Shown: positions 1 through 64,000 of the stretch, one piece after another | How positions within the stretch are numbered: position 1 is the first letter of the stretch | Layout of the letters: each line of letters begins with the position of its first letter | DNA from: Lytechinus pictus | Lineage: Eukaryota | DNA length: 64,000 nt | Reading direction: 5' to 3' | NCBI RefSeq assembly: GCF_037042905.1 | Contig: NC_087250.1 | Coordinates: forward strand, 19,098,001 to 19,162,000 | Notes under the pieces: model-generated | What the model was told of the DNA's origin: nothing | The model's input: the letters and a program-made list of their open reading frames with translations, nothing else | Databases searched by the model: none | Made by a program: the position numbers and the translations under genes

Positions 1-155
1 ATGTTAATTGCACGTGTTCAGGGATGAATTAATTGTTGTTTCACACGACAACAGGGATGCATAAGTACATGAAGATGCTTTTTTTTCCATGTGTGATTCC
101 AGTGAAATACAATGATTTTATTGACATTCTTTATTCTCTTTGTTGTTCTATACAG

Positions 156-3100
156 TCAACCAATTCTCATCCAACTAATGACGAGCTTCGAGAGTCTGCT
201 GAAAAACTGCACATTCCTTCATCCCTATCAAAGGTTTGTCTTTAAAAAAAAACAATAAGCAGTGTATGTACACTAAATTCCTAGTTCAATGGAAATTTCA
301 GTTATTTGAGAATTGTAATGAGAAAGGTAAAAATTGTGTCATGATATCATGTTACAGTTGTCTGTATTATATTTCTTTGTTGTTGTAGCATATAAAAGAT
401 GGGTTTTTTTTGCATTGCACCATTACTATTATTAGGAGCTTTATCACTTTCACAGTTCATTGTTTATTCATATTTTTGCCACATTCAATTCCTAGTTCAA
501 TGGAAATTTCAGTTATTTGAGATATGTGATGAGAAAGGTAAAAAAATGTGTCATGATATCATGTTACAGTTGTCTGTATCATGTATCATATTTCTTTGTT
601 GTTGTAGCATATACAAAATTGTTTTTTTTTGCATTGCACCATTACTATTATTAGTAGCCTATCACTTTCACAGTTCATTGTTTATTCATATTTTTTTCCA
701 CATTTTAAATACTACAGCCAACACAATCTTATCCAGCCCGTAGCAAGCGTGAACTTACTAGCGATGAAGAACTCACTCCTTCATTCCCTATAAAGGTAAA
801 ACTTCTTATCAGTGTACACGCTCTTGAATTAATATAAAGTGGACTAATTCAAAGAAGGGGGGAGGGGGTCTTCTGAGGTGAGGTTAGAACATTGAATACT
901 TTATTACCAAATTATTATTGTCGTAAGGGAGAATCGGTTGGGTACCAGAAAGATGCTCCTGTACTAAAGCTTATCTGTTATTAACCAGCTTCATATTAGA
1001 AATGTGACACTTTGCAGTGTAGCTTGTCAAAATCAATTTTATAATTGAATGATCTAACATGTACTTTATTGTAATCCTTACAGGACCACCTTTCGCTACA
1101 ATCTCGGCCTCGTAAGAAGCGCAGACGAGGATCTAAAAAGAAGATGTGCTCCGATAAGGTAATATTCCCTTAATTTTAATTATGTTGACTAATAAAATGT
1201 TTGATGGAATCACAAGGGAAAATAAACTAATTTTCTTCAGTAATTTCCATGTGGAATCATATTTCAAATTGGAATTCTTACATGAATGTGTCTTAATTGG
1301 ATTCATTTTCAAAAGTTACATTCTGGGGTAATATTTTCATACAATTTGTTTTCAGAGAGCATAGAATTTAGTTATTATAGTAAGACATTCTCTGTCCAAA
1401 AGAGCACTTGGATTTCATCAATGTGCTGAAGTACACTTGGATAGTGATTAACCACACATTTAATGAACATCCTTGGTTTTCTGTCAAAAGAGCTGAGCAA
1501 ATTGTGAGTTTGTTGGGAATGCAACATCATGATTTGAATATTTATATCAAATTTAATTATCTATGAAGACATGATTGAAATAAATTGAATAAAGAGAATT
1601 TCTGGCATTCATTATACTTGTACGTGTGCACAAGTTTCCTCCCGCATTAAAATGATCTGAATGGTGGAACTGTGGGCAATTTTTCTAAAATTTTACCTCT
1701 AAATTTTGTTGATTCAATAAAAGAATATATCTATCTTAGTAATTGCTATATGTTTTTGTTACTTTATTTTTGTATGATAACATCAATAATTATAATTGTT
1801 AGTATAATATTAGTGATAGAAGTATTAGCATTGCTGCTGCTACTATTACTAATATTGGCAGCTATTTTTAATAACTTTTAATTATCAACATCATTGTAAA
1901 TAGTACGTTCAGAGTTTGTGCTATTGTTATCTTGATTATTAGTTTACAAGTTTAGGGAACTAATCTATGATTCCATTTTCTTTTCAGGAAAGAACCTTCC
2001 AATCTTCAGACTCAAGCACACAGACATGCCTTGAAGACATTGATGACAATGGACTGAGGGAGGAGAGCACACAGTGGCCTCCAGACTTTGATGCTATCAA
2101 CATTGACCATAATTACCCACAAACACAGTTGCCAGTTGTGTGGCCATGTTGTGCAAAAAGTAAACTCAACAGCAAGACTCAAGGGTCATCACCTTTGACC
2201 GAGCCATCGATGGCTATGCCTCCACCTCCACCACCAAGCCAATCACCATCTGGCTCCCCACCCACTGCACCTGGACCACCATTACCCAGCATGACCGTAA
2301 CTACCTCTCAAGAATCGGTATCAATATCACCTAGACCTTCACCAGAATCAGAATTGCACGTTCAGCCCAGTGAAATATTGACACCTCTTTTGTCTCCCAA
2401 GAATTCTTCGATGTCAGATGAATCATCTTCTGATGAACTAACATCGTCGCAAGATAGTTCTTCTAGTTCAACTTCCCTTTACAACACCGGCACATCAAGT
2501 GACCCTTCTTACCTACCTTCTGATGAGGAATCCTCCAGCTCAGAACCAGAAGATGAGCCACCACAGCTTCGCTATGTGAAGGAAAAGAAGTTTCTAGTGT
2601 TTGAGGAATGTCTTGACACTTTGTTATATTCACAGAAGTGTGCTAAGTGTGGTTCTGGACAGATATGCGAGATAAAGAAGTACTGTGTGGGCACAATGCT
2701 TGTAGCAGACCTCACATGCTTTTGTGGAAACGTGTTCAAATGGTCTTCACAACCGAAGATTGGGAAACAACCAGTTGGCAACCTTCTGACAGCGTCTGCA
2801 ATACTTCTCAGTGGCAAGACTTATGAACAGTTGCGATTCTTTGCGGAACTTCTCAACCTCCAATTCCTATCCCACACCACCTTCAACTCCATCCAAAATG
2901 CAGCCCTCCTCCCCACCATAAATCACTTTTACGAAGAAAACATCTCTTCTGTAAAAAGGGAAGTAAAGTGTAGAAATGACCAGGTAGTCTTGTGCGGAGA
3001 TGGGAGGTGTGACAGTCCCGGATACAACGCCAAATACTGTACATATACATTTATTGACATGAAGTCCAACAAAATCCTGGACATGTCCGTTGTCCAGGTG

Positions 3101-4048
3101 ACTGAGGCATCAAGCTCTGTTGCCATGGAGAAGATCGGTTGTCAGCGGACATTAGAGAAGATATTACAGGACGGCATCAACGTTGCGACAGTAGCAACCG
3201 ACAGGCATACGGGAATCCGTAAGATGCTCAGGGAACTTTACCCGTACATCATCCACCAATTTGATGTCTGGCATCTCACCAAATCCATAGGAAAGCGGCT
3301 AATAACAAAGTCCAAGCAGAAAGAATGTAGTGAGCTTTGTCAGTGGACCCAGGCCATAAACAATCATATCTGGTGGGCTGCTCAACATTGTAGAGGAGAT
3401 CCGGATTTGATCATTGAAATGATCCAGTCGATCACCCATCACATATGTAATATACATCAATGGAATTCTTGTGACCAGTATCATAACTGCGCACATAGAG
3501 AATTCACCGAAGAGGAGATCGAGGCAAGAAAATGGTTTGTTCCAGGATCCAAGGCGCACACAGCTCTCCAGGAAGTCTTATTCGACACCAGGTTGGTCAA
3601 GGACATGAGACACCTAACCCAGGCTTGCCATACAGGGTCCATAGAGGCTTACCACAACCTGTATCTCAAATATGCTCCCAAGCGTCTCCACTTTAAGTAT
3701 CCAGCAATGCTTGGGCGTGCCCAGCTTGCTGTTCTGGATCACAACCACAACGTGGAAACCAAACAAGCCACTGTCAAGTGCCCAAGGAGAGGTACAGCAC
3801 CAAAGGGTAGCCCGAGATATCGGTATGTGTTCTCCAAACACACTAAGGAGTGGATCCGGAAGAAGGTCCCAGAAGACAAGGACTACACTTACCTCTGGGA
3901 AGTTATGGTTGCAGTGCTTGAGGTGAAAATGGGCGAATTTCTACCAGAAGATCCCATCATTCCACATCTTCCAGAGAACATTGCGCCAGTACCTCGTCCT
4001 CCTCGTGCTGAAATTGACTCTCGTGCAACGACTAGGTTCACCTCTTAG
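156..4048 (+). CDS. Kolobok-type DDE transposase, 5'-partial; exons 156-233, 718-795, 1084-1158, 1988-4048
   Basis: The large exon encodes CAKC...CFCG (Zn-binding), GDGRCDSPGYNAKYCTY, TDRH, FDVWH and HTGSIEAYHNLYLKYAPKR (D, D, E triad motifs). Three upstream AG/GT-bounded exons are all phase 0 and open. The third encodes an NLS-like RPRKKRRRGSKKK. The ORF-track ATG at 1967 lies in the polypyrimidine tract before the acceptor at 1986-1987. Confidence 0.85.
276..703 (+). repeat. Two-copy ~211 bp direct duplication in a transposase intron
   Basis: AATTCCTAGTTCAATGGAAATTTCAGTTATTTGAGA starts at both 276 and 487, and the downstream sequence stays co-linear. Confidence 0.9.
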
Positions 4049-4739
4049 GAAGAAGTTAACTACAGGTTGGATGAGAGGTCACCATGTAACTTCTGGTGAT
4101 TGACCCCCAGCCAGTACCTCGTCCTCCTCGTGCTGAAATTGACTCTCGTGCAACGACTAGGTTCACCTCTTAGGAAGAAGTTAACTACAGGTTGGATGAG
4201 AGGTCACCATGTAACTTCTGGTGATTGACCCCCAGCCAGTACCTTGTTCTCCTCGTGCTGAAATTGACTCTCGTGCAACGACTAGGTTCACCTCTTAGGA
4301 AGATGTTAGCTACAGGTTGGATGAGAGGTCACCATGTAACTTCTGGTGATTGACCCCCAGCCAGTACCTTGTTCTCCTCGTGCTGAAATTGACTCTCGTG
4401 CAACGACTAGCTTCACCTCTTAGGAAGATGTTAGCTTCAGGTTGGATGAGAGGTCACCATGTAACTTCTGGTGATTGACCCCCAGCCAGTACCTTGTTCT
4501 CCTCGTGCTGAAATTGACTCTCGTGCAACGACTAGCTTCACCTCTTAGGAAGATGTTAGCTTCAGGTTGGATGAGAGGTCACCATGTAACTTCTGGTGAT
4601 TGACCCCCAGCCAGTACCTTGTTCTCCTCGTGCTGAAATTGACTCTCGTGCAACGACTAGCTTCACCTCTTAGGAAGATGTTAATTAGCTTCAGGTTGGA
4701 TGAGAGGTCACCATGTAACTTCTGGTGATTGACCCCCAA
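3986..4739 (+). repeat. Six-copy 125 bp tandem repeat spanning the transposase stop codon
   Basis: Units start CCAGTACCT at 3986, 4111, 4236, 4361, 4486 and 4611. The first unit encodes the last ~20 codons and the TAG stop. Confidence 0.95.
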
Positions 4740-7700
4740 CCACAAACATGGTCTCTTCAATGTCATTTATATGAATACTACAGTAATTGAAATTTATATG
4801 TGGACCATTTATGTTTCACTTGCAGAAAGATACTGATGAGGTACAGATTTATAATACTTGATTTTATCACATTACTTCCAGAATTGACTCTAAAAAGTAT
4901 ATGATTTCTATTCATTGATGTCATGTATATGAATTCAAGACGAGAACAAGCGTTACTTTACCTTGCAGAAAGGTGACGCGCTTCATATTGGATGAGAGGT
5001 CATTACGGTTACATAACTTATGGTGAGGGACTCCTTACGAACACATGCAGTATTTTCTCTTTAAATGTTAAGCATAAAAGTTCACGAAGGAGATGCATCC
5101 AACGTAGTTGCTGGATAGTTACCTATGCAAATTCATTTACGTAAATGGGCCTCATGTGTAAAAATTTCACTGATGTAGCCAACAGGTTGTTGTAAGTGTC
5201 AACAAGTCATACATTGTGGGATTGAAGATCCAATACATTATTAGACATGAAAGTCATATGTGTTATGGACAAAGTATTTGAGATATTTTTGAGACAGGAA
5301 ATATACATTATTGTATTTTCAGTTATTTTGTGTTCCCATTCACTCCTGGTGTTGATCTACTGTATCAGGAAGTAAATTTTTGATGTTCAGATGCCAGAAT
5401 CACAGAAATAACACTGCCGAAAGATTTTATTGATGCAGTTTATACTCTGATAATTGTAGGTTGTTAATTGAATTAGTGATGTAATTTATATTCATATTTT
5501 ATTAGTTTCTATGTAAAAAGGACCTCAAAATCCCAAAGTCTTACAACTGGCTATGAATGGATACCAATTTTCAGACAAAAGTAGGAACACTCTCTTACAA
5601 AAGAAGGGCCCATTTTTTTGTAATTTGTCTTTATTTTGATCCTACATGCAAGTAGCATCCTACATGTTCTTTTACATCTGTGGGAGTTGGCAATGCAGTT
5701 ATTGTATTCCATCTAATATGCGCAGGCACATTAGGGTACACTACTACAATTGTCAGAGTTCCCAGCCCATCAGGGATTTTATTTTTATTTTTTTCCATTT
5801 GGAAAAAATCAGGGAATTTGATCAGACCCAAAAGTCGAAAGTACATGTACCTCAAATCAGGGAATATGCCTCAAACGAGGGAAAAATAGGAATTTTGATC
5901 AGCCCAAAAGTCGAAATCATGGTAGTCAGTCCGACTCTGTTATATATCAACATATCAACCTCTTGCTGTATAAGGTGAGAAAATGATGGCTGTATGGGGA
6001 GAAAGGAGGCCATAACATGCCTGTGTAATAGTACCAACTGAATCGTACATTATTGTTTTTATACAGAAATACATGTACATGTATTTCACGGCAACGACAT
6101 AGAAAACATGCAAACCTGGGAATGGGTATAATCAGGGAATTTGTTTTATCGAAAAGCTGTGAACCCTGATTGTAATGTTTGTGAGGTTGGACTCCCACAT
6201 ACATGTAGCTGTGCAGCATTTACATGTAGTTACATATATCTCTTCATTGCATGTCAAAATGGTTTTTACCTAAGTTTACTTATGGAAAATAAAGTTTGTC
6301 ACAAGTTACGTGTAATTTCAACATGTGTTCAATCGATTACAGTGCACTTGAACTTGGTAGTGAAAAGTGTTACATGAATGTAAAGTTTGACAGAAAATAG
6401 TTTAGTGTGTTAAAAAAAAAAATCAGTCACACCACACACTTGTGTGACTACATTTTGGTCTGAGACTGCCAAATCGAAGCGTTATCTTTCTGTGAATGAT
6501 ATTCTCAAAAAGTGCACCTTAGAGAATACACAACATGAGATTGGCAATTGTCACTCATGTGATTCTAACAGAATCTATTAGAATATAAACTGTTTTTAAA
6601 TGTAGAATTTGATACTTTGTATTATAATGATTCCTACGGAAATTGCTCAATAATTTGCAAAACAACTGTCTGTTTTTCTGTCAGGCCTTTCCCCATCTCT
6701 CTGTTATATTACAACACCTGGCCACACGTTCGTTTACAAACTTATTTCAGCTTGCTGTTACTCGGTTTTCACACATTTTCCTTATTGATTTGCAAATCTT
6801 TTTTCTTGAAATTGTTGCTCCATCTGACTAGGCAACTTTGCCTCCGAGTAAGAACCGCCTGTTTAATTTGTACATACATTCAGAAGATTATTTTTTAATA
6901 TATATAATGGTATTAGTATTTCTGTTGTCAGCCTCAAGGTACACAGAAGAGTGAACTCATATTACTCTTGGTTATGTATGTAATCTATGTTGACTAGAGA
7001 TGATATGATGTGCCCTTTTTCCATGAGAGGACAAAATTTGTCATACTTATGTGTTTTTTATTGGAAATATTCTGTTTTTTATACATTTACTTTGTTTTGA
7101 TGAAATTACATTTTTTGCTATGGTAAAATTAGTTTGACAAGAAGTGATGAATAAATCTGTACTAAAATGTTCTTTTTAGTAGATATGTGAATTGTAAATT
7201 TTAGTTGGGACAGCTCCCCCATTTAGTTATTGTGCCTGTAATGTTTAGTTTTACAGATTGTCACCAATGCCTTTCCTTATGGCCAGTGATTGAATGATAG
7301 AAGGCATCATGCCCAGTCCAACTTGTGGGAAGTTGAACTTAGATCATGTGTACTTAAAAAATTCTTTGCTCCTAATTTTCCATGTAGTTGTATGCATAAT
7401 TACTACAACTTTTTAGAATTTGTAACACTCTATAATGAACCTGTCAGGGTTTGCTTGAATTCTCATTTAACTGTTTCTCTGCATTTTCTTGTTTTATATG
7501 TAAATTACTGTTGAACATGTAAGGGAGTAACTAATTTTCTCAATGAATCATTTCCGGCTACTTCAACATTCCCAATCTCAAATTTTGTTTTAAAACATTG
7601 TGTTTCTCATGCAGTTTAGTTTTTCCCCCTTTACTGATGAGTGACTGCCACTTTTCCTTCTCCCTATAAAGAATGAATTGTATCTGGGAGGGGGGGGGGG

Positions 7701-8235
7701 GTAAATTTAGCTGGAACATGTATTCTGTAAGATTAAAGGATGGTGATTGAGGAGTATGTGCATGTATATTCTGTCTTTTTGTGGTTTTGATGGGTTTCCC
7801 CCAGTTAATATAATTACTGCACTGTTTGTGAATTTTACAAAGTAAAAGTTTTTTTCATAGTATTGCTATGTGTTCTGCCTTGTTTGTCCTTTTTTCTGGT
7901 GATGGTTTACATTCATTATCACATTTTAGTGAGGAATAGTGCATAGAAATATAACCTGAAGCATGTTAAAAAGCAATGAAAATTATAACAGTAATACAAA
8001 AATTATAGACATTAATGATTAATTATTGCTGCTAATAGTTATGTTGACAAAAAAATTCAAGCACCAAACTTTTTGATCAGTACTCAAGGAGAGAGGGCCA
8101 AAAATAGCTGAAGATGTAAAAGGGAGAAGAGCAGAGTGAGCGAGAGAAGGTGAGAGTGAGGGAGAGAGATGTAAACTGGCGAAGTTGAGCTCATCTTGTT
8201 ATGGTAATATGGAAATGTGTACAAGTTGAAATAAA

Positions 8236-8556
8236 AGGTCAATTCCACCCAACATCAAGTTTATTCATTCTATTTGGAACAAAGGGGCTACATGAAGAAG
8301 GTCCTGAAAGTCTTGCAAAATACATGTACACAAGAAAGATATTTCCAAATTATGATGACATTGTACATGTACAGCAGTTTTGGAGAGCAGTTATAAAATG
8401 ACATAGTCATAAAAAAATTGGCATCAAGAGACTGCGAAAAAGGTTCTCAATGTCACACCCTTAATGTATATATGTTTTAATTACCTTCAATTTTATATAT
8501 ATTTATATGCGACTTGTATATGTTGGGATCAACTTGATGTTGGGGTGGATTTACTT
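8236..8556. mobile_element. Degenerate MITE, probably Kolobok/T2 type
   Basis: Inverted ends AGGTCAATTCCACCCAACATCAAGTT ... AACTTGATGTTGGGGTGGATTTACTT; the TSD is eroded. Confidence 0.55.
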
Positions 8557-8669
8557 TCGAACTGCACCATTGGAAAAAAAAAATGCTTACAAGGGCTTAC
8601 CCTGTGACCTGCTTACTCAAATGTTCGTGTTATCAGTTTACACGTGTCCATGTATGTTGAAATACATAT

Positions 8670-10210
8670 GAAGAGCTTGATTCCAAAAGGGGCTAAATGC
8701 ACTTTTGACCAAAATTGGTCTTGGGTAAAAAATTTTACCCAAAGAGTGGGAAGGTTGGTAAAATTTTTTGGTAAAATGTTTTGTTCCAAAAAGAGCTAAA
8801 TCCAAAACAGTTTTGTTCCATAAGGAGCTTAATCCTTTACCAGGTCAATTACTTTTCATATAGTCATGCATTTTAATTTTTAGGTACATGATGTGGATAC
8901 AAGTGCACACCATCAGTGCATATTTTGTTGAAAATTACAGAATTTTACAATTCTCATATTTTTTTATTTAGCTGCTTTTGGAATAAAAGATCAAAAGGTA
9001 GCTGTCTGTAGAAAAGGTTTTTTTTCTTTTTAAAATTATAAATGGATAAACATCCAAAATGATGTAAAATGTACTCTGATTACGTGTTGCTTGTTAAATT
9101 TCCAATGTTGAAATGGACAAAAATGGGCATTCAACCATTCCAAAAGGAGCTAAATGCATGATTTTCTTTTATTATTAATAGATATTGAATGCTATATTTT
9201 TTCAAACATGATTTAATTCATTTGAGATGACAGCACTATCGTATATATAAATACTGTATATATATGAAGAGTTTAGTTGCAAAGGGGTTAGGTCCACTTT
9301 TTCCATTCCAAGAAAAACCATGTTTTTTATTCTCACTGCAATACTCTGAGAAACTAAATTGTCATGATGTACTACTCTATCATGTGAACATAAAATTGGG
9401 TATAAAAAAATCTACCCATCTTCAATTTTTTCTATATATTCTTTTAAAAATTATCATTGTGGACCTAACCCCTTTTGCAACTAAACTGAAATGAATCCAA
9501 TCTATTTTGATTAAATAGGTGATTTTTCTTTGCCACTTTTATTCACGTTTTTATGTGAATTTCAAATTTTCGTTGTTTTCATCAGAACGACTAAAATTTA
9601 GAGGATTTGAGACAGAAAACAATAAAAATTTATGAACAATGGACCTAACCCTTTTTGACAAATGAGCTCTTTACAGCTCATTTGTCAAAAAGCTTTAGAG
9701 CTCATCAGTTTGCAAAAGGGGATAGGTCCACGCCAAGAAAATTATTTTTTTAATTCTCCCATATTGCAATATTCTTATGCGAAACTAAATTTTCATGATA
9801 CCCTACCATGAGAAAATAAAATGGGGTATAAAGAAATCCACCTGTCTTGATATTTTTGTAAACTATTCTTTTCCAAAAAAATTCTGTGTGGTCCTAACCC
9901 CTTTTGCAACTAAACTGAAATGGACCTAACCCCTTTTGAAAAAAAAGTGATTTTTCGTTGCCATTTTATATCACTTTTTAATGGGAATTTCAACTTTTCT
10001 TTGGTATCATCTTATAGAGCTACTAAAAATCTATACATTGAGAAAAAAAAATCAAATTTGATGAAAAATGGACCTAATCCCTTTTGCAAGTGAGCTCTTC
10101 ATATATCAAAATAAAATAGCAGTGGATCAGGGAAAATGGTGAATTAAAAATCCTTGATTTACAGAATAGCTCCAAAAGTGGATTTAGCTCCTAATGGAAT
10201 AAAATTCTTC
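8670..10210. mobile_element. Non-autonomous TIR element with ATAT target duplication (possibly Sola-like), outer element of a nest
   Basis: ATAT|GAAGAGCTTGATTCCAAAAGGGGCTAAATGCACTTTTG ... CAAAAGTGGATTTAGCTCCTAATGGAATAAAATTCTTC|ATAT. The TIR motif also recurs internally. Confidence 0.75.
9266..10100. mobile_element. Related TIR element nested in the previous one; head-to-tail dimer of a ~400 bp unit
   Basis: ATAT|GAAGAGTTTAGTTGCAAAGGGGTTAGGTCC ... GGACCTAATCCCTTTTGCAAGTGAGCTCTTC|ATAT. Segment 9266-9670 is co-linear with ~9697-10100. Confidence 0.75.
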
Positions 10211-12762
10211 ATATCCATGTACACAAGACTACGTCCTCTTTCTCACACAGGTATGATTGTTACCCAACAGTCTACATAATGCACATCAATATGTTTTGAG
10301 TCAAATATGTTTTGAGTCAAGTATTTTTCAAATTTTATTAACATAAAATGACACACATATATGATAGAAATTGTAACTTTTTTCTACAATAATGATTTTA
10401 ATATACATGTAAAACAAATTAAAATGGCATTTATTTACATGTACAGAAACAACTGAAAATAAATTGGTGATTGATAATCCTAGCCCCATGAGTATGGAAC
10501 AGTTCACAAGCACTTTACAAAAAAGGAAAATAAGCAGTTATCTCTGTTTTAGTGACTGTTACTAAATGTCCGATATATTCTAAAAGTGTGTTGTGCACCT
10601 TTTCATTCAAAGACTAATGATACAGTACTTAGTGTGTGCTGCATTTTCTAAACGATACTACAAAATTAAAAAAAGAAATTTGATCTTCATTTTTTACCAT
10701 AAGCATTGTAATAACAGGTTGCCATTACAGCAAATCCATTTCAAAACACACATGCATGCATAATGTAGGTCGCATGTATGATGTACATTCTAACTCGAGT
10801 GTGTCAATTTAAATTAAAATTGCTTTACAAAGTAATACAAGTTAGTGTACCAACATCTATTACAAAATGCAACATTTCATTCCTATTTTAATATATTCCA
10901 ACTGTACATGTATTTGTCATAACAATGGCAGTGCAACCATATATATTTTTTCTGCATAATCATATCTCATCTGAGAAATATGTCGAAAATAAATGTAATT
11001 ACTTCAAAGAAAAAAAGGAAGGGACAGAGTGCCTGAACTGCATGTCATTTTATCTGCAAAATAGAATGACTGAGGCAAGGCTGACCACCCACCCACCCAT
11101 TTCCCTAAAGATGCATTAAAATTTGGAGAAAAAAAATTATTAACATAAACATATATGAGGGGTGAGCAAGATTTGCAACAAATATGACCAGTCACCACTG
11201 AATACTGGTTTAAATGTATATGTATATCAAGGTTTTGACAAAGGTGAACAGCCATGCAACATTTAAAACCTCCCAACTGGAGCAATTGACCTTGCATTCA
11301 ACAACAACAACAAAAAGCTTTATAAACATAATTTTTCTCACTAAAATGTGTATGCCAGGAGCCAATGTGAAACAAATAATTTTCACAATGTCTTTTTTTA
11401 TATGGTTCCAGACAGTCATGTGTAAATTGACAATTTTTTCTCTCGTAGAAACAAGACAATGCTATTCTGCACTCAAGTGATGGTAGTTTTCTTGACCTTT
11501 AAAAAAATAAAAACTTACATGTACATGCAGCCTTCAACAATATAATGTATCCGTTGTTAAAAGTACAACATGTAGACAAATCCAGAGAGAACACCTTACA
11601 GGTACATGTAGAGTCATTAATCTTTCATAATGCAATGTACATGTACAACCTTTTAATTTTTTTATAAACATTGAACTGCATGCAATGAATGACCTACTCC
11701 CATTGTGTTGCCAAAACCTTCTTTGTCAAATTTGTCATATAAAAACGTAATGCATAAAACAAACATAAGTAAATCTTACATGTACTGCAATACAGAAAAC
11801 AAATTAAAATGAAAGATTATAAGAAAGCTAACGTGGGCATCCTCCAGCTTATAATTTGGAAATTCAAACTGTAAATTTGCCCTTCTGTCAAGTTCTGTGT
11901 ACCGTAAGTTCTTACATGCAAGTACCAGGTAATTTCTTTCACACAATATGTTTTCATATTACAGAATTTAATGTTCTGTGTATTACGAATCAGACAATGG
12001 ATTCAAACTTTAAAAACATGTACATGTATTCTTAAATTACAAAAACTAGACACATGCTCAAACATTATGGTACAGTAGTACATGATGTGAATTCTGCATG
12101 TACAATGTATGAACCGCCATTGTCTCTAAAGCTCTAGATATTCCTGTCTGACCCTAAAATTTTAGAATGAATGCAAGAGTTATATGTACATGTAATTTCA
12201 TTTTTAATCCTGGAAAGGTGTAAAATCACTATTTTGATGTAATTCATTATACAGTATACAAAAATATATATGAAAACTTCAATTACATGTAGACACATTT
12301 ACAATAAAATGAATAGGCATTTGATACAGCAAAGTAGGAAAATAATGTATGGACATACATTATGGGACATTATACTGTACATGTGTACTGCATACTGAAT
12401 CTTTTCAACATGCACTCATTATCAGAGTGAAATCTCATGAGCTAAAAGAATGTTGCTACAAAATGTTTTCAGACTTATATAGCATTTGTTTTGTTCTACA
12501 TACTAGCATTATGTTCAATGATGTGATTTTATTCTTCAAAAAGCTTTAGTTTGTCAGTTTTTAATGCTATTTTCTGAATTACAAAGTGGGAAGAAAAAAA
12601 TCACTTTCAAAGCTCCCATTTGATTCCCAACTTCATCCCATGACAGCTTATCACAAAATTGTCTTAATGTACACATATTAACTGAGAGCAAAAGAAGGCA
12701 GGAGTTTCATTTGGGATATAAGAAGGGTCATATAACTGTATGCTGTAGGCTAGCAAAAAGGT

Positions 12763-14347
12763 TCATATTGCAAAATGTTCTGGTACCATCTGCTGCTCAC
12801 CATCATCACCAATACTAAATCCTGTATAAACACCGTCCGCTGCTGGGTAGATGGAATGAATTTTCAAGACGGCGCAAGATGGTATCACCTTCCTCACACC
12901 CCTTCCCAGAAGACCATGAATCCAATAGGTGAAGAGACGATATGCAGAGTATCTGTAGGATCTGGTGGGGAAAGATGTCCAAAATAGAAAAAATTATTAA
13001 CAAATTGTAGTATTTAAACATTTGTAAAAATAAAAAAAAATTTCTAAAGTGCATTGATTTTCTACAGCACATGATCTTAAGAGACTTCATCTTGGTGAGT
13101 CAGCCCTTGTAATATTTCTTTCATGTTGGTCATGCGTGTAATGTGATTTTGATTGTTTGATTACGCCTACGGTATTCAATTTTGACCTGGTGTGACTACA
13201 GGTGGACTGGACAAATCCCCATCCGGGCTAGCCAGGCGGCTTCTCGAGAGTAAAAATCATTTATTTCCGACATTTCTGCGCCATCGGGCAAGTCTCTTCT
13301 GTCTTGTCATATTTTTCTCATTTTTTTGATGAATTCTTGTTTAAAAATAAAATCGATGGCGCAGAAAGGTCGGAAATGAAGTTGCATCCCATGTATACCC
13401 AGTTGATGTGTGTCCGGACGATCAATTTTAGAAAGTCATTTGGAAAAATTTACAAGGCCAAGGGAAGTTTTATCAATTTTTAGTACAAAATGTCAGGAAA
13501 TATTATAGAGAACAAGAAGATGATTACAACTATTGAATTCATATTTTTAGTGTAATCCAAAGACAAAAAAGAAGGCTTCAAAAATATAAAGTGTCCGGAC
13601 ACCCGACCCCCCATCCTACATGATTTAGGGCTAACGTTAACATTAGATCTTTTAGAAGTAGAAATCTCGGGGGAGAAAGTTTCAGGTTTTGGCGGCCTAC
13701 ATGCACGTGAATGGATAGGAATACCTGGCTTCATTGGGAGTAATCTTACGTCAGTAAATGATTTTTACTCTCTAACACTAACAGTTAGAGGCCGCCTGGC
13801 TAATCCAGACGTCCCCCAATTTATACTGTACTGTACATGTATATGAAAGTCACAAATGATTGAATTGATTGTTGCAATGATTTCTCTGTAGGCCTGTGCA
13901 CCAAACTATTTGGATTTTGGACATAAATGTCAATAAGAATTTTATGCTATCTTACTCATTTTCAAGGATCCTTGGCAAATTGCCTCGGTGACCTCGCTTG
14001 TCCAGGCGGGCAACAAGCGCAGTTCTCAGCACCGCACGCTCCAGGCAAACTTTTGAAAAATCTTCATTATCTATAATACAGTTCACAGACGGAGACAAAA
14101 ATTGGCGGCAGTTTCCTATCTCGTGGCAACATATGCACTCTATTTGCGTTGGCATCACTCTACAATTTCCACAACTGCACCAGTTATCGTTGTCCAGTCT
14201 ATCTGGTGGTGGTGGCGGTGGCTCAACATCGGCTCCGTTATTGTCTCTCTCGCTGCTGCAACCCGTGCGCCGACGTTCCTCTGCTCGTTGAGCAATTTCT
14301 TCGGCCGAGTATTGCGGCTCGAAGTCGTAGGGTCTCGGGCCTTCCAT
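12763..14347 (-). CDS. KolX / P2X7 cytoplasmic ballast (nanor-like) domain protein, 196 aa; exons 14347-13956 and 12961-12763
   Basis: Exon 1 encodes PYDFEP...WCSCGNCRVMPTQIECICCHEI...CII...FSKVCL. The phase-2 donor GA|GTAAG joins acceptor CCAG|A to give ESYRYSAYRLFTYWIHGLLGRGVRKVIPSCAVLKIHSIYPAADGVYTGF...stop. These are the hallmark motifs of the P2X7 ballast/KolX family. Confidence 0.9.
13221..13810. mobile_element. Inverted-repeat element in the KolX intron
   Basis: TAGCCAGGCGGC..GAGAGTAAAAATCATTT at ~13227-13261 is mirrored at ~13756-13802. There is an internal inverted pair at ~13263-13286 / 13354-13377. Confidence 0.55.
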
Positions 14348-15585
14348 TTCACTCAGTACAAACCGTCCGCGATTGCCGCGATAAGTTTAGTTTTATTTAA
14401 AATCAAAGGTAACAAATAATGAAAATGTTAGATAAACAGAAATAAAGCACGATAGTCAATCAGTCAAAACTTCCAACACGATAACTCGGTTCAGCCTTCC
14501 GTACGCGGTGTTTGCAGCTAGCTAGCTAGCTAGCGGTAAGCTTTGTCAAATTGGCCAATTTGAATATCGTAAATAAATGTGTAAAAAAAACTCATCAAAG
14601 CTCATCAATTTGTGTTTTTATACCATAAAATAATTAAAATACCTTATTTATAATATTTTTAAGAGTATTAGATCTATATTTTATTTATTTTTGGTAGAAA
14701 GGTATCTATATTATGCAAACATCGTGGCGGTTTCAACCCGTATAGCTATGCACATTGAAAGTGCTACCGAGACAGTTGTACGTCGATGACGTCACGAATT
14801 TGAACGAACCCCGAAACAATGGCGACCTCCATTCAGAGACTTCGAACCTGAAAAAGCCCAACTTTGAAGAGGTGGTACTCGATACTGGGAAATCGGATTT
14901 GGGTATAACTGGAATCATTTTGATTGTCATGTTCTTATCAATGATACTATGTGGTATTATATTTTGGGTTTCATTCTCCTTTAATTTCGGGTTGAAACCC
15001 TTTTCTGTTTATTTTCATTTTTTTCATCTTTTTTATTTTCTATTTTTGGGGGGCTTGTCAAATTTTATCTCCGGAAAATGTGCCCGCCCCCTTTAAAAAT
15101 CCTGGATTCGCCCCTGCTCTAGAGCTTCTTCACAAGCCAATAGGAGAAACATGAGAAAGGATGCGAGATAATACGTAGGCCTACGGAGTAGACTATACTG
15201 TAATCAAATATAAAAGTCTTACAATGGGCTAAAACAGAAAAAATAAACGATGGATTATGCTTTTACATTTTTATAAATGATAATAAAAGGGGGTATCCAC
15301 CCTTTCACTGCTCGCAACATTTTTTCCCAAACGTCCTATTGCTCCCACCACACTTCAATTCTGGTGTAGGGAGATCTATCTACTGGCCTATATAAATCCA
15401 ATTATTCAATCAGTAACAACATTGATTCTTACTGCATGTATATCAATATATAAAATACTTAAGGGAGTAATAGGGTTTGGGCATTATAGGGTATTAGGGA
15501 AAAATATGGAAGCCAAGAATACGACTTTTCCTTTCTTTATTTGAATTGTATGGTAGCTAAATCTTAGTCTGATATGTTTATAATT

Positions 15586-16338
15586 GTGCGTCCCAGAAAA
15601 AACGAAACTGAGATTTATCGATGATTTATCATAACTTAATCACAAATACAATAGACAAGTGACCTACCATTGTAAAGCTTAGTATCTCCTCCTTTATCTG
15701 GAATTACTTGAATTATTTCTCATTCACGCATGAGTGAGCAAAAACAATTTGAAGAGGGGATACTAAAAAGTCATTTAGCAGGTTGTATCTGGGTTTCAAA
15801 AAAGAAAACCCCATTTTCAAAAAGTTCAATATCTGCTCTTAAACTGATACCTCAATTACAGAAAATGGTCAAGAAATAACAAAGTTCTGGTTATTTGAAA
15901 TAAAGCTTGAATTTCAATAATTTCATAAAATAATGAGGCTTTACAGGCTAGCATTCTGAGTCACTCGAACTTCGTTTTGTTGACGATCAGCCATGCATTA
16001 AAGTCTTTTGTAAACCGTGCGATAGCTTCTTTGGGAAACCGGTGAAAACACGTTTATTTAATGAAATTATGGGAATACAAGCATTGTTTCGAGGGAACAG
16101 AACTCTTTTTATTTCTTGACCATTTTCTGTGATTAAGGTATCAAATAAAAGAGCAGATATTGAACTTTTTAGGCATGTGATTTTCTTTTTGAAATTCAGA
16201 TTACCCCCGTCAAATTAGTTTTTGGTATCCTTTCTTCAAATTGTTTTTGCTCACTCATGCGTGAATTGTCTATTGTATTTGTGATTAAGTTATGATAAAT
16301 CATCGATAAATCTCGGTTTCGTTTTTTGTGGGACGCAG
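15586..16338. mobile_element. Foldback MITE (Tc1/mariner-like ends), same family as 24092-24912
   Basis: GTGCGTCCCAGAAAAAACGAAACTGAGATTT ... AAATCTCGGTTTCGTTTTTTGTGGGACGCA, with inverted arms of several hundred bp; high similarity to the copy at 24092. Confidence 0.85.
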
Positions 16339-16489
16339 CTATAGCTAGAAAGCGTGAATAATCATCTAGATTTAACATTCTTAATTTTATGCTACAATAA
16401 ATAAATCAGACTATTTCTTAAATGATAGTCTCAAATTTCTCCAGCCTTAGTTCTGTTTAAAGTTATAATATCGCTAATCTTTCCTACAG

Positions 16490-19400
16490 ATGCAGATAAG
16501 CAATGGGAAAGGATGCGAACATTTCCCCGTGTTTCTTTCGATGATGAATCCGGCTCGGTAAATTTCAATTCGATTTCTATGAATACATATGTTTTCTGAC
16601 GTATTCCCCATTTTTTACATACATTTGCACTGTGTAATTACTTTTTGTACGGTATATAGTAGACTATTCGCGAATTCGGCGTGGACGTAAAGAATTGATC
16701 ATGTCATATAGCAACAGCACATTTCTCAATCTGAAATCTGTGGCAGCAGAGTCGATTTGACAGTCCCATAGGCTCAATACACCAACCTAGAAATGTTCTT
16801 TCCGATGAAGTTTTTTTCTTGATTCGTGTTCCTATGGCGTCCTAGAACAAATTTAGCTTGGTTGCCCAAAGTTGCCGCTTGGGCAATTTTGATAATTTGC
16901 ATGAATTCAAAATTGCCGCCAGATGCCATCTTGAAAAATTGAATTTTGATCCCCTTGCCCAAGAATGCCGAGTAATACCTCTGTTTAGGGGTTTTGGAGT
17001 ATGTAGAATCTCTTTCTGCTTTCTATTTTGCAAGGTAATGTCATCTTCAGGTCAAATCCAAGATGGCCGGCAGATGATGCCATTTTGATAAATTAACTTC
17101 TCAACCCTTTTTCCCAGAATCATGAATAATACCTCTTTTCGTGAGTTATTTGGTATGTTGATTCCATTTCTGTTAATAATTTTGCAATATAGGATCATCT
17201 CCAGATCAATGTGCAAGATGGCCGCTAAACGCCATATTAAAAAAAATACTTCCCGAGACTATTGAACCTTGAAGAAGTACTCTCCCCAATGAGGCTAGTA
17301 TGTATAGGAGCTCAAGTAATGGGATTTCAGTAAGAATTATTCATTTCTTTTAATCACTCCATTTTTAGTTCGAGGTCAAGTCAAATCTAAGACGGTCAGA
17401 TGGTTGATAGATTTCGTCATTAACCGCTCACTTTAGAATGAAAACATTCAAGGTTTGGGCTATGATCTATTTCGGGAGCTTTAATTAATCCTTTTTGTTC
17501 TGTCAAACCATACTTTTCTAGTGAAAGGACTTCAAAGTATTACTTGAATTAAAAAGTGATTTTTCCGTATTTTTTTCCAAAAAATAGTTAACTTACTAAC
17601 TTCTTTTATAATTACCATTGGACTTTTCGTACTGAGCCATTGACTTGGTCAGCAGGAGTGCACTCTTTATAGTCTCCTGCAAAAGTTAGGCTCCCCAAGA
17701 CTGTTCCATGGTCATTTCATTCAATGAGTACACTTTGCTACATCGCTGGAACATCTGGAAGCCTCCCTCAGTTCCTGTGAGCAGTGGCGTGAAGCAAGAA
17801 AGGGTGCGCCTGGCCCTGACACTCTTTGGGATTGCTTCCCCAGTATGCATTTGGCAAATGCAAAGAAGGCTTCTAGGAAACTCTTCAACTTCGACCGACT
17901 AGGTACTAAGCAATGGACAGGATGGTTCCCATTCGTGAGATGTTGTACGGACACGATATCACCCCTGCCTCTCAAGAAGTGGGACTACAAGACCTAGTCA
18001 TATACAGCTACCTGGCCTGTGCATGTAAGGAGTTTGAATCACCCATCAGCCTGTGAGACAGAAATCCTGATCGACTCAAGACACTGATTGTCCTCTAGAT
18101 ACCTCTATCAACAGCATGCAGACGTCTGGTTGTGGTGGACTCCTCACCTACCTATCTGTCTCTAGCTCCCTTTCACTGGACAGGGAGATAAGCACCAGGA
18201 TAGGAAAATCTGTCAGTCATGGCCAAGCTCCTGTACGGAAGTAAGTCCTAGAAAACGTACGCCGACCAAGAAAAGTGGCTTAACACCTTCCATATGTCAT
18301 CTGCGCTTCAAGACAGTGGTTGTGGCATGTTCGCCGCATGAAACCTTGGCGAATCCCTTCTTGAATTTGCCAAGGTAAGGTGAGCTGTGTGATTGGTCTC
18401 ACCCCATCGGTAGATCACACTTCGGTTCAGTGGCGTACCTTGGGTCATGGTATTGGGGGGGGGGCACCAGCAAAAATTTCGAGTCACTTAGTTGCCAGTT
18501 ATACTGACCTAATAAAGATATTTTAAGGACATGCAGTGCCATTAAACGGATATGTATCTCACTGATTAAATAATGCGAGCGCGAAGCGCGAGCTCAAACT
18601 TTTTGATATTCAGAGCTAAAAAGGGACATTATAAGCACATTTTTTGTAATCATGATACGTAACTGTCTCGCTAAACAAACAATGCGAGCGCGTAGCGCAA
18701 ACTAAAATTTTTGTATATATTGACCCTAAACAGGGACATCTTAAGGACTATATTTCCGAATCCATTAAGAGTATAAATATCTCACCATAGTCATCTAATG
18801 CAAGTGCCATCCTTTGCTATCATACGCATCTTACTAATCAAATACTGCAAGCGCGAAGCGCGAGCTGAAAATTTAGGAAATTCAGACCTGAAGGGGGGCA
18901 TTCTAAGGCTTGTTTGTAGGAATTCACTATTAAAGACCCTACGTATTTTACTAACCAAATGATGCGAGCGCGAAGCGCGAGCTGAAAATTTTTGATATTC
19001 AGATCAGAAAAATTGACATTTTAAGGACTGATTATAGGAGTTCATGAAGAGCAGAAATCTCACCAATCCACTAATGCGAACGTAAGCACGGACAGGCAAT
19101 GTTTTATATTAAAACCTTAAAATAGAGCAATCACTTTAAGTAGTCATGAAAAAATAAATGTCACTACATAAAACAATAATAACTGGAATTGCGAGGAAAT
19201 ATATTTGGTGTATATTTATTTGAAAACGGGAGGTTTTAGTACAACAGGATTATATATCTCGTTAAACAGTCTATGCGAGCACCAGGAACAATGAAGACAC
19301 AATGAAGGAAATTATGTTTCATAAAGTTATGAAAGAAATGCTTCTTATATAACATAACATAATATAACATTGTTATGAACAATAATTTTCTTTCTTTTTT

Positions 19401-22400
19401 TTTTGGGGGGGGGCGGCCGATGGGGGGGGGGCACGTGCCCCCATGCCCCCCCCCCCCCCCCCGCAGTTACGCCACTGCCTCTGTTACAGAGACACATACA
19501 AACGTGACATAAAACTCGCCGGCATATACACTAACACTTTTGGAGATGTAGATGATAGTCGCAATTCCATGGAAAGCTACTAAGTGCAGGTGTCAAGACA
19601 TCAGAAAATAGTCGGAATGCTAGATTGGCAGACCAAAGACCTAGCAGGAAAGCTAGGGCAGCATCTCTATCTAAACCTGTCTCAGCGCCATCCTCCTTTA
19701 TCTGTAAAAATTTGCTCTAGAGACTGCCACTCTAAAGCGGAGCTCTACAGTCACTCACGAAAATGTAAGACTTAGCGCTACACCATCGTCTTTTAAGGCG
19801 AATTGAAACCTACCAATCATTGGACACATTGATTAAAAAAAAAAATATTGAGAAAACACTTAAAATAAGACTCTAAGCCTCTTCAGTACAAAAGTATGGA
19901 TGGACAGTAAAACAAATAAAAATACATGCGAAATGTATCATAGCCCAAACCTAAAGAGGATTTATCCTAAGGTGAGCAGTTAATGTCGAAATCTGACATC
20001 TCAGATGTGACTCCATCTTGACCTAAAACTTACTGAAATCCGTTTACATTAGCTCTTACACGTATAAGCCTCGGAGAGTTTTTTTTTCAAGATGGCGGTT
20101 TGCGGCCATCGTAGATTTGATCTGAAGATTATCCTTTATGCAAAATTACAATATTAATTGAATCAACATACCAAATGACTCACGAATAGAATTATTATTC
20201 ATGATTCTAGGACAAAGGGTTCAAAAGTTTATATTTCAAGATGGCGTCATCTGGCGGCCATCTTGGATTTGACCTGAAGATGACATTATATTGCAAAATA
20301 GATAGCAGAAATGGATTCTACACATCCCAAAACCCCGAAACAAAGGTATTACTCATTATTCTGGGGCAAGGGGATCAACTCTAATTTTTCAAGTTGGCAT
20401 CTGGCGGCCATATTGGATTTGACCTGAAGATGACCTTATATTGCAAAAATGATAACAGAAATCGATTCTACACCCCTCTAAACCCCTATAAAGAGTCATT
20501 ACTCATCATTTTGGGGAAAGGGGTTCAAAAGTTAGGTTTTCAAGATGGCATCTGGCGGCCATTTTGGATTTATGCAAATTAGCAAAATCGCCCAAACGGC
20601 AACTTTGGGCAACCAAGCTGAATTTGTTCTGGGACCCCAAAGGAACACGAATCAGGAAAAAAACTTCATCTGAAAGAACATTTCTAGGTTCGGAAAATGT
20701 CAAATCGACTAACATCTACGTCCGCGAACAAGACGGTCAAGATATTAGGACGCACCGCCAGTGTTCCATACCATGAAAGTTGATATGCCAGGCATACTCG
20801 ATACATGCCTCGTCCTGTTTCACTCTACCAACTGAAGGGGAAGGTGGGGGTAAGTTGAGCCATTGTTTGCCTTTTTCCTGATAGAAGTTATATGATTCAT
20901 AATCTTGTGGAAATAAGCACCTTGACTTAGATTTTTGGGAAACACCTTTATACCTACATATAACATTCTACCACCACACTGAAAGTCGCTGTCACCTTTG
21001 GAAAAAAAATACTTGGCTCAAGTTGCCCTACCCATGGGATAAGTTGAGCCACCTTCTGGAGTAAGTTGAGCCACAAGAAGTCAGAACTATGTACAAAAGG
21101 TATGGGACAAGAACCAGCATGACAATTTTTTACTTGGCTCAACCTACCCCAGTCCAAACTTAGTGTGATATTTTCACATCCACATATTCCTTAGGCATCC
21201 ATCATGCAAAAGACTAAAACAAGAATGAGGATCCATACCTGGACTAACAATATTGTTATTATGCCTTCACTATACTTAAAGATGCATATGGGTAAAGCGC
21301 TTATCTATTTCACCCACTTTTGGGGGGGGGCTGAAATTTATATTTTTTCCTCTGAAATTTTTTTATTTTTTGTTTCAACGTTGAAAACAATATGGTGGGG
21401 TTAGGGAGTTATGCAATGGGTCATCAATATATGACACCACTCATTATCGGCCTGGGGGTGGTGGCCTAACTTAAAGTAACCCCGCCTTCCCCTACTGTGA
21501 ACATAGAGCAGGCTTTATGACGTAACTCCGTATTGATCAGTCCACTAGTGGAGTAACAAATGGAAAAGTAGCTGTTTGTTTTTTGCTTTACACCCGATTT
21601 TCATCTTGCCTGTAATAATTCTTGACTCTAATCAGGATAGCAATTAATGAGCAACGTCCTATTATAGTCACTATTTCAATTATGGGCAAAAACTCGAATG
21701 GAGAATATTCAATTGGGCAAGTTAATATTCCAAAAATATTTTTTATTCCAAAATACCTAGGCTCGCATATCATGCCGTACTTTTACAAACATGACACAGA
21801 AGCGAATCTATGAGGTTTTTCGTCATTTCTACGTTTACGATGCTTTTGTGAGAGACGTGCAGACTGGGACACGAGCGATGTTGCAGTCAAGCTTTTCTCG
21901 GGAAGAGGGTCTCCAGCGAGTGACAAAAGCTTTGATTGACAGGCTCATATCTACCGGACAGATGACAGGTACTAAAATTGTATTGTTCTATTTATCATTT
22001 AGAATTTAGCCCTATACCAAATGCAGACGGCCAATTATGCCTCTTCAAATTCAATCCGACCAAAGACAAAATAAAAAAAAACTGCTCGGTAGCGACCACC
22101 TTTGGCTCTTTTCTCCCTGTTTTGATCTTAAAATATGTTTTCTTGACATAAATCTATATTTTTATGTTTGTTCTTCCATCATAATTTTCCTATCTGGAGA
22201 ATTTTTTTGTAGTACGCGTTTTTCTCCTGTTCTTTATTTCATGTCCCTTTTGCTAAAACCTCGGTAGGCCTATCCCCCGTACCACACGCGGAAAGGACTG
22301 AGAGTGGGGTCGTAAGTTATTGCAGAAACTTATTTTTTTTATTTTGTTTCGATAGTAATTTTTGTTTGCATTTGAAAACAATTGCAAGATAAATTTATGG

Positions 22401-25400
22401 ACCAATGAAAAATTATCTGAAATATATAAACAGAAATAAATATATATATCTCTTAATCGGTAGAATCATCATCATGCTTGGTGCCCGCTTACTCATCCCC
22501 TCTCCTGCTCATCCAAGGAGCTTGCCCGCCAGAACTTGGAATCAAGTGCGACACAGTATGCGAGTTTGCTTGCAGTGACAGCAGCTACACATTGGTGGGG
22601 AGTTCTACAATAAGATGCCAGCCAAACGGAACTCTTTCGGATAAATTTCCCCATTGTAAAGGTGCGTGTGTGTTAGCTTGATCAATTAAGTACACTCTTA
22701 TAATAGTTGGGCAAAAAATGCCCAACTCTTTAATAACCCTGGGCAACATACTGTCCACACTAGTATTTTTAGAGCTAAATTTCCCTTGGTGGGTACAGAG
22801 GCTCGCTTATAGCGAGGGCTATTTCATATTAGACGTTGACAGAGGGGTTGACTTCCTGATTTCCTCAGCCAGTGTTCACTGGGTTGAGTTCGGGGTCCGT
22901 TCGGGGTCCGTGGGAACAATTGCTCTCTCAAATGTTAGCTTGGGGAAAGAAATATTTTTTATATCGACGTCCAATCCCGTCCAATCTGGACTAGGCCATG
23001 GTCTTGAAGGGATGCAGTGCCAAGGTCGTTGAGACTCCAAATTCTAGTCTTTCGGATCCTAAAGCCCTACTGTTTTAGAGAACCAACTTTAAAGCACACT
23101 GAATGTTTTGATGAAAAACGTATTTGTTTTCCCTTTCAAAAACGCAAGTTATCACACATTCCAATTCCAAATGAGTGAACTTAACCGATCAGAAATTTAT
23201 TTGGGTTCATCCATCCTCTCCGTCATTGTAGGCCAATGCTCTATCGGAGACAAATCCTCAAGATTAGATCTAATGTCCGATAATTTCCATTCTTTGATTT
23301 CCTCATTATTTCATTAAACAGCAAATGAGGAACATACCACACAGGTCACCACGACAAAGACAACATCTACTCCACATCATGTTGTACACACCACTTTACC
23401 ATCCACGACAACAAATACACATTCCACCCCGAGGAGATTTACCACAAGAACGGCGCAACCTGAAAATGGCACTACACCGGGAAGTCGCACAGGTCATACC
23501 ACACCATCGACAACAGGAATGCCTTCGACGACTGGTTCATCAACTACCTCCGAAGATATTAGTACAACCACACGTTCTCCTACAAAGAAGGACCCAACGT
23601 CAAAGGCGGTACCTACCATGTCTACCAAGGCGGATAGACCTACAGACAAGAGTTCTTCTACTGTGTCTTCTACAAGTTCTGTTCCTGGCTTGCCCCATAG
23701 TAAGTTCTGCGATGTTCGGAAACAGACAAATTCTCGACCTGTTTTTCATCCTATGTTTCTTCCCCCCGACGCATAATGCAAGGTATATGCCCCCCTTCCT
23801 CCCAAAATCCTGGATCCGCCCCGTCTCCATCACAATCTCACCTCCTAAAAACAATTTTGCCTACAGATCTTAAAAAATGCTGAGTGAATACATATTTCAC
23901 ATAAATATCTCGGGTGGTATTCTGAGATCTATTTTATCTTAGAAGAAAATATTTATTCTCCGTTAAAATAAGTGAGATAAATACCCTTAAAATCTCTCCG
24001 AATTTGTATTCTAAAAACCATTTGATCTTCATTTTATCTCTGTAAGACACCTATTTTTGAAGCAATATCCAATGAGAAATGCGGTTTTATACAGTGCGTC
24101 CCACAAAAAACGAAACCGAGATTTATCGATGATTTATCATAACTTAGTCACAAATACAATGGACAAATGACCCACCATTGTAAAGCTTAGAATTTCCTCT
24201 TTCATCTGAAAGTACGAAGATTATTTCTAATTCACGCATGAGTGAGCAAAAACAATTTGAAGAGGGGATACCAAAAAGTCATTTGGCGGGCTATATCTGA
24301 GTTTCAAAAAGAAAACCACATTTTCAAATAGTTCAATATCTGCTCTTTAATTTGATACCTCAATTACAGAAAATGGTCAAGAAATAACAAAGTTCTGGTT
24401 ATTTGAAATAAGGCTTGAATTTCAATAATTTCATAAAAATTAAGAGGTTCTCCAGGCTAGCGTTCAAACTCACTTGACACTCCGTTTTGTTGACGATCAG
24501 CCATGCATTAAGTCTTTTGTAAACCATGCGTAAGCTTCTGTGGGAAACCGGTGAAAACACGTTTATTTAATGAAATTATGGAAATGCAAGCATTGTTTCG
24601 AGGGAACATAACTATTTTACTTCTTGACCATTTTTTATGATTAAGGTATCAAATAAAAAAGCAGGTATTGAACTTTTTAGGCATGTGATTTTATTTTTGA
24701 AATTCAGATACCACACGCCAAATGAGATTTTGGTATCCTTTCTTAAAATTGTTTTTGCTCACTCATGCGTGAATAGGGAATAATCTAAGTAATATCAGAT
24801 GAAAGAAGAGGTTCTAAGCTTTACATTGGTAGGTCATTTGTCTATTGTATTTGTGATTAAGTTATGATATATCCTCGCTTAAACTCGGTTTCGTTTTTTC
24901 TGGGACGCACTGTATAGCTCTCTCATCTCATTCAACCAATGAAAATCCATTCCTTTATCAAAATGCCATTTCGACATTTTGATGGGTGTCACGTGACGTA
25001 TTGCATGAGGAATCTGCTGCGATATTACGATTCGTGACAGGTGACGTAATGTATCGTCATGTGTCAGAAAGCTGTGGTAGTAATGGACGGTCAACACATA
25101 ATGCCACATTCTGCAACAATGATAATTTGATCGTTGGCGTTGCATTGCCGGTAGTAGCAGAACCTCTCAATGCAAAGGTTTCTTAATATACAACTGGTTT
25201 AAATTTCTTGCCTGTATTTATGTAATAACAATATGTTCCTTTGAATAGCGCAGCTACTATAATTGCATATACTCTACTGAGCTTGATACTTGGTATCATA
25301 TCATTTACCCCGGCTGTAGCTGAGGCGCCGTATTGTCGCTAAAGCATTCAAGGAATAAATCCTACCGGGTACCATTCACCTCACCTGGATTGAGTGCAGC

Positions 25401-28400
25401 ACAATGTGGGTATAACTAAATTTCTTGCAGAAGGAAAACACGCCATGGCTGGGATTCGAACCCACGTCTCTCTGATTGAAAGACGAGAGTCGTAACCACT
25501 CGAACACGACGCCCTCACATTTTTTTTTAATGCAAGCTTAAATAAATGTCACGCGTACTAGTATTTGAAATTAGGGTGATATGATATCATCATAACCGTT
25601 AAACGTGTATTGTAGCCGGGTTTTTTTTTCTTCATTTCAACCGACAACAACTACAACAACAACTACAACAACTAAAGCACCCGCCACCACTAAAAAAATT
25701 ACTTCGATCAATGTCGTTTCGTTTTTCTTTTAGGATTCAGTTCGTTGGCATTCATTGGTTTATCGGGAGTTCCTCTACTTCTTCTGCCAGTGATTTTCGC
25801 TATATACAAATTAGTTTACAGACACCGCAGGAAAAAGGTAACCGTACAATACATTTTGAATAATTTTCCTTTAAAATAACTATATCCCCCCCTTCTCGCT
25901 CGAAACTGATATTTTTGGTCTAACGCATTAAATTACAGTAATAACGAATGCATGCGTTGTATATGATCAGGTCCACTTATTCCAATATGTATATGTTTGA
26001 TGAAAGTATCATACTAAATAATTAGGGCTTTGATTACTGTGCAAAGAATACATGAACTGTGCTCTCAAACTTATTTTTGGGATGTGGCAATTGTAGCATT
26101 TTGGTTTTGAACATAAATGATGAAGATTATAGTATTATCAGTAATGTATTTGCCGAAAGTAATGAACTTTTTCGTCCCTTCCTCTTATTTTTTTCTTCCA
26201 GATATACACATTCCCAAACCCCAACCCTAAAACAGAACACGAAACATTGGATATCCTCCTAGTTTTGAGTAAATGGTTTCTTTTTTTTTTCTTACGATAA
26301 TTACAGAACACGATAATGAAACCGATTACTGTTAATAATGTTAATGCTTAGTACAATTTCCACCTTTATTTGCAGTATTTGATACTTGATGAAACTTCGG
26401 GGGAAGATGATTTAGATGGTGAGTACATCGATGTAAAAAAAAAATGGATATAGCAACAACGCACTCCTTGAGGCCACCGGAAACGCTAAAAAAGTATGAT
26501 GGTGGTCCCAAAGTCTGCGCACCTAACGATTTTAGTTAAGATTTAAATTAATTTCTTTTTATTTCACAAAATCTATCAGTTGATAATGTTTCTTGTATTA
26601 TTATGAGTGTGCCAAATATAAAAAAATTGAAAGAAAAATATGATTTTCTTGGAAAAAAAAACCTCGGGCAGTCATTTTCAGACTGAACAAAAAAAATGGT
26701 GCCCTATGACTACACACCCATTCACTTTGTACGCCCCTCGGGGATTTTGATTAGAAAGGCTGCATTTTGAGACTGTCAAATGTACATGAAATGCCCCCGG
26801 TTCATTATTTTCCACCATTTTGAGTCGGAGTTTTTTAAAATTAATATCTGTACTGCATGTGTATAGTGTTCGTTGCGTATCTTCTTTTATTAGAATTACG
26901 CATATGCACAAAACAAGGGGGACTGCGCAGACTTGGGGGAACTCGCCAGAATAAAAAAAAAGGTGAAGCGCGCACAAAGTTCCACACTTTTCGCTTCCAT
27001 GTGCATGTTTTTTTTTTCATTATTAGCGTTGGCATGGTCCTATATACTGTTGATCGTTCAAGATTGTGTGTGCACAACGAGCTCTATCCATTTTTTTTTA
27101 AATCAATGGGTAACATTATCTTCTCGCTCTCACATACCACGAAGGTACGAAGGCTAATGGTTCATTTATTTCACTGCTCACTTACGACGGACTTGAATTG
27201 AGTTTAATTGAACTGGTTTATTAAAACCAACACAAAGAGGCAGCTCTCAGGCTGAATAACAAAATCAGGAGAAATTCTATAATTATGAAAAGGTAAGACA
27301 CAAATCATGAAGCAGGTTACTTAAAAATTATATCTAAAAATTGATAAAATGCAAAATGGTAATGAAATAAGATAATAAATGAATAATTAGTCGGGGTTTT
27401 TTTTATAAGAGTTTGATATCAAAATACAGAAACAAAAAAATGGAGCGAATCCAACAATAATATATAGATATACAATCCAAAAAGTGTATGATCAGTTAAT
27501 ACCTAAATCAGTGTAATTGATTTAGATAAATAATAAAGAAACCGTTGAAAAGATTAAATTGGATCCCAATTGGAGCTCAATTTTAAAAAAATGCGGTTCT
27601 ACTTAATACTCCAATACTTCATTTTTTAAAAGAAAATAGTCCTGTAATCCTTCCATTATCACCATACTGTAGGACCCATATAACAGAGCATAAAATCCAG
27701 TATGTCGTAATTTGAGTAATATTTTTAGTACATGTAGTAATACTAGGACATACAGAGTATTAGGCCATGTGTGTCTTTCCCTCTCTCCCTTCCTCTCTCT
27801 GTCTATCTCTCTCTCTCACACACACACTTACATTTTCTCGACCTTGCTCTTTCTCACACACACACACACACATACATTTAATTCTATTTTTTTGTCGTGT
27901 CTTGTTCACACAGACGTTCCATTTGATTGCGATGGATCCTATACCGCCCAAGAAATCAAGCAAGCCATCCTGACAGATATGTCTATAGAACTGAACCGGA
28001 AAATGGTAATTGCTTTTATTTTGTATCAGATGTTTCTATCCTGTTCTCTTATTATTATTATTATTATTGTACTTCTTCTGCTAGTTCTTCTCCTTCTCCT
28101 TATTCTATTATTTTTTTTCATTATTATCATCTTTACGATCATCATTACTATTCTTCTTCTCTTCATCCTTCTTCTTCTCCTTCTTCTCCTTCCCCTTCTT
28201 CTTCTTCTTCATCTTCCCGGGGGGGGGGGGAATACTTGTCTTGTTTCCAATACTTGTTAAGGGTGCATTTTCAGAATATGGAAAATATGTGTTTAGTGTG
28301 CTTTTCGAGACCCCGTGGTCGCGCATGGTATCCACTCGTCAATGGAAGTGGCCCCCCGGGCTTCTTCCCCTTCTTCTTCCCCATCCTCCACCACTGAGGT

Positions 28401-31400
28401 CGGAGATCAGTAGCAGGGTGATGATGCATGAAGGGGTGCCCATCAGCAATCAATATATGGCATTTCATGGCATTAATCTATGAAATTGTGGTTTTATTAA
28501 TGACAACCTGTATGACTGTATGGCATTTTGGATACAATGATTGGACCTGAAGTGACATTATAGTCCTTATTCTGAAGTCGGGTTTAACTTAAACTCGGGT
28601 TTAAAAATGTGGTTTAAGTATGGATAGACAACTGTTACATAAATTACTAACAGTAGAGATATCATATTTCAGCTCACTTGGCTCTCAACTCTCAAGTTAT
28701 TCATAATTGTCCAGGAAGTATACATAGATGATTATCTTCACCATTGAAGAATCAGGAAAGAGCACAGTAAATGTAAGAAATATACAACTTAATAAAATTT
28801 TTGAGATATTGGCTTCCCATTATTTTATCATAGAGTTAGACCATGGTTTAAGTTCACCCTGTCTTCAGGATACGGGCCATTGCGCCCATTTAGAGAAAGA
28901 GCGGATATTATTGATGCAATGTTAAGAAAAATAAATGAAGGGCTGGGTCTCAAATGTGTGTTTGAAATTGGTTGCACGTAGAGTTGTGTATGGAGTTTCG
29001 GTTTAATTATTTCTGAAGTGGGGCCCTGACTGACAAAGCTAGATACTAATTGTAAAGATGAAATTAAAGGGATGGTCCAGGCTGGAGATATTTATATATC
29101 AATAAATAGAGTAAAATTCACAGAAAAATTGATCAAAATCGATAACAAATAACGAAGTTATTGAATTTTAAAGATATGCATTATTCAGGTGAAACAGTTC
29201 TAGGCAGGTCTTCATGCATGTTCATTAGGTGGGCTGATGATGTCATATCCCCACTTGTTCTTTTGCATTTTATTATATGAAATTTTTCTACCAAGAACTA
29301 AAACAATTGGATTGACAACTGATTAAATGCATTAGTTATTTATTTCCGCGACTAATTTCATCATAATGGAGACATATCATTTACACATGTATGAAAAAAT
29401 GAAACAATTATGATTTCATGTAATAACATAATAAAAAAGAAAGTGATGTGACATCATTAGCACACCTAATGAAAATTTATGACGATGTGCATATAATTGT
29501 TTTCACAAAATATTGATAAACTTAAAATTCAATAACTTTGCTAGTTGTTATCTGATTTTGATTAAATTTTCAGCATTTTGCTTTGTGAATTCTATTCTAT
29601 TTATTTAGATATAATTATTTTCAGCCCGGACCATCCCTCTAAAATGTCGAAAACGCATTGCACACGGTAATAGAAAATAGGTGTCAAAATATAACAGATT
29701 ATGTTAGGTGATTGTTTGTAATTTCTGTGGTTTATTTGATGATTTTTTTCAACTTCTGGTACCTTCTGGTCTCTTATTACATCATACTATCTTTTAGTGC
29801 TACGCCATGGACAAACCAGACAAGGGAGTTGCTTTCATCTTGAACAACTACATATTTGATACCTACAGAGCGAATGAAAGGAAGGGATCTGATATTGATT
29901 TGATCAACGTGAGGCATGTCTTTAAGGAGATTGGATATGCCCCTGAAGAAGCTCAAAATCTAACTGCTGAGGTAATACTTTTTGCCTATGAACTATGTGA
30001 ATATTGAAGTACCCTCCCCCCCTCCCCCATTAAGTTATAATTGCTGATCCTATAGACACACTTTCTTACATCTTACGTACAACACGCTCCTGCGACCTCA
30101 GTGACCCACACACGTTACTTTGTGAATTCATCCAAATTAGCAAAATCCACACCCACACGAACACACTAACCATTAGACACATAGCTTATCCCTTCCAGTA
30201 TGTGTACCCCACGCCCTCACTCAACACACTCACATCCACGCTGACCCTAGAAAACACAGATTTGTATCTATTCAGCATGCGCACTTCACACCCACACACA
30301 CCCACTAACCCTACAAGAAACACAGATGTTGTATTTATAACAGCATGTATACGCGTACCCCACACCCTCACCCACACACAACCAATTACCCTTAGAAACA
30401 CAGAATTGTATCTATTTCAGAATGTGCACCCATATTGTCACACTCACGCTGACCCTAGGAAACACAGACATATGTATCTATTCTAGCATGTGCACCCCAC
30501 GCCCTCACCCACACACACCCACTCACCCTAAGAAACGCAGACCTGTGTCCATTCCAGCATGCACATCTAACACCCTGACCACAAGACACACTGGATTGCA
30601 TATACTAGTATCCATTCCCATACAGCATGCACATCCCACACAAACACACACACCCTCCCTCTTTCAACACACCCCGCTGACCCTTCTCTGTGTTTTACTC
30701 ACCCACCCTAATCAGGTTAAGAACAAAGAGAGAGAGAGGGGGAGGGGAAAAGTGGTTGGGAGGGGAGGCAACAACATATGTACATGCATATTTATATATC
30801 TTTTCATTTCTCGTTTACCGTGTATCCTTATCCCGATCTAGAGAAGAGGTGTTATGTAGAAAATTTGGATATTATCTAAATAAACCATGGAGGTAAAAAA
30901 TTTAGGTAAATGAGTATTAACCTTGTCAATATGCATTTTTGTCTCCCCTGTATCAAACACGCCGAAGTTCTTAATCGTCTTAAATAAGATATATAAGAGT
31001 GCGTCCCACAATAATGATAGATTTAACAATTATTAAATATATTGTTTACTATAAATTTGATACTCATGGCAAAATTGGAATCTCATCCCGAATTTGAAAC
31101 CAACAGCCAAGCACATCGTTCACGCATGTCAGATTACAAACAATAAAAAAATATTGACGCTTATTAGAAACGATCTGCGCAGAAACTTACGTGTATATCT
31201 TAATCCACTCTCATTTCAGGGATCGTCGAACAAGCACGGTCGTCGTATCTTGAAGAAAGATAATTGAATTATATGATTATGTAAATAAAATATCATGATT
31301 TATTTGCCTTCGAAGAAAAAAAGACATGGGTAATCCCGGTTTTCTTTTTTTCTGAGACGCACTGTATACATACATACCCACACCAACACATGTATATATA

Positions 31401-34400
31401 TGTATATATATATATATATATACATATATGTGTGTGAGGGTGTGTGTGTGTGTGTGTGAGTGTGCGTGGGTGTGTGTGTATATAAAATTTGAAATACAAA
31501 ATATACTGAATGTTTGATGTGAATGTCTTAAGGGTCTGTGGCTGATTCGCCAAAGGAGAATTTGATATTAACCTCTATATCTTCTTGTCATTTTTTTCAA
31601 AGGAAATAAGAATGGAGCTAAATAGCTTAAAACAGAAAATCCTGCCCTCCCACACCTCAGTCGTCTTGGTCTTCATGAGCCATGGGGTTCCAGAGGGCAT
31701 TCTTGGTACTGACCAGAAGGTCGTAACCGTCGAGGAAATCAAGAACATGTTCTCGGGGAACAACTGTCAAGCCTTGATCGGAAAACCAAAGATCATGTTC
31801 TTTCAGGCCTGCAGAGGAGGTAATTATGCAAGAAAGGGCCCATGCCCACCCCCTTCCCCCTATAAAAAAAAAATGTTGTATTTCCCCCTGCAATAATGCA
31901 AACATTTCATATACTTCATAGGATGTGAATTCATCGTATCAATTTATTTCGATTCAGTGGAGCCTTATCATAAAAAATTATATCTTTATATTTCATATTA
32001 TAAAATACAAAGAGTCTGTATGTGATATCGGCTCCCTTGTTCATGTCATTTGCATACTGACCTAGATGTGTACATATAACTGCTTTGTAAAATTAAGTGA
32101 AACTACAAAAATGGCTCACCTTTCTGACCTTAACATCAGCTTTTGGGGGGTTTTCAGTTACATGCTTACCTCTCGTTTTCCCCTATTTGTTCAAATCATC
32201 TTATTGTTTATGGACTTATAGCTTTTATAAGAGTTTGGAGACAGGGAACAAATTTGATGGGTAAATCGATAATATTGAACCTATTATTCAATTTTAACCA
32301 ATCATATATCTTATATGTGCATGTGAAAGCAATTGCCACCAACCATGGACCTGTACGACCACACACCATCAAACCGAGGACGTTAATTTCGTAATACGTG
32401 GACAGTACTCAATTCTGTAGACACTCTAAATGCTTCAAATCCAATTCAGAGGGCGCTACAGCACTGTAAAATAGTAAATTGTATTCTCCCCTATCATACC
32501 CGGATGCAACTCACAAGTGTCCACTCTTGTAAGAGTGTGTGTCCCCGCTTTCCTACGTTATGGCAGGGAGCCTGTTGTACCTTTTCGTCTTTCTTTACAG
32601 ATAAAGTTACTCCATGTGCTTCCTCGAATAACACACCCCCTGAAGCAGGGACCGAGAAGTGCGATGGCATCGTGAGCACTGATGGGTTAACACGTGGTGG
32701 AAGAGTTGCACTGGCCACAGACGATGTGGAAAGTTTGAAACCAGATGGGTCCATGGACAAACCATCACCTGGTAACATCAAAAGAAGTGAGGTGGATACG
32801 GACGGTGGGGTACCAGATAATGCCGATGTCTACATTGCTCATGCTACTTCAGAAGGTAAGCGCAGTGGTTTATTCTCATTTGGTCCAATGTCAATTCGTC
32901 GAATATCCACATGGTCTAATTGCCATTTCGTCTAATAGCCAGTTGGTCCAATATCCATTCAATCTGTACACCATTTGGTCTAATTAGACTTAATGTTAAT
33001 TGTGCAAAATGAATGAAAATAAAATGGATATTAGACTAACTGGTTACGAGACGAAATGGTCATAGACGAACTGGTGACTCGACGAAGTGATGATTTGACA
33101 GTGGACGAATTGGCAATTTACCAGCGTGGTAAGGGAGAATAGAAAGAGAGGAAGAGAGTGGAGTTTCTATATAGTTTGGCTCTTACCAAGCTTACGAAAG
33201 AGTGGACCTCCCAAGGCTTGTGTGGGATTGTAAAGATATGTGTGAGAGATAGAGGGAGGGGGTAGAGAAATATGGTGTATCAGTTAGGGGCGGCGGCCAG
33301 GGGGCACTAGGATTTGGATGGGTAAGCGTGTACGTGTTGCCCCAAAAATATGAAACCACACCCTTGACAACGGACGTTGGGGGCTCTTTGGCCCACTGCA
33401 AATGGGGCGTTTGAGAACTGGAATTTAACATGAAATGAGGGTCTTTAGAACTGACGACTGAAATGAGCGGCTAAAGAACGGGATGGTCAATGAAAAGTGA
33501 TGAAAAATTATATGCTTGGGAACTTCTAGCTAGCAAGGCGTTAAAAGGGGGTCTTAATTGTAAAAAAATACTGTCGCTATACGTCAGTGCCGCCCCCTCC
33601 CCCCCCCCCCGAGGCCCACGGGTGAGATGAGTGATAGGTCTTGTGTGGGGGTCGTAAAGATATGTGGGAGAGGAGGAGGTAGAGAAAGATGGTTTGTATG
33701 TTAGGGGGAAGGACGTGAGTAGACATGTGTGTTACGGTGGGCATGATCGGTGTGCCATACTGATTTTTCTATATATTTATAGTTAACAAAATTATATTGC
33801 AAAGTGAGGCCCAGAGAGTATTAATTTGAGAGGTGCAGCCAGGAAATAATTACACACAGGAACACATTCATGATGATATGACGTAGAAGATGAGCTCACT
33901 AGGTGAAAGGAGAGGGGGAGGGGGCTAATGGAGCATTCCAAGCAGTGGCGGATAAAAGTAGAGGCACATTCCCGGACCGTGCCCCTACCCATTTTGTGAG
34001 GCATACATAATATTTCTTTTTGTCGAATATGTCGTGTCTACGCAAGTGGGGACATTCCTTCTTTTCTTTTTTTTTTGCTTGTCAAACTTTTCCTGAAACA
34101 AAATGACCTGCATTTTGGAGTGAAAACATTCTATTATTTTTTTGTTTGTAAAAAAAAAATCCCTTCCATAAATCACCATTAATTGGCGGTGAAGACCTTT
34201 TTGAGGGGACTTATTATATTTCGTAAAAAATCCCCCAACTTTTTAAAACCTTTGGTCCCCCCCCCTCATTATTTTAAACTTAATCACAATCTTTGAATTA
34301 ATTGCTAAATTTACAATTGATTGCTCGTCTACTACTTGCGACAAGTATAAATTGATTTGTTTTCGTTACGATTTACGTATAACTTTTATATTTTCAATTG

Positions 34401-35546
34401 ACGGTGTGAGAGGAGGCAGACAGAGAGGGTTGGTAAAAAGAAACACTACAAAAAGGGAAGGACAAAAGAACGTTTAAGTTAATGAATGCCATCGTATCTC
34501 TTATGTAATGACATAAGCTCAGAACCCCGTCTTACGAAGAGTTGCGATTGATCTGATCAATCTTACCTCAATAGAAATCCATCAATGTCATAATTTTTTT
34601 TATACAGAAAATATGCACAATGTATTTTTGGAAACAAAGGCCACGCTTAACGATTAAGAAAACAATAAAAGTATGAAATATACATCATATCTAAATATAC
34701 ATATATTTTGAACAAACATGAATTTTAGTTGTTGACGTTACTGGCTTTCCATAGTTGTGGCTGATCGGATCAATCGTAAGTCTTTGTAAGACATGGTCCT
34801 GGTTAACTTTGCAAAATGTTCTTCGATTGGCAGGCTATTTCTCGCTACGTGACAAGCAAAACGGATCGTGGTTCATCCAAGCCCTTTGTGAGGAGTTAAT
34901 CGCTAGTGCGCATGCCCATCATCTTGATGACATCATGATGAATGTGAGATGTCTGTCAATATTTTGTCTCCTTTTATTAAACCTATATTTTGGGTCTATT
35001 TCTATAATAATCATAATTGATAATAAATATATCTGCTTTTTACTTTATCAGAAGTCTCTAAGTGCTCTCAAGTAATGCAGCAGAACAATGATCACGTATG
35101 GCGTTATATTTTATTTTTTAATCAATAAAGAGCGGTTCTTTTGTGGAAAAATATATGAAAATGGGTAGTTTGAAATTTCGAAACCCGTTTGCACTGTATA
35201 TTATTTGTCGTAGAGACTATCACATTATTTGTAAGGTTTGCATTAAAACAGATCTTTATTTTTAAGATGCTGAATAAACGTAATAAAATAAACTCATTCT
35301 GGATGAAAGGTGAAAAAGAGATACTTAAATGAATAATACAAATATCTTTATAAAATATGATGCATGCAGGTAACAGATAGAGTAAAGCAACACGAAGCTA
35401 ATATTGTGGTAAGAGGAAAACGAAGACTCACTCTACAGACCCCGCAGATTGTCAAACAAGGAATAGGAAAGAAGATCTACTTCTTACCAAAATATCAACC
35501 GGTGCACCGACGATCCAAGGCCACTGAACTTAAGTCTCATTTGTGA
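16490..35546 (+). CDS. Predicted single-pass membrane caspase (N-terminal domain - sushi/CCP - mucin stalk - TM - caspase p20/p10), 5'-partial, ~674 aa
   Basis: Exons with start-end phases: 16490-16557 (1-0), 21761-21968 (0-1), 22464-22661 (1-1), 23322-23699 (1-1), 25734-25837 (1-0), 26376-26418 (0-1), 27914-28005 (1-0), 29798-29971 (0-0), 31603-31819 (0-1), 32601-32855 (1-1), 34834-34943 (1-0), 35370-35546 (0-stop). All junctions are AG/GT, all phases are compatible, and there are no internal stops. The start/signal-peptide exon was not found. Confidence 0.72.
17670..19815 (+). pseudogene. Decayed RTE-clade non-LTR retrotransposon RT fragment, split by a MITE
   Basis: Frameshifted remnants VSSGVKQ.RVRLALTLFGI and a C-terminal C..C.RDCHSKAELYSHSRKC, typical of RTE/BovB-like ORFs; many stops. 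Confidence 0.65.
18428..19477. mobile_element. hAT-like non-autonomous element
   Basis: TIRs CAGTGGCGTA.C / GTTACGCCACTG; 8 bp flanks CTTCGGTT / CCTCTGTT (6/8 match, degenerate TSD); internal GCGAGCGCGAAGCGCGAGCT repeats. Confidence 0.75.
20846..21151. mobile_element. Small MITE
   Basis: GGGGTAAGTTGAGCCA ... TGGCTCAACCTACCCC, with internal AAGTTGAGCCA copies. Confidence 0.55.
22464..22661 (+). CDS. Sushi/CCP (complement control protein) domain exon
   Basis: Encodes C...CDTVCEFACSDSSYTLVGSSTIRCQPNGTLSDKFPHCK, the CCP pattern with Leu in place of the usual Trp; symmetric phase 1-1 exon. Confidence 0.85.
23322..23699 (+). CDS. Thr/Ser/Pro-rich mucin-like stalk exon
   Basis: 126 open codons (NEEHTTQVTTTKTTSTP...STVSSTSSVPGLPH), bounded by ACAG| and |GTAAGT, phase 1-1. 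Confidence 0.8.
23912..25190 (-). mobile_element. Partial PIF/Harbinger-like MITE related to 48007-48816, interrupted by a foldback MITE; right boundary approximate
   Basis: 23912-24090 and 24913-24955 match the reverse complement of ~48595-48816. Confidence 0.65.
24092..24912. mobile_element. Foldback MITE with CAGTG termini (Tc1/mariner-like)
   Basis: TA|CAGTGCGTCCCACAAAAAACGAAACCGAG ... CTCGGTTTCGTTTTTTCTGGGACGCACTG|TA, with long inverted arms. Confidence 0.9.
25240..25514 (-). mobile_element. tRNA-derived SINE
   Basis: The - strand head GGGCGTCGTGTTCGAGTGGTTACGACTCTCGTCTTTCAATCAGAGAGACGTGGGTTCGAATCCCAGCCATGGCG has Pol III A and B boxes and is followed by a non-tRNA body. Confidence 0.7.
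25734..25837 (+). CDS. Transmembrane exon with basic stop-transfer sequence
   Basis: Encodes FSSLAFIGLSGVPLLLLPVIFAIYKLVYRHRRKK; strong acceptor TTTTTCTTTTAG| and donor AAG|GTAACC. Too short to appear in the ORF track. Confidence 0.8.
28040..28215. repeat. (ATT)n/(CTT)n low-complexity microsatellite
   Basis: Direct reading of the sequence. Confidence 0.9.
28562..28878. mobile_element. MITE (Harbinger-like ends)
   Basis: GTCCTTATTCTGAAGTCGGGTTTAACTTAAAC ... GTTTAAGTTCACCCTGTCTTCAGGATACGGGCC inverted ends. Confidence 0.6.
29068..29638. mobile_element. Kolobok/T2-type MITE
   Basis: TTAA|AGGGATGGTCCAGGCTG ... CAGCCCGGACCATCCCT|CTAA (TTAA TSD with one mismatch). Confidence 0.8.
29798..35546 (+). 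CDS. Caspase (peptidase C14A) catalytic domain, five exons
   Basis: Motifs YAMDKPDKGVAFILNN, RKGSDID, FMSHG (catalytic His), GKPKIMFFQACRG (catalytic Cys), ADVYIAHATSEGYFSLRDKQNGSWFIQALC, QTPQ and KKIYF. Confidence 0.95.
30998..31364. mobile_element. Degenerate short relative of the CAGTGCGTCCCA MITE family
   Basis: GAGTGCGTCCCACAA at ~30998 and TGAGACGCACTGTA at ~31352-31365. Confidence 0.5.
34522..34799. mobile_element. MITE
   Basis: CCCCGTCTTACGAAGAGTTGCGATTGATC ... GATCAATCGTAAGTCTTTGTAAGACATGG inverted ends. Confidence 0.65.
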
Positions 35547-35849
35547 GCTTGCAATTTAAGACGGGGTTTCAGGAATGCCCGGCATCTGTCAGGAACGGTC
35601 AAGGGTCAAATCAAATGTTGAAGGAATCGATCTTGTCAATACTACCCAGTACATAATCAAGCTATCTTTTTTTTCCACTGTTACTTTTTGTGTAATACGC
35701 TGTAAAACTCTGATTACTATATGAACTATAGCTGTTAAATAGTTCAAACAACTCGAGGTTAAACAACTAGGGGAATGTAATAGTTTAAGCTATTAAATAA
35801 GTTTAGTTGTACGATAAATGTGTTCATAATTTAGCACATTCTTACCTTC

Positions 35850-37475
35850 AGGTAAACTTAACCAATCCAAATGATGTACATGAACATCATACCAGACAGA
35901 GAGACAGTGGATATTTACGCGTGCCCAAGTTTCGCACTGATTGTTATAAGTATTACAAGTATTCTGAATAAAAGGTTAACAACTTATCTTGAAGGCAATG
36001 ATATACTTGGTGAAGAACAAGCTGGTTTCAGAAATGGTCATTCGACTCTTGATCATATTTTTGTACTGCATTCAATAATTGATTTGTACTTATCTGAGAG
36101 CGAAAGGGTATATTGTGCATTCATCGATTACAAAAAAAGCATTTAATCTAGTAGATAGATCGGCTCTTTGGTTGAAATTAATGAATAGCAATGTAAATGG
36201 AAGTTTTTCAAAATAATAGATAATATGTATGGCCAGGCAAAATCGTGTGTAATAAAAGATAACGAAATATCTTCCCTATTTGAATGTAATATTGGAGAAA
36301 ACCTAACACCTATGCTCTTTGCTCTCTTTCTAAATGACTTCAGTTGTTTTCTCCAGGATAAATGTCATGGCTTGAATGTTTTACCAAAAATAATTAATAC
36401 ACATGCTCGACAAAATGAGATACAATTTACATTAAGTTGTTCACATTGCTTTATGCCGATGATACTTTGATTTTAGCTGAATCTTCTGATGATTTACAAA
36501 CTGCCTTAAATGCGTTATATGAATATTGTAATATTTGGTCTTTACATGTCAATTCAGATGAGATAAAGGTTGTTGATTTTTCTGGGGTTAAAGTGCGGAA
36601 ATTACCGTCCTTTCATTTCAACAATCATGAACTATCAGTAGTTGGTGAGTATGTATATTTAGGAATAACCTTCAATTATAATAACAGATTTTAAAAAGCG
36701 CAGACGAAACAATTGAACCAAGCCAGAACAGCTTGTTGACAAAGTCATATTCATTGGACTTGCCTATTGATATAATGTTATAATTATTTGACCAACTTGT
36801 TATTCCAGTTCTTCTGTATGGCAGTGAAATCTGGGGATTCGAAGTTATACGAGATCTTGATATATTTCACATGAAGTTTTGTAAGCAAATTTTAAAGTTG
36901 AAAAAATCAACAGCTAATTGTATGGTGTTAGGCGAACTAGGTAGATATGGTCTTGATAAATATATCTCTAATAGAAAATGATTAATTTCTGGTGTAGTAT
37001 AGAACATGCTGGGGAAAACATTTTTATCGGGAATGATATATAGAATTTTGAAGGTTTTGTATAATGAGAAGGTATATAAAACTTCATGGCTTAAAAAAAA
37101 ATTAAACTACTATCGATATGCTAGGGATGTCTGATTTATGGTATACATGTGAAACCACAAACAGTACTTGGATCAAACGTACAATTGATCAACGTTTAAA
37201 AGATTGCCTATTTCAAAATTGGTACTCGGAAATGTATGATAATCCTCAATGTATAAATTATCGGATCTATAAAAAGTGTCTTGAATTAGAAAAATACATG
37301 ATTGTTTTTTCTAAAAAATATCGTATATGCTTTTCAAAATTCCGCTGTGAAAACCATCGTCTACCAATAGTTACAGGGAGGTATGAAAACGTTGAAAGAA
37401 ATAATAGAATTTGCAATCTGTGTCAATCACAACTTATAGGCGATGGATACAATTATTTGTTTGTCTGTCCGGCTT
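35850..37475 (+). pseudogene. Decayed non-LTR retrotransposon ORF2 (RT plus C-terminal Cys motif; possibly RTEX-like)
   Basis: Consecutive frameshifted ORFs with EEQAGFRNGHSTLDHIF, AFIDYKK, LLYADD, YVYLGI and FRCENHRLPIVTGRY...RICNLC. Confidence 0.85.
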
Positions 37476-39360
37476 TCAAATTTCAAATTCAAATTTATTT
37501 ATTTCACTTCCATCAATTGTACATACATGAATTGTATACCATATATAAACATAAATATTTGTATACGTTGCAAAAAAAGAAAATAATGATACATATGTTG
37601 TGAAAAAAAAAAAAAAAAAAAAAAACACTTAGACAATTTTGGCAACACATTGTAGGTTTTAAATAAGTATACTATTTTTCAATAGAAATTAAATTAAGAT
37701 GGAAATGGAGGGACCCACTAAAAAGCAATGCTTGTACAATGTGGGCCCCTCAAAAAAATAGATAACACAACAAATAACAAAATAACAAAATAGCAAAGTA
37801 TAAATACAGATAATCAAATGAGAAAAAAATCAATAACTGAGAGGGAAATACTCACAAAATAAATACAAAGTTATCAAAAATATACAGTTAGATAAAGGAC
37901 AAAACAACCCGTCCTAAAAATATCCACCCTTCCCCACCCCACCCCCCCCCCCAGAAAAAGAGAAGGAAAAAAAAAAAAAGAAAAAAAAAAGGGGAGAATG
38001 CCCTGAGAAGATGGATGGGTGTTGTTGTATGTAGATAGAACACATGCCGTCGTGGACTCAAGCAAACTGGATTCAATGATGTGTATAAAAGGAGAAAAAG
38101 TATATAAAATAACCTGGAAAGAATATAATGCACGAAAAATGTGATTGATGCCGTAAACAAATAACCGGTAGGAAGGCGGATAAGCGGACAGGATAGGAGA
38201 AAATAGAGGAGAGGATAGACACAATAATGTATGAGGTTCAATAATGAGCACATCGGAGAAGGACTTGTGTCAGATTTTTTTTAATAAAAAAAGGATAATA
38301 ATTATTTTATGTTTTAATTGTAGTCTTTAAAGTAATAATGATGACTTGACAGAGATGATGAATTAAACTTAATTTGGGAGTATATTATAAGGTTTTAATA
38401 GAGATAATTTGAATTTAGTCTTAAAAGAGTTCAAAGATGTTGCATTTGTTATATCATTATGAAGTGAGTTCCATAACTTCGGTCCATCATATATAAATGT
38501 GTTCTGAGCCCGCAAAGTTCTTAAAAGTGGTAAATGAAATTCACCCAATCGCCTTGTTGGATAGTTGTGAATGGATTGATTTTTTGGAAAAATTGAATTA
38601 AATACATTTGGGAGGTTGTTGTTGTTATAGTTATACATAAACTGACCGAGATTAAACAAATATAAGTCTTTAATTTTCAATATTTTATTTTCAAAAAATA
38701 ATGGGTCAGTATGAGACAAATATGCCGTGTGACATATAATACGTAGAGATTTCTTTTGTAATAGGAGTAATTTGTCTAAAAGTGTTTGTTGTGTATTACC
38801 CCACGCTAAAATTCCATAATTTAAATAAGGCAATATAAGGGATGAATATAATGTCAGCAGAGACGATAATGGTAAACAAAATTTAAGCTTGTTAATTATA
38901 CCAATGTTGCGTGAAATAGTTTTACATATGTTATCTATGTGAAATTTCCATGAGAGCTTATTATCGACTATCATTCCAAGAAACTTAATATGGGATACAT
39001 TTTCCAAGGGAGTTCCATCAAATATAATATCAACAGGAAGTGTATTTATAGAGTTGCTAAACAACATATATTTTGTTTTTTGAAGATTTAGTGACAATTT
39101 ATTTGCTCTAATCCATTCGGTGACATTTTCTAGTTCAGAGTTGATTATATTAGCAAGGTGAAGAGGATTTTTATGTGAAAAAAATAAATTGGAGTCGTCC
39201 GCAAAGAGAATGAAAGAAAGAACATCTGATGATCTACAAAAATCATTAATATAAACTATAAACAAAATCGGGCCTAAAATACTACCCTGGGGAACTCCAC
39301 AATAATTTTTTTTTCATTTGAGAACTGCAACCGTTTAAAAAGATATATTGCTTCCTATTC
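37475..39360 (-). mobile_element. 5'-truncated CR1/L2-group (Crack-like) LINE with RT C-terminus (ORF 38369-39265), 3' UTR and (TTTGAA)-type tail
   Basis: GVPQGSILGP just upstream of the ORF; FIVYINDF, LFADD, LSLNLQKTKYM, KFLGMIVD, YLNYGILAWG. The tail reads TTTCAAATTTCAAATTCAAATTTATTTATTTC on the + strand at ~37474-37506. Confidence 0.88.
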
Positions 39361-40311
39361 ATGAGGCTTTTTCAGCAGAGAAAAAATTATATTTAGACAA
39401 TTACTTCACAAAGAGGCCAAACACTTACAAAATGGAAAAATTATTCAACACAGCTAAATTAAACAATTCTAAATCTGGCTAAATTTTGTAAAATAATTAT
39501 GCTTCGCTTCTGATAGAGTAATCAAAGAATAGAAGTATTCATTTATTTCGTTTATTTGTCTTTTAATAATTTATCTTGATTACTATATAGATATAGATAT
39601 CACATATGTATTATTTGATAAACTGTTTAATCTTTGTATTTAGTTTGCTGCTGGTGCCTTTGTACGCATCATTATTTCCTTTTTTCTGTTAATTCTAAAA
39701 TTTAGTAATTCAAGAAATAATGTATTTATATCTTATTATAATATGTTATTATAATATTTCAGGGAAATATGTGGGTTTCTTGTTTGTATTTTTTGTTCAT
39801 TTATATTTTTTTTTAAATATGTTTAAAATTTAAATGCAAATATATGTTTCAAATGTTGTGTTCTCCAATACCCGTTGGGGTGATCTGAGAATAAATATTA
39901 CTGTAAATACTGTCATTACCTTCATTTTTACTGAGCGCAATGAATTAAATCGTATTTACCATGTTTACATGTGATCGGCTTTTGCATCGGCTCGCGGTTC
40001 TGAACCGATGCAGCGTGTAAACGCGGTGCAAGATATAAACCCAAAAGCCGATTCTGCATCGGCTCTTGGTCCTGAACCAAAAGCCGATCACATGTAAGCA
40101 CGGTAATTGTGACGTCACCTCATAAAGCCGTGCAACGGTACATTTTGGATGGTACGTCTTTTGTGCAACGGTACGAATGTTTGACATTCAGCCTCCCATT
40201 TTCTCGCGTACAACAAGCTAAGTAGGCGTTGGACAAAACACATTAGTGGACAATGACAGTCATCGAATAACCTTCAATCAAGAGCATTTATGTACAATGT
40301 CCACCACGTCT

Positions 40312-40458
40312 GGGTCCCGTTTCAAACAGACTTGTTATAGTAAGGAATTCCCAATTTATATAACGAGTGTACTATCAGCCAATCAAATCGAAGGATTTCC
40401 GTAGCTTTAAACTGTTATTGCAAATTTGTTATTATAAGACATTTTATGAAACAGGCCC
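40312..40458. mobile_element. Short MITE
   Basis: GGGTCCCGTTTCAAACAGACTTGTTAT ... ATAAGACATTTTATGAAACAGGCCC. Confidence 0.5.
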
Positions 40459-40699
40459 ATGTAGTACATAGGATGTAAAGTAATCACTATTACCAATGTT
40501 TGTCAAAATTATCGCTTATCTACATGAGTAATATATACATTTTAAAAATAAATTTAGGTATTCAAAAATATAAATGTATCGCATCGTTCTCTTTACTTGA
40601 TAATTTGAGTCTATTCTTTTATATTTTCTTATGTCTGGAACGTCAGGGAGATTGTGATTACATGAATACATGTTGATTATTTCGATGTTGGAACTGTGA

Positions 40700-43600
40700 G
40701 ATAAGACCGCGTAGACTCATATTTCACAAATCACCATCTCCCAGCCAAGATTTAATTAATGGTTAAGACCTCGTAGGCTCAAAATTCACAGGTCACCATC
40801 TCCCAGCCAAATATAAAGTGAAGGAGAGAGAGAGAGATAGAAATACTGGGTGTGCCGTTCACTTACAATTTAAAGGATACGACCTCGTAGGCTCATAATT
40901 CACAGTTCACCATCTCCCAGCCAAGTATAAGGTGAAGGAGAGAGAGAGAAAGAGATAGAAAAGAACTACTGGGTGTGCCGTTCACCTACAATTTAAAGGA
41001 TAAGCCCTCGTAGGCTCATAATTCACAGGTCACCATCTCCCATCCAAGTATATAGTGAAGGAGAGAGAGAGAGAGAGATAGAAAGAAAACACTGGGTGTG
41101 CCGAATTTAAAGGATAAGACCTCGTAGGCTCATAATTCGCTGGTCACCATCTCCCAGCCAAGTATAAAGTGAAGGAGAGAGAAAGAGAGAGAGAGAGATA
41201 GAAAGAAAACACTGGGTGTGCCGAATTTAAAGGATAAGACCTCGTAGGCTCATAATTCACAGGTCACCATCTCCCAGCCAAGTATAAAGTGAAGGAGAGA
41301 GAGAGAAAAAGATAGAAAGTAAATACTGGGTGTGCCGTTCACCTACGATTTAAAGTATAAGACCTCGTAGTCTCATAATTCACAGGTTAAGACCTCGTAG
41401 GCTCATAATTCACAGGTCACCATCTCCCAGCCAAGTATAAAGTGAAGGTGAGAGAAAGAGATAGAAAGTAAATACTGGGTGTGCCGTTCACCTACAATTT
41501 AAAGTATAAGACCTCGTAGGCGCATTATCACAGGCCACCATCTCCCAGCCAAGTATAAAGTGAAGGAGAAAGAGATAAAAAGAAAGGAAATACTGGGTGT
41601 GCCGTTCACCTACAATTTAAAGGATAAGACCTCGTAGGCTCATAATTCACAGGTTAAGACCTCGTAGGCTCATAATTCACAGGTCACCATCTCCCAGCCA
41701 AGTATAAAGTGCAGGAGAGAGAGAGTTAGAAATACTGGGTGTGCCGTTCACCTACAATTTAAAGGTTAAGACCTCGTAGGCTCATAATTCACAGGTCACC
41801 ATCTCCCAGCCAAGTATAAAGTGTAGGAGAGAGAGAGAGAGAGAGATATAGAAAGAAAACACTATGTGTGCTGAATTTAAAGGATAAGACCTCGTTGGCT
41901 CATAATTCACAGGTCACCATCTCCCAGCAAAATATAAAGTGAAGGAGAGAGAGAGAGAAAGAGATAGAAAGTAAATACTGGGTGTGCCGTTCACTTACAA
42001 TTTAAAGTATAAGACCTCGTAGGCTCATAATCACAGGCCACCATCTCCCAGCCAAGTATAAAGTGAAGGAGAAAGAGATAAAAAGAAAGGATATACTGGG
42101 TGTGCCGTTCACCTACAATTTAAAGGATAAGACCTCGTAGGCTCATAATTCACAGGTTAAGACCTCGTAGGCTCATAATTCACAGGTCACCATCTCCCAG
42201 CCAAGTATAAAGTGCAGGAGAGAGAGAGTTAGAAATACTGGGTGTGCCGTTCACCTACAATTTAAAGGTTAAGACCTCGTAGGCTCATAATTCACAGGTC
42301 ACCATCTCCCAGCCAAGTATAAAGTGAAGGAGAGAGAGAGAGAGAGAGATATAGAAAGAAAACACTATGTGTGCTGAATTTAAAGGATAAGACCTCGTTG
42401 GCTCATAATTCACAGGTCACCATCTCCCAGCAAAATATAAAGTGAAGGAGAGAGAGAGAGAAAGAGATAGAAAGTAAATACTGGGTGTGCCGTTCACCTA
42501 CAATTTAAAGGATAAGACCTCGTAGGCTCATAATTCAAAGGTTAAGACCTCGTAGGCTCATAATTCACAGGCCACCATCTCCCAGCCGAGTATAAAGTGA
42601 AGGAGAGAGAGAGTTAGAAATACTGGGTGTGCCGTCACCTACAATTTAAAGTATAAGACCTCGTAGGCTCATAATTCAAAGGTTAAGACCTCGTAGGCTC
42701 ATAATTTACAGGTCACCATCTCCCAGCCAAGTATAAAGTGAAGGAGATAAAGAGTTAGAAATACTGGGTGTGCCGTTCACCTACAATTTAAAGTATAAGA
42801 CCTCGTAGGCGCATTATCACAGGCCACCATCTCCCAGCCAAGTATAAAGTGAAGGAGAAAGAGATAAAAAGAAAGGAAATACTGGGTGTGCCGTTCACCT
42901 ACAATTTAAAGGATAAGACCTCGTAGGCTCATAATTCACAGGTTAAGACCTCGTAGGCTCATAATTCACAGGTCACCATCTCCCAGCCAAGTATAAAGTG
43001 CAGGAGAGAGAGAGTTAGAAATACTGGGTGTGCCGTTCACCTACAATTTAAAGGTTAAGACCTCGTAGGCTCATAATTCACAGGTCACCATCTCCCAGCC
43101 AAGTATAAAGTGAAGGAGAGAGAGAGAGATATAGAAAGAAAACACTATGTGTGCTGAATTTAAAGGATAAGACCTCGTTGGCTCATAATTCACAGGTCAC
43201 CATCTCCCAGCAAAATATAAAGTGAAGGAGAGAGAGAGAGAAAGAGATAGAAAGTAAATACTGGGTGTGCCGTTCACCTACAATTTAAAGGATAAGACCT
43301 CGTAGGCTCATAATTCAAAGGTTAAGACCTCGTAGGCTCATAATTCACAGGCCACCATCTCCCAGCCGAGTATAAAGTGAAGGAGAGAGAGAGTTAGAAA
43401 TACTGGGTGTGCCGTCACCTACAATTTAAAGTATAAGACCTCGTAGGCACATAATCACAGGCCACCATCTCCCAGCCAAGTATAAAGTGAAGGAGAAAGA
43501 GATAGAAAGAAAGGAAATACTGAATGTGCCGTTCACCTACAATTTAAAGGATAAGACCTCGTAGGCTCATAATTTAAAGGATAAGACCTCGTAGGCTCAT

Positions 43601-46600
43601 AATTCACAGGTTAAGACCTCGTAGGCACATAATCACAGGCCACCATCTCCCAGCCAAGTATAAAGTGAAGGAGAAAGAGTTAAAAGAAAGGAAATACTGG
43701 GTGTGCCGTTCACCTACAATTTAAAGGATAAGACCTCGTAGGCTCATAATTCACAGGTTAAGACCTCGTAGGCTCATAATTCACAGGTCACCATCTCCCA
43801 GCCAAGTATAAAGTGAAGGAGAGAGAGAGTTAGAAATACTGGGTGTGCCGTTCACCTACAATTTAAAGGATAAGACCTCGTAGGCTCGTAATTCATAGGT
43901 CACCATCTCCCAGCCAATTATAAAGTGAAGGAGAGAGAGAGAAAGAGAGGGGAAGAAAACACTGGGTGTGCCGAATTTAAAGGATAAGACCTCGTAGGCT
44001 CATAATTCACAGTTCACCATCTCCCAGCCAAGTATAAAGTGAAGGAGAGAGAGAGAGACAGAGAGAAAGAAAACACTAGGTGTGCCGAATATAAAGGATA
44101 ATACCTCGTTGGCTCATTATTCACAGGTCACCATCTCCCAGCCAAATATAAAGTGAAGGAGAGAGAGAGAGAAAGAGATAGAAAGTAAATACTGGGTGTG
44201 CCGTTCACCTACAATTTAAAGGATAAGACCTAGTAGGCACGTAATTCACAGGTTAAGACCTCGTAGACTTATAATTCACAGGTCACCATCTCCCAGCCAA
44301 GTATAAAGTGAAGGAGAGAGAGAGTTAGAAATACTGGGTGTGCCGTTCACCTACAATTTAAAGTATAAGAACTCGTAGGCTCATAATTCACAGGTTAAGA
44401 CCTCGTAGGCTCATAATTCATAGGTCACCATCTCCCAGCCAAGTATAAAGTGAAGGAGAGAAAGAGAAAGAGATAGAAAGTAAATACTGGGTGTGCCGTT
44501 CACCTACAATTTAAAGTATAAGACCTCGTAGGCTCATAATTCACAGGTTAAGACCTCGTAGGCTCATAATTCACAGGTCACCATCTCCCAGCCAAGTATA
44601 AAGTGAAGGAGAGAGAGAGAAAGAGATAGAAAGTAAATACTGGGTGTGCCGTTCACCTACAATTTAAAGGATAAGAACTCGTAGGCTCATAATTCACAGG
44701 TTAAGACCTCGTAGGCTCATAATTCACAGGTCACCATCTCCTAGCCGAGTATAAAGTGAAGGAGAGAGAGAGTTAGAAATACTAGGTGTGCCGTTTACCT
44801 ACAATTTAAAGAATAAGACCTCGTAGGCTCATAATTCATAGGTCACCATCTCCCAGCCAATTATAAAGTGAAGGAGAGAGAGAGAAAGAGAGGGGAAGAA
44901 AACACTGGGTGTGCCGAATTTAAAGGATAAGACCTCGTAGGCTCATAATTCACAGTTTACCATCTCCAAGCCAAGTATAAAGTGAAGGAGAGAGAGAGAG
45001 AGAGAGATAAAAAGAAAACACTAGGTGTGCCGAATTTAAAGGATAAGACCTCGTTGGCTCATAATTCACAGGTCACCATCTCCTAGCCAAATATAAAGTG
45101 AAGGAGAGAGAGAGAGAAAGAGATAGAAAGTAAATACTGGATGTGCCGTTCACCTACAATTTAAAGGATAAGACCTCGTAGGCTCATAATTCACAGGTTA
45201 AGACCTCGTAGACTCATAATTCACAGGTCACCATCTCCCAGCCAAGTATAAAGTGAAGGAGAGAGAGAGTTAGAAATACTGGGTGTGCCGTTCACCTACA
45301 ATTTAAAGGATAAGACCTCGTAGGCACATAATTCACAGGTTAAGACCTCGTAGACTCATAATTCACAGGTCACCATCTCCCAGCCAAGTATAAAGTGAAG
45401 GAGAGAGAGAGTTAGAAATACTGGGTGTGCCGTTCACCTACAATTTAAAGTATAAGAACTCGTAGGCTCATAATTCACAGGTTAAGACCTCGTAGGCCCA
45501 TAATTCATAGGTCACCATCTCCCAGCCAAGTATAAAGTGAAGGAGAGAAAGAGAAAGAGATAGAAAGTAAATACTGGGTGTGCCGTTCACCTACAATTTA
45601 AAGTATAAGACCTCGTAGGCTCATAATTCACAGGTTAAGACCTCGTAGGCTCATAATTCACAGGTCACCATCTCCCAGCCAAGTATAAAGTGAAGGAGAG
45701 AAAGAGAAAGAGATAGAAAGTAAATACTGGGTGTGCCGTTCACCTACAATTTAAAGGATAATAACTCGTAGGCTCATAATTCACAGGTTAAGACCTCGTA
45801 GGCTCATAATTCACAGGTCACCATCTCCCAGCCGAGTATAAAGTGAAGGAGAGAGAGAGTTAGAAATACTGGGTGTGCCGTTCACCTACAATTTAATGTA
45901 TAAGACCTCGTAGGCACATAATCACAGGCCACCATCTCCCAGTCAAGTATAAAGTGAAGGAGAAAGAGATAGAAAGAAAGGAAATACTGAATGTGCCGTT
46001 CACCTGCAATTTAAAGGATAAGACCTCGGAGGCTCATAATTCATAGGTCACCATCTCCCAGCCAATTATAAAGTGAAGGAGAGAGAGAGAAAGAGAGGGG
46101 AAGAAAGGAATTACTGGGTGTGCCGTTCACCTACAATTTAAAGGATAAGACCTCGTAGGCTCATAATTCATAGGTCACCATCTCCCAAGCCAATTACAAA
46201 GTGAAGGAGAGAGAGAGAAAGAGAGAGATAGAAAGGAAATACTTGGCGTGCCGTTCACCTACAATTTAAAGTTTAAGACCTCGTAGGCTAATAATTCACA
46301 GGTCACCATCTCCCATCCAAGTATAAAGTGAAGGAGAAAAAGAGAGAGAAATATATATATAAAGGAAATACTGGGTGTGCCGTTCACCTACAATTTAAAG
46401 GATTAGACCTCGTAGGCTCATAATTCACAGTTTATAATCCCCCAGCCAAGGATAGAATGAAAGAAAGAGATAAAAAGAAAGTACTGGGTGTGTCGTTCGC
46501 CCACAATTTAAAGGATATGACCTCGTAGGCTCATAATTTACCGGTCACCATCTCCCAGCCATGTATACAGTGAATGAGAGAGAGAGAGAGATTGAAAGGA

Positions 46601-48950
46601 AATACTGGGTGAGCCGTTCACCTTAAAGGATAAGACCTCGTTGGCTCATAAACTGTGTTCACCTACAATTTAAAGGATAATACCTCGTAGGCTAATAATT
46701 CACAGGTCACAATCTCCCAGCCAAGTATAAAGTGAAGGAGAGAGAGAGAGAGAGATAGAAAGTAAATACTGGGAGTGCCATTCACCTACGATTTAAAGTA
46801 TAAGACCTCGCAGGCTCATAATTCACAGGTTAAGACCTCGTAGGCTCATAATTCACAGGTCACCATCTCCCAGCCAAGTATAAAGTGAAGGAGAGAGAAA
46901 GAGATAAAAAGAAAGGAAATACTGGGTGTGCCGTTCACCTACAATTTAAAGGATAGGACCTCGTAGGCTCATAACTCACAGGTTAAGACCTCGTAGGCTC
47001 ATAATTCACAGGTCACCATCTCCCAGCCAAGTATAAAGTGAATGAGAGAGAGAGAAAGAGATAGAAAGTAAATACTGGGTGTGCCTTTCACCTACAATTT
47101 AAAGTATAAAACCTCGTAGGCACATAATCACAGGCCACCATCTCCCAGCCAAGTATGAAGTGAAGGAGAAAGAGATAAAAAGAAAGGAAATACTGGGTGT
47201 GCCGTTCACCTACAATTTAAAGGATAAGACCTCGTAGGCTCATAATTCATAGGTCACCATCTCCCAGCCAATTATAAAGTGAAGGAGAGAGAGAGAAAGA
47301 GAGGGGAAGAAAACGCTGGGTGTGCCGAATTTAAAGGATAAGACCTCGTAGGCTCATAATTCACAGGTCACCATCTCCCAGCCAAGTATAAAGTGAAGGA
47401 GAAAGAGATAGAAAGAAAGGAAATACTGGGTGTGCCGTTCACCTACAATTTAAAGTTTAAGACCTCGTAGGCTAATAATTCAGAGGTCACCATCTCCCAT
47501 CCAAGTATAAAGTGAAGGAGAAAAAGAGAGAGAGAGAGAGAGAGATATATAAAGGAAATACTGGGTGTGCTGTTCACCTACAATTTAAAGGATTAGACCT
47601 CGTAGGCTCATAATTTACAGTTTATAATCCCCCAGCCAAGGATAGAATGAAAGAAAGAGATAAAAAGAAAATACTGGGTGTGTCGTTCGCCCACAATTTA
47701 AAGGATATGACCTCGTAGGCTCATAATTTACCGGTCACCATCTCCCAGCCATGTATACAGTGAATGAGAGAGAGATTGAAAGGAAATACTGGGTTTGCCG
47801 TTCACCTTAAAGGATAAGACCTCGTTGGCTCATAAACTGGGTTCACCTACAATTTAAAGGATAATACCTCGTAGGCTCATAATTCACAGGTCACCATCTC
47901 CTAGCCAAGTATAAAGTGAAGTAGAGAGAGAGAGAGAGATAGAAAGAAAATACTGGGTGTGCCGTTCACCTTAAAGGATAAGGCCTCGTTGGCTCATAAT
48001 TTACTGGGGCGGTATTCTGAGGTCATTTTATCTTTAAAATATTTTATTTTATCTCTTAAAATGAAATTGGTATTCTGAGATGACATTTTATCTCTCAGAT
48101 TAAATTTACAATTTTATCTTGCGTATTTATGATGATACACAACAGAGCAGTGGCTGCGTAGACATACCCATCGCGTATCTGGCCATTGCAATGCGGGTGA
48201 TGTGCTTGCGCCCAAGTTACTTTGAAGAAAAAATAAAATAAACTTAAAAGAGGGTAGGGGCTATTTTATCTCCGCGACGTTGATTTCGTCAATGTTTTTA
48301 AGTGAATTAACTCCAAATGTTGGCATGAAAATTAAGAAAAATGATATATTCATTGAGAACAACACCTTAAAGTTATTCCTGTACAATCAGGAAGCATTTC
48401 ATAAGACTTTTCTTGACTAATATTGTCTTTGAAATGATGCTTGAAAAGATGCGATATCGACTTCGAAAAAAAGATGAGAGTATTGCCATTTTTGTTAAAA
48501 AGAAATCTCTGTAAAGACGCGCAAGCGTATAGTGCAAGCGTATTGAAGTCAATAAATTGACGCAATCTCACCTCTTCGCCACACCTCCTAGCGGAATGGA
48601 TTTCCATTGGTTGAGTGATATGAGAGAGCTATAAAAGCGTGTTTCTTATTGGATATTGATTTAAAAATAGGTGTGTCTTACAGAGATAAAATGAAGATAA
48701 AATTGTTCTCAGAATACCAAGTCGGAGAGATTTAAAGGGTATTTTATCTCACTGATTTTAACGGAGATAAAATATTTTATTTTATCTGAGATAAAATGGA
48801 TCTCAGAATACCACCCCAGGTCACCATCTCCTAGCAAGGAATAAAGTGGTAGAGAGAGAGTATTGTAGAAAGGAAATACTGTGTGTGCCCGTCACTTACA
48901 ATTAAAAAGAGGTAACCTCCTAGGCTAATAATTCACAAACCATCAACTAT
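40700..48950 (+). repeat. Satellite array, ~120-150 bp unit with an internal variable (GA)n tract
   Basis: Consensus AAGACCTCGTAGGCTCATAATTCACAGGTCACCATCTCCCAGCCAAGTATAAAGTGAAG(GA)n..AAATACTGGGTGTGCCGTTCACCTACAATTTAAAGGAT, repeated dozens of times. Confidence 0.97.
48007..48816. mobile_element. PIF/Harbinger-like MITE inserted into a satellite unit
   Basis: CTG|GGGCGGTATTCTGAG ... CTCAGAATACCACCC|CAG. The satellite unit resumes exactly (GTCACCATCTC); CWG-type 3 bp TSD with one mismatch. Confidence 0.85.
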
Positions 48951-51900
48951 TTGCCAGGAATAAATAGAAAGAGAAGATGAGAAAGGGAGTGGGACAAACA
49001 TATATCCAAAAAAAGAAACAATTTCTTGCCTAAACTACTTTGTACAACATTCATTTTAAATAACACCATGTAATGTATTTTTATTATAATTTATTTCTCC
49101 TTTTTGTCAACACTACTGCTATATCGAATGGGGTAATGTTGGCGAGACCGCCAAGAAGTGTTCCACTTGTTATGTACCATGAGCGCACCATATATGCCCT
49201 GAGTAAAGTTGCCTGTTCAAATAAATTATCAAATATAGTGCAATTCCAGCGCTTTGGGCATATGTTTTGTATATTTGGCATTAAAAAACACATCATTATC
49301 ATTTCAAACCTTTCTGTGGTTATCACAGAATCACAGAATCAATACGTATCAGCCTGAAGTCAGGGGCTGCTCTCCATGGGGAGGAGGCGACTACTCCCTA
49401 ATTTTTTTTCAACTAGGGAAATGGACCGGAAGAGAAAATAGAGAATGGTCATAACGTCATCATGCCCTTTGTCGAAATATCTCGATGCCTCCCTGCCTGT
49501 GTTATCTACCTGAATTTTAATAAGTTATATTCTTTATTCGGAATAATTACATCTAATTTTTGTCATTATGGGCATTACATTTTGCGTTTGTAGAAAGTAT
49601 ATAACATAAATAACCTAAGGCTCGCACGAAGCACAACATTTGTTTATAGATGTAATCTATACCTGAATACATAGTAAGCATCAATAAAGGGAGACATTCA
49701 AGAAAGAAAAAAATGTGGAATTAAAATGTTGATGAGCGTATTAAGAAGGGTAAGTGGGATTGGAAATTGACATAAAAGAAAGAGGGGAGAAAGGAGTAGA
49801 TGGAGTTCCAATGCTATAATCCCTGTTGCAATGGAGAGAATGATAAAGCCTAGAGTAATAAAGAAGCCGCACCGAGGGTCCAAAAGGTTGATTTTTCATC
49901 CCCCCTTTATAATTAGTTGTTTCTATGTAACTGCAACTAAGTCAAATGTCTAGTGTGGGTGTCGATCAAGAGGATGTTATGTTCCCTACCCCACACCCCC
50001 CCCCCCCCCCATATTCCAGGTGAGTGGGACGCCGAATTGATATTTGAATTAAGGGCGGCGATAGAATGTTCTAACTAGGGGCCGGCGAATTTATGACGCC
50101 GAATCGAGGTTCGAACTAGGGGACCCAAGGCGTCGTAAAATTAATGTTCAAATCAAAGGGGCGCCAAATTGATGTTTGAACTAGGGGTGGGGTTCGAAAG
50201 AGGGAAAGCTTCCAATTGATGTTCGATCTAGGGGGGGGGGTAAATTAATGTTTGAACAAGGGAACGCCGAATTAATGTTCGTACTAGAAGAGGGGTACTA
50301 AAATGATGTTCGAACTAGGGGAGCGCCAAATCGATGTTCGAATGAGGGGGTGCCGAATTGATGTTCGAACTAGGGGGCACCAAAGTGATATTCTACGTAG
50401 GGGGCACGTAATTGATGTTCGAACTAAGGGCCTTAGGGGGCGCTGAATTGATGTTTGAACTATATGGGGCGCCATGTGGATGTTCGATCTAGAGGGCCGC
50501 AGAATGGATTTGCCAAGTAGGAGGGGGCGATTTGATGTTCGAATTAGGGGCCCCTTGGGGTCGCCCAATCGATGATCGCATGAGGGGGCGCCGAATTGAT
50601 GTTTGTATTAGGGGGCGCCACACTGATGTTCGAACTCGAGAAGCTCCGAATCTACGTTCCAATGAGGGTGTGCCGAATTGATTTTCAAACTAGGGGGCGA
50701 ATTGATGTTCCAAGTAGGGGGAGCCGAATTGGTGTTCAAAGTAGGGCACCCTAGGGAGGCCAACTCGATGTTTGAATTAGGGGGCGCCGAATGGATGTTT
50801 GAACAAGGCGGCGCCACTAGGGGGGGGGCGCCAAATTGATATTCGAACTAGGAGAGGGGTGCCAAATTGATGTTCGAACTAGCATGACTAGGGGAGCGCC
50901 AAGTCGATGTTTGAATGAGGAGGGGTGCCATTCTGTTGTTCACACTAAAGTAGCGCTGAATTGATGTTCGAATAAGGGAGCACCGAATTGATGTTCGAAC
51001 TCGGGGGCGCCGAAGTGATATTCTACCTAGGGGGCACCAAATTGATGCTCGAACTAGGGGCCTAAGGGGGCGCTGGATTGGTGTTTGAACTAGGGGGCGC
51101 CACGCTGATGTTCGACCTGGTGGAGGCAAAATGATGTCCGACCTAGGGGGCGCCAATTTGATGTTCGACCTAAGGGGGTGCCAAATTGTTTTTGACGTAG
51201 GGGGCGCCGAATTGATGTTCGTGCTAGGATCGCCACGTTGAAGTTAAAACTAGGTGGGCGCCGAATCGATGTTCGAACTAGGGGGCACCGAATTGATGCT
51301 CGAACTAGGGGCCTAAGGGGGCGCTGAATTGATGTTTGAACTAGGGGGCGCCACGCTGATGTTCGAACAAGAGAAGCTCCGAATCTACGTTAGAATGAGG
51401 GGGCGCCGAATTGATGTTCGAACTGGGGGAGGCAAAATGATGTTCGACCTAGGGGGCGCCAAATTGTTTTTGACCTAGGGGGCGCCGAATTGATGTTCGT
51501 GCTAGGATCGCCACATTGAAGTTAAACCTAGGTGGGCGCCGAATCGATGTTCGAACTAGGGGGCACCGAATGGATGTTTGAACTAGGAGGCGCCGAATAG
51601 ATGTATGTTCGAACTAGAGGGGCGCCAAATTGATGTTCCAAGAAGGGAGAGCTGAATTGATGTTTGAACTATATAGGGGGGCGACGAATCAATGTTCGAA
51701 TTAGGGCGCCCAAGGGCGCGCAAATCTTATGTTGGAACTACAGAGGCGCTGAATTGACGTTCGAATGAGGGGGTGCCGAATTGTTCGAATAGGGGGAGGG
51801 GGCAAAGTGATGTTCGACCTAGGGGAGCCAAATCGATGTTCGACTTAGGGAGGTGCCGAATTGTGTTCGACCTAGGGGGGGGGGCCGATATGATGTTCGT

Positions 51901-54900
51901 TCTAGGATCGATACATTAATGTTCGACCTAGGTGGGCACCGAATTGAAGCTCGAACTAATGGGTCGCAAAATAATGTTTGACCTAGGGGGCCGCCACATT
52001 GACCTGAACTGAGGGGGCACCAAAATTTACACTTATAACTCAGGGGGGGGGGTTGCCGAATCGGTGTTCAACCTTTTGAGCGCCAAATTGAAGTTTGACT
52101 GGGGCAACTACTCCCTATATGTTTTTTTTTCAACTTGGGAAATGGAGGGGAAGAGAAAATAGAGAATAGTCACGGCGCCTTCATGCCCTCTTTCGAAATC
52201 TCGATGCGTCCCTACCTGTGTTATCTGCCCGAATTTTAACCAGTTATATTTTTAATTAGGAATAATTATCACATCTAATTTTAGTCGTTACGGGCAATAC
52301 AGTTTTGGGGACATGGACATTCACTAGCCATTTGTAAAAAAAAAAAGCCTAGGGCTCGCACGCTTGTTTATGGATGATATCTTTTCATGAATCCATTAAT
52401 AAGCATAAATAAAGGAAGATGATCAAGAAAGAAAAAAATGTAGAATAAAAATGTTGATGAGCGGATTAAGAAGGTTAAGTGTGGGGGGCATGAGGGTGAA
52501 AGGAGTAGATGGGAGTTTCAATGCTATAATCCATGTTGCAATGGAGAGAAGGATAAGGCCTATAGTAATACTGAGGCAACACCGAGGGTCCACAAGGTTG
52601 ATTTTTCTTTTTTCCTCATTATCATAAGTTGTTGTTAAGTGTGGGTGATCAAGAGGATGTCATATCCCCACCCCCCCCCCCATATTCGAAGTGGGTTGGG
52701 GCACCGAATTGATATTTGAACTAGGGGGCGCCGTAATGATGTTCTAACTAGGGGGCGCCGAATTGATGTTCGAACTAAGGGGCACCACATTGTTGTTTAA
52801 ACTAGGGGGCCCCGAACAGATGTTTGGAGAAGGGGAGTCGAAGTAATGTTTAAACTGTATAGGGGAGGGGTGCTGAATTGATGTTCGAATAAGGGGGCTC
52901 AAGGGAGCGCGAAACTGATGTTCGAACCAGAGAGGCGCTGAATTGACGTCTGAATGAGGAGGCGCCGAATTGTTGTTCAAACCAAGGGGCCGACAAATTC
53001 ATATTCGTACTAGGGGGTGCCAAGGTGATGTTCGAACTAGGAGGCGCCAAATTTATGTTCGAACTGGGGAGGGGGATTGATGTTCGAACAAGGGGGCGCC
53101 AAATTGATGTTCGAACTGGGGGGATTGATGTTCGAACAAGGGAGTGCTAAATTGATGTTCGAACCAGGGGGCACCAAAGTGATGTTCGATCTATAGGGCG
53201 CCAAATTGATGTTCGACCAGGAGGGAACAAATTATTGTTCGACTTAGGGGGTGCTAAATTGTTTTCAAACTAGGGGGCGCCAAATTGATGTTCGAACGGG
53301 GGGGGGGGATTGATGTTCGAACAAGGGGGCGCTAAATTGATGTACGAACTAGGGGGCGCCAAATTAATGTTCGATCTATAGGGCGCCAAATTGATGTTCG
53401 ACCAGGAGGGAACAAATTATTGTTCGACTTAGGGGGTGCCAAATTGTTTTCAACCTAGGGGGCGCCGAATTGATGTTCGTGCTACAATCGCCACATTGAA
53501 GTTCGACCTAGGTGGGCGCCGAATCGATGTTCGAACTAGGGGGCACCGAATGGATGTTTGAACTAAGGGGCACCGAATGGATGTTTGAACTAGGGGGCAC
53601 CGAATGGTTGTTTGAACGAGGGGGCGCGGAATGAAGAAGGGGGTAGAATTGATATTTGAACTACATAGGGGAAGAAGGTGCTGCATTGATGTTCGAATTA
53701 AGGGGCCCTAGGGGGAGCAAAACTTGTTTGAAGTAGAGAGTCGCTGAATTAACATTTGAATGAGGCGCCGAATTGTTGTTCGAACAAGGGGGGCCTCAAA
53801 TTTATGTTCGAACTAGGGGGGTGCCTAGGTAATGTTCGAACTAGGGGGCGCCAAATTGATGTTCAAACCGGGGGGGGGCACCAAATTGATGTTCAAACCG
53901 GGGGGGGCACCAAATTGATGTTCGAACTAGGGGGCGCCAAAATGATGTTCGACCTAGAGGGGGCCAAATTGATGTTCGACCCGGAGGGAACAAATTGATG
54001 TTCGACTTAGGGGGTGCCATATTGTGGTCGACCTAGGGGGCGCCGATTTGATGTTCTAACTAATGAGAAGCAAAATTAATGTTTGACCTAGGGGCCACCA
54101 CATTGACCTGAAATGAGGGGGCACTAAATTTACACTTATAACTCGGGGGGGGGTGCCGAATCGGAGTTCGACCTTTCGAGCGCCAATTTGATGTTTGACT
54201 TGTGGCGACTATGTTTTTTTGTAACTTGGGAAATGGAGGGGAAGAGAAAATAGAGCATGGTCATGACGTCTTCATGCCCTCTATCAAAATATCTCGATGC
54301 CTCCCTGCCTGTGTTATCTGCCAGAAATTTAATCAGTTATATTCTTAATTTGGAATAATTACCACATCGAATTTTCGTCGTTACAGGCATTACATTTTGG
54401 GGACATATTCGCTAGCCATTGCGTTTGTTTGTAAAAAAATAAATAAATAAATAGCCTAGGGCTCACACGATGCACAACCTTTTTTTTATGAATGAAATCT
54501 TTACATGAATACATTAGTAAGCATATATAAAGGAAGATGATCAAGAAAGAACAAAAATGTAAAATTAAAATGTTGATAAGCGGATTAAGAAGGTTAAGTG
54601 TGGGGGGAATGAGGGTGAAAGGAGTAGATGGAGTTTCAATGCTATAATCCCTGTTGCAATGGAGAGAAGGATAAGGCCTATAGTAATACTGAGGCAACAC
54701 CGAGGGTCCACAAGGTTGATTTTTCATTGCCCCCTTATGATTAGTTGTTATGTAACTGCATCTAAGTCAAATGTCTAGTGTGGGTGTAGATCAAGGAGAT
54801 GTTATATCCCCACTCCCCCCCCCCCCCCCCCGGTGAGTGGAGGCGCCGAATTGATATTTGAATTATGGGGCGCCGATTTGATGTTCTTACTAAGGGGCGC

Positions 54901-57900
54901 CGAATTGATGTTCTAATTAAGGGACGTCGAATCGAGATTCGAACTAGGGGGCCCTAGGGGCGCCAAATTGATGTTCGAACTAGTGGACGCCCCCTAAACA
55001 ATGTTCGTACAGGGGGGCATAGGGGGGCGTCGAAGTGATATTCTAACCAGCGGGGGCCAAATTGATGTTCAAACTAGGGGGGGGGGCACCATATTGATGT
55101 TCGAACTAGTGGAGGCCCAAAATTGATGTTCGAACTAGTGGACGCCGAATCAATGTTCGAACTAGGAGAGGGGTGCCAAATCGATGTTCGAACTAGGGGA
55201 GCGCCACATCGATGTTTGAATGAGGGGGCACCATATTGATGTTCGAACTAAAGAGGCGGCGAATTTATGTTCGAACTAGGGGATGCCCCAAACTGATGTT
55301 CGAACAAGGGGGGGGGCAAATTGATGTTCGAACTAGAGAAAGCCGAATCAATGTTCGAACTAGGAGAGGGGTGCCAAATTGATGTTCGAGCTAGGGGAGC
55401 CCAAAATCGATGTTTGAATGAGGGGGCGCCATACTGATTTTCGAACTAAAGAGGCGCCGAGTTGACGTTCGAATGAGGGGGCGCCGAATTGAAGTTCAAA
55501 CTAGGGGCCTTAGAAGGCGCTGAATTGATGTTTGAACTAGGGAGGCGCCGAATATATGTTCGATCTAAAGGGGCGCAGAATGGATTTTCCAAGTGGGGGT
55601 GATTTGATGTTCGAATAAGGGGCCCCTAGGAGAGCGCCGAATCGATGTGCGAATGAGGGGGCCCCGAATTTATGTTTGTATTAGGGAGCGCCACACTGAT
55701 GTTCGAACTAGAGAAGCTCCGAATCTACGTTCGAATGAGGGGGCGCCGAATTTATGTTCAAACCAGGCGGCGCCAAATTGATGTTCGAACTAGGGGTGGG
55801 GGGCGTCGAATTGATGCTCGAACTAGGGGAGGCCCCAAACTGATGTTCGAACGAGGAGGGGGGCCAAATTAATGTTCGAACTAGGGAGGGCCAAATCAAT
55901 GTTTGAACTAGGAGAGGGGTGCCAAATTGATGTTCGAACTAGGGGAGCCCAAAATCGATGTTTGAATGAGGGGGGCGCCAAACAGATTTTCGAACAAGGG
56001 GGCACCGAGGGGGCGATATGATGTTCGTTCTTGGATCGTAACATTAATGTTCGACATAGGTGGGCACCGAATTGATGCTCGAACTAATGGGTCGCAAAAT
56101 AATGTTTGACCTAGAAGGCCGCCGCAAAGACCTGAAATGAGGGAGCACCAAATTTACACTTATAACTCGGGAGGGGGGTGCCGAATCGGTGTTTGAACTT
56201 TCGAACGCCAATTTGATGTTTGACTCGGGGCGACAACTCCCTATATGTTTTTTTCAACTTGGGAAATGGAGGGGTTATATTCTTAACTCGGATTAATTAC
56301 CACATTTAACATTTGTCGTTACGGGCATTATATTTTGTGGACGTGGATATTCGCTAGCCATTGCGTTTGTAAAAAATAAACAAAATAAATAGCCTAGGGC
56401 TCGTACGAAGCACAACGTTTGTTTATGGTTGAAATCTATACCTGAATACATTACCTAGCATAAATAAAGGAAGATTATCAAGAAAGAACAAAATATGTAG
56501 AATTGAAATGTTGATGAGCGGATTAAGAAGGGTAAGTGGGATTGGAAACTGACATAAAAGAAAGAGGTGTGAAAGGAGTAGATGGAGTTTCAATGCTATA
56601 ATCCCTGTTGCAATGGAGAGAAGGATAAGGCCTATAGTAATACTGAGGCAACACCGAGGGTCCACAAGGTTGATTTTTCATTGCCCCCTTATGATTAGTT
56701 GTTATATAACTGCATCTAAGTCAAATGTCTAGTGTGGGTGTCGATCAAGGAGATGTTATATCCCACCCCCCCCCCACCCCCCCCCCCCCCCCCCCGGTGG
56801 GTGGAGGCGCCGAATTGATATTTGAATTGTGGGGCGCCGATATGATGTTCTTACTAAGGGGCGCCGAATTTATGTTCTAATTAAAGGGACGTCGAATCGA
56901 GATTCGAACTGGGGGGGGGGGCACCACATTGATGTTCGAACTAGGGGAGGCCCCAAATTGATGTTCGAAGTAGTGGACGCCGAATCAATGTTTGAACTAA
57001 GAGGGGCGCCAAATAGATGTTTGAACTAGAGGGGCACCGATTGATGTTTCAAGAAAGGAGAGCCGAATAGGGGCGCCAAATTGATGTTCGAACTAAGGGG
57101 GGTAGTCAGATTGATGTTCGAACTAGGGGGCCCTAAGTGGGCCGAATCGCGATGTTTGAATTAGGGGGCGCCACACTGATGCTCAAACTAGACAAGCTCC
57201 GAATCTACGTTCGTATGAGGGGGCGCCGAATTGATCTTCGACCTAAGGGGATGCCAAATTGTTCTCGAATTTATGTTGGTGCTAGGATCGTCACATTGTA
57301 GTTAGACCTAGGTGGGCGCCGAATCGATGTTCGAACTAGGGGGCACCGAATTGATGTTTGTGGTAGGATCGTCACATTGTAGTTAGACCTAGGTGGCGCC
57401 GAATCGATGTTCGAACTACGGGGCACCGAATTGATGTTTGAACTAGAGGGGCGTCAATTCGATGTTTGAATTAGGGGGCGCGCCATTCTGATGTTCGAAC
57501 TAGGGGCCTGAATTGATGTTTGAACTAGGGAGGCGCCGAATAGAAGTTCGAACTAGAGGGGCGCAGAATGGATTTTCGAACTAGGGGGCGCCAAATTGAT
57601 GTTCGAACGGGGGGAGGGGGAATTGATGTTCTAACAAGGGGGCGCTAAATTGATGTACTAACTAGGGGGCGCCAAATTGATGTTCGATCTATAGGGCGCC
57701 AAATTGATGTTCGACCAGGAGGGGACAAATTATTGTTCGACTTAGGGGGTGCCAAATTGTTTTCGAACTAGGGGGCGCCAAATTGATGTTCGAACGGGGG
57801 GAGGGGGAATTGATGTTCGAACAAGGGGGCGCTAAATTGATGTACGAACTAGGGGGCGCCAAATTGATGTTCGATCTATAGGGCGCCAAATTGATGTTCG

Positions 57901-60295
57901 ACCAGGAGGGAACAAATTATTGTTCGACTTAGGGGGTGCCAAATTGTTTTCAACCTAGGGGGCGCCAAATTTATGTTCGAACTGGGGAGGGGGATTGATG
58001 TTCGAACAAGGGGGCGCCAAATTGATGTTCGAACTGGGGGATTGATGTTCGAACAAGGGGGTGCTAAATTGATGTTCGAACTAGTGGGCGCCAAATTGAT
58101 GTTCGACCAGGAGGGAACAAATTATTGTTCGACTTAGGGGGTGCCAAATTGTTTTCGAACTAGGGGGCGCCAAATTGATGGTCGAACGGGGGGAGGGGGA
58201 ATTGATGTTCGAACAAGGGGGCGCTAAATTGATGTACGAACTAGGGGGCGCCAAATTGATGTTCGATCTATAGGGCGCCAAATTGATGTTCGACCAGGAG
58301 GGAACAAATTATTGTTCGACTTAGGGGGTGCCAAATTGTTTTCAACCTAGGGGGCGCCGAATTGATGTTCGTGCTAGAATCGCCACTTTGAAGTTAGACC
58401 TAGGTGGGCGCCGAATCGATGTTCGAACTAGGGGGCACCGAATGGATGTTTGAACTAGGGGGCACCGAATGGATGTTTGAACTAGGGGGCACCGAATGGA
58501 TGTTTGAACGAGGGGGCGCGGAATGAATAAGGGGGGTAGAAGTGATATTTGAACTACATAGGGGAAGGGGGTGCTGAATTGATGTTCGAATTAAGGGGCC
58601 CTAGGGGGAGCAAAACTTGTTTGAACTAGAGAGTCGCTGAATTAACATTTGAATGAGGCGCCGAATTGTTGTTCGAACAAGGGGGGGGGGCGTCAAATTT
58701 ATGTTCGAACTAGGGGGGTGCCTAGGTAATGTTCGAACTAGGGGGCGCCAAATTGATGTTCAAACTGGGGGGGGCGCCAAATTGATGTTCGAACAAGGGG
58801 ACGCTAAATTGTTGTTCGAACAAGGGGACGCTAAATTGTTGTTCGAACTAGGGGGCGCCAAAGTGATGTTCGACCTGGAGGGAACGAATTGATGTTCGAC
58901 TTAGGGGGTGCCATATTGTGGTCGACCTAGGGGGCGCCGATTTGATGTTCTAACTAATGAGGAGCAAAATTAATGTTTGACCTAGGGGCCGCCACATTGA
59001 CCTGAAATGAGGGGGCACTAAATTTACATTTATAACTGGGGGGGTGCCGAATCGGAGTTCGACCTTTCGAGCGCCAATTTGATGATTGACTTGGGGCGAC
59101 TATGTTTTTTTCAACTTGGAAAATGGAGGGGAATAGAAAATAGAGCATGGTCATGACGTCTTCATGCCCTCTGTCGAAATATTTCGATGCCTCCCTGCCT
59201 GTGTTATCTGCCAGAAATTTAATCAGTTATATTCTTAATTTGGAATAATTACCACATCGAATTTTCGTCGTTACAGGCATTACATTTTGGGGACATATTC
59301 GCTAGCCATTGCGTTTGTTTGTAAAAAAAATTAAAATAAATAGCCTAGGGCTCACACGAAGCACAACCTTTTTTATTGAATGAAATCTTTACATGAATAC
59401 ATTAGTAAGCATATATAAAGGGAGATGATCAAGAAAGAACAAAAATGTGGTATTAAAATGTTGATGAGCGGATTAAGAAGGTTAAGTGTGGGGGGAATGA
59501 GGTTGAAAGGAGTAAATGGAGTTTCAATGCTATAATCCCTGTTGCAATGGAGAGAAGGATAAGGCCTATAGTAATACTGAGGCAACACCGAGGGTCCACA
59601 AGGTTGATTTTTCATTGCCCCCTTATGATTAGTTGTTATGTAACTGCATCTAAGTCAAATGTCTAGTGTGAGTGTCGATCAAGGAGATGTTATATCCCCA
59701 CACCCCCCCCCCCCCCCCCGGTGAGTGGAGGCGCCGAATTGATATTTGAATTATGGGGCGCCGATATGATGTTCTTACTAAGGGGCGCCGAATTGATGTT
59801 CTAATTCAGGGACGTCGAATCGCGATTCGAACTAGGGGGCCCTAGGGGGCGCCAAATTGATGTTCGAACTAGTGGACGCCCCCTAAACAATGTCCGTACT
59901 GGGGGGGGCATAGGGGGGCGTCGAAGTGATATTCGAACCAGCGGGTCCAAATTGATGTTCAAACTAGGGGGGCATCACATTGATGTTCGAACTAGGGGAG
60001 GCCTAAATTGATGTTCGAACTAGTGGACGCCGAATCAAAGTTTGAACTAGGAGGGGCGCCAAATTGATGTTTGAACTAGAGGGGCACCGATTGCTGTTTC
60101 AAGAAAGGAGAGCCGAATGAGGGCGCCAAATTGATGTTCGAACTAAGGGGGGGGGGGGTGGTCAGATTGATGTTCGAACTAGGGGACCCTAGGGGGGGCC
60201 GAATCGCGATGTTTGAATTAGGGTGCGCCACACTGATGCTCAAACTAGAGAAGCTCCGAATCTTAGTTCGTATGAGGAGGCGCCGAATTGATCTT

Positions 60296-60831
60296 CAAGT
60301 TTCAAGTTTCATTTATTTCTCCTCAAGAGATCAAGATAAAAATACATTTAAAAAAGTAGACAATGTAAATACAATGAACATCAAATTTAAAGAAAGTGAG
60401 GAAGGTAATGACCAAAAAGGAAGAAACCTTGTGTGAGGCCAACCCATAACAAAAATTGTACTTAAAGAAATATTGAAAACATCATATAATCACAAATTCA
60501 ATGAGAAAAAAAAACATAACAAACAAACAGACACCTTACTAAACCTTAACCGAATGAGAATGGGGGGGGGGGGAGAACCAAGAATAAATCTAAGACTTAG
60601 ACAATAAAAATGTTTTGTATTTCCTTTTAAAAAACAGATACCGAATGGCTTGATTGAATATCAGAAGGGATTGAGTTCCAAATAACTGGTCCTTGATAAA
60701 ATATACTGTTTTTGAAGATGGAAGTACTGCACTGAGGAATATGGATATTTTGGGCATTTCTTGTTGAATAAGTATGTACAGATGTGTTTAATAAAAAATA
60801 ATTCTTAAGGGAATTAGGCAAGAGATCCTTT
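60296..60831 (-). mobile_element. 3' fragment of a CR1/L2-group LINE inserted in the macrosatellite
   Basis: Encodes HTYSTRNAQNIHIP...SIFYQGPVIWNSIP (LINE ORF2 C-terminus); (TTGAAAC)n tail; flanked by TCTTC/TCTTC. Confidence 0.75.
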
Positions 60832-60870
60832 TCTTCGACCTAAGGGGATGCCAAATTGTTCTCGAATCTA

Positions 60871-61080
60871 TTATTATTATTTTATTCGGCATTTCAACAA
60901 AAACAGTTTACAATCAATTAACAAGAGAATATACAATTACAAGTGAAAAGGGATGTTTACAGAACAAGTCCAGGTTGCCTGGAAAAGGAAAAAGTTAAAC
61001 AAATTACTGTAGCCCGCAGGCTTTCCTCCCCGACCTGGACTTGTATGTTAACACCCCAAGAATAAAAACATATATATCTA
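60871..61080 (-). mobile_element. Short retroposon 3' end with (AAT)n tail inserted in the macrosatellite
   Basis: Interrupts the unit GTTCTCGAATTTATGTTGGT seen intact at ~57261; flanked by ATCTA/ATCTA. Confidence 0.55.
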
Positions 61081-63629
61081 TGTTGGTACTAGGATCATCA
61101 CAATGTAGTTAGACCTAGGTGGGCGCCGAATCAAGTTCGAACTAGGGGGCACCGAATTGATGTTTGAACTAGGGGGCGCCGAATAGATGTGTGATCTAGA
61201 GGGGCGTCAAATCGATGTTCCAAGTAGGGGGGCGCGCCATACTGATGTTCGAACTAGAGAGGCGCTAAATTGACGTTCGAATGAGGGGGCGCCGAATTGA
61301 TGTTCGAACTAGGGGGGGGGACGCCAAAATGATGTCCGACCTAGGGGACGCCAAATTGATGTTCGACCTGGTGGAGCATCATTGATGTTCGACCTAGGGG
61401 GTGCTAAATTGTTTTTACCTAGGCGCCGAATTTATGTTTGTGTTAGGATCGCAATATTGAAGTTCGATCTATAGGGGGCGTTGAATTGATATTCCAAGTA
61501 GGGGAGCCGAATTGACGTTTGAACTATATAGGGGGATGCTCAGTGTTCGAATTAGGGGGCCTAGGGGGCGCCAAATTGATGTTCGAACTAAAGAGGCGCT
61601 AAATTGACGTTTGATTAAGGGGGCGCCGTATTGTTGTTCGAACAGGGGGCGTCAAATTTATCTTCGAACTAGGTGGAGGCACCAAGGTGGTGTTCAAAAT
61701 AGGGGACGCCGAATTGATGTTCAACTAGGGGGGCATCAAATTGATGTTCGAACTAGGGGGGCACCGTATCGATATTCGAATAAGGGGGCCCTAGGGGACC
61801 CAAAACTGATGTTCGAACTAGAGAGGCGATGAGTTGACGTTTGAATGAGGGGGCGCCAATTTGTTAAATTGATGTTCCAACAAGGGGGCGGGCAAATTGG
61901 TGTTCAACCTGGAGGGAGCCAAACTGATTTTTTGACTTAGGGGGTGCCAAATTGTGTTCGACCTAGGGGACGCCGATTTGATGCTCGAACTAATGGGGCG
62001 CAAAATTACTGTTTGACCGTGGGGCCGCCGAATTGACCTGAAATGAGGGGGCACCAAATTTACACATATTACTCAAGGGGGGTGCCGAATCGGCGTTTGA
62101 TCTTTCGAGCGCCAATTTAATGTTTGACTGTGGGCGACTACTCGATCCTATATGTTTTTTTTCAACTTAGGAAATGGTGGGGAAGAGATAACAGAGAATG
62201 GTCATGACGTCATCTATCCCAAAGCCCCCCTGCCTGTGTTATCTGCCTGAATTTTAATCAGTTATATTCTTAATTCGGAATAATTACCACATCTAATATT
62301 TGTCGTTACGGGCATTACATTTTGGGGACATGGACATTCGCTAGCCATTGCGTTTGTAAAAAAAAAATAGCCTAGGGCTCACACGAAGCACAACGTTTAT
62401 GGATGAAATCTATACATGAATACATCAATAAGCATAAATAAAGGATGACGATCAAGAAAGTACAAAATATAGAATTAAAAGGTTGATAAGCGGATTAAGA
62501 AGGTTAAGTGGGGGGGGGGTGACAGTAAAGAAAGAGGTGTGAAAGGAGTAGATGTAGTTCCAATGCTATAATCCCTGTTGCAATGGAGAGAAGGATAAGG
62601 CCTATAGTAATACTGAGGCCGCACCGAGGGTCCACAAGGTTAATTTTTCTTCCTCCCCTTATAATGATGTGTTGTTATGTAACTGCATCTAAGTCAAATG
62701 TCTAGTTTGGGTGTCGATCAAGAGGATGTCATATCCCCCAACCCCATCCCATATTCCCGGTGGGTGTGGGCGCCGAATTGATATTTGAATTAGGGGGCGC
62801 CGATATGATGTTCTAATTAGGGGGCACCGAATTGATGCTCAAATTAGGGGACGACGAATGAGGTTCGAACTACGGGGCCTAGGGGGCGACAAATTAATGT
62901 TCAAATCAACAGGCGCCAAATTGATGTTCGAACTAGTTGACGCCGAAACGAAGTTCGAACTGGGGGCCGTAGGGGGGCGTCGAATACATGTTTGAACCAG
63001 GCGGCGCCAAATTGATTTTCGAACTGGGGGGCGCCAAATCGATGTTCTAACTAGGGGAGGCCCCAAACTGATGTTCGAACTAGGGGTGGGGCGCCAAATT
63101 GATGTCAGAACTAGGGGAGGCCCCAAACTGATGTTCAAACTAGTTGGGGGCGCCAATTGATTTTCGAACTGGGGAAAGCCGAATCAATGTTCGAACTAGG
63201 AGAGGGGTGCCAAAGTGATGTTCGAACTACGGGAGCGCCAAATCGATGTTTGAATGAGGGGGCGCCAAACAGATTTTCGAACTAAAGAGGCGCTGAATGA
63301 TGTTCGAACTAGAGGGGCGCCAAAGTGATATTCTACCTGGGGGGCATCAAATTGATGTTCGAACTAGGGGGCCTGAATTGGTGTTTGAACTAGGGGGCGC
63401 CGAATAGATGTTCGATCTAGAGGGGCGCAGAATGGATTTTCCAAGTGGGGGCGATTAGATGTTCGAATTTGGGGTCCCTAGGGGGGCGCCGAATCGATGT
63501 TTGAATGATGGGGCGCCGAACTGATGTTTGTATTAGAGGGTGCCACACTGATTTTCGAACGAGAGAAGCTCTGAATTTAATATCCTCTTCATGAGTCACT
63601 GTAAACTGTTATAACCAGGTCTCTTTTCA

Positions 63630-63790
63630 TATCAGTGTATTGATTTTTTTTTAGCTCGCGCTTCGCGCTCGCATTTAATTATTCAGTTACATACGCATCT
63701 TTTTTATGATTATAAACTGCTGAGAATGTTAAATTTTATATCAATATACATGAAATATACCAGAATATTAGGTCGCATTATTTACTTATG
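63630..63790 (-). mobile_element. Fragment related to the hAT-like element at 18428-19477
   Basis: AGCTCGCGCTTCGCGCTCGCATT is the reverse complement of that element's internal repeat. Confidence 0.45.
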
Positions 63791-64000
63791 CCTTAGCCTA
63801 TCTTGCTATCTTGTGTGTAAGAACAAACCTTGGATGCATTTAAATCCCAGCTAATTCACTGATGAGGAGATTGGGTAGATTATCTTCGAGATTGCATCAT
63901 TTCCAACACGTTATCAATGATATTCCTGAAGGATATTCTAAAACGACTTGTAAAGAAGTTACAGCTTCAATTCTGCTGAGAGGTCAAACGAAATTGAAAC

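Follow-up and report, generated by a model that had tools for sequence, protein, structure and literature searches.

Gene structure at the locus

The stretch of DNA analysed here, the window, comprises 64,000 nucleotides of Lytechinus pictus (GCF_037042905.1, NC_087250.1:19,098,001-19,162,000, forward strand), and positions below refer to it unless a contig position is named. It contains 12 exons of LOC129262862, all on the plus strand, whose product is reported in RefSeq as an “uncharacterized protein” of 666 amino acids (XP_063957181.1, P0015). The spliced product from the first Met (16513) is letter-identical to all 666 residues of this entry, which rules out a chance open reading frame. 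All 12 acceptors are AG and all 11 internal donors GT. Joined, the exons give 673 sense codons and a single terminal stop, while stops abound in both alternative frames of the spliced sequence. The initial annotation had proposed this stop-free chain of exons with compatible phases, and its coordinates were confirmed, including the junctions 25837/26376, 26418/27914 and 28005/29798.

The gene does not start at 16490. The exon at 16490..16557 (phase 1 to 0), supported by its AG/GT borders and by tblastn of P0003 and P0016, is internal, the third of 14, and begins the N-terminal ectodomain. Two further coding exons precede the window by 20.7 kb and 6.4 kb (contig positions 19077290-19077350 and 19091610-19091738, G000:C6) and encode a signal-peptide-like start. 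With them the reading frame has 14 exons and 737 codons, with 13 of 13 acceptors and 13 of 13 donors intact (12 GT and one GC) and no stop or frameshift. The GC donor follows exon 1 and is the same in a tandem twin of the gene, whose isoform X1 also extends 5' of exon 3 by two further exons. The RefSeq model starts at the internal Met of exon 3 (16513) and has no signal peptide.

Ectodomain and membrane segment

ATG, open frame and splice sites are all preserved in the signal-peptide exons, and the hydropathy of the start peaks at 1.61 (Kyte-Doolittle), against 1.64-1.78 in four relatives. Exon 4 (21761..21968, phase 0 to 1, RNA contig pieces 21760-21966) holds the core of an N-terminal domain in 69 codons, with 46-58% identity to paralogs and orthologs. 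On the twin, AlphaFold2 (AF2) predicts an alpha-beta4-alpha arrangement for this domain (block pLDDT 47-87).

Exon 5 (22464..22661, phase 1 to 1, RNA pieces 22462-22659) ends the N-domain and encodes one CCP/sushi module with 6 Cys, which is single and divergent, with Leu at the consensus Trp position. The sushi domain of the initial annotation is borderline by sequence, as Pfam Sushi scores 21.1 bits vs a cut-off of 20.7 and covers only profile positions 23-56 of 56, but is clear by fold. CCP modules make up 28 of the 50 fold-search matches listed (Z 6.0-8.4, rmsd 1.7-4.2 A), and the region matched is residues about 159-223, where Z reaches 8.4 and the rmsd is about 2 A.

A mucin-like stalk, recognised by composition, follows in exon 6 (23322..23699, phase 1 to 1, RNA pieces 23320-23699). 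Its 125 residues (153-277) are 58% Ser/Thr/Pro and have no predicted structure in the twin (pLDDT about 27-32). Exon 7 (25734..25837, phase 1 to 0), 48-68% identical to paralogs, encodes the only transmembrane (TM) helix. Over 19 residues the Kyte-Doolittle profile peaks at residues 282-300 with 2.38. YKLVYRHRRKK comes next, and the basic stop-transfer RHRRKK thus lies C-terminal to the helix, as initially described. AF2 predicts a helix at the TM in the twin (351-380). Three N-x-S/T sequons, the CCP fold and the Ser/Thr/Pro stalk are all N-terminal to the helix.

The CCP fold is shared with CD46, DAF/CD55, CR1/CR2 and the selectins. In CD46 and DAF, CCP modules also stand on a Ser/Thr/Pro-rich stalk above a single TM helix. 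The urchin protein differs in having one divergent module and a protease as cytosolic tail.

Linker and caspase domain

The linker from TM to caspase has 45 residues, 12 acidic and 3 basic, in agreement with the acidic linker noted initially. It is encoded by exon 8 (26376..26418, 43 nt, phase 0 to 1, AG/GT borders), with a juxtamembrane YxxL-D-E and an acidic run, and exon 9 (27914..28005, 92 nt, phase 1 to 0), with a D-x-D-G-x-Y motif, here D-C-D-G-S-Y. The Y, L, D and E of exon 8 are invariant in all six camarodont sequences. Among echinoid sequences D403, G404 and Y406 are invariant and D401 is found in 9 of 10. Over paralogs and species the linker is 42-54% identical, vs 28-36% for the mucin stalk.

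The caspase large subunit begins in exon 10 (29798..29971, phase 0 to 0, Peptidase_C14, RNA pieces 29797-29969). Exon 11 (31603..31819, phase 0 to 1) carries the catalytic His (SHG) and Cys (QACRG) by alignment with caspase-3, and is 100% identical to P0001 and P0002. Exon 12 (32601..32855, phase 1 to 1) encodes an unusually long intersubunit linker of 69 residues with 9 Asp and the start of the small subunit, which continues in exon 13 (34834..34943, phase 1 to 0, GSWFIQALC) and ends with the stop codon in exon 14 (35370..35546, RNA pieces 35368-35816). The 3' UTR extends to at least 35816. Asp-Gly sites are present in both linkers.

The domain matches Pfam Peptidase_C14 with E 1.7e-48. The closest PDB sequences are caspase-3 (E 5e-30) and then caspase-6, which account for 52 and 8 of the 60 matches listed. 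SHG, QACRG and the S1 Arg/Gln/Arg line up with caspase-3. Both the His/Cys dyad and the S1 pocket are preserved, and the domain is predicted to be catalytically competent. No CARD or DED was found in the protein by methods including Pfam, nor any TNFR or death domain; the initial annotation had likewise seen no CARD/DED exon between TM and caspase. AF2 confidence over the caspase part of the twin is too low for any structural inference on the dimer interface.

Like the effector caspases-3, -6 and -7, which are its best matches, the domain has the aligned catalytic and S1 residues and no death-fold prodomain. Unlike them, with their short soluble prodomain, it is preceded by 356 residues of N-terminal extension that include a TM helix. 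The intersubunit linker of caspase-3 is several times shorter than 69 residues.

Tandem copies and transcripts

LOC129262862 and its twin, which lies 76 kb upstream, form a tandem pair. RNA contigs from three of four runs (X1 record 1, X2 record 5, X3 record 9) join ectodomain to caspase exons. In X1 record 1, exactly 239 letters separate the two, the summed length of the TM exon and both linker exons (104+43+92 nt), a total that requires the 43-nt exon 8. A whole-genome search found no intronless multi-exon match, and the bridging contigs therefore derive from RNA. They carry exactly the differences of the twin (4, 4, 7, 1 and 17 in five exons), so that what they prove is the architecture of the twin, not that the downstream copy is expressed. 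The TM, linker and caspase junctions singled out in the initial annotation are thus bridged by spliced RNA, but in contigs that belong to the twin.

X4 record 12 shows 0 differences to the LOC129262862 copy over 185 nt and stops at the exon border 23320. Exon 12 is the most divergent between the tandem copies (17 of 255 nt). Their dN/dS is 0.68 on only 66 differences, which does not demonstrate constraint on the LOC129262862 copy; the small subunit is the most constrained part (dN/dS 0.14, on 3 differences). The introns of LOC129262862 are much larger, 56 kb vs 26 kb in the twin.

Related genes in echinoderms

A search for the same architecture and for paralogs, proposed at the outset, was successful. 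The architecture occurs in five echinoid species: besides L. pictus, the annotations of L. variegatus, S. purpuratus and two Diadema species contain it. The family has expanded, to 3 or more loci in L. pictus and 5 or more models in D. antillarum. The 14-exon layout recurs in a paralog on contig C2, down to all 13 intron positions; there 2.6 kb separate the TM from the caspase exons. At the protein level, conservation of the 43-nt and 92-nt exons, with whole-codon indels, extends across species including Diadema.

In P0042 and P0172, two paralogs from Diadema, the architecture is complete, but MTTG stands in place of MSHG and LQTVPW in place of FQACRG. Judging by these motifs, whose loss is conserved in two Diadema species, they are predicted to be catalytically dead. 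In L. pictus, P0178 shares the linker motif and caspase, but its N-terminus is of another kind, hydrophobic and multi-pass. A relative in sea stars is probable, and in the tree both it and P0178 diverge below the forms that carry a sushi module.

Some models present the two halves as separate genes. Older RefSeq models split a paralog into “mucin-2-like” (312 amino acids) and “caspase-3-like” (287), the L. variegatus ortholog is split into models of 163 and 327 amino acids on one contig, and short “caspase-3-like” models beginning at the exon 10 Met occur in four species, in-frame Mets being present upstream of the caspase domain. The old “mucin-2-like” model, however, already includes the TM exon together with the two linker exons, and it ends where it reads into the intron.

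Identity with RefSeq, the RNA contigs of the twin, the C2 layout and the five species all bear out the single gene first proposed. We are therefore highly confident that LOC129262862 is one real gene, the downstream tandem copy, encoding a single-pass type I protein with signal peptide, family-specific alpha/beta N-domain, one CCP/sushi module, O-glycosylation-type mucin stalk, TM, basic stop-transfer, acidic linker and cytosolic caspase-3/6-like domain, and a member of an echinoderm membrane-anchored caspase clade.

Precedent and possible mechanisms

A literature search found no paper on an echinoid membrane-caspase family, and the echinoderm family is so far undescribed. No characterised animal caspase that is a membrane receptor was known to the initial annotation; this does not hold as stated, since amphioxus TNFR-caspase and LRRs-caspase transmembrane hybrid genes were reported in 2008, with transcripts of a hybrid recovered and a shortcut from extracellular signal to cell death proposed (Zhang et al., Genome Biol 9:R123, PMC2575513). 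The urchin gene shares with them a receptor-caspase fusion in an invertebrate deuterostome and the same proposed shortcut logic. It differs in its echinoderm lineage and in its ectodomain, TNFR or LRR in amphioxus and a new N-domain, CCP/sushi and mucin stalk here. The concept of a membrane-anchored caspase is thus not unprecedented, and the echinoid ectodomain type is new. No functional work on the echinoid or amphioxus fusions was found in the literature search.

The reading we tentatively favour, somewhat short of an even chance, is a self-activating receptor-caspase clustered by ligand, with no adaptor, as the initial annotation had suggested. The N-domain and CCP module would form the recognition part, kept off the membrane by the stalk. 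Binding to a multivalent ligand or surface would cluster the chains and raise the local zymogen concentration, and the cytosolic caspase domains would pair. Paired zymogens would cleave each other in the long linker, e.g. at VSTD|G or VDTD|G, and a cut at a juxtamembrane Asp, e.g. DCD|G, would free active protease into the cytosol. One polypeptide would be receptor, adaptor and caspase.

Long intersubunit linkers mark initiator caspases able to activate on dimerisation, and the 69-residue Asp-rich linker supports this pairing logic. The dead Diadema paralogs that keep the architecture are easiest understood if pairing of caspase-like domains matters, and would act as cFLIP-like partners tuning it. 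By functional analogy this would resemble the DISC (death receptor/FADD/caspase-8) with cFLIP, where surface clustering activates a caspase; the urchin protein, without TNFR, death domain or DED, would hold all functions in one chain. The similar action proposed for amphioxus TNFR-caspase gives a precedent for clustering.

Effector caspases normally exist as dimers from the start and are switched on when an upstream caspase cleaves them, not by dimerisation. The similarity of the catalytic domain to them weakens the idea of induced dimerisation and favours a second mechanism, to which we give perhaps one chance in a few, in which a pre-dimeric effector zymogen is parked at the membrane and cleaved at the intersubunit linker and juxtamembrane Asp by soluble caspase-8- or -9-like initiators. 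Cleavage would activate and release the protease, or activity would stay local, and the ectodomain would serve sorting, turnover or surface placement. The ranking of caspase-3 before caspase-6, the lack of a death-fold domain and the Asp-Gly sites in both linkers fit this mechanism, as does the conserved juxtamembrane YxxL, which we take to resemble a sorting signal. P0178 suggests that anchoring, not a particular ligand, is conserved, and its basal position with the sea-star form points the same way. However, the N-domain and CCP module are 50-76% identical among paralogs, far above the stalk, which argues for specific binding; the intersubunit linker far exceeds those of effector caspases in length, and dead paralogs are harder to explain under a simple substrate zymogen.

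The release step is not universal as proposed, since the probable sea-star relative has PDNLGLY at the candidate site, with no Asp at P1. D-x-D-G-x-Y may instead be a docking or structural element.

A role outside cell death we consider unlikely. The protein would serve recognition or adhesion at the surface, and its caspase would act as regulated local protease or protein-interaction module and not kill the cell, for example cutting cortical or signalling substrates in phagocytosis, fertilisation or development, or serving as decoy or regulator of other caspases. Caspases have established non-apoptotic functions, the CCP module is like those of complement regulators and selectins, and expansion of the family is what genes of immunity or recognition typically show. 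Dead yet otherwise conserved members in two Diadema species also fit, but the intact dyad and S1 pocket and the constraint on the small subunit speak against it.

That adjoining mucin-like and soluble caspase-3-like genes were merged by read-through or gene model, or that a decaying duplicate makes no full-length protein, is very improbable: the split and short models, the twin origin of the RNA, the larger introns and the dN/dS of 0.68 would suit it, but assembled contigs cross three small exons in frame, these exons and the intron positions are conserved, and the LOC129262862 copy is intact and matched without a difference by X4 record 12 over 185 nt.

The adaptor-free death-receptor model accordingly competes with at least one other live mechanism, and the family could couple external signals directly to cell-death proteolysis.

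Gene structure

The initial annotation described 12 exons that join into one frame. Rebuilt from the DNA, these lie at window positions 16490-16557, 21761-21968, 22464-22661, 23322-23699, 25734-25837, 26376-26418, 27914-28005, 29798-29971, 31603-31819, 32601-32855, 34834-34943 and 35370-35546 (+). All 12 acceptors are AG and all 11 internal donors are GT, and the exon phases are as first listed. The only stop is at the end of the frame, with the two other frames of the spliced sequence full of stops. From its first Met (window 16513), the spliced product is letter-identical to XP_063957181.1 (P0015, 666 aa), the RefSeq product of LOC129262862. Given the splice sites, phases, open frame and RefSeq identity, the exon joining is therefore real and not a chance observation.

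The exon at 16490 starts in phase 1 behind an acceptor and is thus internal. Whole-genome searches were run on the 812-Mb assembly containing the window (G000:C6:19098001-19162000). They located a near-identical tandem neighbour, LOC129263184 (hereafter the twin), at C6:19016525-19042292, which has the same orientation and lies some 76 kb upstream of the window. Its isoform X1 (P0016, 737 aa) has 71 extra N-terminal residues with a hydrophobic, signal-peptide-like start, and tblastn did not find these residues encoded in window 1-16489. The same searches returned second copies of the twin's exon-1 region, at C6:19077265-19077960, and of its exon 2, at C6:19091610-19091738, with the exons 20.7 and 6.4 kb from the window, respectively. 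This upstream second copy is intact: its frame is open from the ATG, exon 1 is followed by an unusual GC donor, and exon 2 is bordered by AG and GT.

Joined to the 12 window exons, the two upstream exons give a 2214-nt ORF of 737 codons without internal stop, whose product is identical to twin isoform X1 at 695 of 737 residues. Judged from the genomic sequence, the window holds the last 12 of the 14 coding exons of a 56-kb gene. The RefSeq model of this copy begins at an internal Met, without the two upstream exons. No RNA joining these exons to this copy was seen among the contigs aligned over window 16000-35900. In both tandem copies, coding exon 1 ends at a GC donor instead of GT (context G/GCGAGT; C6:19077290-19077350 and, in the twin, C6:19016525-19016585).

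The tandem copies differ at 66 of 2214 coding positions (dS 0.040, dN 0.028, dN/dS 0.68), 17 of which are in the intersubunit-linker exon; differences so few carry no conclusion on regional dN/dS or on constraint of this copy.

Protein searches with the exon encoding SHG...QACRG found 14 proteins at E<=0.001 among 26 candidates. The L. pictus matches, at 99-100% identity, include models of 666-667 aa named "uncharacterized protein LOC129263184" and one of 297 aa named "caspase-3-like". Related proteins, both long and short, were found in L. variegatus, Strongylocentrotus purpuratus and Diadema. The short "caspase-3-like" models begin at a Met within exon 10 (of the 14 coding exons), and in older annotations or those of other species the locus appears as two genes, one mucin-like and one caspase-like. 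We read the short and split models as partial models, the alternative being separate short isoforms.

Transcripts

The RNA set consists of Logan contigs of four runs (X1 to X4) from one study, whose 'RNA?' label is a guess, aligned to window 16000-35900. Contig pieces are given as found among the matches listed; three small exons, exon 13 and exon 3 (16490) are unlisted and not counted as evidence.

In three of the four runs, contigs skip introns at exon borders, leading from the ectodomain exons to the caspase exons; X4 has shorter spliced contigs only. On the ectodomain side, record 1 of run X1 (2123 nt) has pieces at 21760-21966, 22462-22659 and 23320-23699 and then 238 unlisted letters. 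On the caspase side it continues with 29797-29969, 31601-31817, 32599-32853, 110 unlisted letters and 35368-35695. Record 5 of X2 joins 23699 to 29797 with 241 letters between, and record 9 of X3 (2851 nt) joins 23699 to 31601 with 414 letters between, having 339 further letters upstream of 21760. The 238 letters of X1, plus one ambiguous border base, equal the 104+43+92 = 239 nt of the TM exon and two linker exons. For X2 and X3, gap lengths are at most 3 letters off expectation. The genome search gave no multi-exon match, every exon being found separately, so no processed copy explains the contigs, which are spliced RNA.

Record 1 of X1 differs from the window by 4, 4, 7, 1 and 17 mismatches in five exons, exactly the differences between window and twin in these exons. 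It follows that the bridging contigs were transcribed from the twin or from a twin-like allele. The joining of ectodomain and caspase in one mRNA, as initially annotated, is thus borne out by spliced contigs of the twin type, but these contigs do not belong to this copy. Only record 12 of X4 fits this copy, with 0 differences over 23320-23504 and its end at an exon border; the twin differs from the window at at least 2 places in the first 148 nt of this stretch.

Several introns of the gene, among them those at window 16196-16405 and 24015-24170, contain copies of a short interspersed repeat. Translated on the minus or plus strand, these copies have a '..HKKRNRDLSMIYHNL..' stretch in common, and the contig cover from the RNA runs is very deep in bins 16.0-16.7, 24.0-25.9 and 28.0-29.9 kb.

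Domain composition

In the Pfam scan, P0015 matches Peptidase_C14 and a partial Sushi, with nothing else at E<=0.1. The Sushi match (PF00084) scores 21.1 bits against a cut-off of 20.7, but covers only profile positions 23-56 of 56. Among its relatives, family proteins P0016, P0003 and P0005 score 19.6-20.3 bits and P0018 scores 15.3 bits; P0006 and P0010 gave no Sushi match at E 0.01. The CCP/sushi module of P0015 contains six Cys, and has Leu at the position of the Trp in the Sushi consensus of four Cys and a Trp. Diadema relatives have clear Sushi matches (6e-18).

An ectodomain profile compared with 1.84 billion representatives gave 231 matches at E<=0.001. Most cover only the last 50 positions, in proteins with many such stretches, and the six of these that were scanned have 2 to 28 Sushi repeats each. 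The ESM Atlas returned Sushi-type clusters at 0.88, under the 0.9 line and a lead only.

AF2 on the ectodomain alone (6 sequences) reached a mean pLDDT of 43, too poor for a fold search. With a 10-sequence alignment, the model of the twin is poor overall (mean pLDDT 42.6), with a block at 47-89 in residues ~60-220, rising to 75-89 at ~130-220. Residues 62-150 form a helix, four strands and a long helix; short strands (169-222) and a helix at 351-380 come after these, and the stalk is unstructured. When this model was compared by VIA-align with 48,161 chains, 28 of the best 50 rows were CCP modules aligned at residues ~158-225 (Z 6.0-8.4, rmsd 1.7-4.2 A, 58-70 residues aligned), including CD46, factor B, C2, beta2-GPI, CR2, E-selectin, DAF and factor H; 16 were caspases or paracaspase. 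We assign this part of the modelled ectodomain to the CCP beta-sandwich fold. The N-domain, a family-specific alpha/beta part of the ectodomain, has only two rows among the best 50, both at Z 6.0 (profilin and a dsRNA-binding-domain complex) and within noise. Foldseek against the PDB returned only caspases; their TM-scores are poor, owing to the low confidence of the model in its caspase part.

The stalk is 58% Ser/Thr/Pro over 125 residues. Hydropathy of P0015 has a single TM peak (KD 2.38, residues 282-300), followed by YKLVYRHRRKK and a linker of 45 aa with 12 acidic and 3 basic residues. Together with helix 351-380 of the twin model, the peak and its flank uphold in silico the single TM helix, positive-inside flank and cytosolic C-terminus initially annotated. 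The upstream exons encode an N-terminal hydrophobic stretch (KD peak 1.61, by hydropathy only), and four full-length relatives (P0016, P0018, P0005, P0010) have an N-terminal KD peak of 1.64-1.78 plus the TM peak. In these features the product resembles a type I membrane protein, and the caspase on its cytosolic side is predicted to be catalytically competent.

Peptidase_C14 is matched in P0015 with E 1.7e-48 (165.8 bits, Pfam cut-off 21.4), and lies above the cut-off in all 7 distinct family proteins scanned with Pfam in this set. The caspase was annotated as intact, in agreement with the alignment of its MSHG and QACRG to LSHG and QACRG of caspase-3, which gives the predicted catalytic His and Cys. 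Of 10 family members aligned, 8 retain SHG and QACxG, both being absent in two Diadema pseudo-caspases. At the S1 pocket, ERKGS aligns with SRSGT of caspase-3 and FSLRD with YSWRN, and the Gln of QACRG is kept; this Arg/Gln/Arg set presumably selects Asp at P1. Against all PDB sequences, the best 60 of 164 rows are 52 caspase-3 (best E 5.2e-30) and 8 caspase-6, and by similarity the catalytic domain is, among these rows, closest to effector caspases. An intersubunit linker of 69 residues separates QACRG from the small subunit; its 9 Asp, several of which precede a Gly, are candidate cleavage sites.

No CARD, DED or Death match (E<=0.01-0.1) was found in 15 distinct membrane-anchored or related proteins (sets of 7, 2 and 6), as expected from the initial reading of the locus. 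Initiator caspases of the caspase-8, -9, -2 and -1 type have an N-terminal CARD or DED, whereas the window protein has neither. It also differs from the effector caspases (-3, -6, -7), which are soluble cytosolic zymogens with a short prodomain. The 737-aa form has 427 residues, including the TM helix, N-terminal to the caspase domain.

Family members

Paralogs and orthologs with linked ectodomain, TM helix and caspase, for which a search had been proposed, are annotated in several echinoids. The full architecture is found in L. pictus (the twin, this copy and LOC129280876 on contig C2), L. variegatus (LOC121408581, 717 aa) and S. purpuratus (LOC105439692, 726 aa). Diadema antillarum and D. 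setosum have it too, in proteins of 721-831 aa (P0038, P0173, P0174 and P0175) in which Sushi is clearly matched two or three times. The C2 paralog has the same exon blocks within 16.5 kb, with 2.6 kb from the TM exon to the first caspase exon. Identity between paralogs is 69-76% in the CCP module, 50-64% in the N-domain, 48-68% in the TM helix and 42-54% in the TM-to-caspase linker, and 28-36% in both the stalk and the intersubunit linker.

Between TM helix and caspase, the linker motif DxDGxY has an invariant D-G-x-Y in 10 aligned echinoid sequences, with the Asp two residues upstream in 9 of the 10. As a hemITAM or TRAF6 site it was rejected, as the Tyr spacing and the hydrophobic or acidic positions do not agree with these motifs across the 10 sequences.

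In P0042 (D. antillarum) and P0172 (D. setosum), MTTG and LQTVPW replace both catalytic motifs, and these are therefore pseudo-caspases, conserved in two species. Otherwise both retain the architecture, from signal peptide, N-domain and sushi through stalk and TM helix to the linker motif and the caspase fold. In two other D. antillarum proteins, P0176 and P0177, stalk and TM are missing and a sushi-like module leads straight into linker motif and caspase; P0176 has a further caspase domain ahead of this module. The two may form a soluble branch of the family, or the gene models may be merged or skip exons.

The L. pictus "caspase-6-like" protein P0178 (507 aa) contains four N-terminal hydrophobic segments, a Cys-rich stretch, the linker motif in the form ISPDVDGYY and an intact caspase. 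From these predicted segments, it is a second kind of membrane-anchored caspase in this genome. In the sea star Acanthaster planci, P0183 (634 aa) has an N-terminal hydrophobic stretch, further hydrophobic segments, PDNLGLY and a caspase with QACNG. Its YDA..TD..TG segment resembles the N-domain (hhalign probability 18%, E 1.3e-3, 54 columns around YDA-x-TD-x-TG), which is suggestive of a relation.

A maximum-likelihood tree was built from 27 caspase domains, all taken from the searches of this analysis, with one caspase-12-like row as vertebrate reference and none dropped afterwards. It groups 18 echinoderm rows in one clade (support 93/87). The sea-star protein is basal and the multi-pass L. 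pictus protein is next (98/95); the placement of the former is uncertain because its branch is long (1.69).

A distant caspase, P0199 (660 aa, from an ENA metagenome/assembly record), is strongly hydrophobic at residues 253-281, a segment that precedes its catalytic domain. Going by this segment, membrane-anchored caspases may also occur outside echinoderms.

Other features of the window

Just downstream of the gene, a 7-kb satellite array (window 40756-47835) has units of ~113-153 bp, higher-order periods of 226-379 bp and a strong AT skew. Repeated arrays of a 27-bp G-rich minisatellite, with a consensus like GGGGGCGCCAAATTGATGTTCGAACTA, lie at 50315-63453 and make up most of the last 14 kb (GC 43-51%, GC skew ~+0.18 to +0.3).

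An open frame of 694 codons at 1964-4048 (+) has a Ser/Pro-rich start and a Cys-rich core. Its sole Pfam match, to a MULE transposase, is weak (E 0.045, under the cut-off), and the frame is probably a transposase-derived gene or element. At 13952-14386 (-), a 144-codon open frame has a Cys-rich segment resembling P2RX7_C (E 7e-5, 23.3 bits, cut-off 23.5), a motif common in repeat-borne ORFs. A reverse-transcriptase fragment at 38369-39313 (-) (RVT_1, E 1.3e-14) is a remnant of a non-LTR element.

Discussion

The gene and its architecture are real and present in RefSeq as unnamed models; a description is absent from the literature searched. The primary survey of sea urchin apoptosis genes is reportedly that of Robertson et al. 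2006 (Dev Biol 300:321). An earlier mention there, or in the supplements of PMC2575513, is possible. Within the full-text literature searched, five LOC identifiers included, no paper describing the echinoid family was found. Xu et al. 2011 (PMC3196919) cite 31 caspases in sea urchin and 45 in amphioxus, with no mention of membrane forms in the available parts of that paper. The available parts of PMC2779465, PMC2246300 and PMC13736523 likewise do not mention membrane-anchored urchin caspases.

The claim that no animal caspase is known as a membrane receptor proved too strong. In the available parts of Zhang et al. 2008 (PMC2575513), an amphioxus TNFR-caspase and an LRRs-caspase with QACXG are reported, and both hybrids are interpreted as recognition-apoptosis shortcuts. 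As described in those parts, they share with the window gene the plan of a TM protein whose recognition domain is extracellular and whose QACxG caspase is intracellular. Their ectodomain is TNFR or LRR, whereas the window gene has no TNFR or LRR Pfam match. As far as a comparison by description reaches, the gene would work like these hybrids and is not of the same family. New with respect to them are the different ectodomain, the effector-like protease, the natural dead paralogs and the conservation across echinoids. No functional study of the amphioxus receptor-caspases was found in the literature searched.

As for the mode of action, we infer throughout an activation in which clustering of chains would let the caspase activate itself, with release at the juxtamembrane Asp to follow. 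The long linker, conserved recognition modules, dead paralogs and amphioxus precedent argue for this course of events, which is plausible though short of probable. The release site is weakened as an idea, since the probable sea-star relative has Leu at the second Asp of echinoids. Alternatively, the protein may be an effector zymogen parked at the membrane and cleaved by soluble initiators. This is consistent with a catalytic domain of effector type, with the different anchors that relatives have and with a YxxL-type juxtamembrane motif, and we hold it possible but rather doubtful. A local or regulatory role of the caspase, other than in death, is improbable. No splice site is lost in either tandem copy and the frame is open in both, and it is very improbable that the gene is an artefact or a dead copy.

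In the textbook scheme, caspase activation is adaptor-dependent, from receptor to death-fold adaptor to initiator caspase. A recognition ectodomain, TM helix and predicted competent caspase in one chain thus offer a test of whether a caspase can fire by membrane clustering alone. L. pictus is a workable organism for such a test, through its embryos, coelomocytes and genetic lines. The family brings its own controls: catalytically dead paralogs, a multi-pass-anchored relative, and a tandem pair whose differences lie mainly in the intersubunit linker. These make hypotheses of pairing versus cleavage directly testable. For annotation, several urchin models named 'caspase-3-like', 'caspase-6-like', 'caspase-2-like' or 'mucin-2-like' in RefSeq are pieces or mislabelled forms of these genes.

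Beyond clustering-driven self-activation, the family may represent adaptor-free surface receptors for death or immunity in echinoderms. The CCP-bearing ectodomain would sense a ligand, be it a microbial surface, a complement-like fragment or another cell, and clustering alone would turn on the caspase in the receptor's own cytosolic tail. The invariant DxDGxY site would then free the enzyme, and dead-caspase paralogs would be built-in, cFLIP-like brakes. Taken whole, with ligand, release and brakes, this remains speculative and on balance unlikely. If true, it would place the whole extrinsic pathway in a single chain, which sea urchins and probably sea stars would have conserved.

Follow-up and report, generated by a model that had tools for sequence, protein, structure and literature searches.

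Animal caspases normally receive signals from outside the cell through separate death receptors and adaptors, and the mammalian caspases that bind LPS (human caspase-4/5 and mouse caspase-11) are cytosolic. LPS-binding caspases, including AjCASPX2 of the sea cucumber, bind through a CARD or through the protease domain (as described in the available part of PMC11121444). The anti-lipopolysaccharide factors (ALFs) are described as restricted to chelicerates and crustaceans, and are defined by two cysteines around a hairpin of 20 residues, or 17 in scygonadin (available text of PMC6213531). Their fold has three helices on a four-stranded sheet (PMC6213531 and PMC3701609, both in part), and the LPS site of ALF-B1 comprises seven charged residues, E21, K22, K31, K35, K46, R48 and R58 (PMC3701609, same sections); the lipid A site of ALF is itself unproven according to the accessible portion of PMC10131219. 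In literature searches that covered listings and the opening lines of abstracts, no paper was found on an echinoderm caspase that spans the membrane or on ALFs in urchins, and the accessible portions of PMC3196919, PMC11463336, PMC13736523 and PMC13673367 held nothing on either. The 2006 S. purpuratus apoptosis survey and the ALF table in the supplement of PMC6213531 may bear on novelty.

We examined a window of Lytechinus pictus DNA (the whole stretch that was analysed, 64 kb), which carries a caspase gene of unusual architecture. When 12 exons of the window were joined, the reading frame was identical to L. pictus XP_063957181.1 (LOC129262862) in 666 of 666 residues. All 12 exons were intact, with canonical splice sites. 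The encoded protein has, in order, an N-terminal head, a sushi module, a mucin-like stalk, a predicted transmembrane helix and a caspase with intact motifs. The features are as follows.

16490..16557, + strand: head, part 1, with a Trp-containing helix candidate and a first strand candidate (AG/GT, phase 1 in)
21761..21968, + strand: head, main part, with the lone invariant Cys, an amphipathic stretch, a predicted beta-beta-alpha core and the end Gly-x-Met-Thr (AG/GT, phase 0 in)
22464..22661, + strand: sushi/CCP module with 7 Cys, the 6-Cys type plus one (Pfam PF00084, E 8.6e-06)
23322..23699, + strand: mucin-like stalk of 128 residues, Ser+Thr 46% (exon model; contigs 3 and 4 of RNA run X1)
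25734..25837, + strand: predicted transmembrane helix, then a basic stop-transfer cluster (Kyte-Doolittle, K/R count)
26376..26418, + strand: juxtamembrane YxxL motif and acidic cluster (exon model; YxxL in 6/6 proteins)
27914..28005, + strand: linker with a conserved D-x-D-G, candidate caspase release site (6/6 proteins)
29798..29971, + strand: start of the caspase large subunit (Pfam PF00656; X1 contig 4 bridges to the stalk exon)
31603..31819, + strand: caspase catalytic core with intact SHG and QACRG (Pfam, motif search, X1 contig)
32601..32855, + strand: intersubunit linker with several Asp-Gly sites (exon model)
34834..34943, + strand: caspase small subunit, with GYFSLR and GSWFI (Pfam, exon model, motif search)
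35370..35546, + strand: last coding exon, including the stop codon (exon model)

The sequence-only reading had taken exons 16490-16557 and 21761-21968 as an N-terminal head on a stalked caspase, and the 12-exon frame confirmed that they are in frame with the sushi module, stalk, transmembrane helix and caspase; the peptide it quoted for the second exon reads exactly so. It had also asked that the head exons be spliced to the sushi exon, and the RefSeq models of three species join both. Among the RNA pieces and joints listed, none was seen across the junctions 16557-21761 and 21968-22464, and the head-to-sushi join rests on these models and on the frame. Further along the gene, contig 3 of RNA run X1 showed the sushi exon spliced to the stalk exon, while contig 4 ran from the stalk into two caspase exons, the 241 letters between them corresponding by count to the three intervening exons and a 3-base insertion. 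A 119-nt contig of the same run lay inside the main head exon, at 21835-21953. As a few letters of the X1 contigs for sushi, stalk and caspase do not agree with the window, these contigs may stem from the 95%-identical paralog or a sister species. The hydropathy maximum (Kyte-Doolittle 19-mer, 2.38) was at residue 282, and the next 10 residues hold five K/R.

The caspase domain was recognised by Pfam (PF00656, E 1.7e-48) and has the His-Cys dyad in SHG and QACRG, the S1 arginines and GSWFI. Among the best 60 of 217 solved-structure matches, the protease was closest to caspase-3 (E 5e-30) and caspase-6 (4e-26). It shares SHG, QACRG and GSWFI with these C14A enzymes, but the urchin protein has a head, sushi module, stalk and transmembrane helix instead of a short prodomain, a long intersubunit linker, and SLR in place of SWR. 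The proposed analogy with caspase-4/5/11 is functional at most, since the nearest solved structures in that set were those of caspase-3/6; moreover, no CARD was seen in the Pfam scan, in contrast to caspase-4/5/11, which have an N-terminal one that binds LPS. What the urchin protein would have in common with those enzymes and with AjCASPX2 is the proposed logic of a sensor and a protease in one chain, and LPS binding by it is only putative.

We then considered how widely the head occurs. The search with the head exon returned three Lytechinus proteins among 7 candidates, and further homologue searches kept 6/490 and 1/100 candidates, all from Lytechinus or Strongylocentrotus. The head was found in three urchins only (L. 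pictus, L. variegatus and S. purpuratus), in word-seeded and very-large-library searches of a kind that would miss remote relatives. With phmmer against 1.84 billion representatives there were 6 hits, two of them the Lytechinus proteins; the other four were rejected as repeat artefacts (one simple repeat and three PD40 propellers). Two ESM Atlas searches gave no usable match for the head, PDB sequence searches gave 0 rows and 5 chance-level rows, no related locus was seen in the metagenome, viral or prokaryote contigs searched, and no Pfam family matched the head.

Four relatives share the architecture and have signal-peptide-like N-termini: the paralog P0005, which is 95% identical, P0006 of S. 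purpuratus, and P0007 and P0015, two Lytechinus proteins that are more distant. Across distant pairs the identity was 45-58% in the head, 32-37% in the stalk, 75-77% in the sushi module and 71-80% in the caspase large subunit. Neither the single Cys of the head nor the seventh Cys of the sushi module varies, and the YxxL, the acidic cluster and the D-x-D-G are kept in 6/6 relatives. The head is a real, conserved orphan domain on an unusual caspase. An L. variegatus model of 163 residues (P0001, XP_041467263.1) consists of head and sushi module without stalk, transmembrane helix or caspase; it may represent a soluble form or a decoy, or else an annotation that was split. The S. purpuratus protein P0006 has three extra Cys in the head (residues 78-117). 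In this protein only, a Cys follows the conserved one by 20 residues, which is near the 21 of ALF in a register that differs from that of the C-terminal match.

The sequence-only reading had proposed an ALF-like head from a motif at the end of the main head exon, whose spacing it likened to that of the C-terminal helices of ALFs. This motif occurred once in 32,666 positions of the window's six frames and in 0/200,000 shuffles of the exon peptide; as it was written from this very sequence, its rarity reflects the specificity of the pattern and is no proof of ALF. The full motif was present in 4/8 proteins tested, all in the window's own orthologue group, and failed in two S. purpuratus records and two distant Lytechinus paralogs; its Arg and Lys are absent in 4/8 proteins. 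The form with spacing only was present in 9/9 proteins and in 303/200,000 shuffles, and the spacing equals that of ALF-D1 by eye (sequence as given in the available part of PMC3701609), as the sequence-only reading had proposed for ALFs. A gap-free comparison with ALF-D1 from the Cys2 position matches the basic residue at +15, the Gly 19 on and the Thr 3 on; by eye, 8 of the 46 positions are identical (P 0.005-0.02 for a single register, 0.2-0.6 over 50). The ALF-like C-terminal spacing is of low information and not significant alone.

When we compared the cysteines, two of which in ALF form one disulfide that closes the LPS-binding hairpin, the head of the window protein had a single Cys, and the second ALF Cys is missing, as had been read. 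Counted back from the helix start, the Cys2-equivalent is an Asp in 6/6 proteins, and in all six there are 26 residues between it and the lone Cys, against 20 in the ALF hairpin. A Cys followed by a basic and aromatic stretch is indeed present before the motif; its description as beta-hairpin-like is doubtful, because the second half of the hairpin-equivalent stretch resembles an amphipathic helix (hydrophobic moment 0.74 as helix, 0.19 as strand). The net charge of this stretch is +2 to +3. A third helix as in ALF would not fit, as the sushi Cys comes 8 residues after the Gly. Only 2/7 charges of the LPS site are kept in 6/6 proteins, in a mapping by offset that assumes the by-eye register, while ALF-B1 has all seven; an invariant Asp occupies the position of K46, and one conserved basic residue of the head sits one place from R58. 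A shrimp group D ALF also has 2/7 of the site charges, with LPS binding 20-fold weaker (PMC3701609, in the part available). Like ALFPm3 (2JOB) and the scygonadins, the head has about 100 residues, is predicted to be extracellular and has one comparably placed Cys, and between the Cys2 position and the final Gly-x-x-Thr it keeps their spacing without a gap. Unlike them, it is a domain of a membrane protein of 666-737 residues and not a secreted free peptide.

The ALF family was absent from the Pfam scans, which were run with E limits of 1 or 10 and in which the HMMER filters drop weak matches. With the two-Cys hairpin lacking, membership of the ALFs is unsupported, and so, as far as the kept charges and the non-conserved motif Arg and Lys indicate, is LPS binding. 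By the family definition the head falls outside the ALFs, and it is possibly ALF-derived. It could still be a diverged ALF with affinity for LPS or some other polymer of microbial surfaces, in which case the protein would serve in pattern recognition as a caspase of the cell surface or phagosome. Beyond the gap-free match to ALF-D1, its elements (Trp helix, strand, Cys strand, two strands, helix) could follow each other as in ALF, and sea cucumber caspases bind LPS (PMC11121444, in part). The missing second Cys, the spacing of 26 rather than 20, the two kept charges with Asp at K46, the weakly charged, helix-like hairpin equivalent, the absent third helix and the identity that is unremarkable over 50 registers all point the other way, and we regard this reading as improbable. 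We give similarly little credence to its mechanistic form, in which an ALF-derived head without a disulfide would bind bacterial surfaces outside the cell or in the phagosome and directly switch on the tethered caspase as a one-chain surface LPS sensor-protease.

The structure predictions of the head were poor (pLDDT 52.7 and 48.8) and resolved, besides the last helix, only two or three strands. In Foldseek, neither model gave a match at E 0.001. Both fold-search lists were filled by dsRBDs with middling scores; the dsRBD-like set that matched comprised the dsRBDs of MLE/DHX9, Loqs, TRBP and DRB4 and domain 3 of release factors. The dsRBD of the RNA-binding type has an alpha-beta-beta-beta-alpha fold. 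CATH assigns ALF to the dsRBD topology, so the dsRBD-like matches are compatible with a diverged ALF. The ALF structure 2JOB was not among the matches listed (about 50 per search in five fold searches), and this excludes nothing, because the models were poor and the place of 2JOB in the libraries and the ranking is uncertain. A complex prediction of head and sushi module scored 0.00, which is neither support nor counter-evidence.

The predominance of dsRBDs for both models, together with six conserved basic positions in the head and the YxxL sorting motif, would also suit a dsRBD-like module for extracellular or endosomal dsRNA or another polyanion, in a protein that would act as an antiviral sensor-caspase. 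GPxH and KKxAE are the RNA-contact motifs of RNA-binding dsRBDs; both are absent from the head alignment, and no Pfam match was found. The dsRBD-like proteins had no sequence match to the head, and the known members listed are intracellular. We consider such a dsRNA sensor very improbable.

The RefSeq start Met of XP_063957181.1 is at 16513, within exon 16490-16557, and the frame is open upstream of it. In the paralog P0005, which bears a signal peptide, this exon corresponds to residues 64-86. Residues 1-63 of that paralog had no match anywhere in the 64 kb window, so the window copy has either lost its signal exon or has it beyond the 5' edge of the window. Two candidates for the missing first exon were rejected: ORF 12754-12987, which is antisense to a spliced minus-strand transcript, and ORF 14746-15096, which is unlike the N-terminus of any relative. 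The latter ORF (+ strand) encodes a hydrophilic stretch and a transmembrane-like segment, lies beside the minus-strand gene where that gene begins, and has no Pfam match.

The window copy might then be a tandem duplicate with its signal-peptide exon lost or cut off, giving a mis-targeted, cytosol-facing or non-functional protein whose head is no ectodomain. The unmatched residues 1-63, the internal Met at which the RefSeq protein begins, a Kolobok-like transposon directly upstream and reads near zero on the exons of the window's caspase gene (three 2026 RNA runs, about 6% sampled) would be in keeping with this; however, 12/12 exons are intact with canonical splice sites, the signal exon may sit further 5' than the window reaches, and RefSeq isoforms starting at the same internal Met also exist for the paralog and the L. 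variegatus gene. We judge a defective copy to be unlikely.

In adult coelomocytes, the S. purpuratus relative had 0-7 raw counts in 28/29 libraries and 27 in one (accessible data of PMC13043383); these libraries, of a stated 50 million reads, were unchallenged by bacteria and either untreated or UVB-treated. Such counts fit poorly with a constitutive coelomocyte sensor and also weigh against the diverged ALF, while a sensor may still act in epithelia, in larvae or in induced states. The gene ids did not occur in the supplements of PMC11688612 and PMC13736523.

The reading that we prefer, and to which we give about an even chance, is that the conserved head of about 100 residues, predicted to be extracellular or lumenal, sits on a caspase with a predicted single membrane span, has a predicted dsRBD-like beta-beta-alpha core and ALF-like spacing without the disulfide hairpin, and likely serves in ligand binding or clustering, with a ligand that is probably not lipid A. 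Our best guess at the ligand, going by the six basic positions, would be an anionic surface or a partner protein. The signal peptides of the paralogs and the basic cluster after the transmembrane helix suggest a type I topology. By analogy with initiator caspases, a ligand that clusters the heads would bring the caspase zymogens together for proximity activation, and the zymogens would cleave themselves within the intersubunit linker. A cut at the conserved D-x-D-G in the juxtamembrane linker could then let the protease leave the membrane. Delivery of the protein to endosomes may depend on the YxxL and the acidic cluster, and the head may sample the lumen there. The extra Cys of the sushi module is a possible partner for the lone Cys of the head.

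A folded outer head, stalk, membrane span and intact caspase in one protein would bypass the receptor and adaptor route, and the head would be the part that decides what this receptor-caspase senses. If the head does descend from ALF, that family extends beyond the arthropods and was put to new use as the sensor of a caspase. If the head is not ALF-derived, it is still a small orphan domain that can be expressed and screened directly for its ligand, in a sea urchin that is genetically tractable.

Several other elements were seen in the window. A Kolobok (Kol0)-like transposon lies just upstream of the first found exon of the caspase gene (family described in PMC9587614); it has a 694-codon transposase-like ORF at 1964-4048 (+ strand) with weak MULE/ISL3 Pfam hits, and a convergent partner at 14496-12700 (- strand), a spliced KolX/P2RX7_C gene (PF20478, E 6.8e-05) whose intron 12962-13955 is spliced in RNA runs X1 and X12. 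The termini of this element were searched for and none was found. Two copies of a palindromic MITE-like element, 90% alike, are present at 15586-16337 and 24088-24919, in introns or the upstream region of the caspase gene. Reverse-transcriptase-like ORF fragments were seen by eye 3' of this gene, at 35862-39313, and a long G-skewed repeat region occupies 50000-64000.
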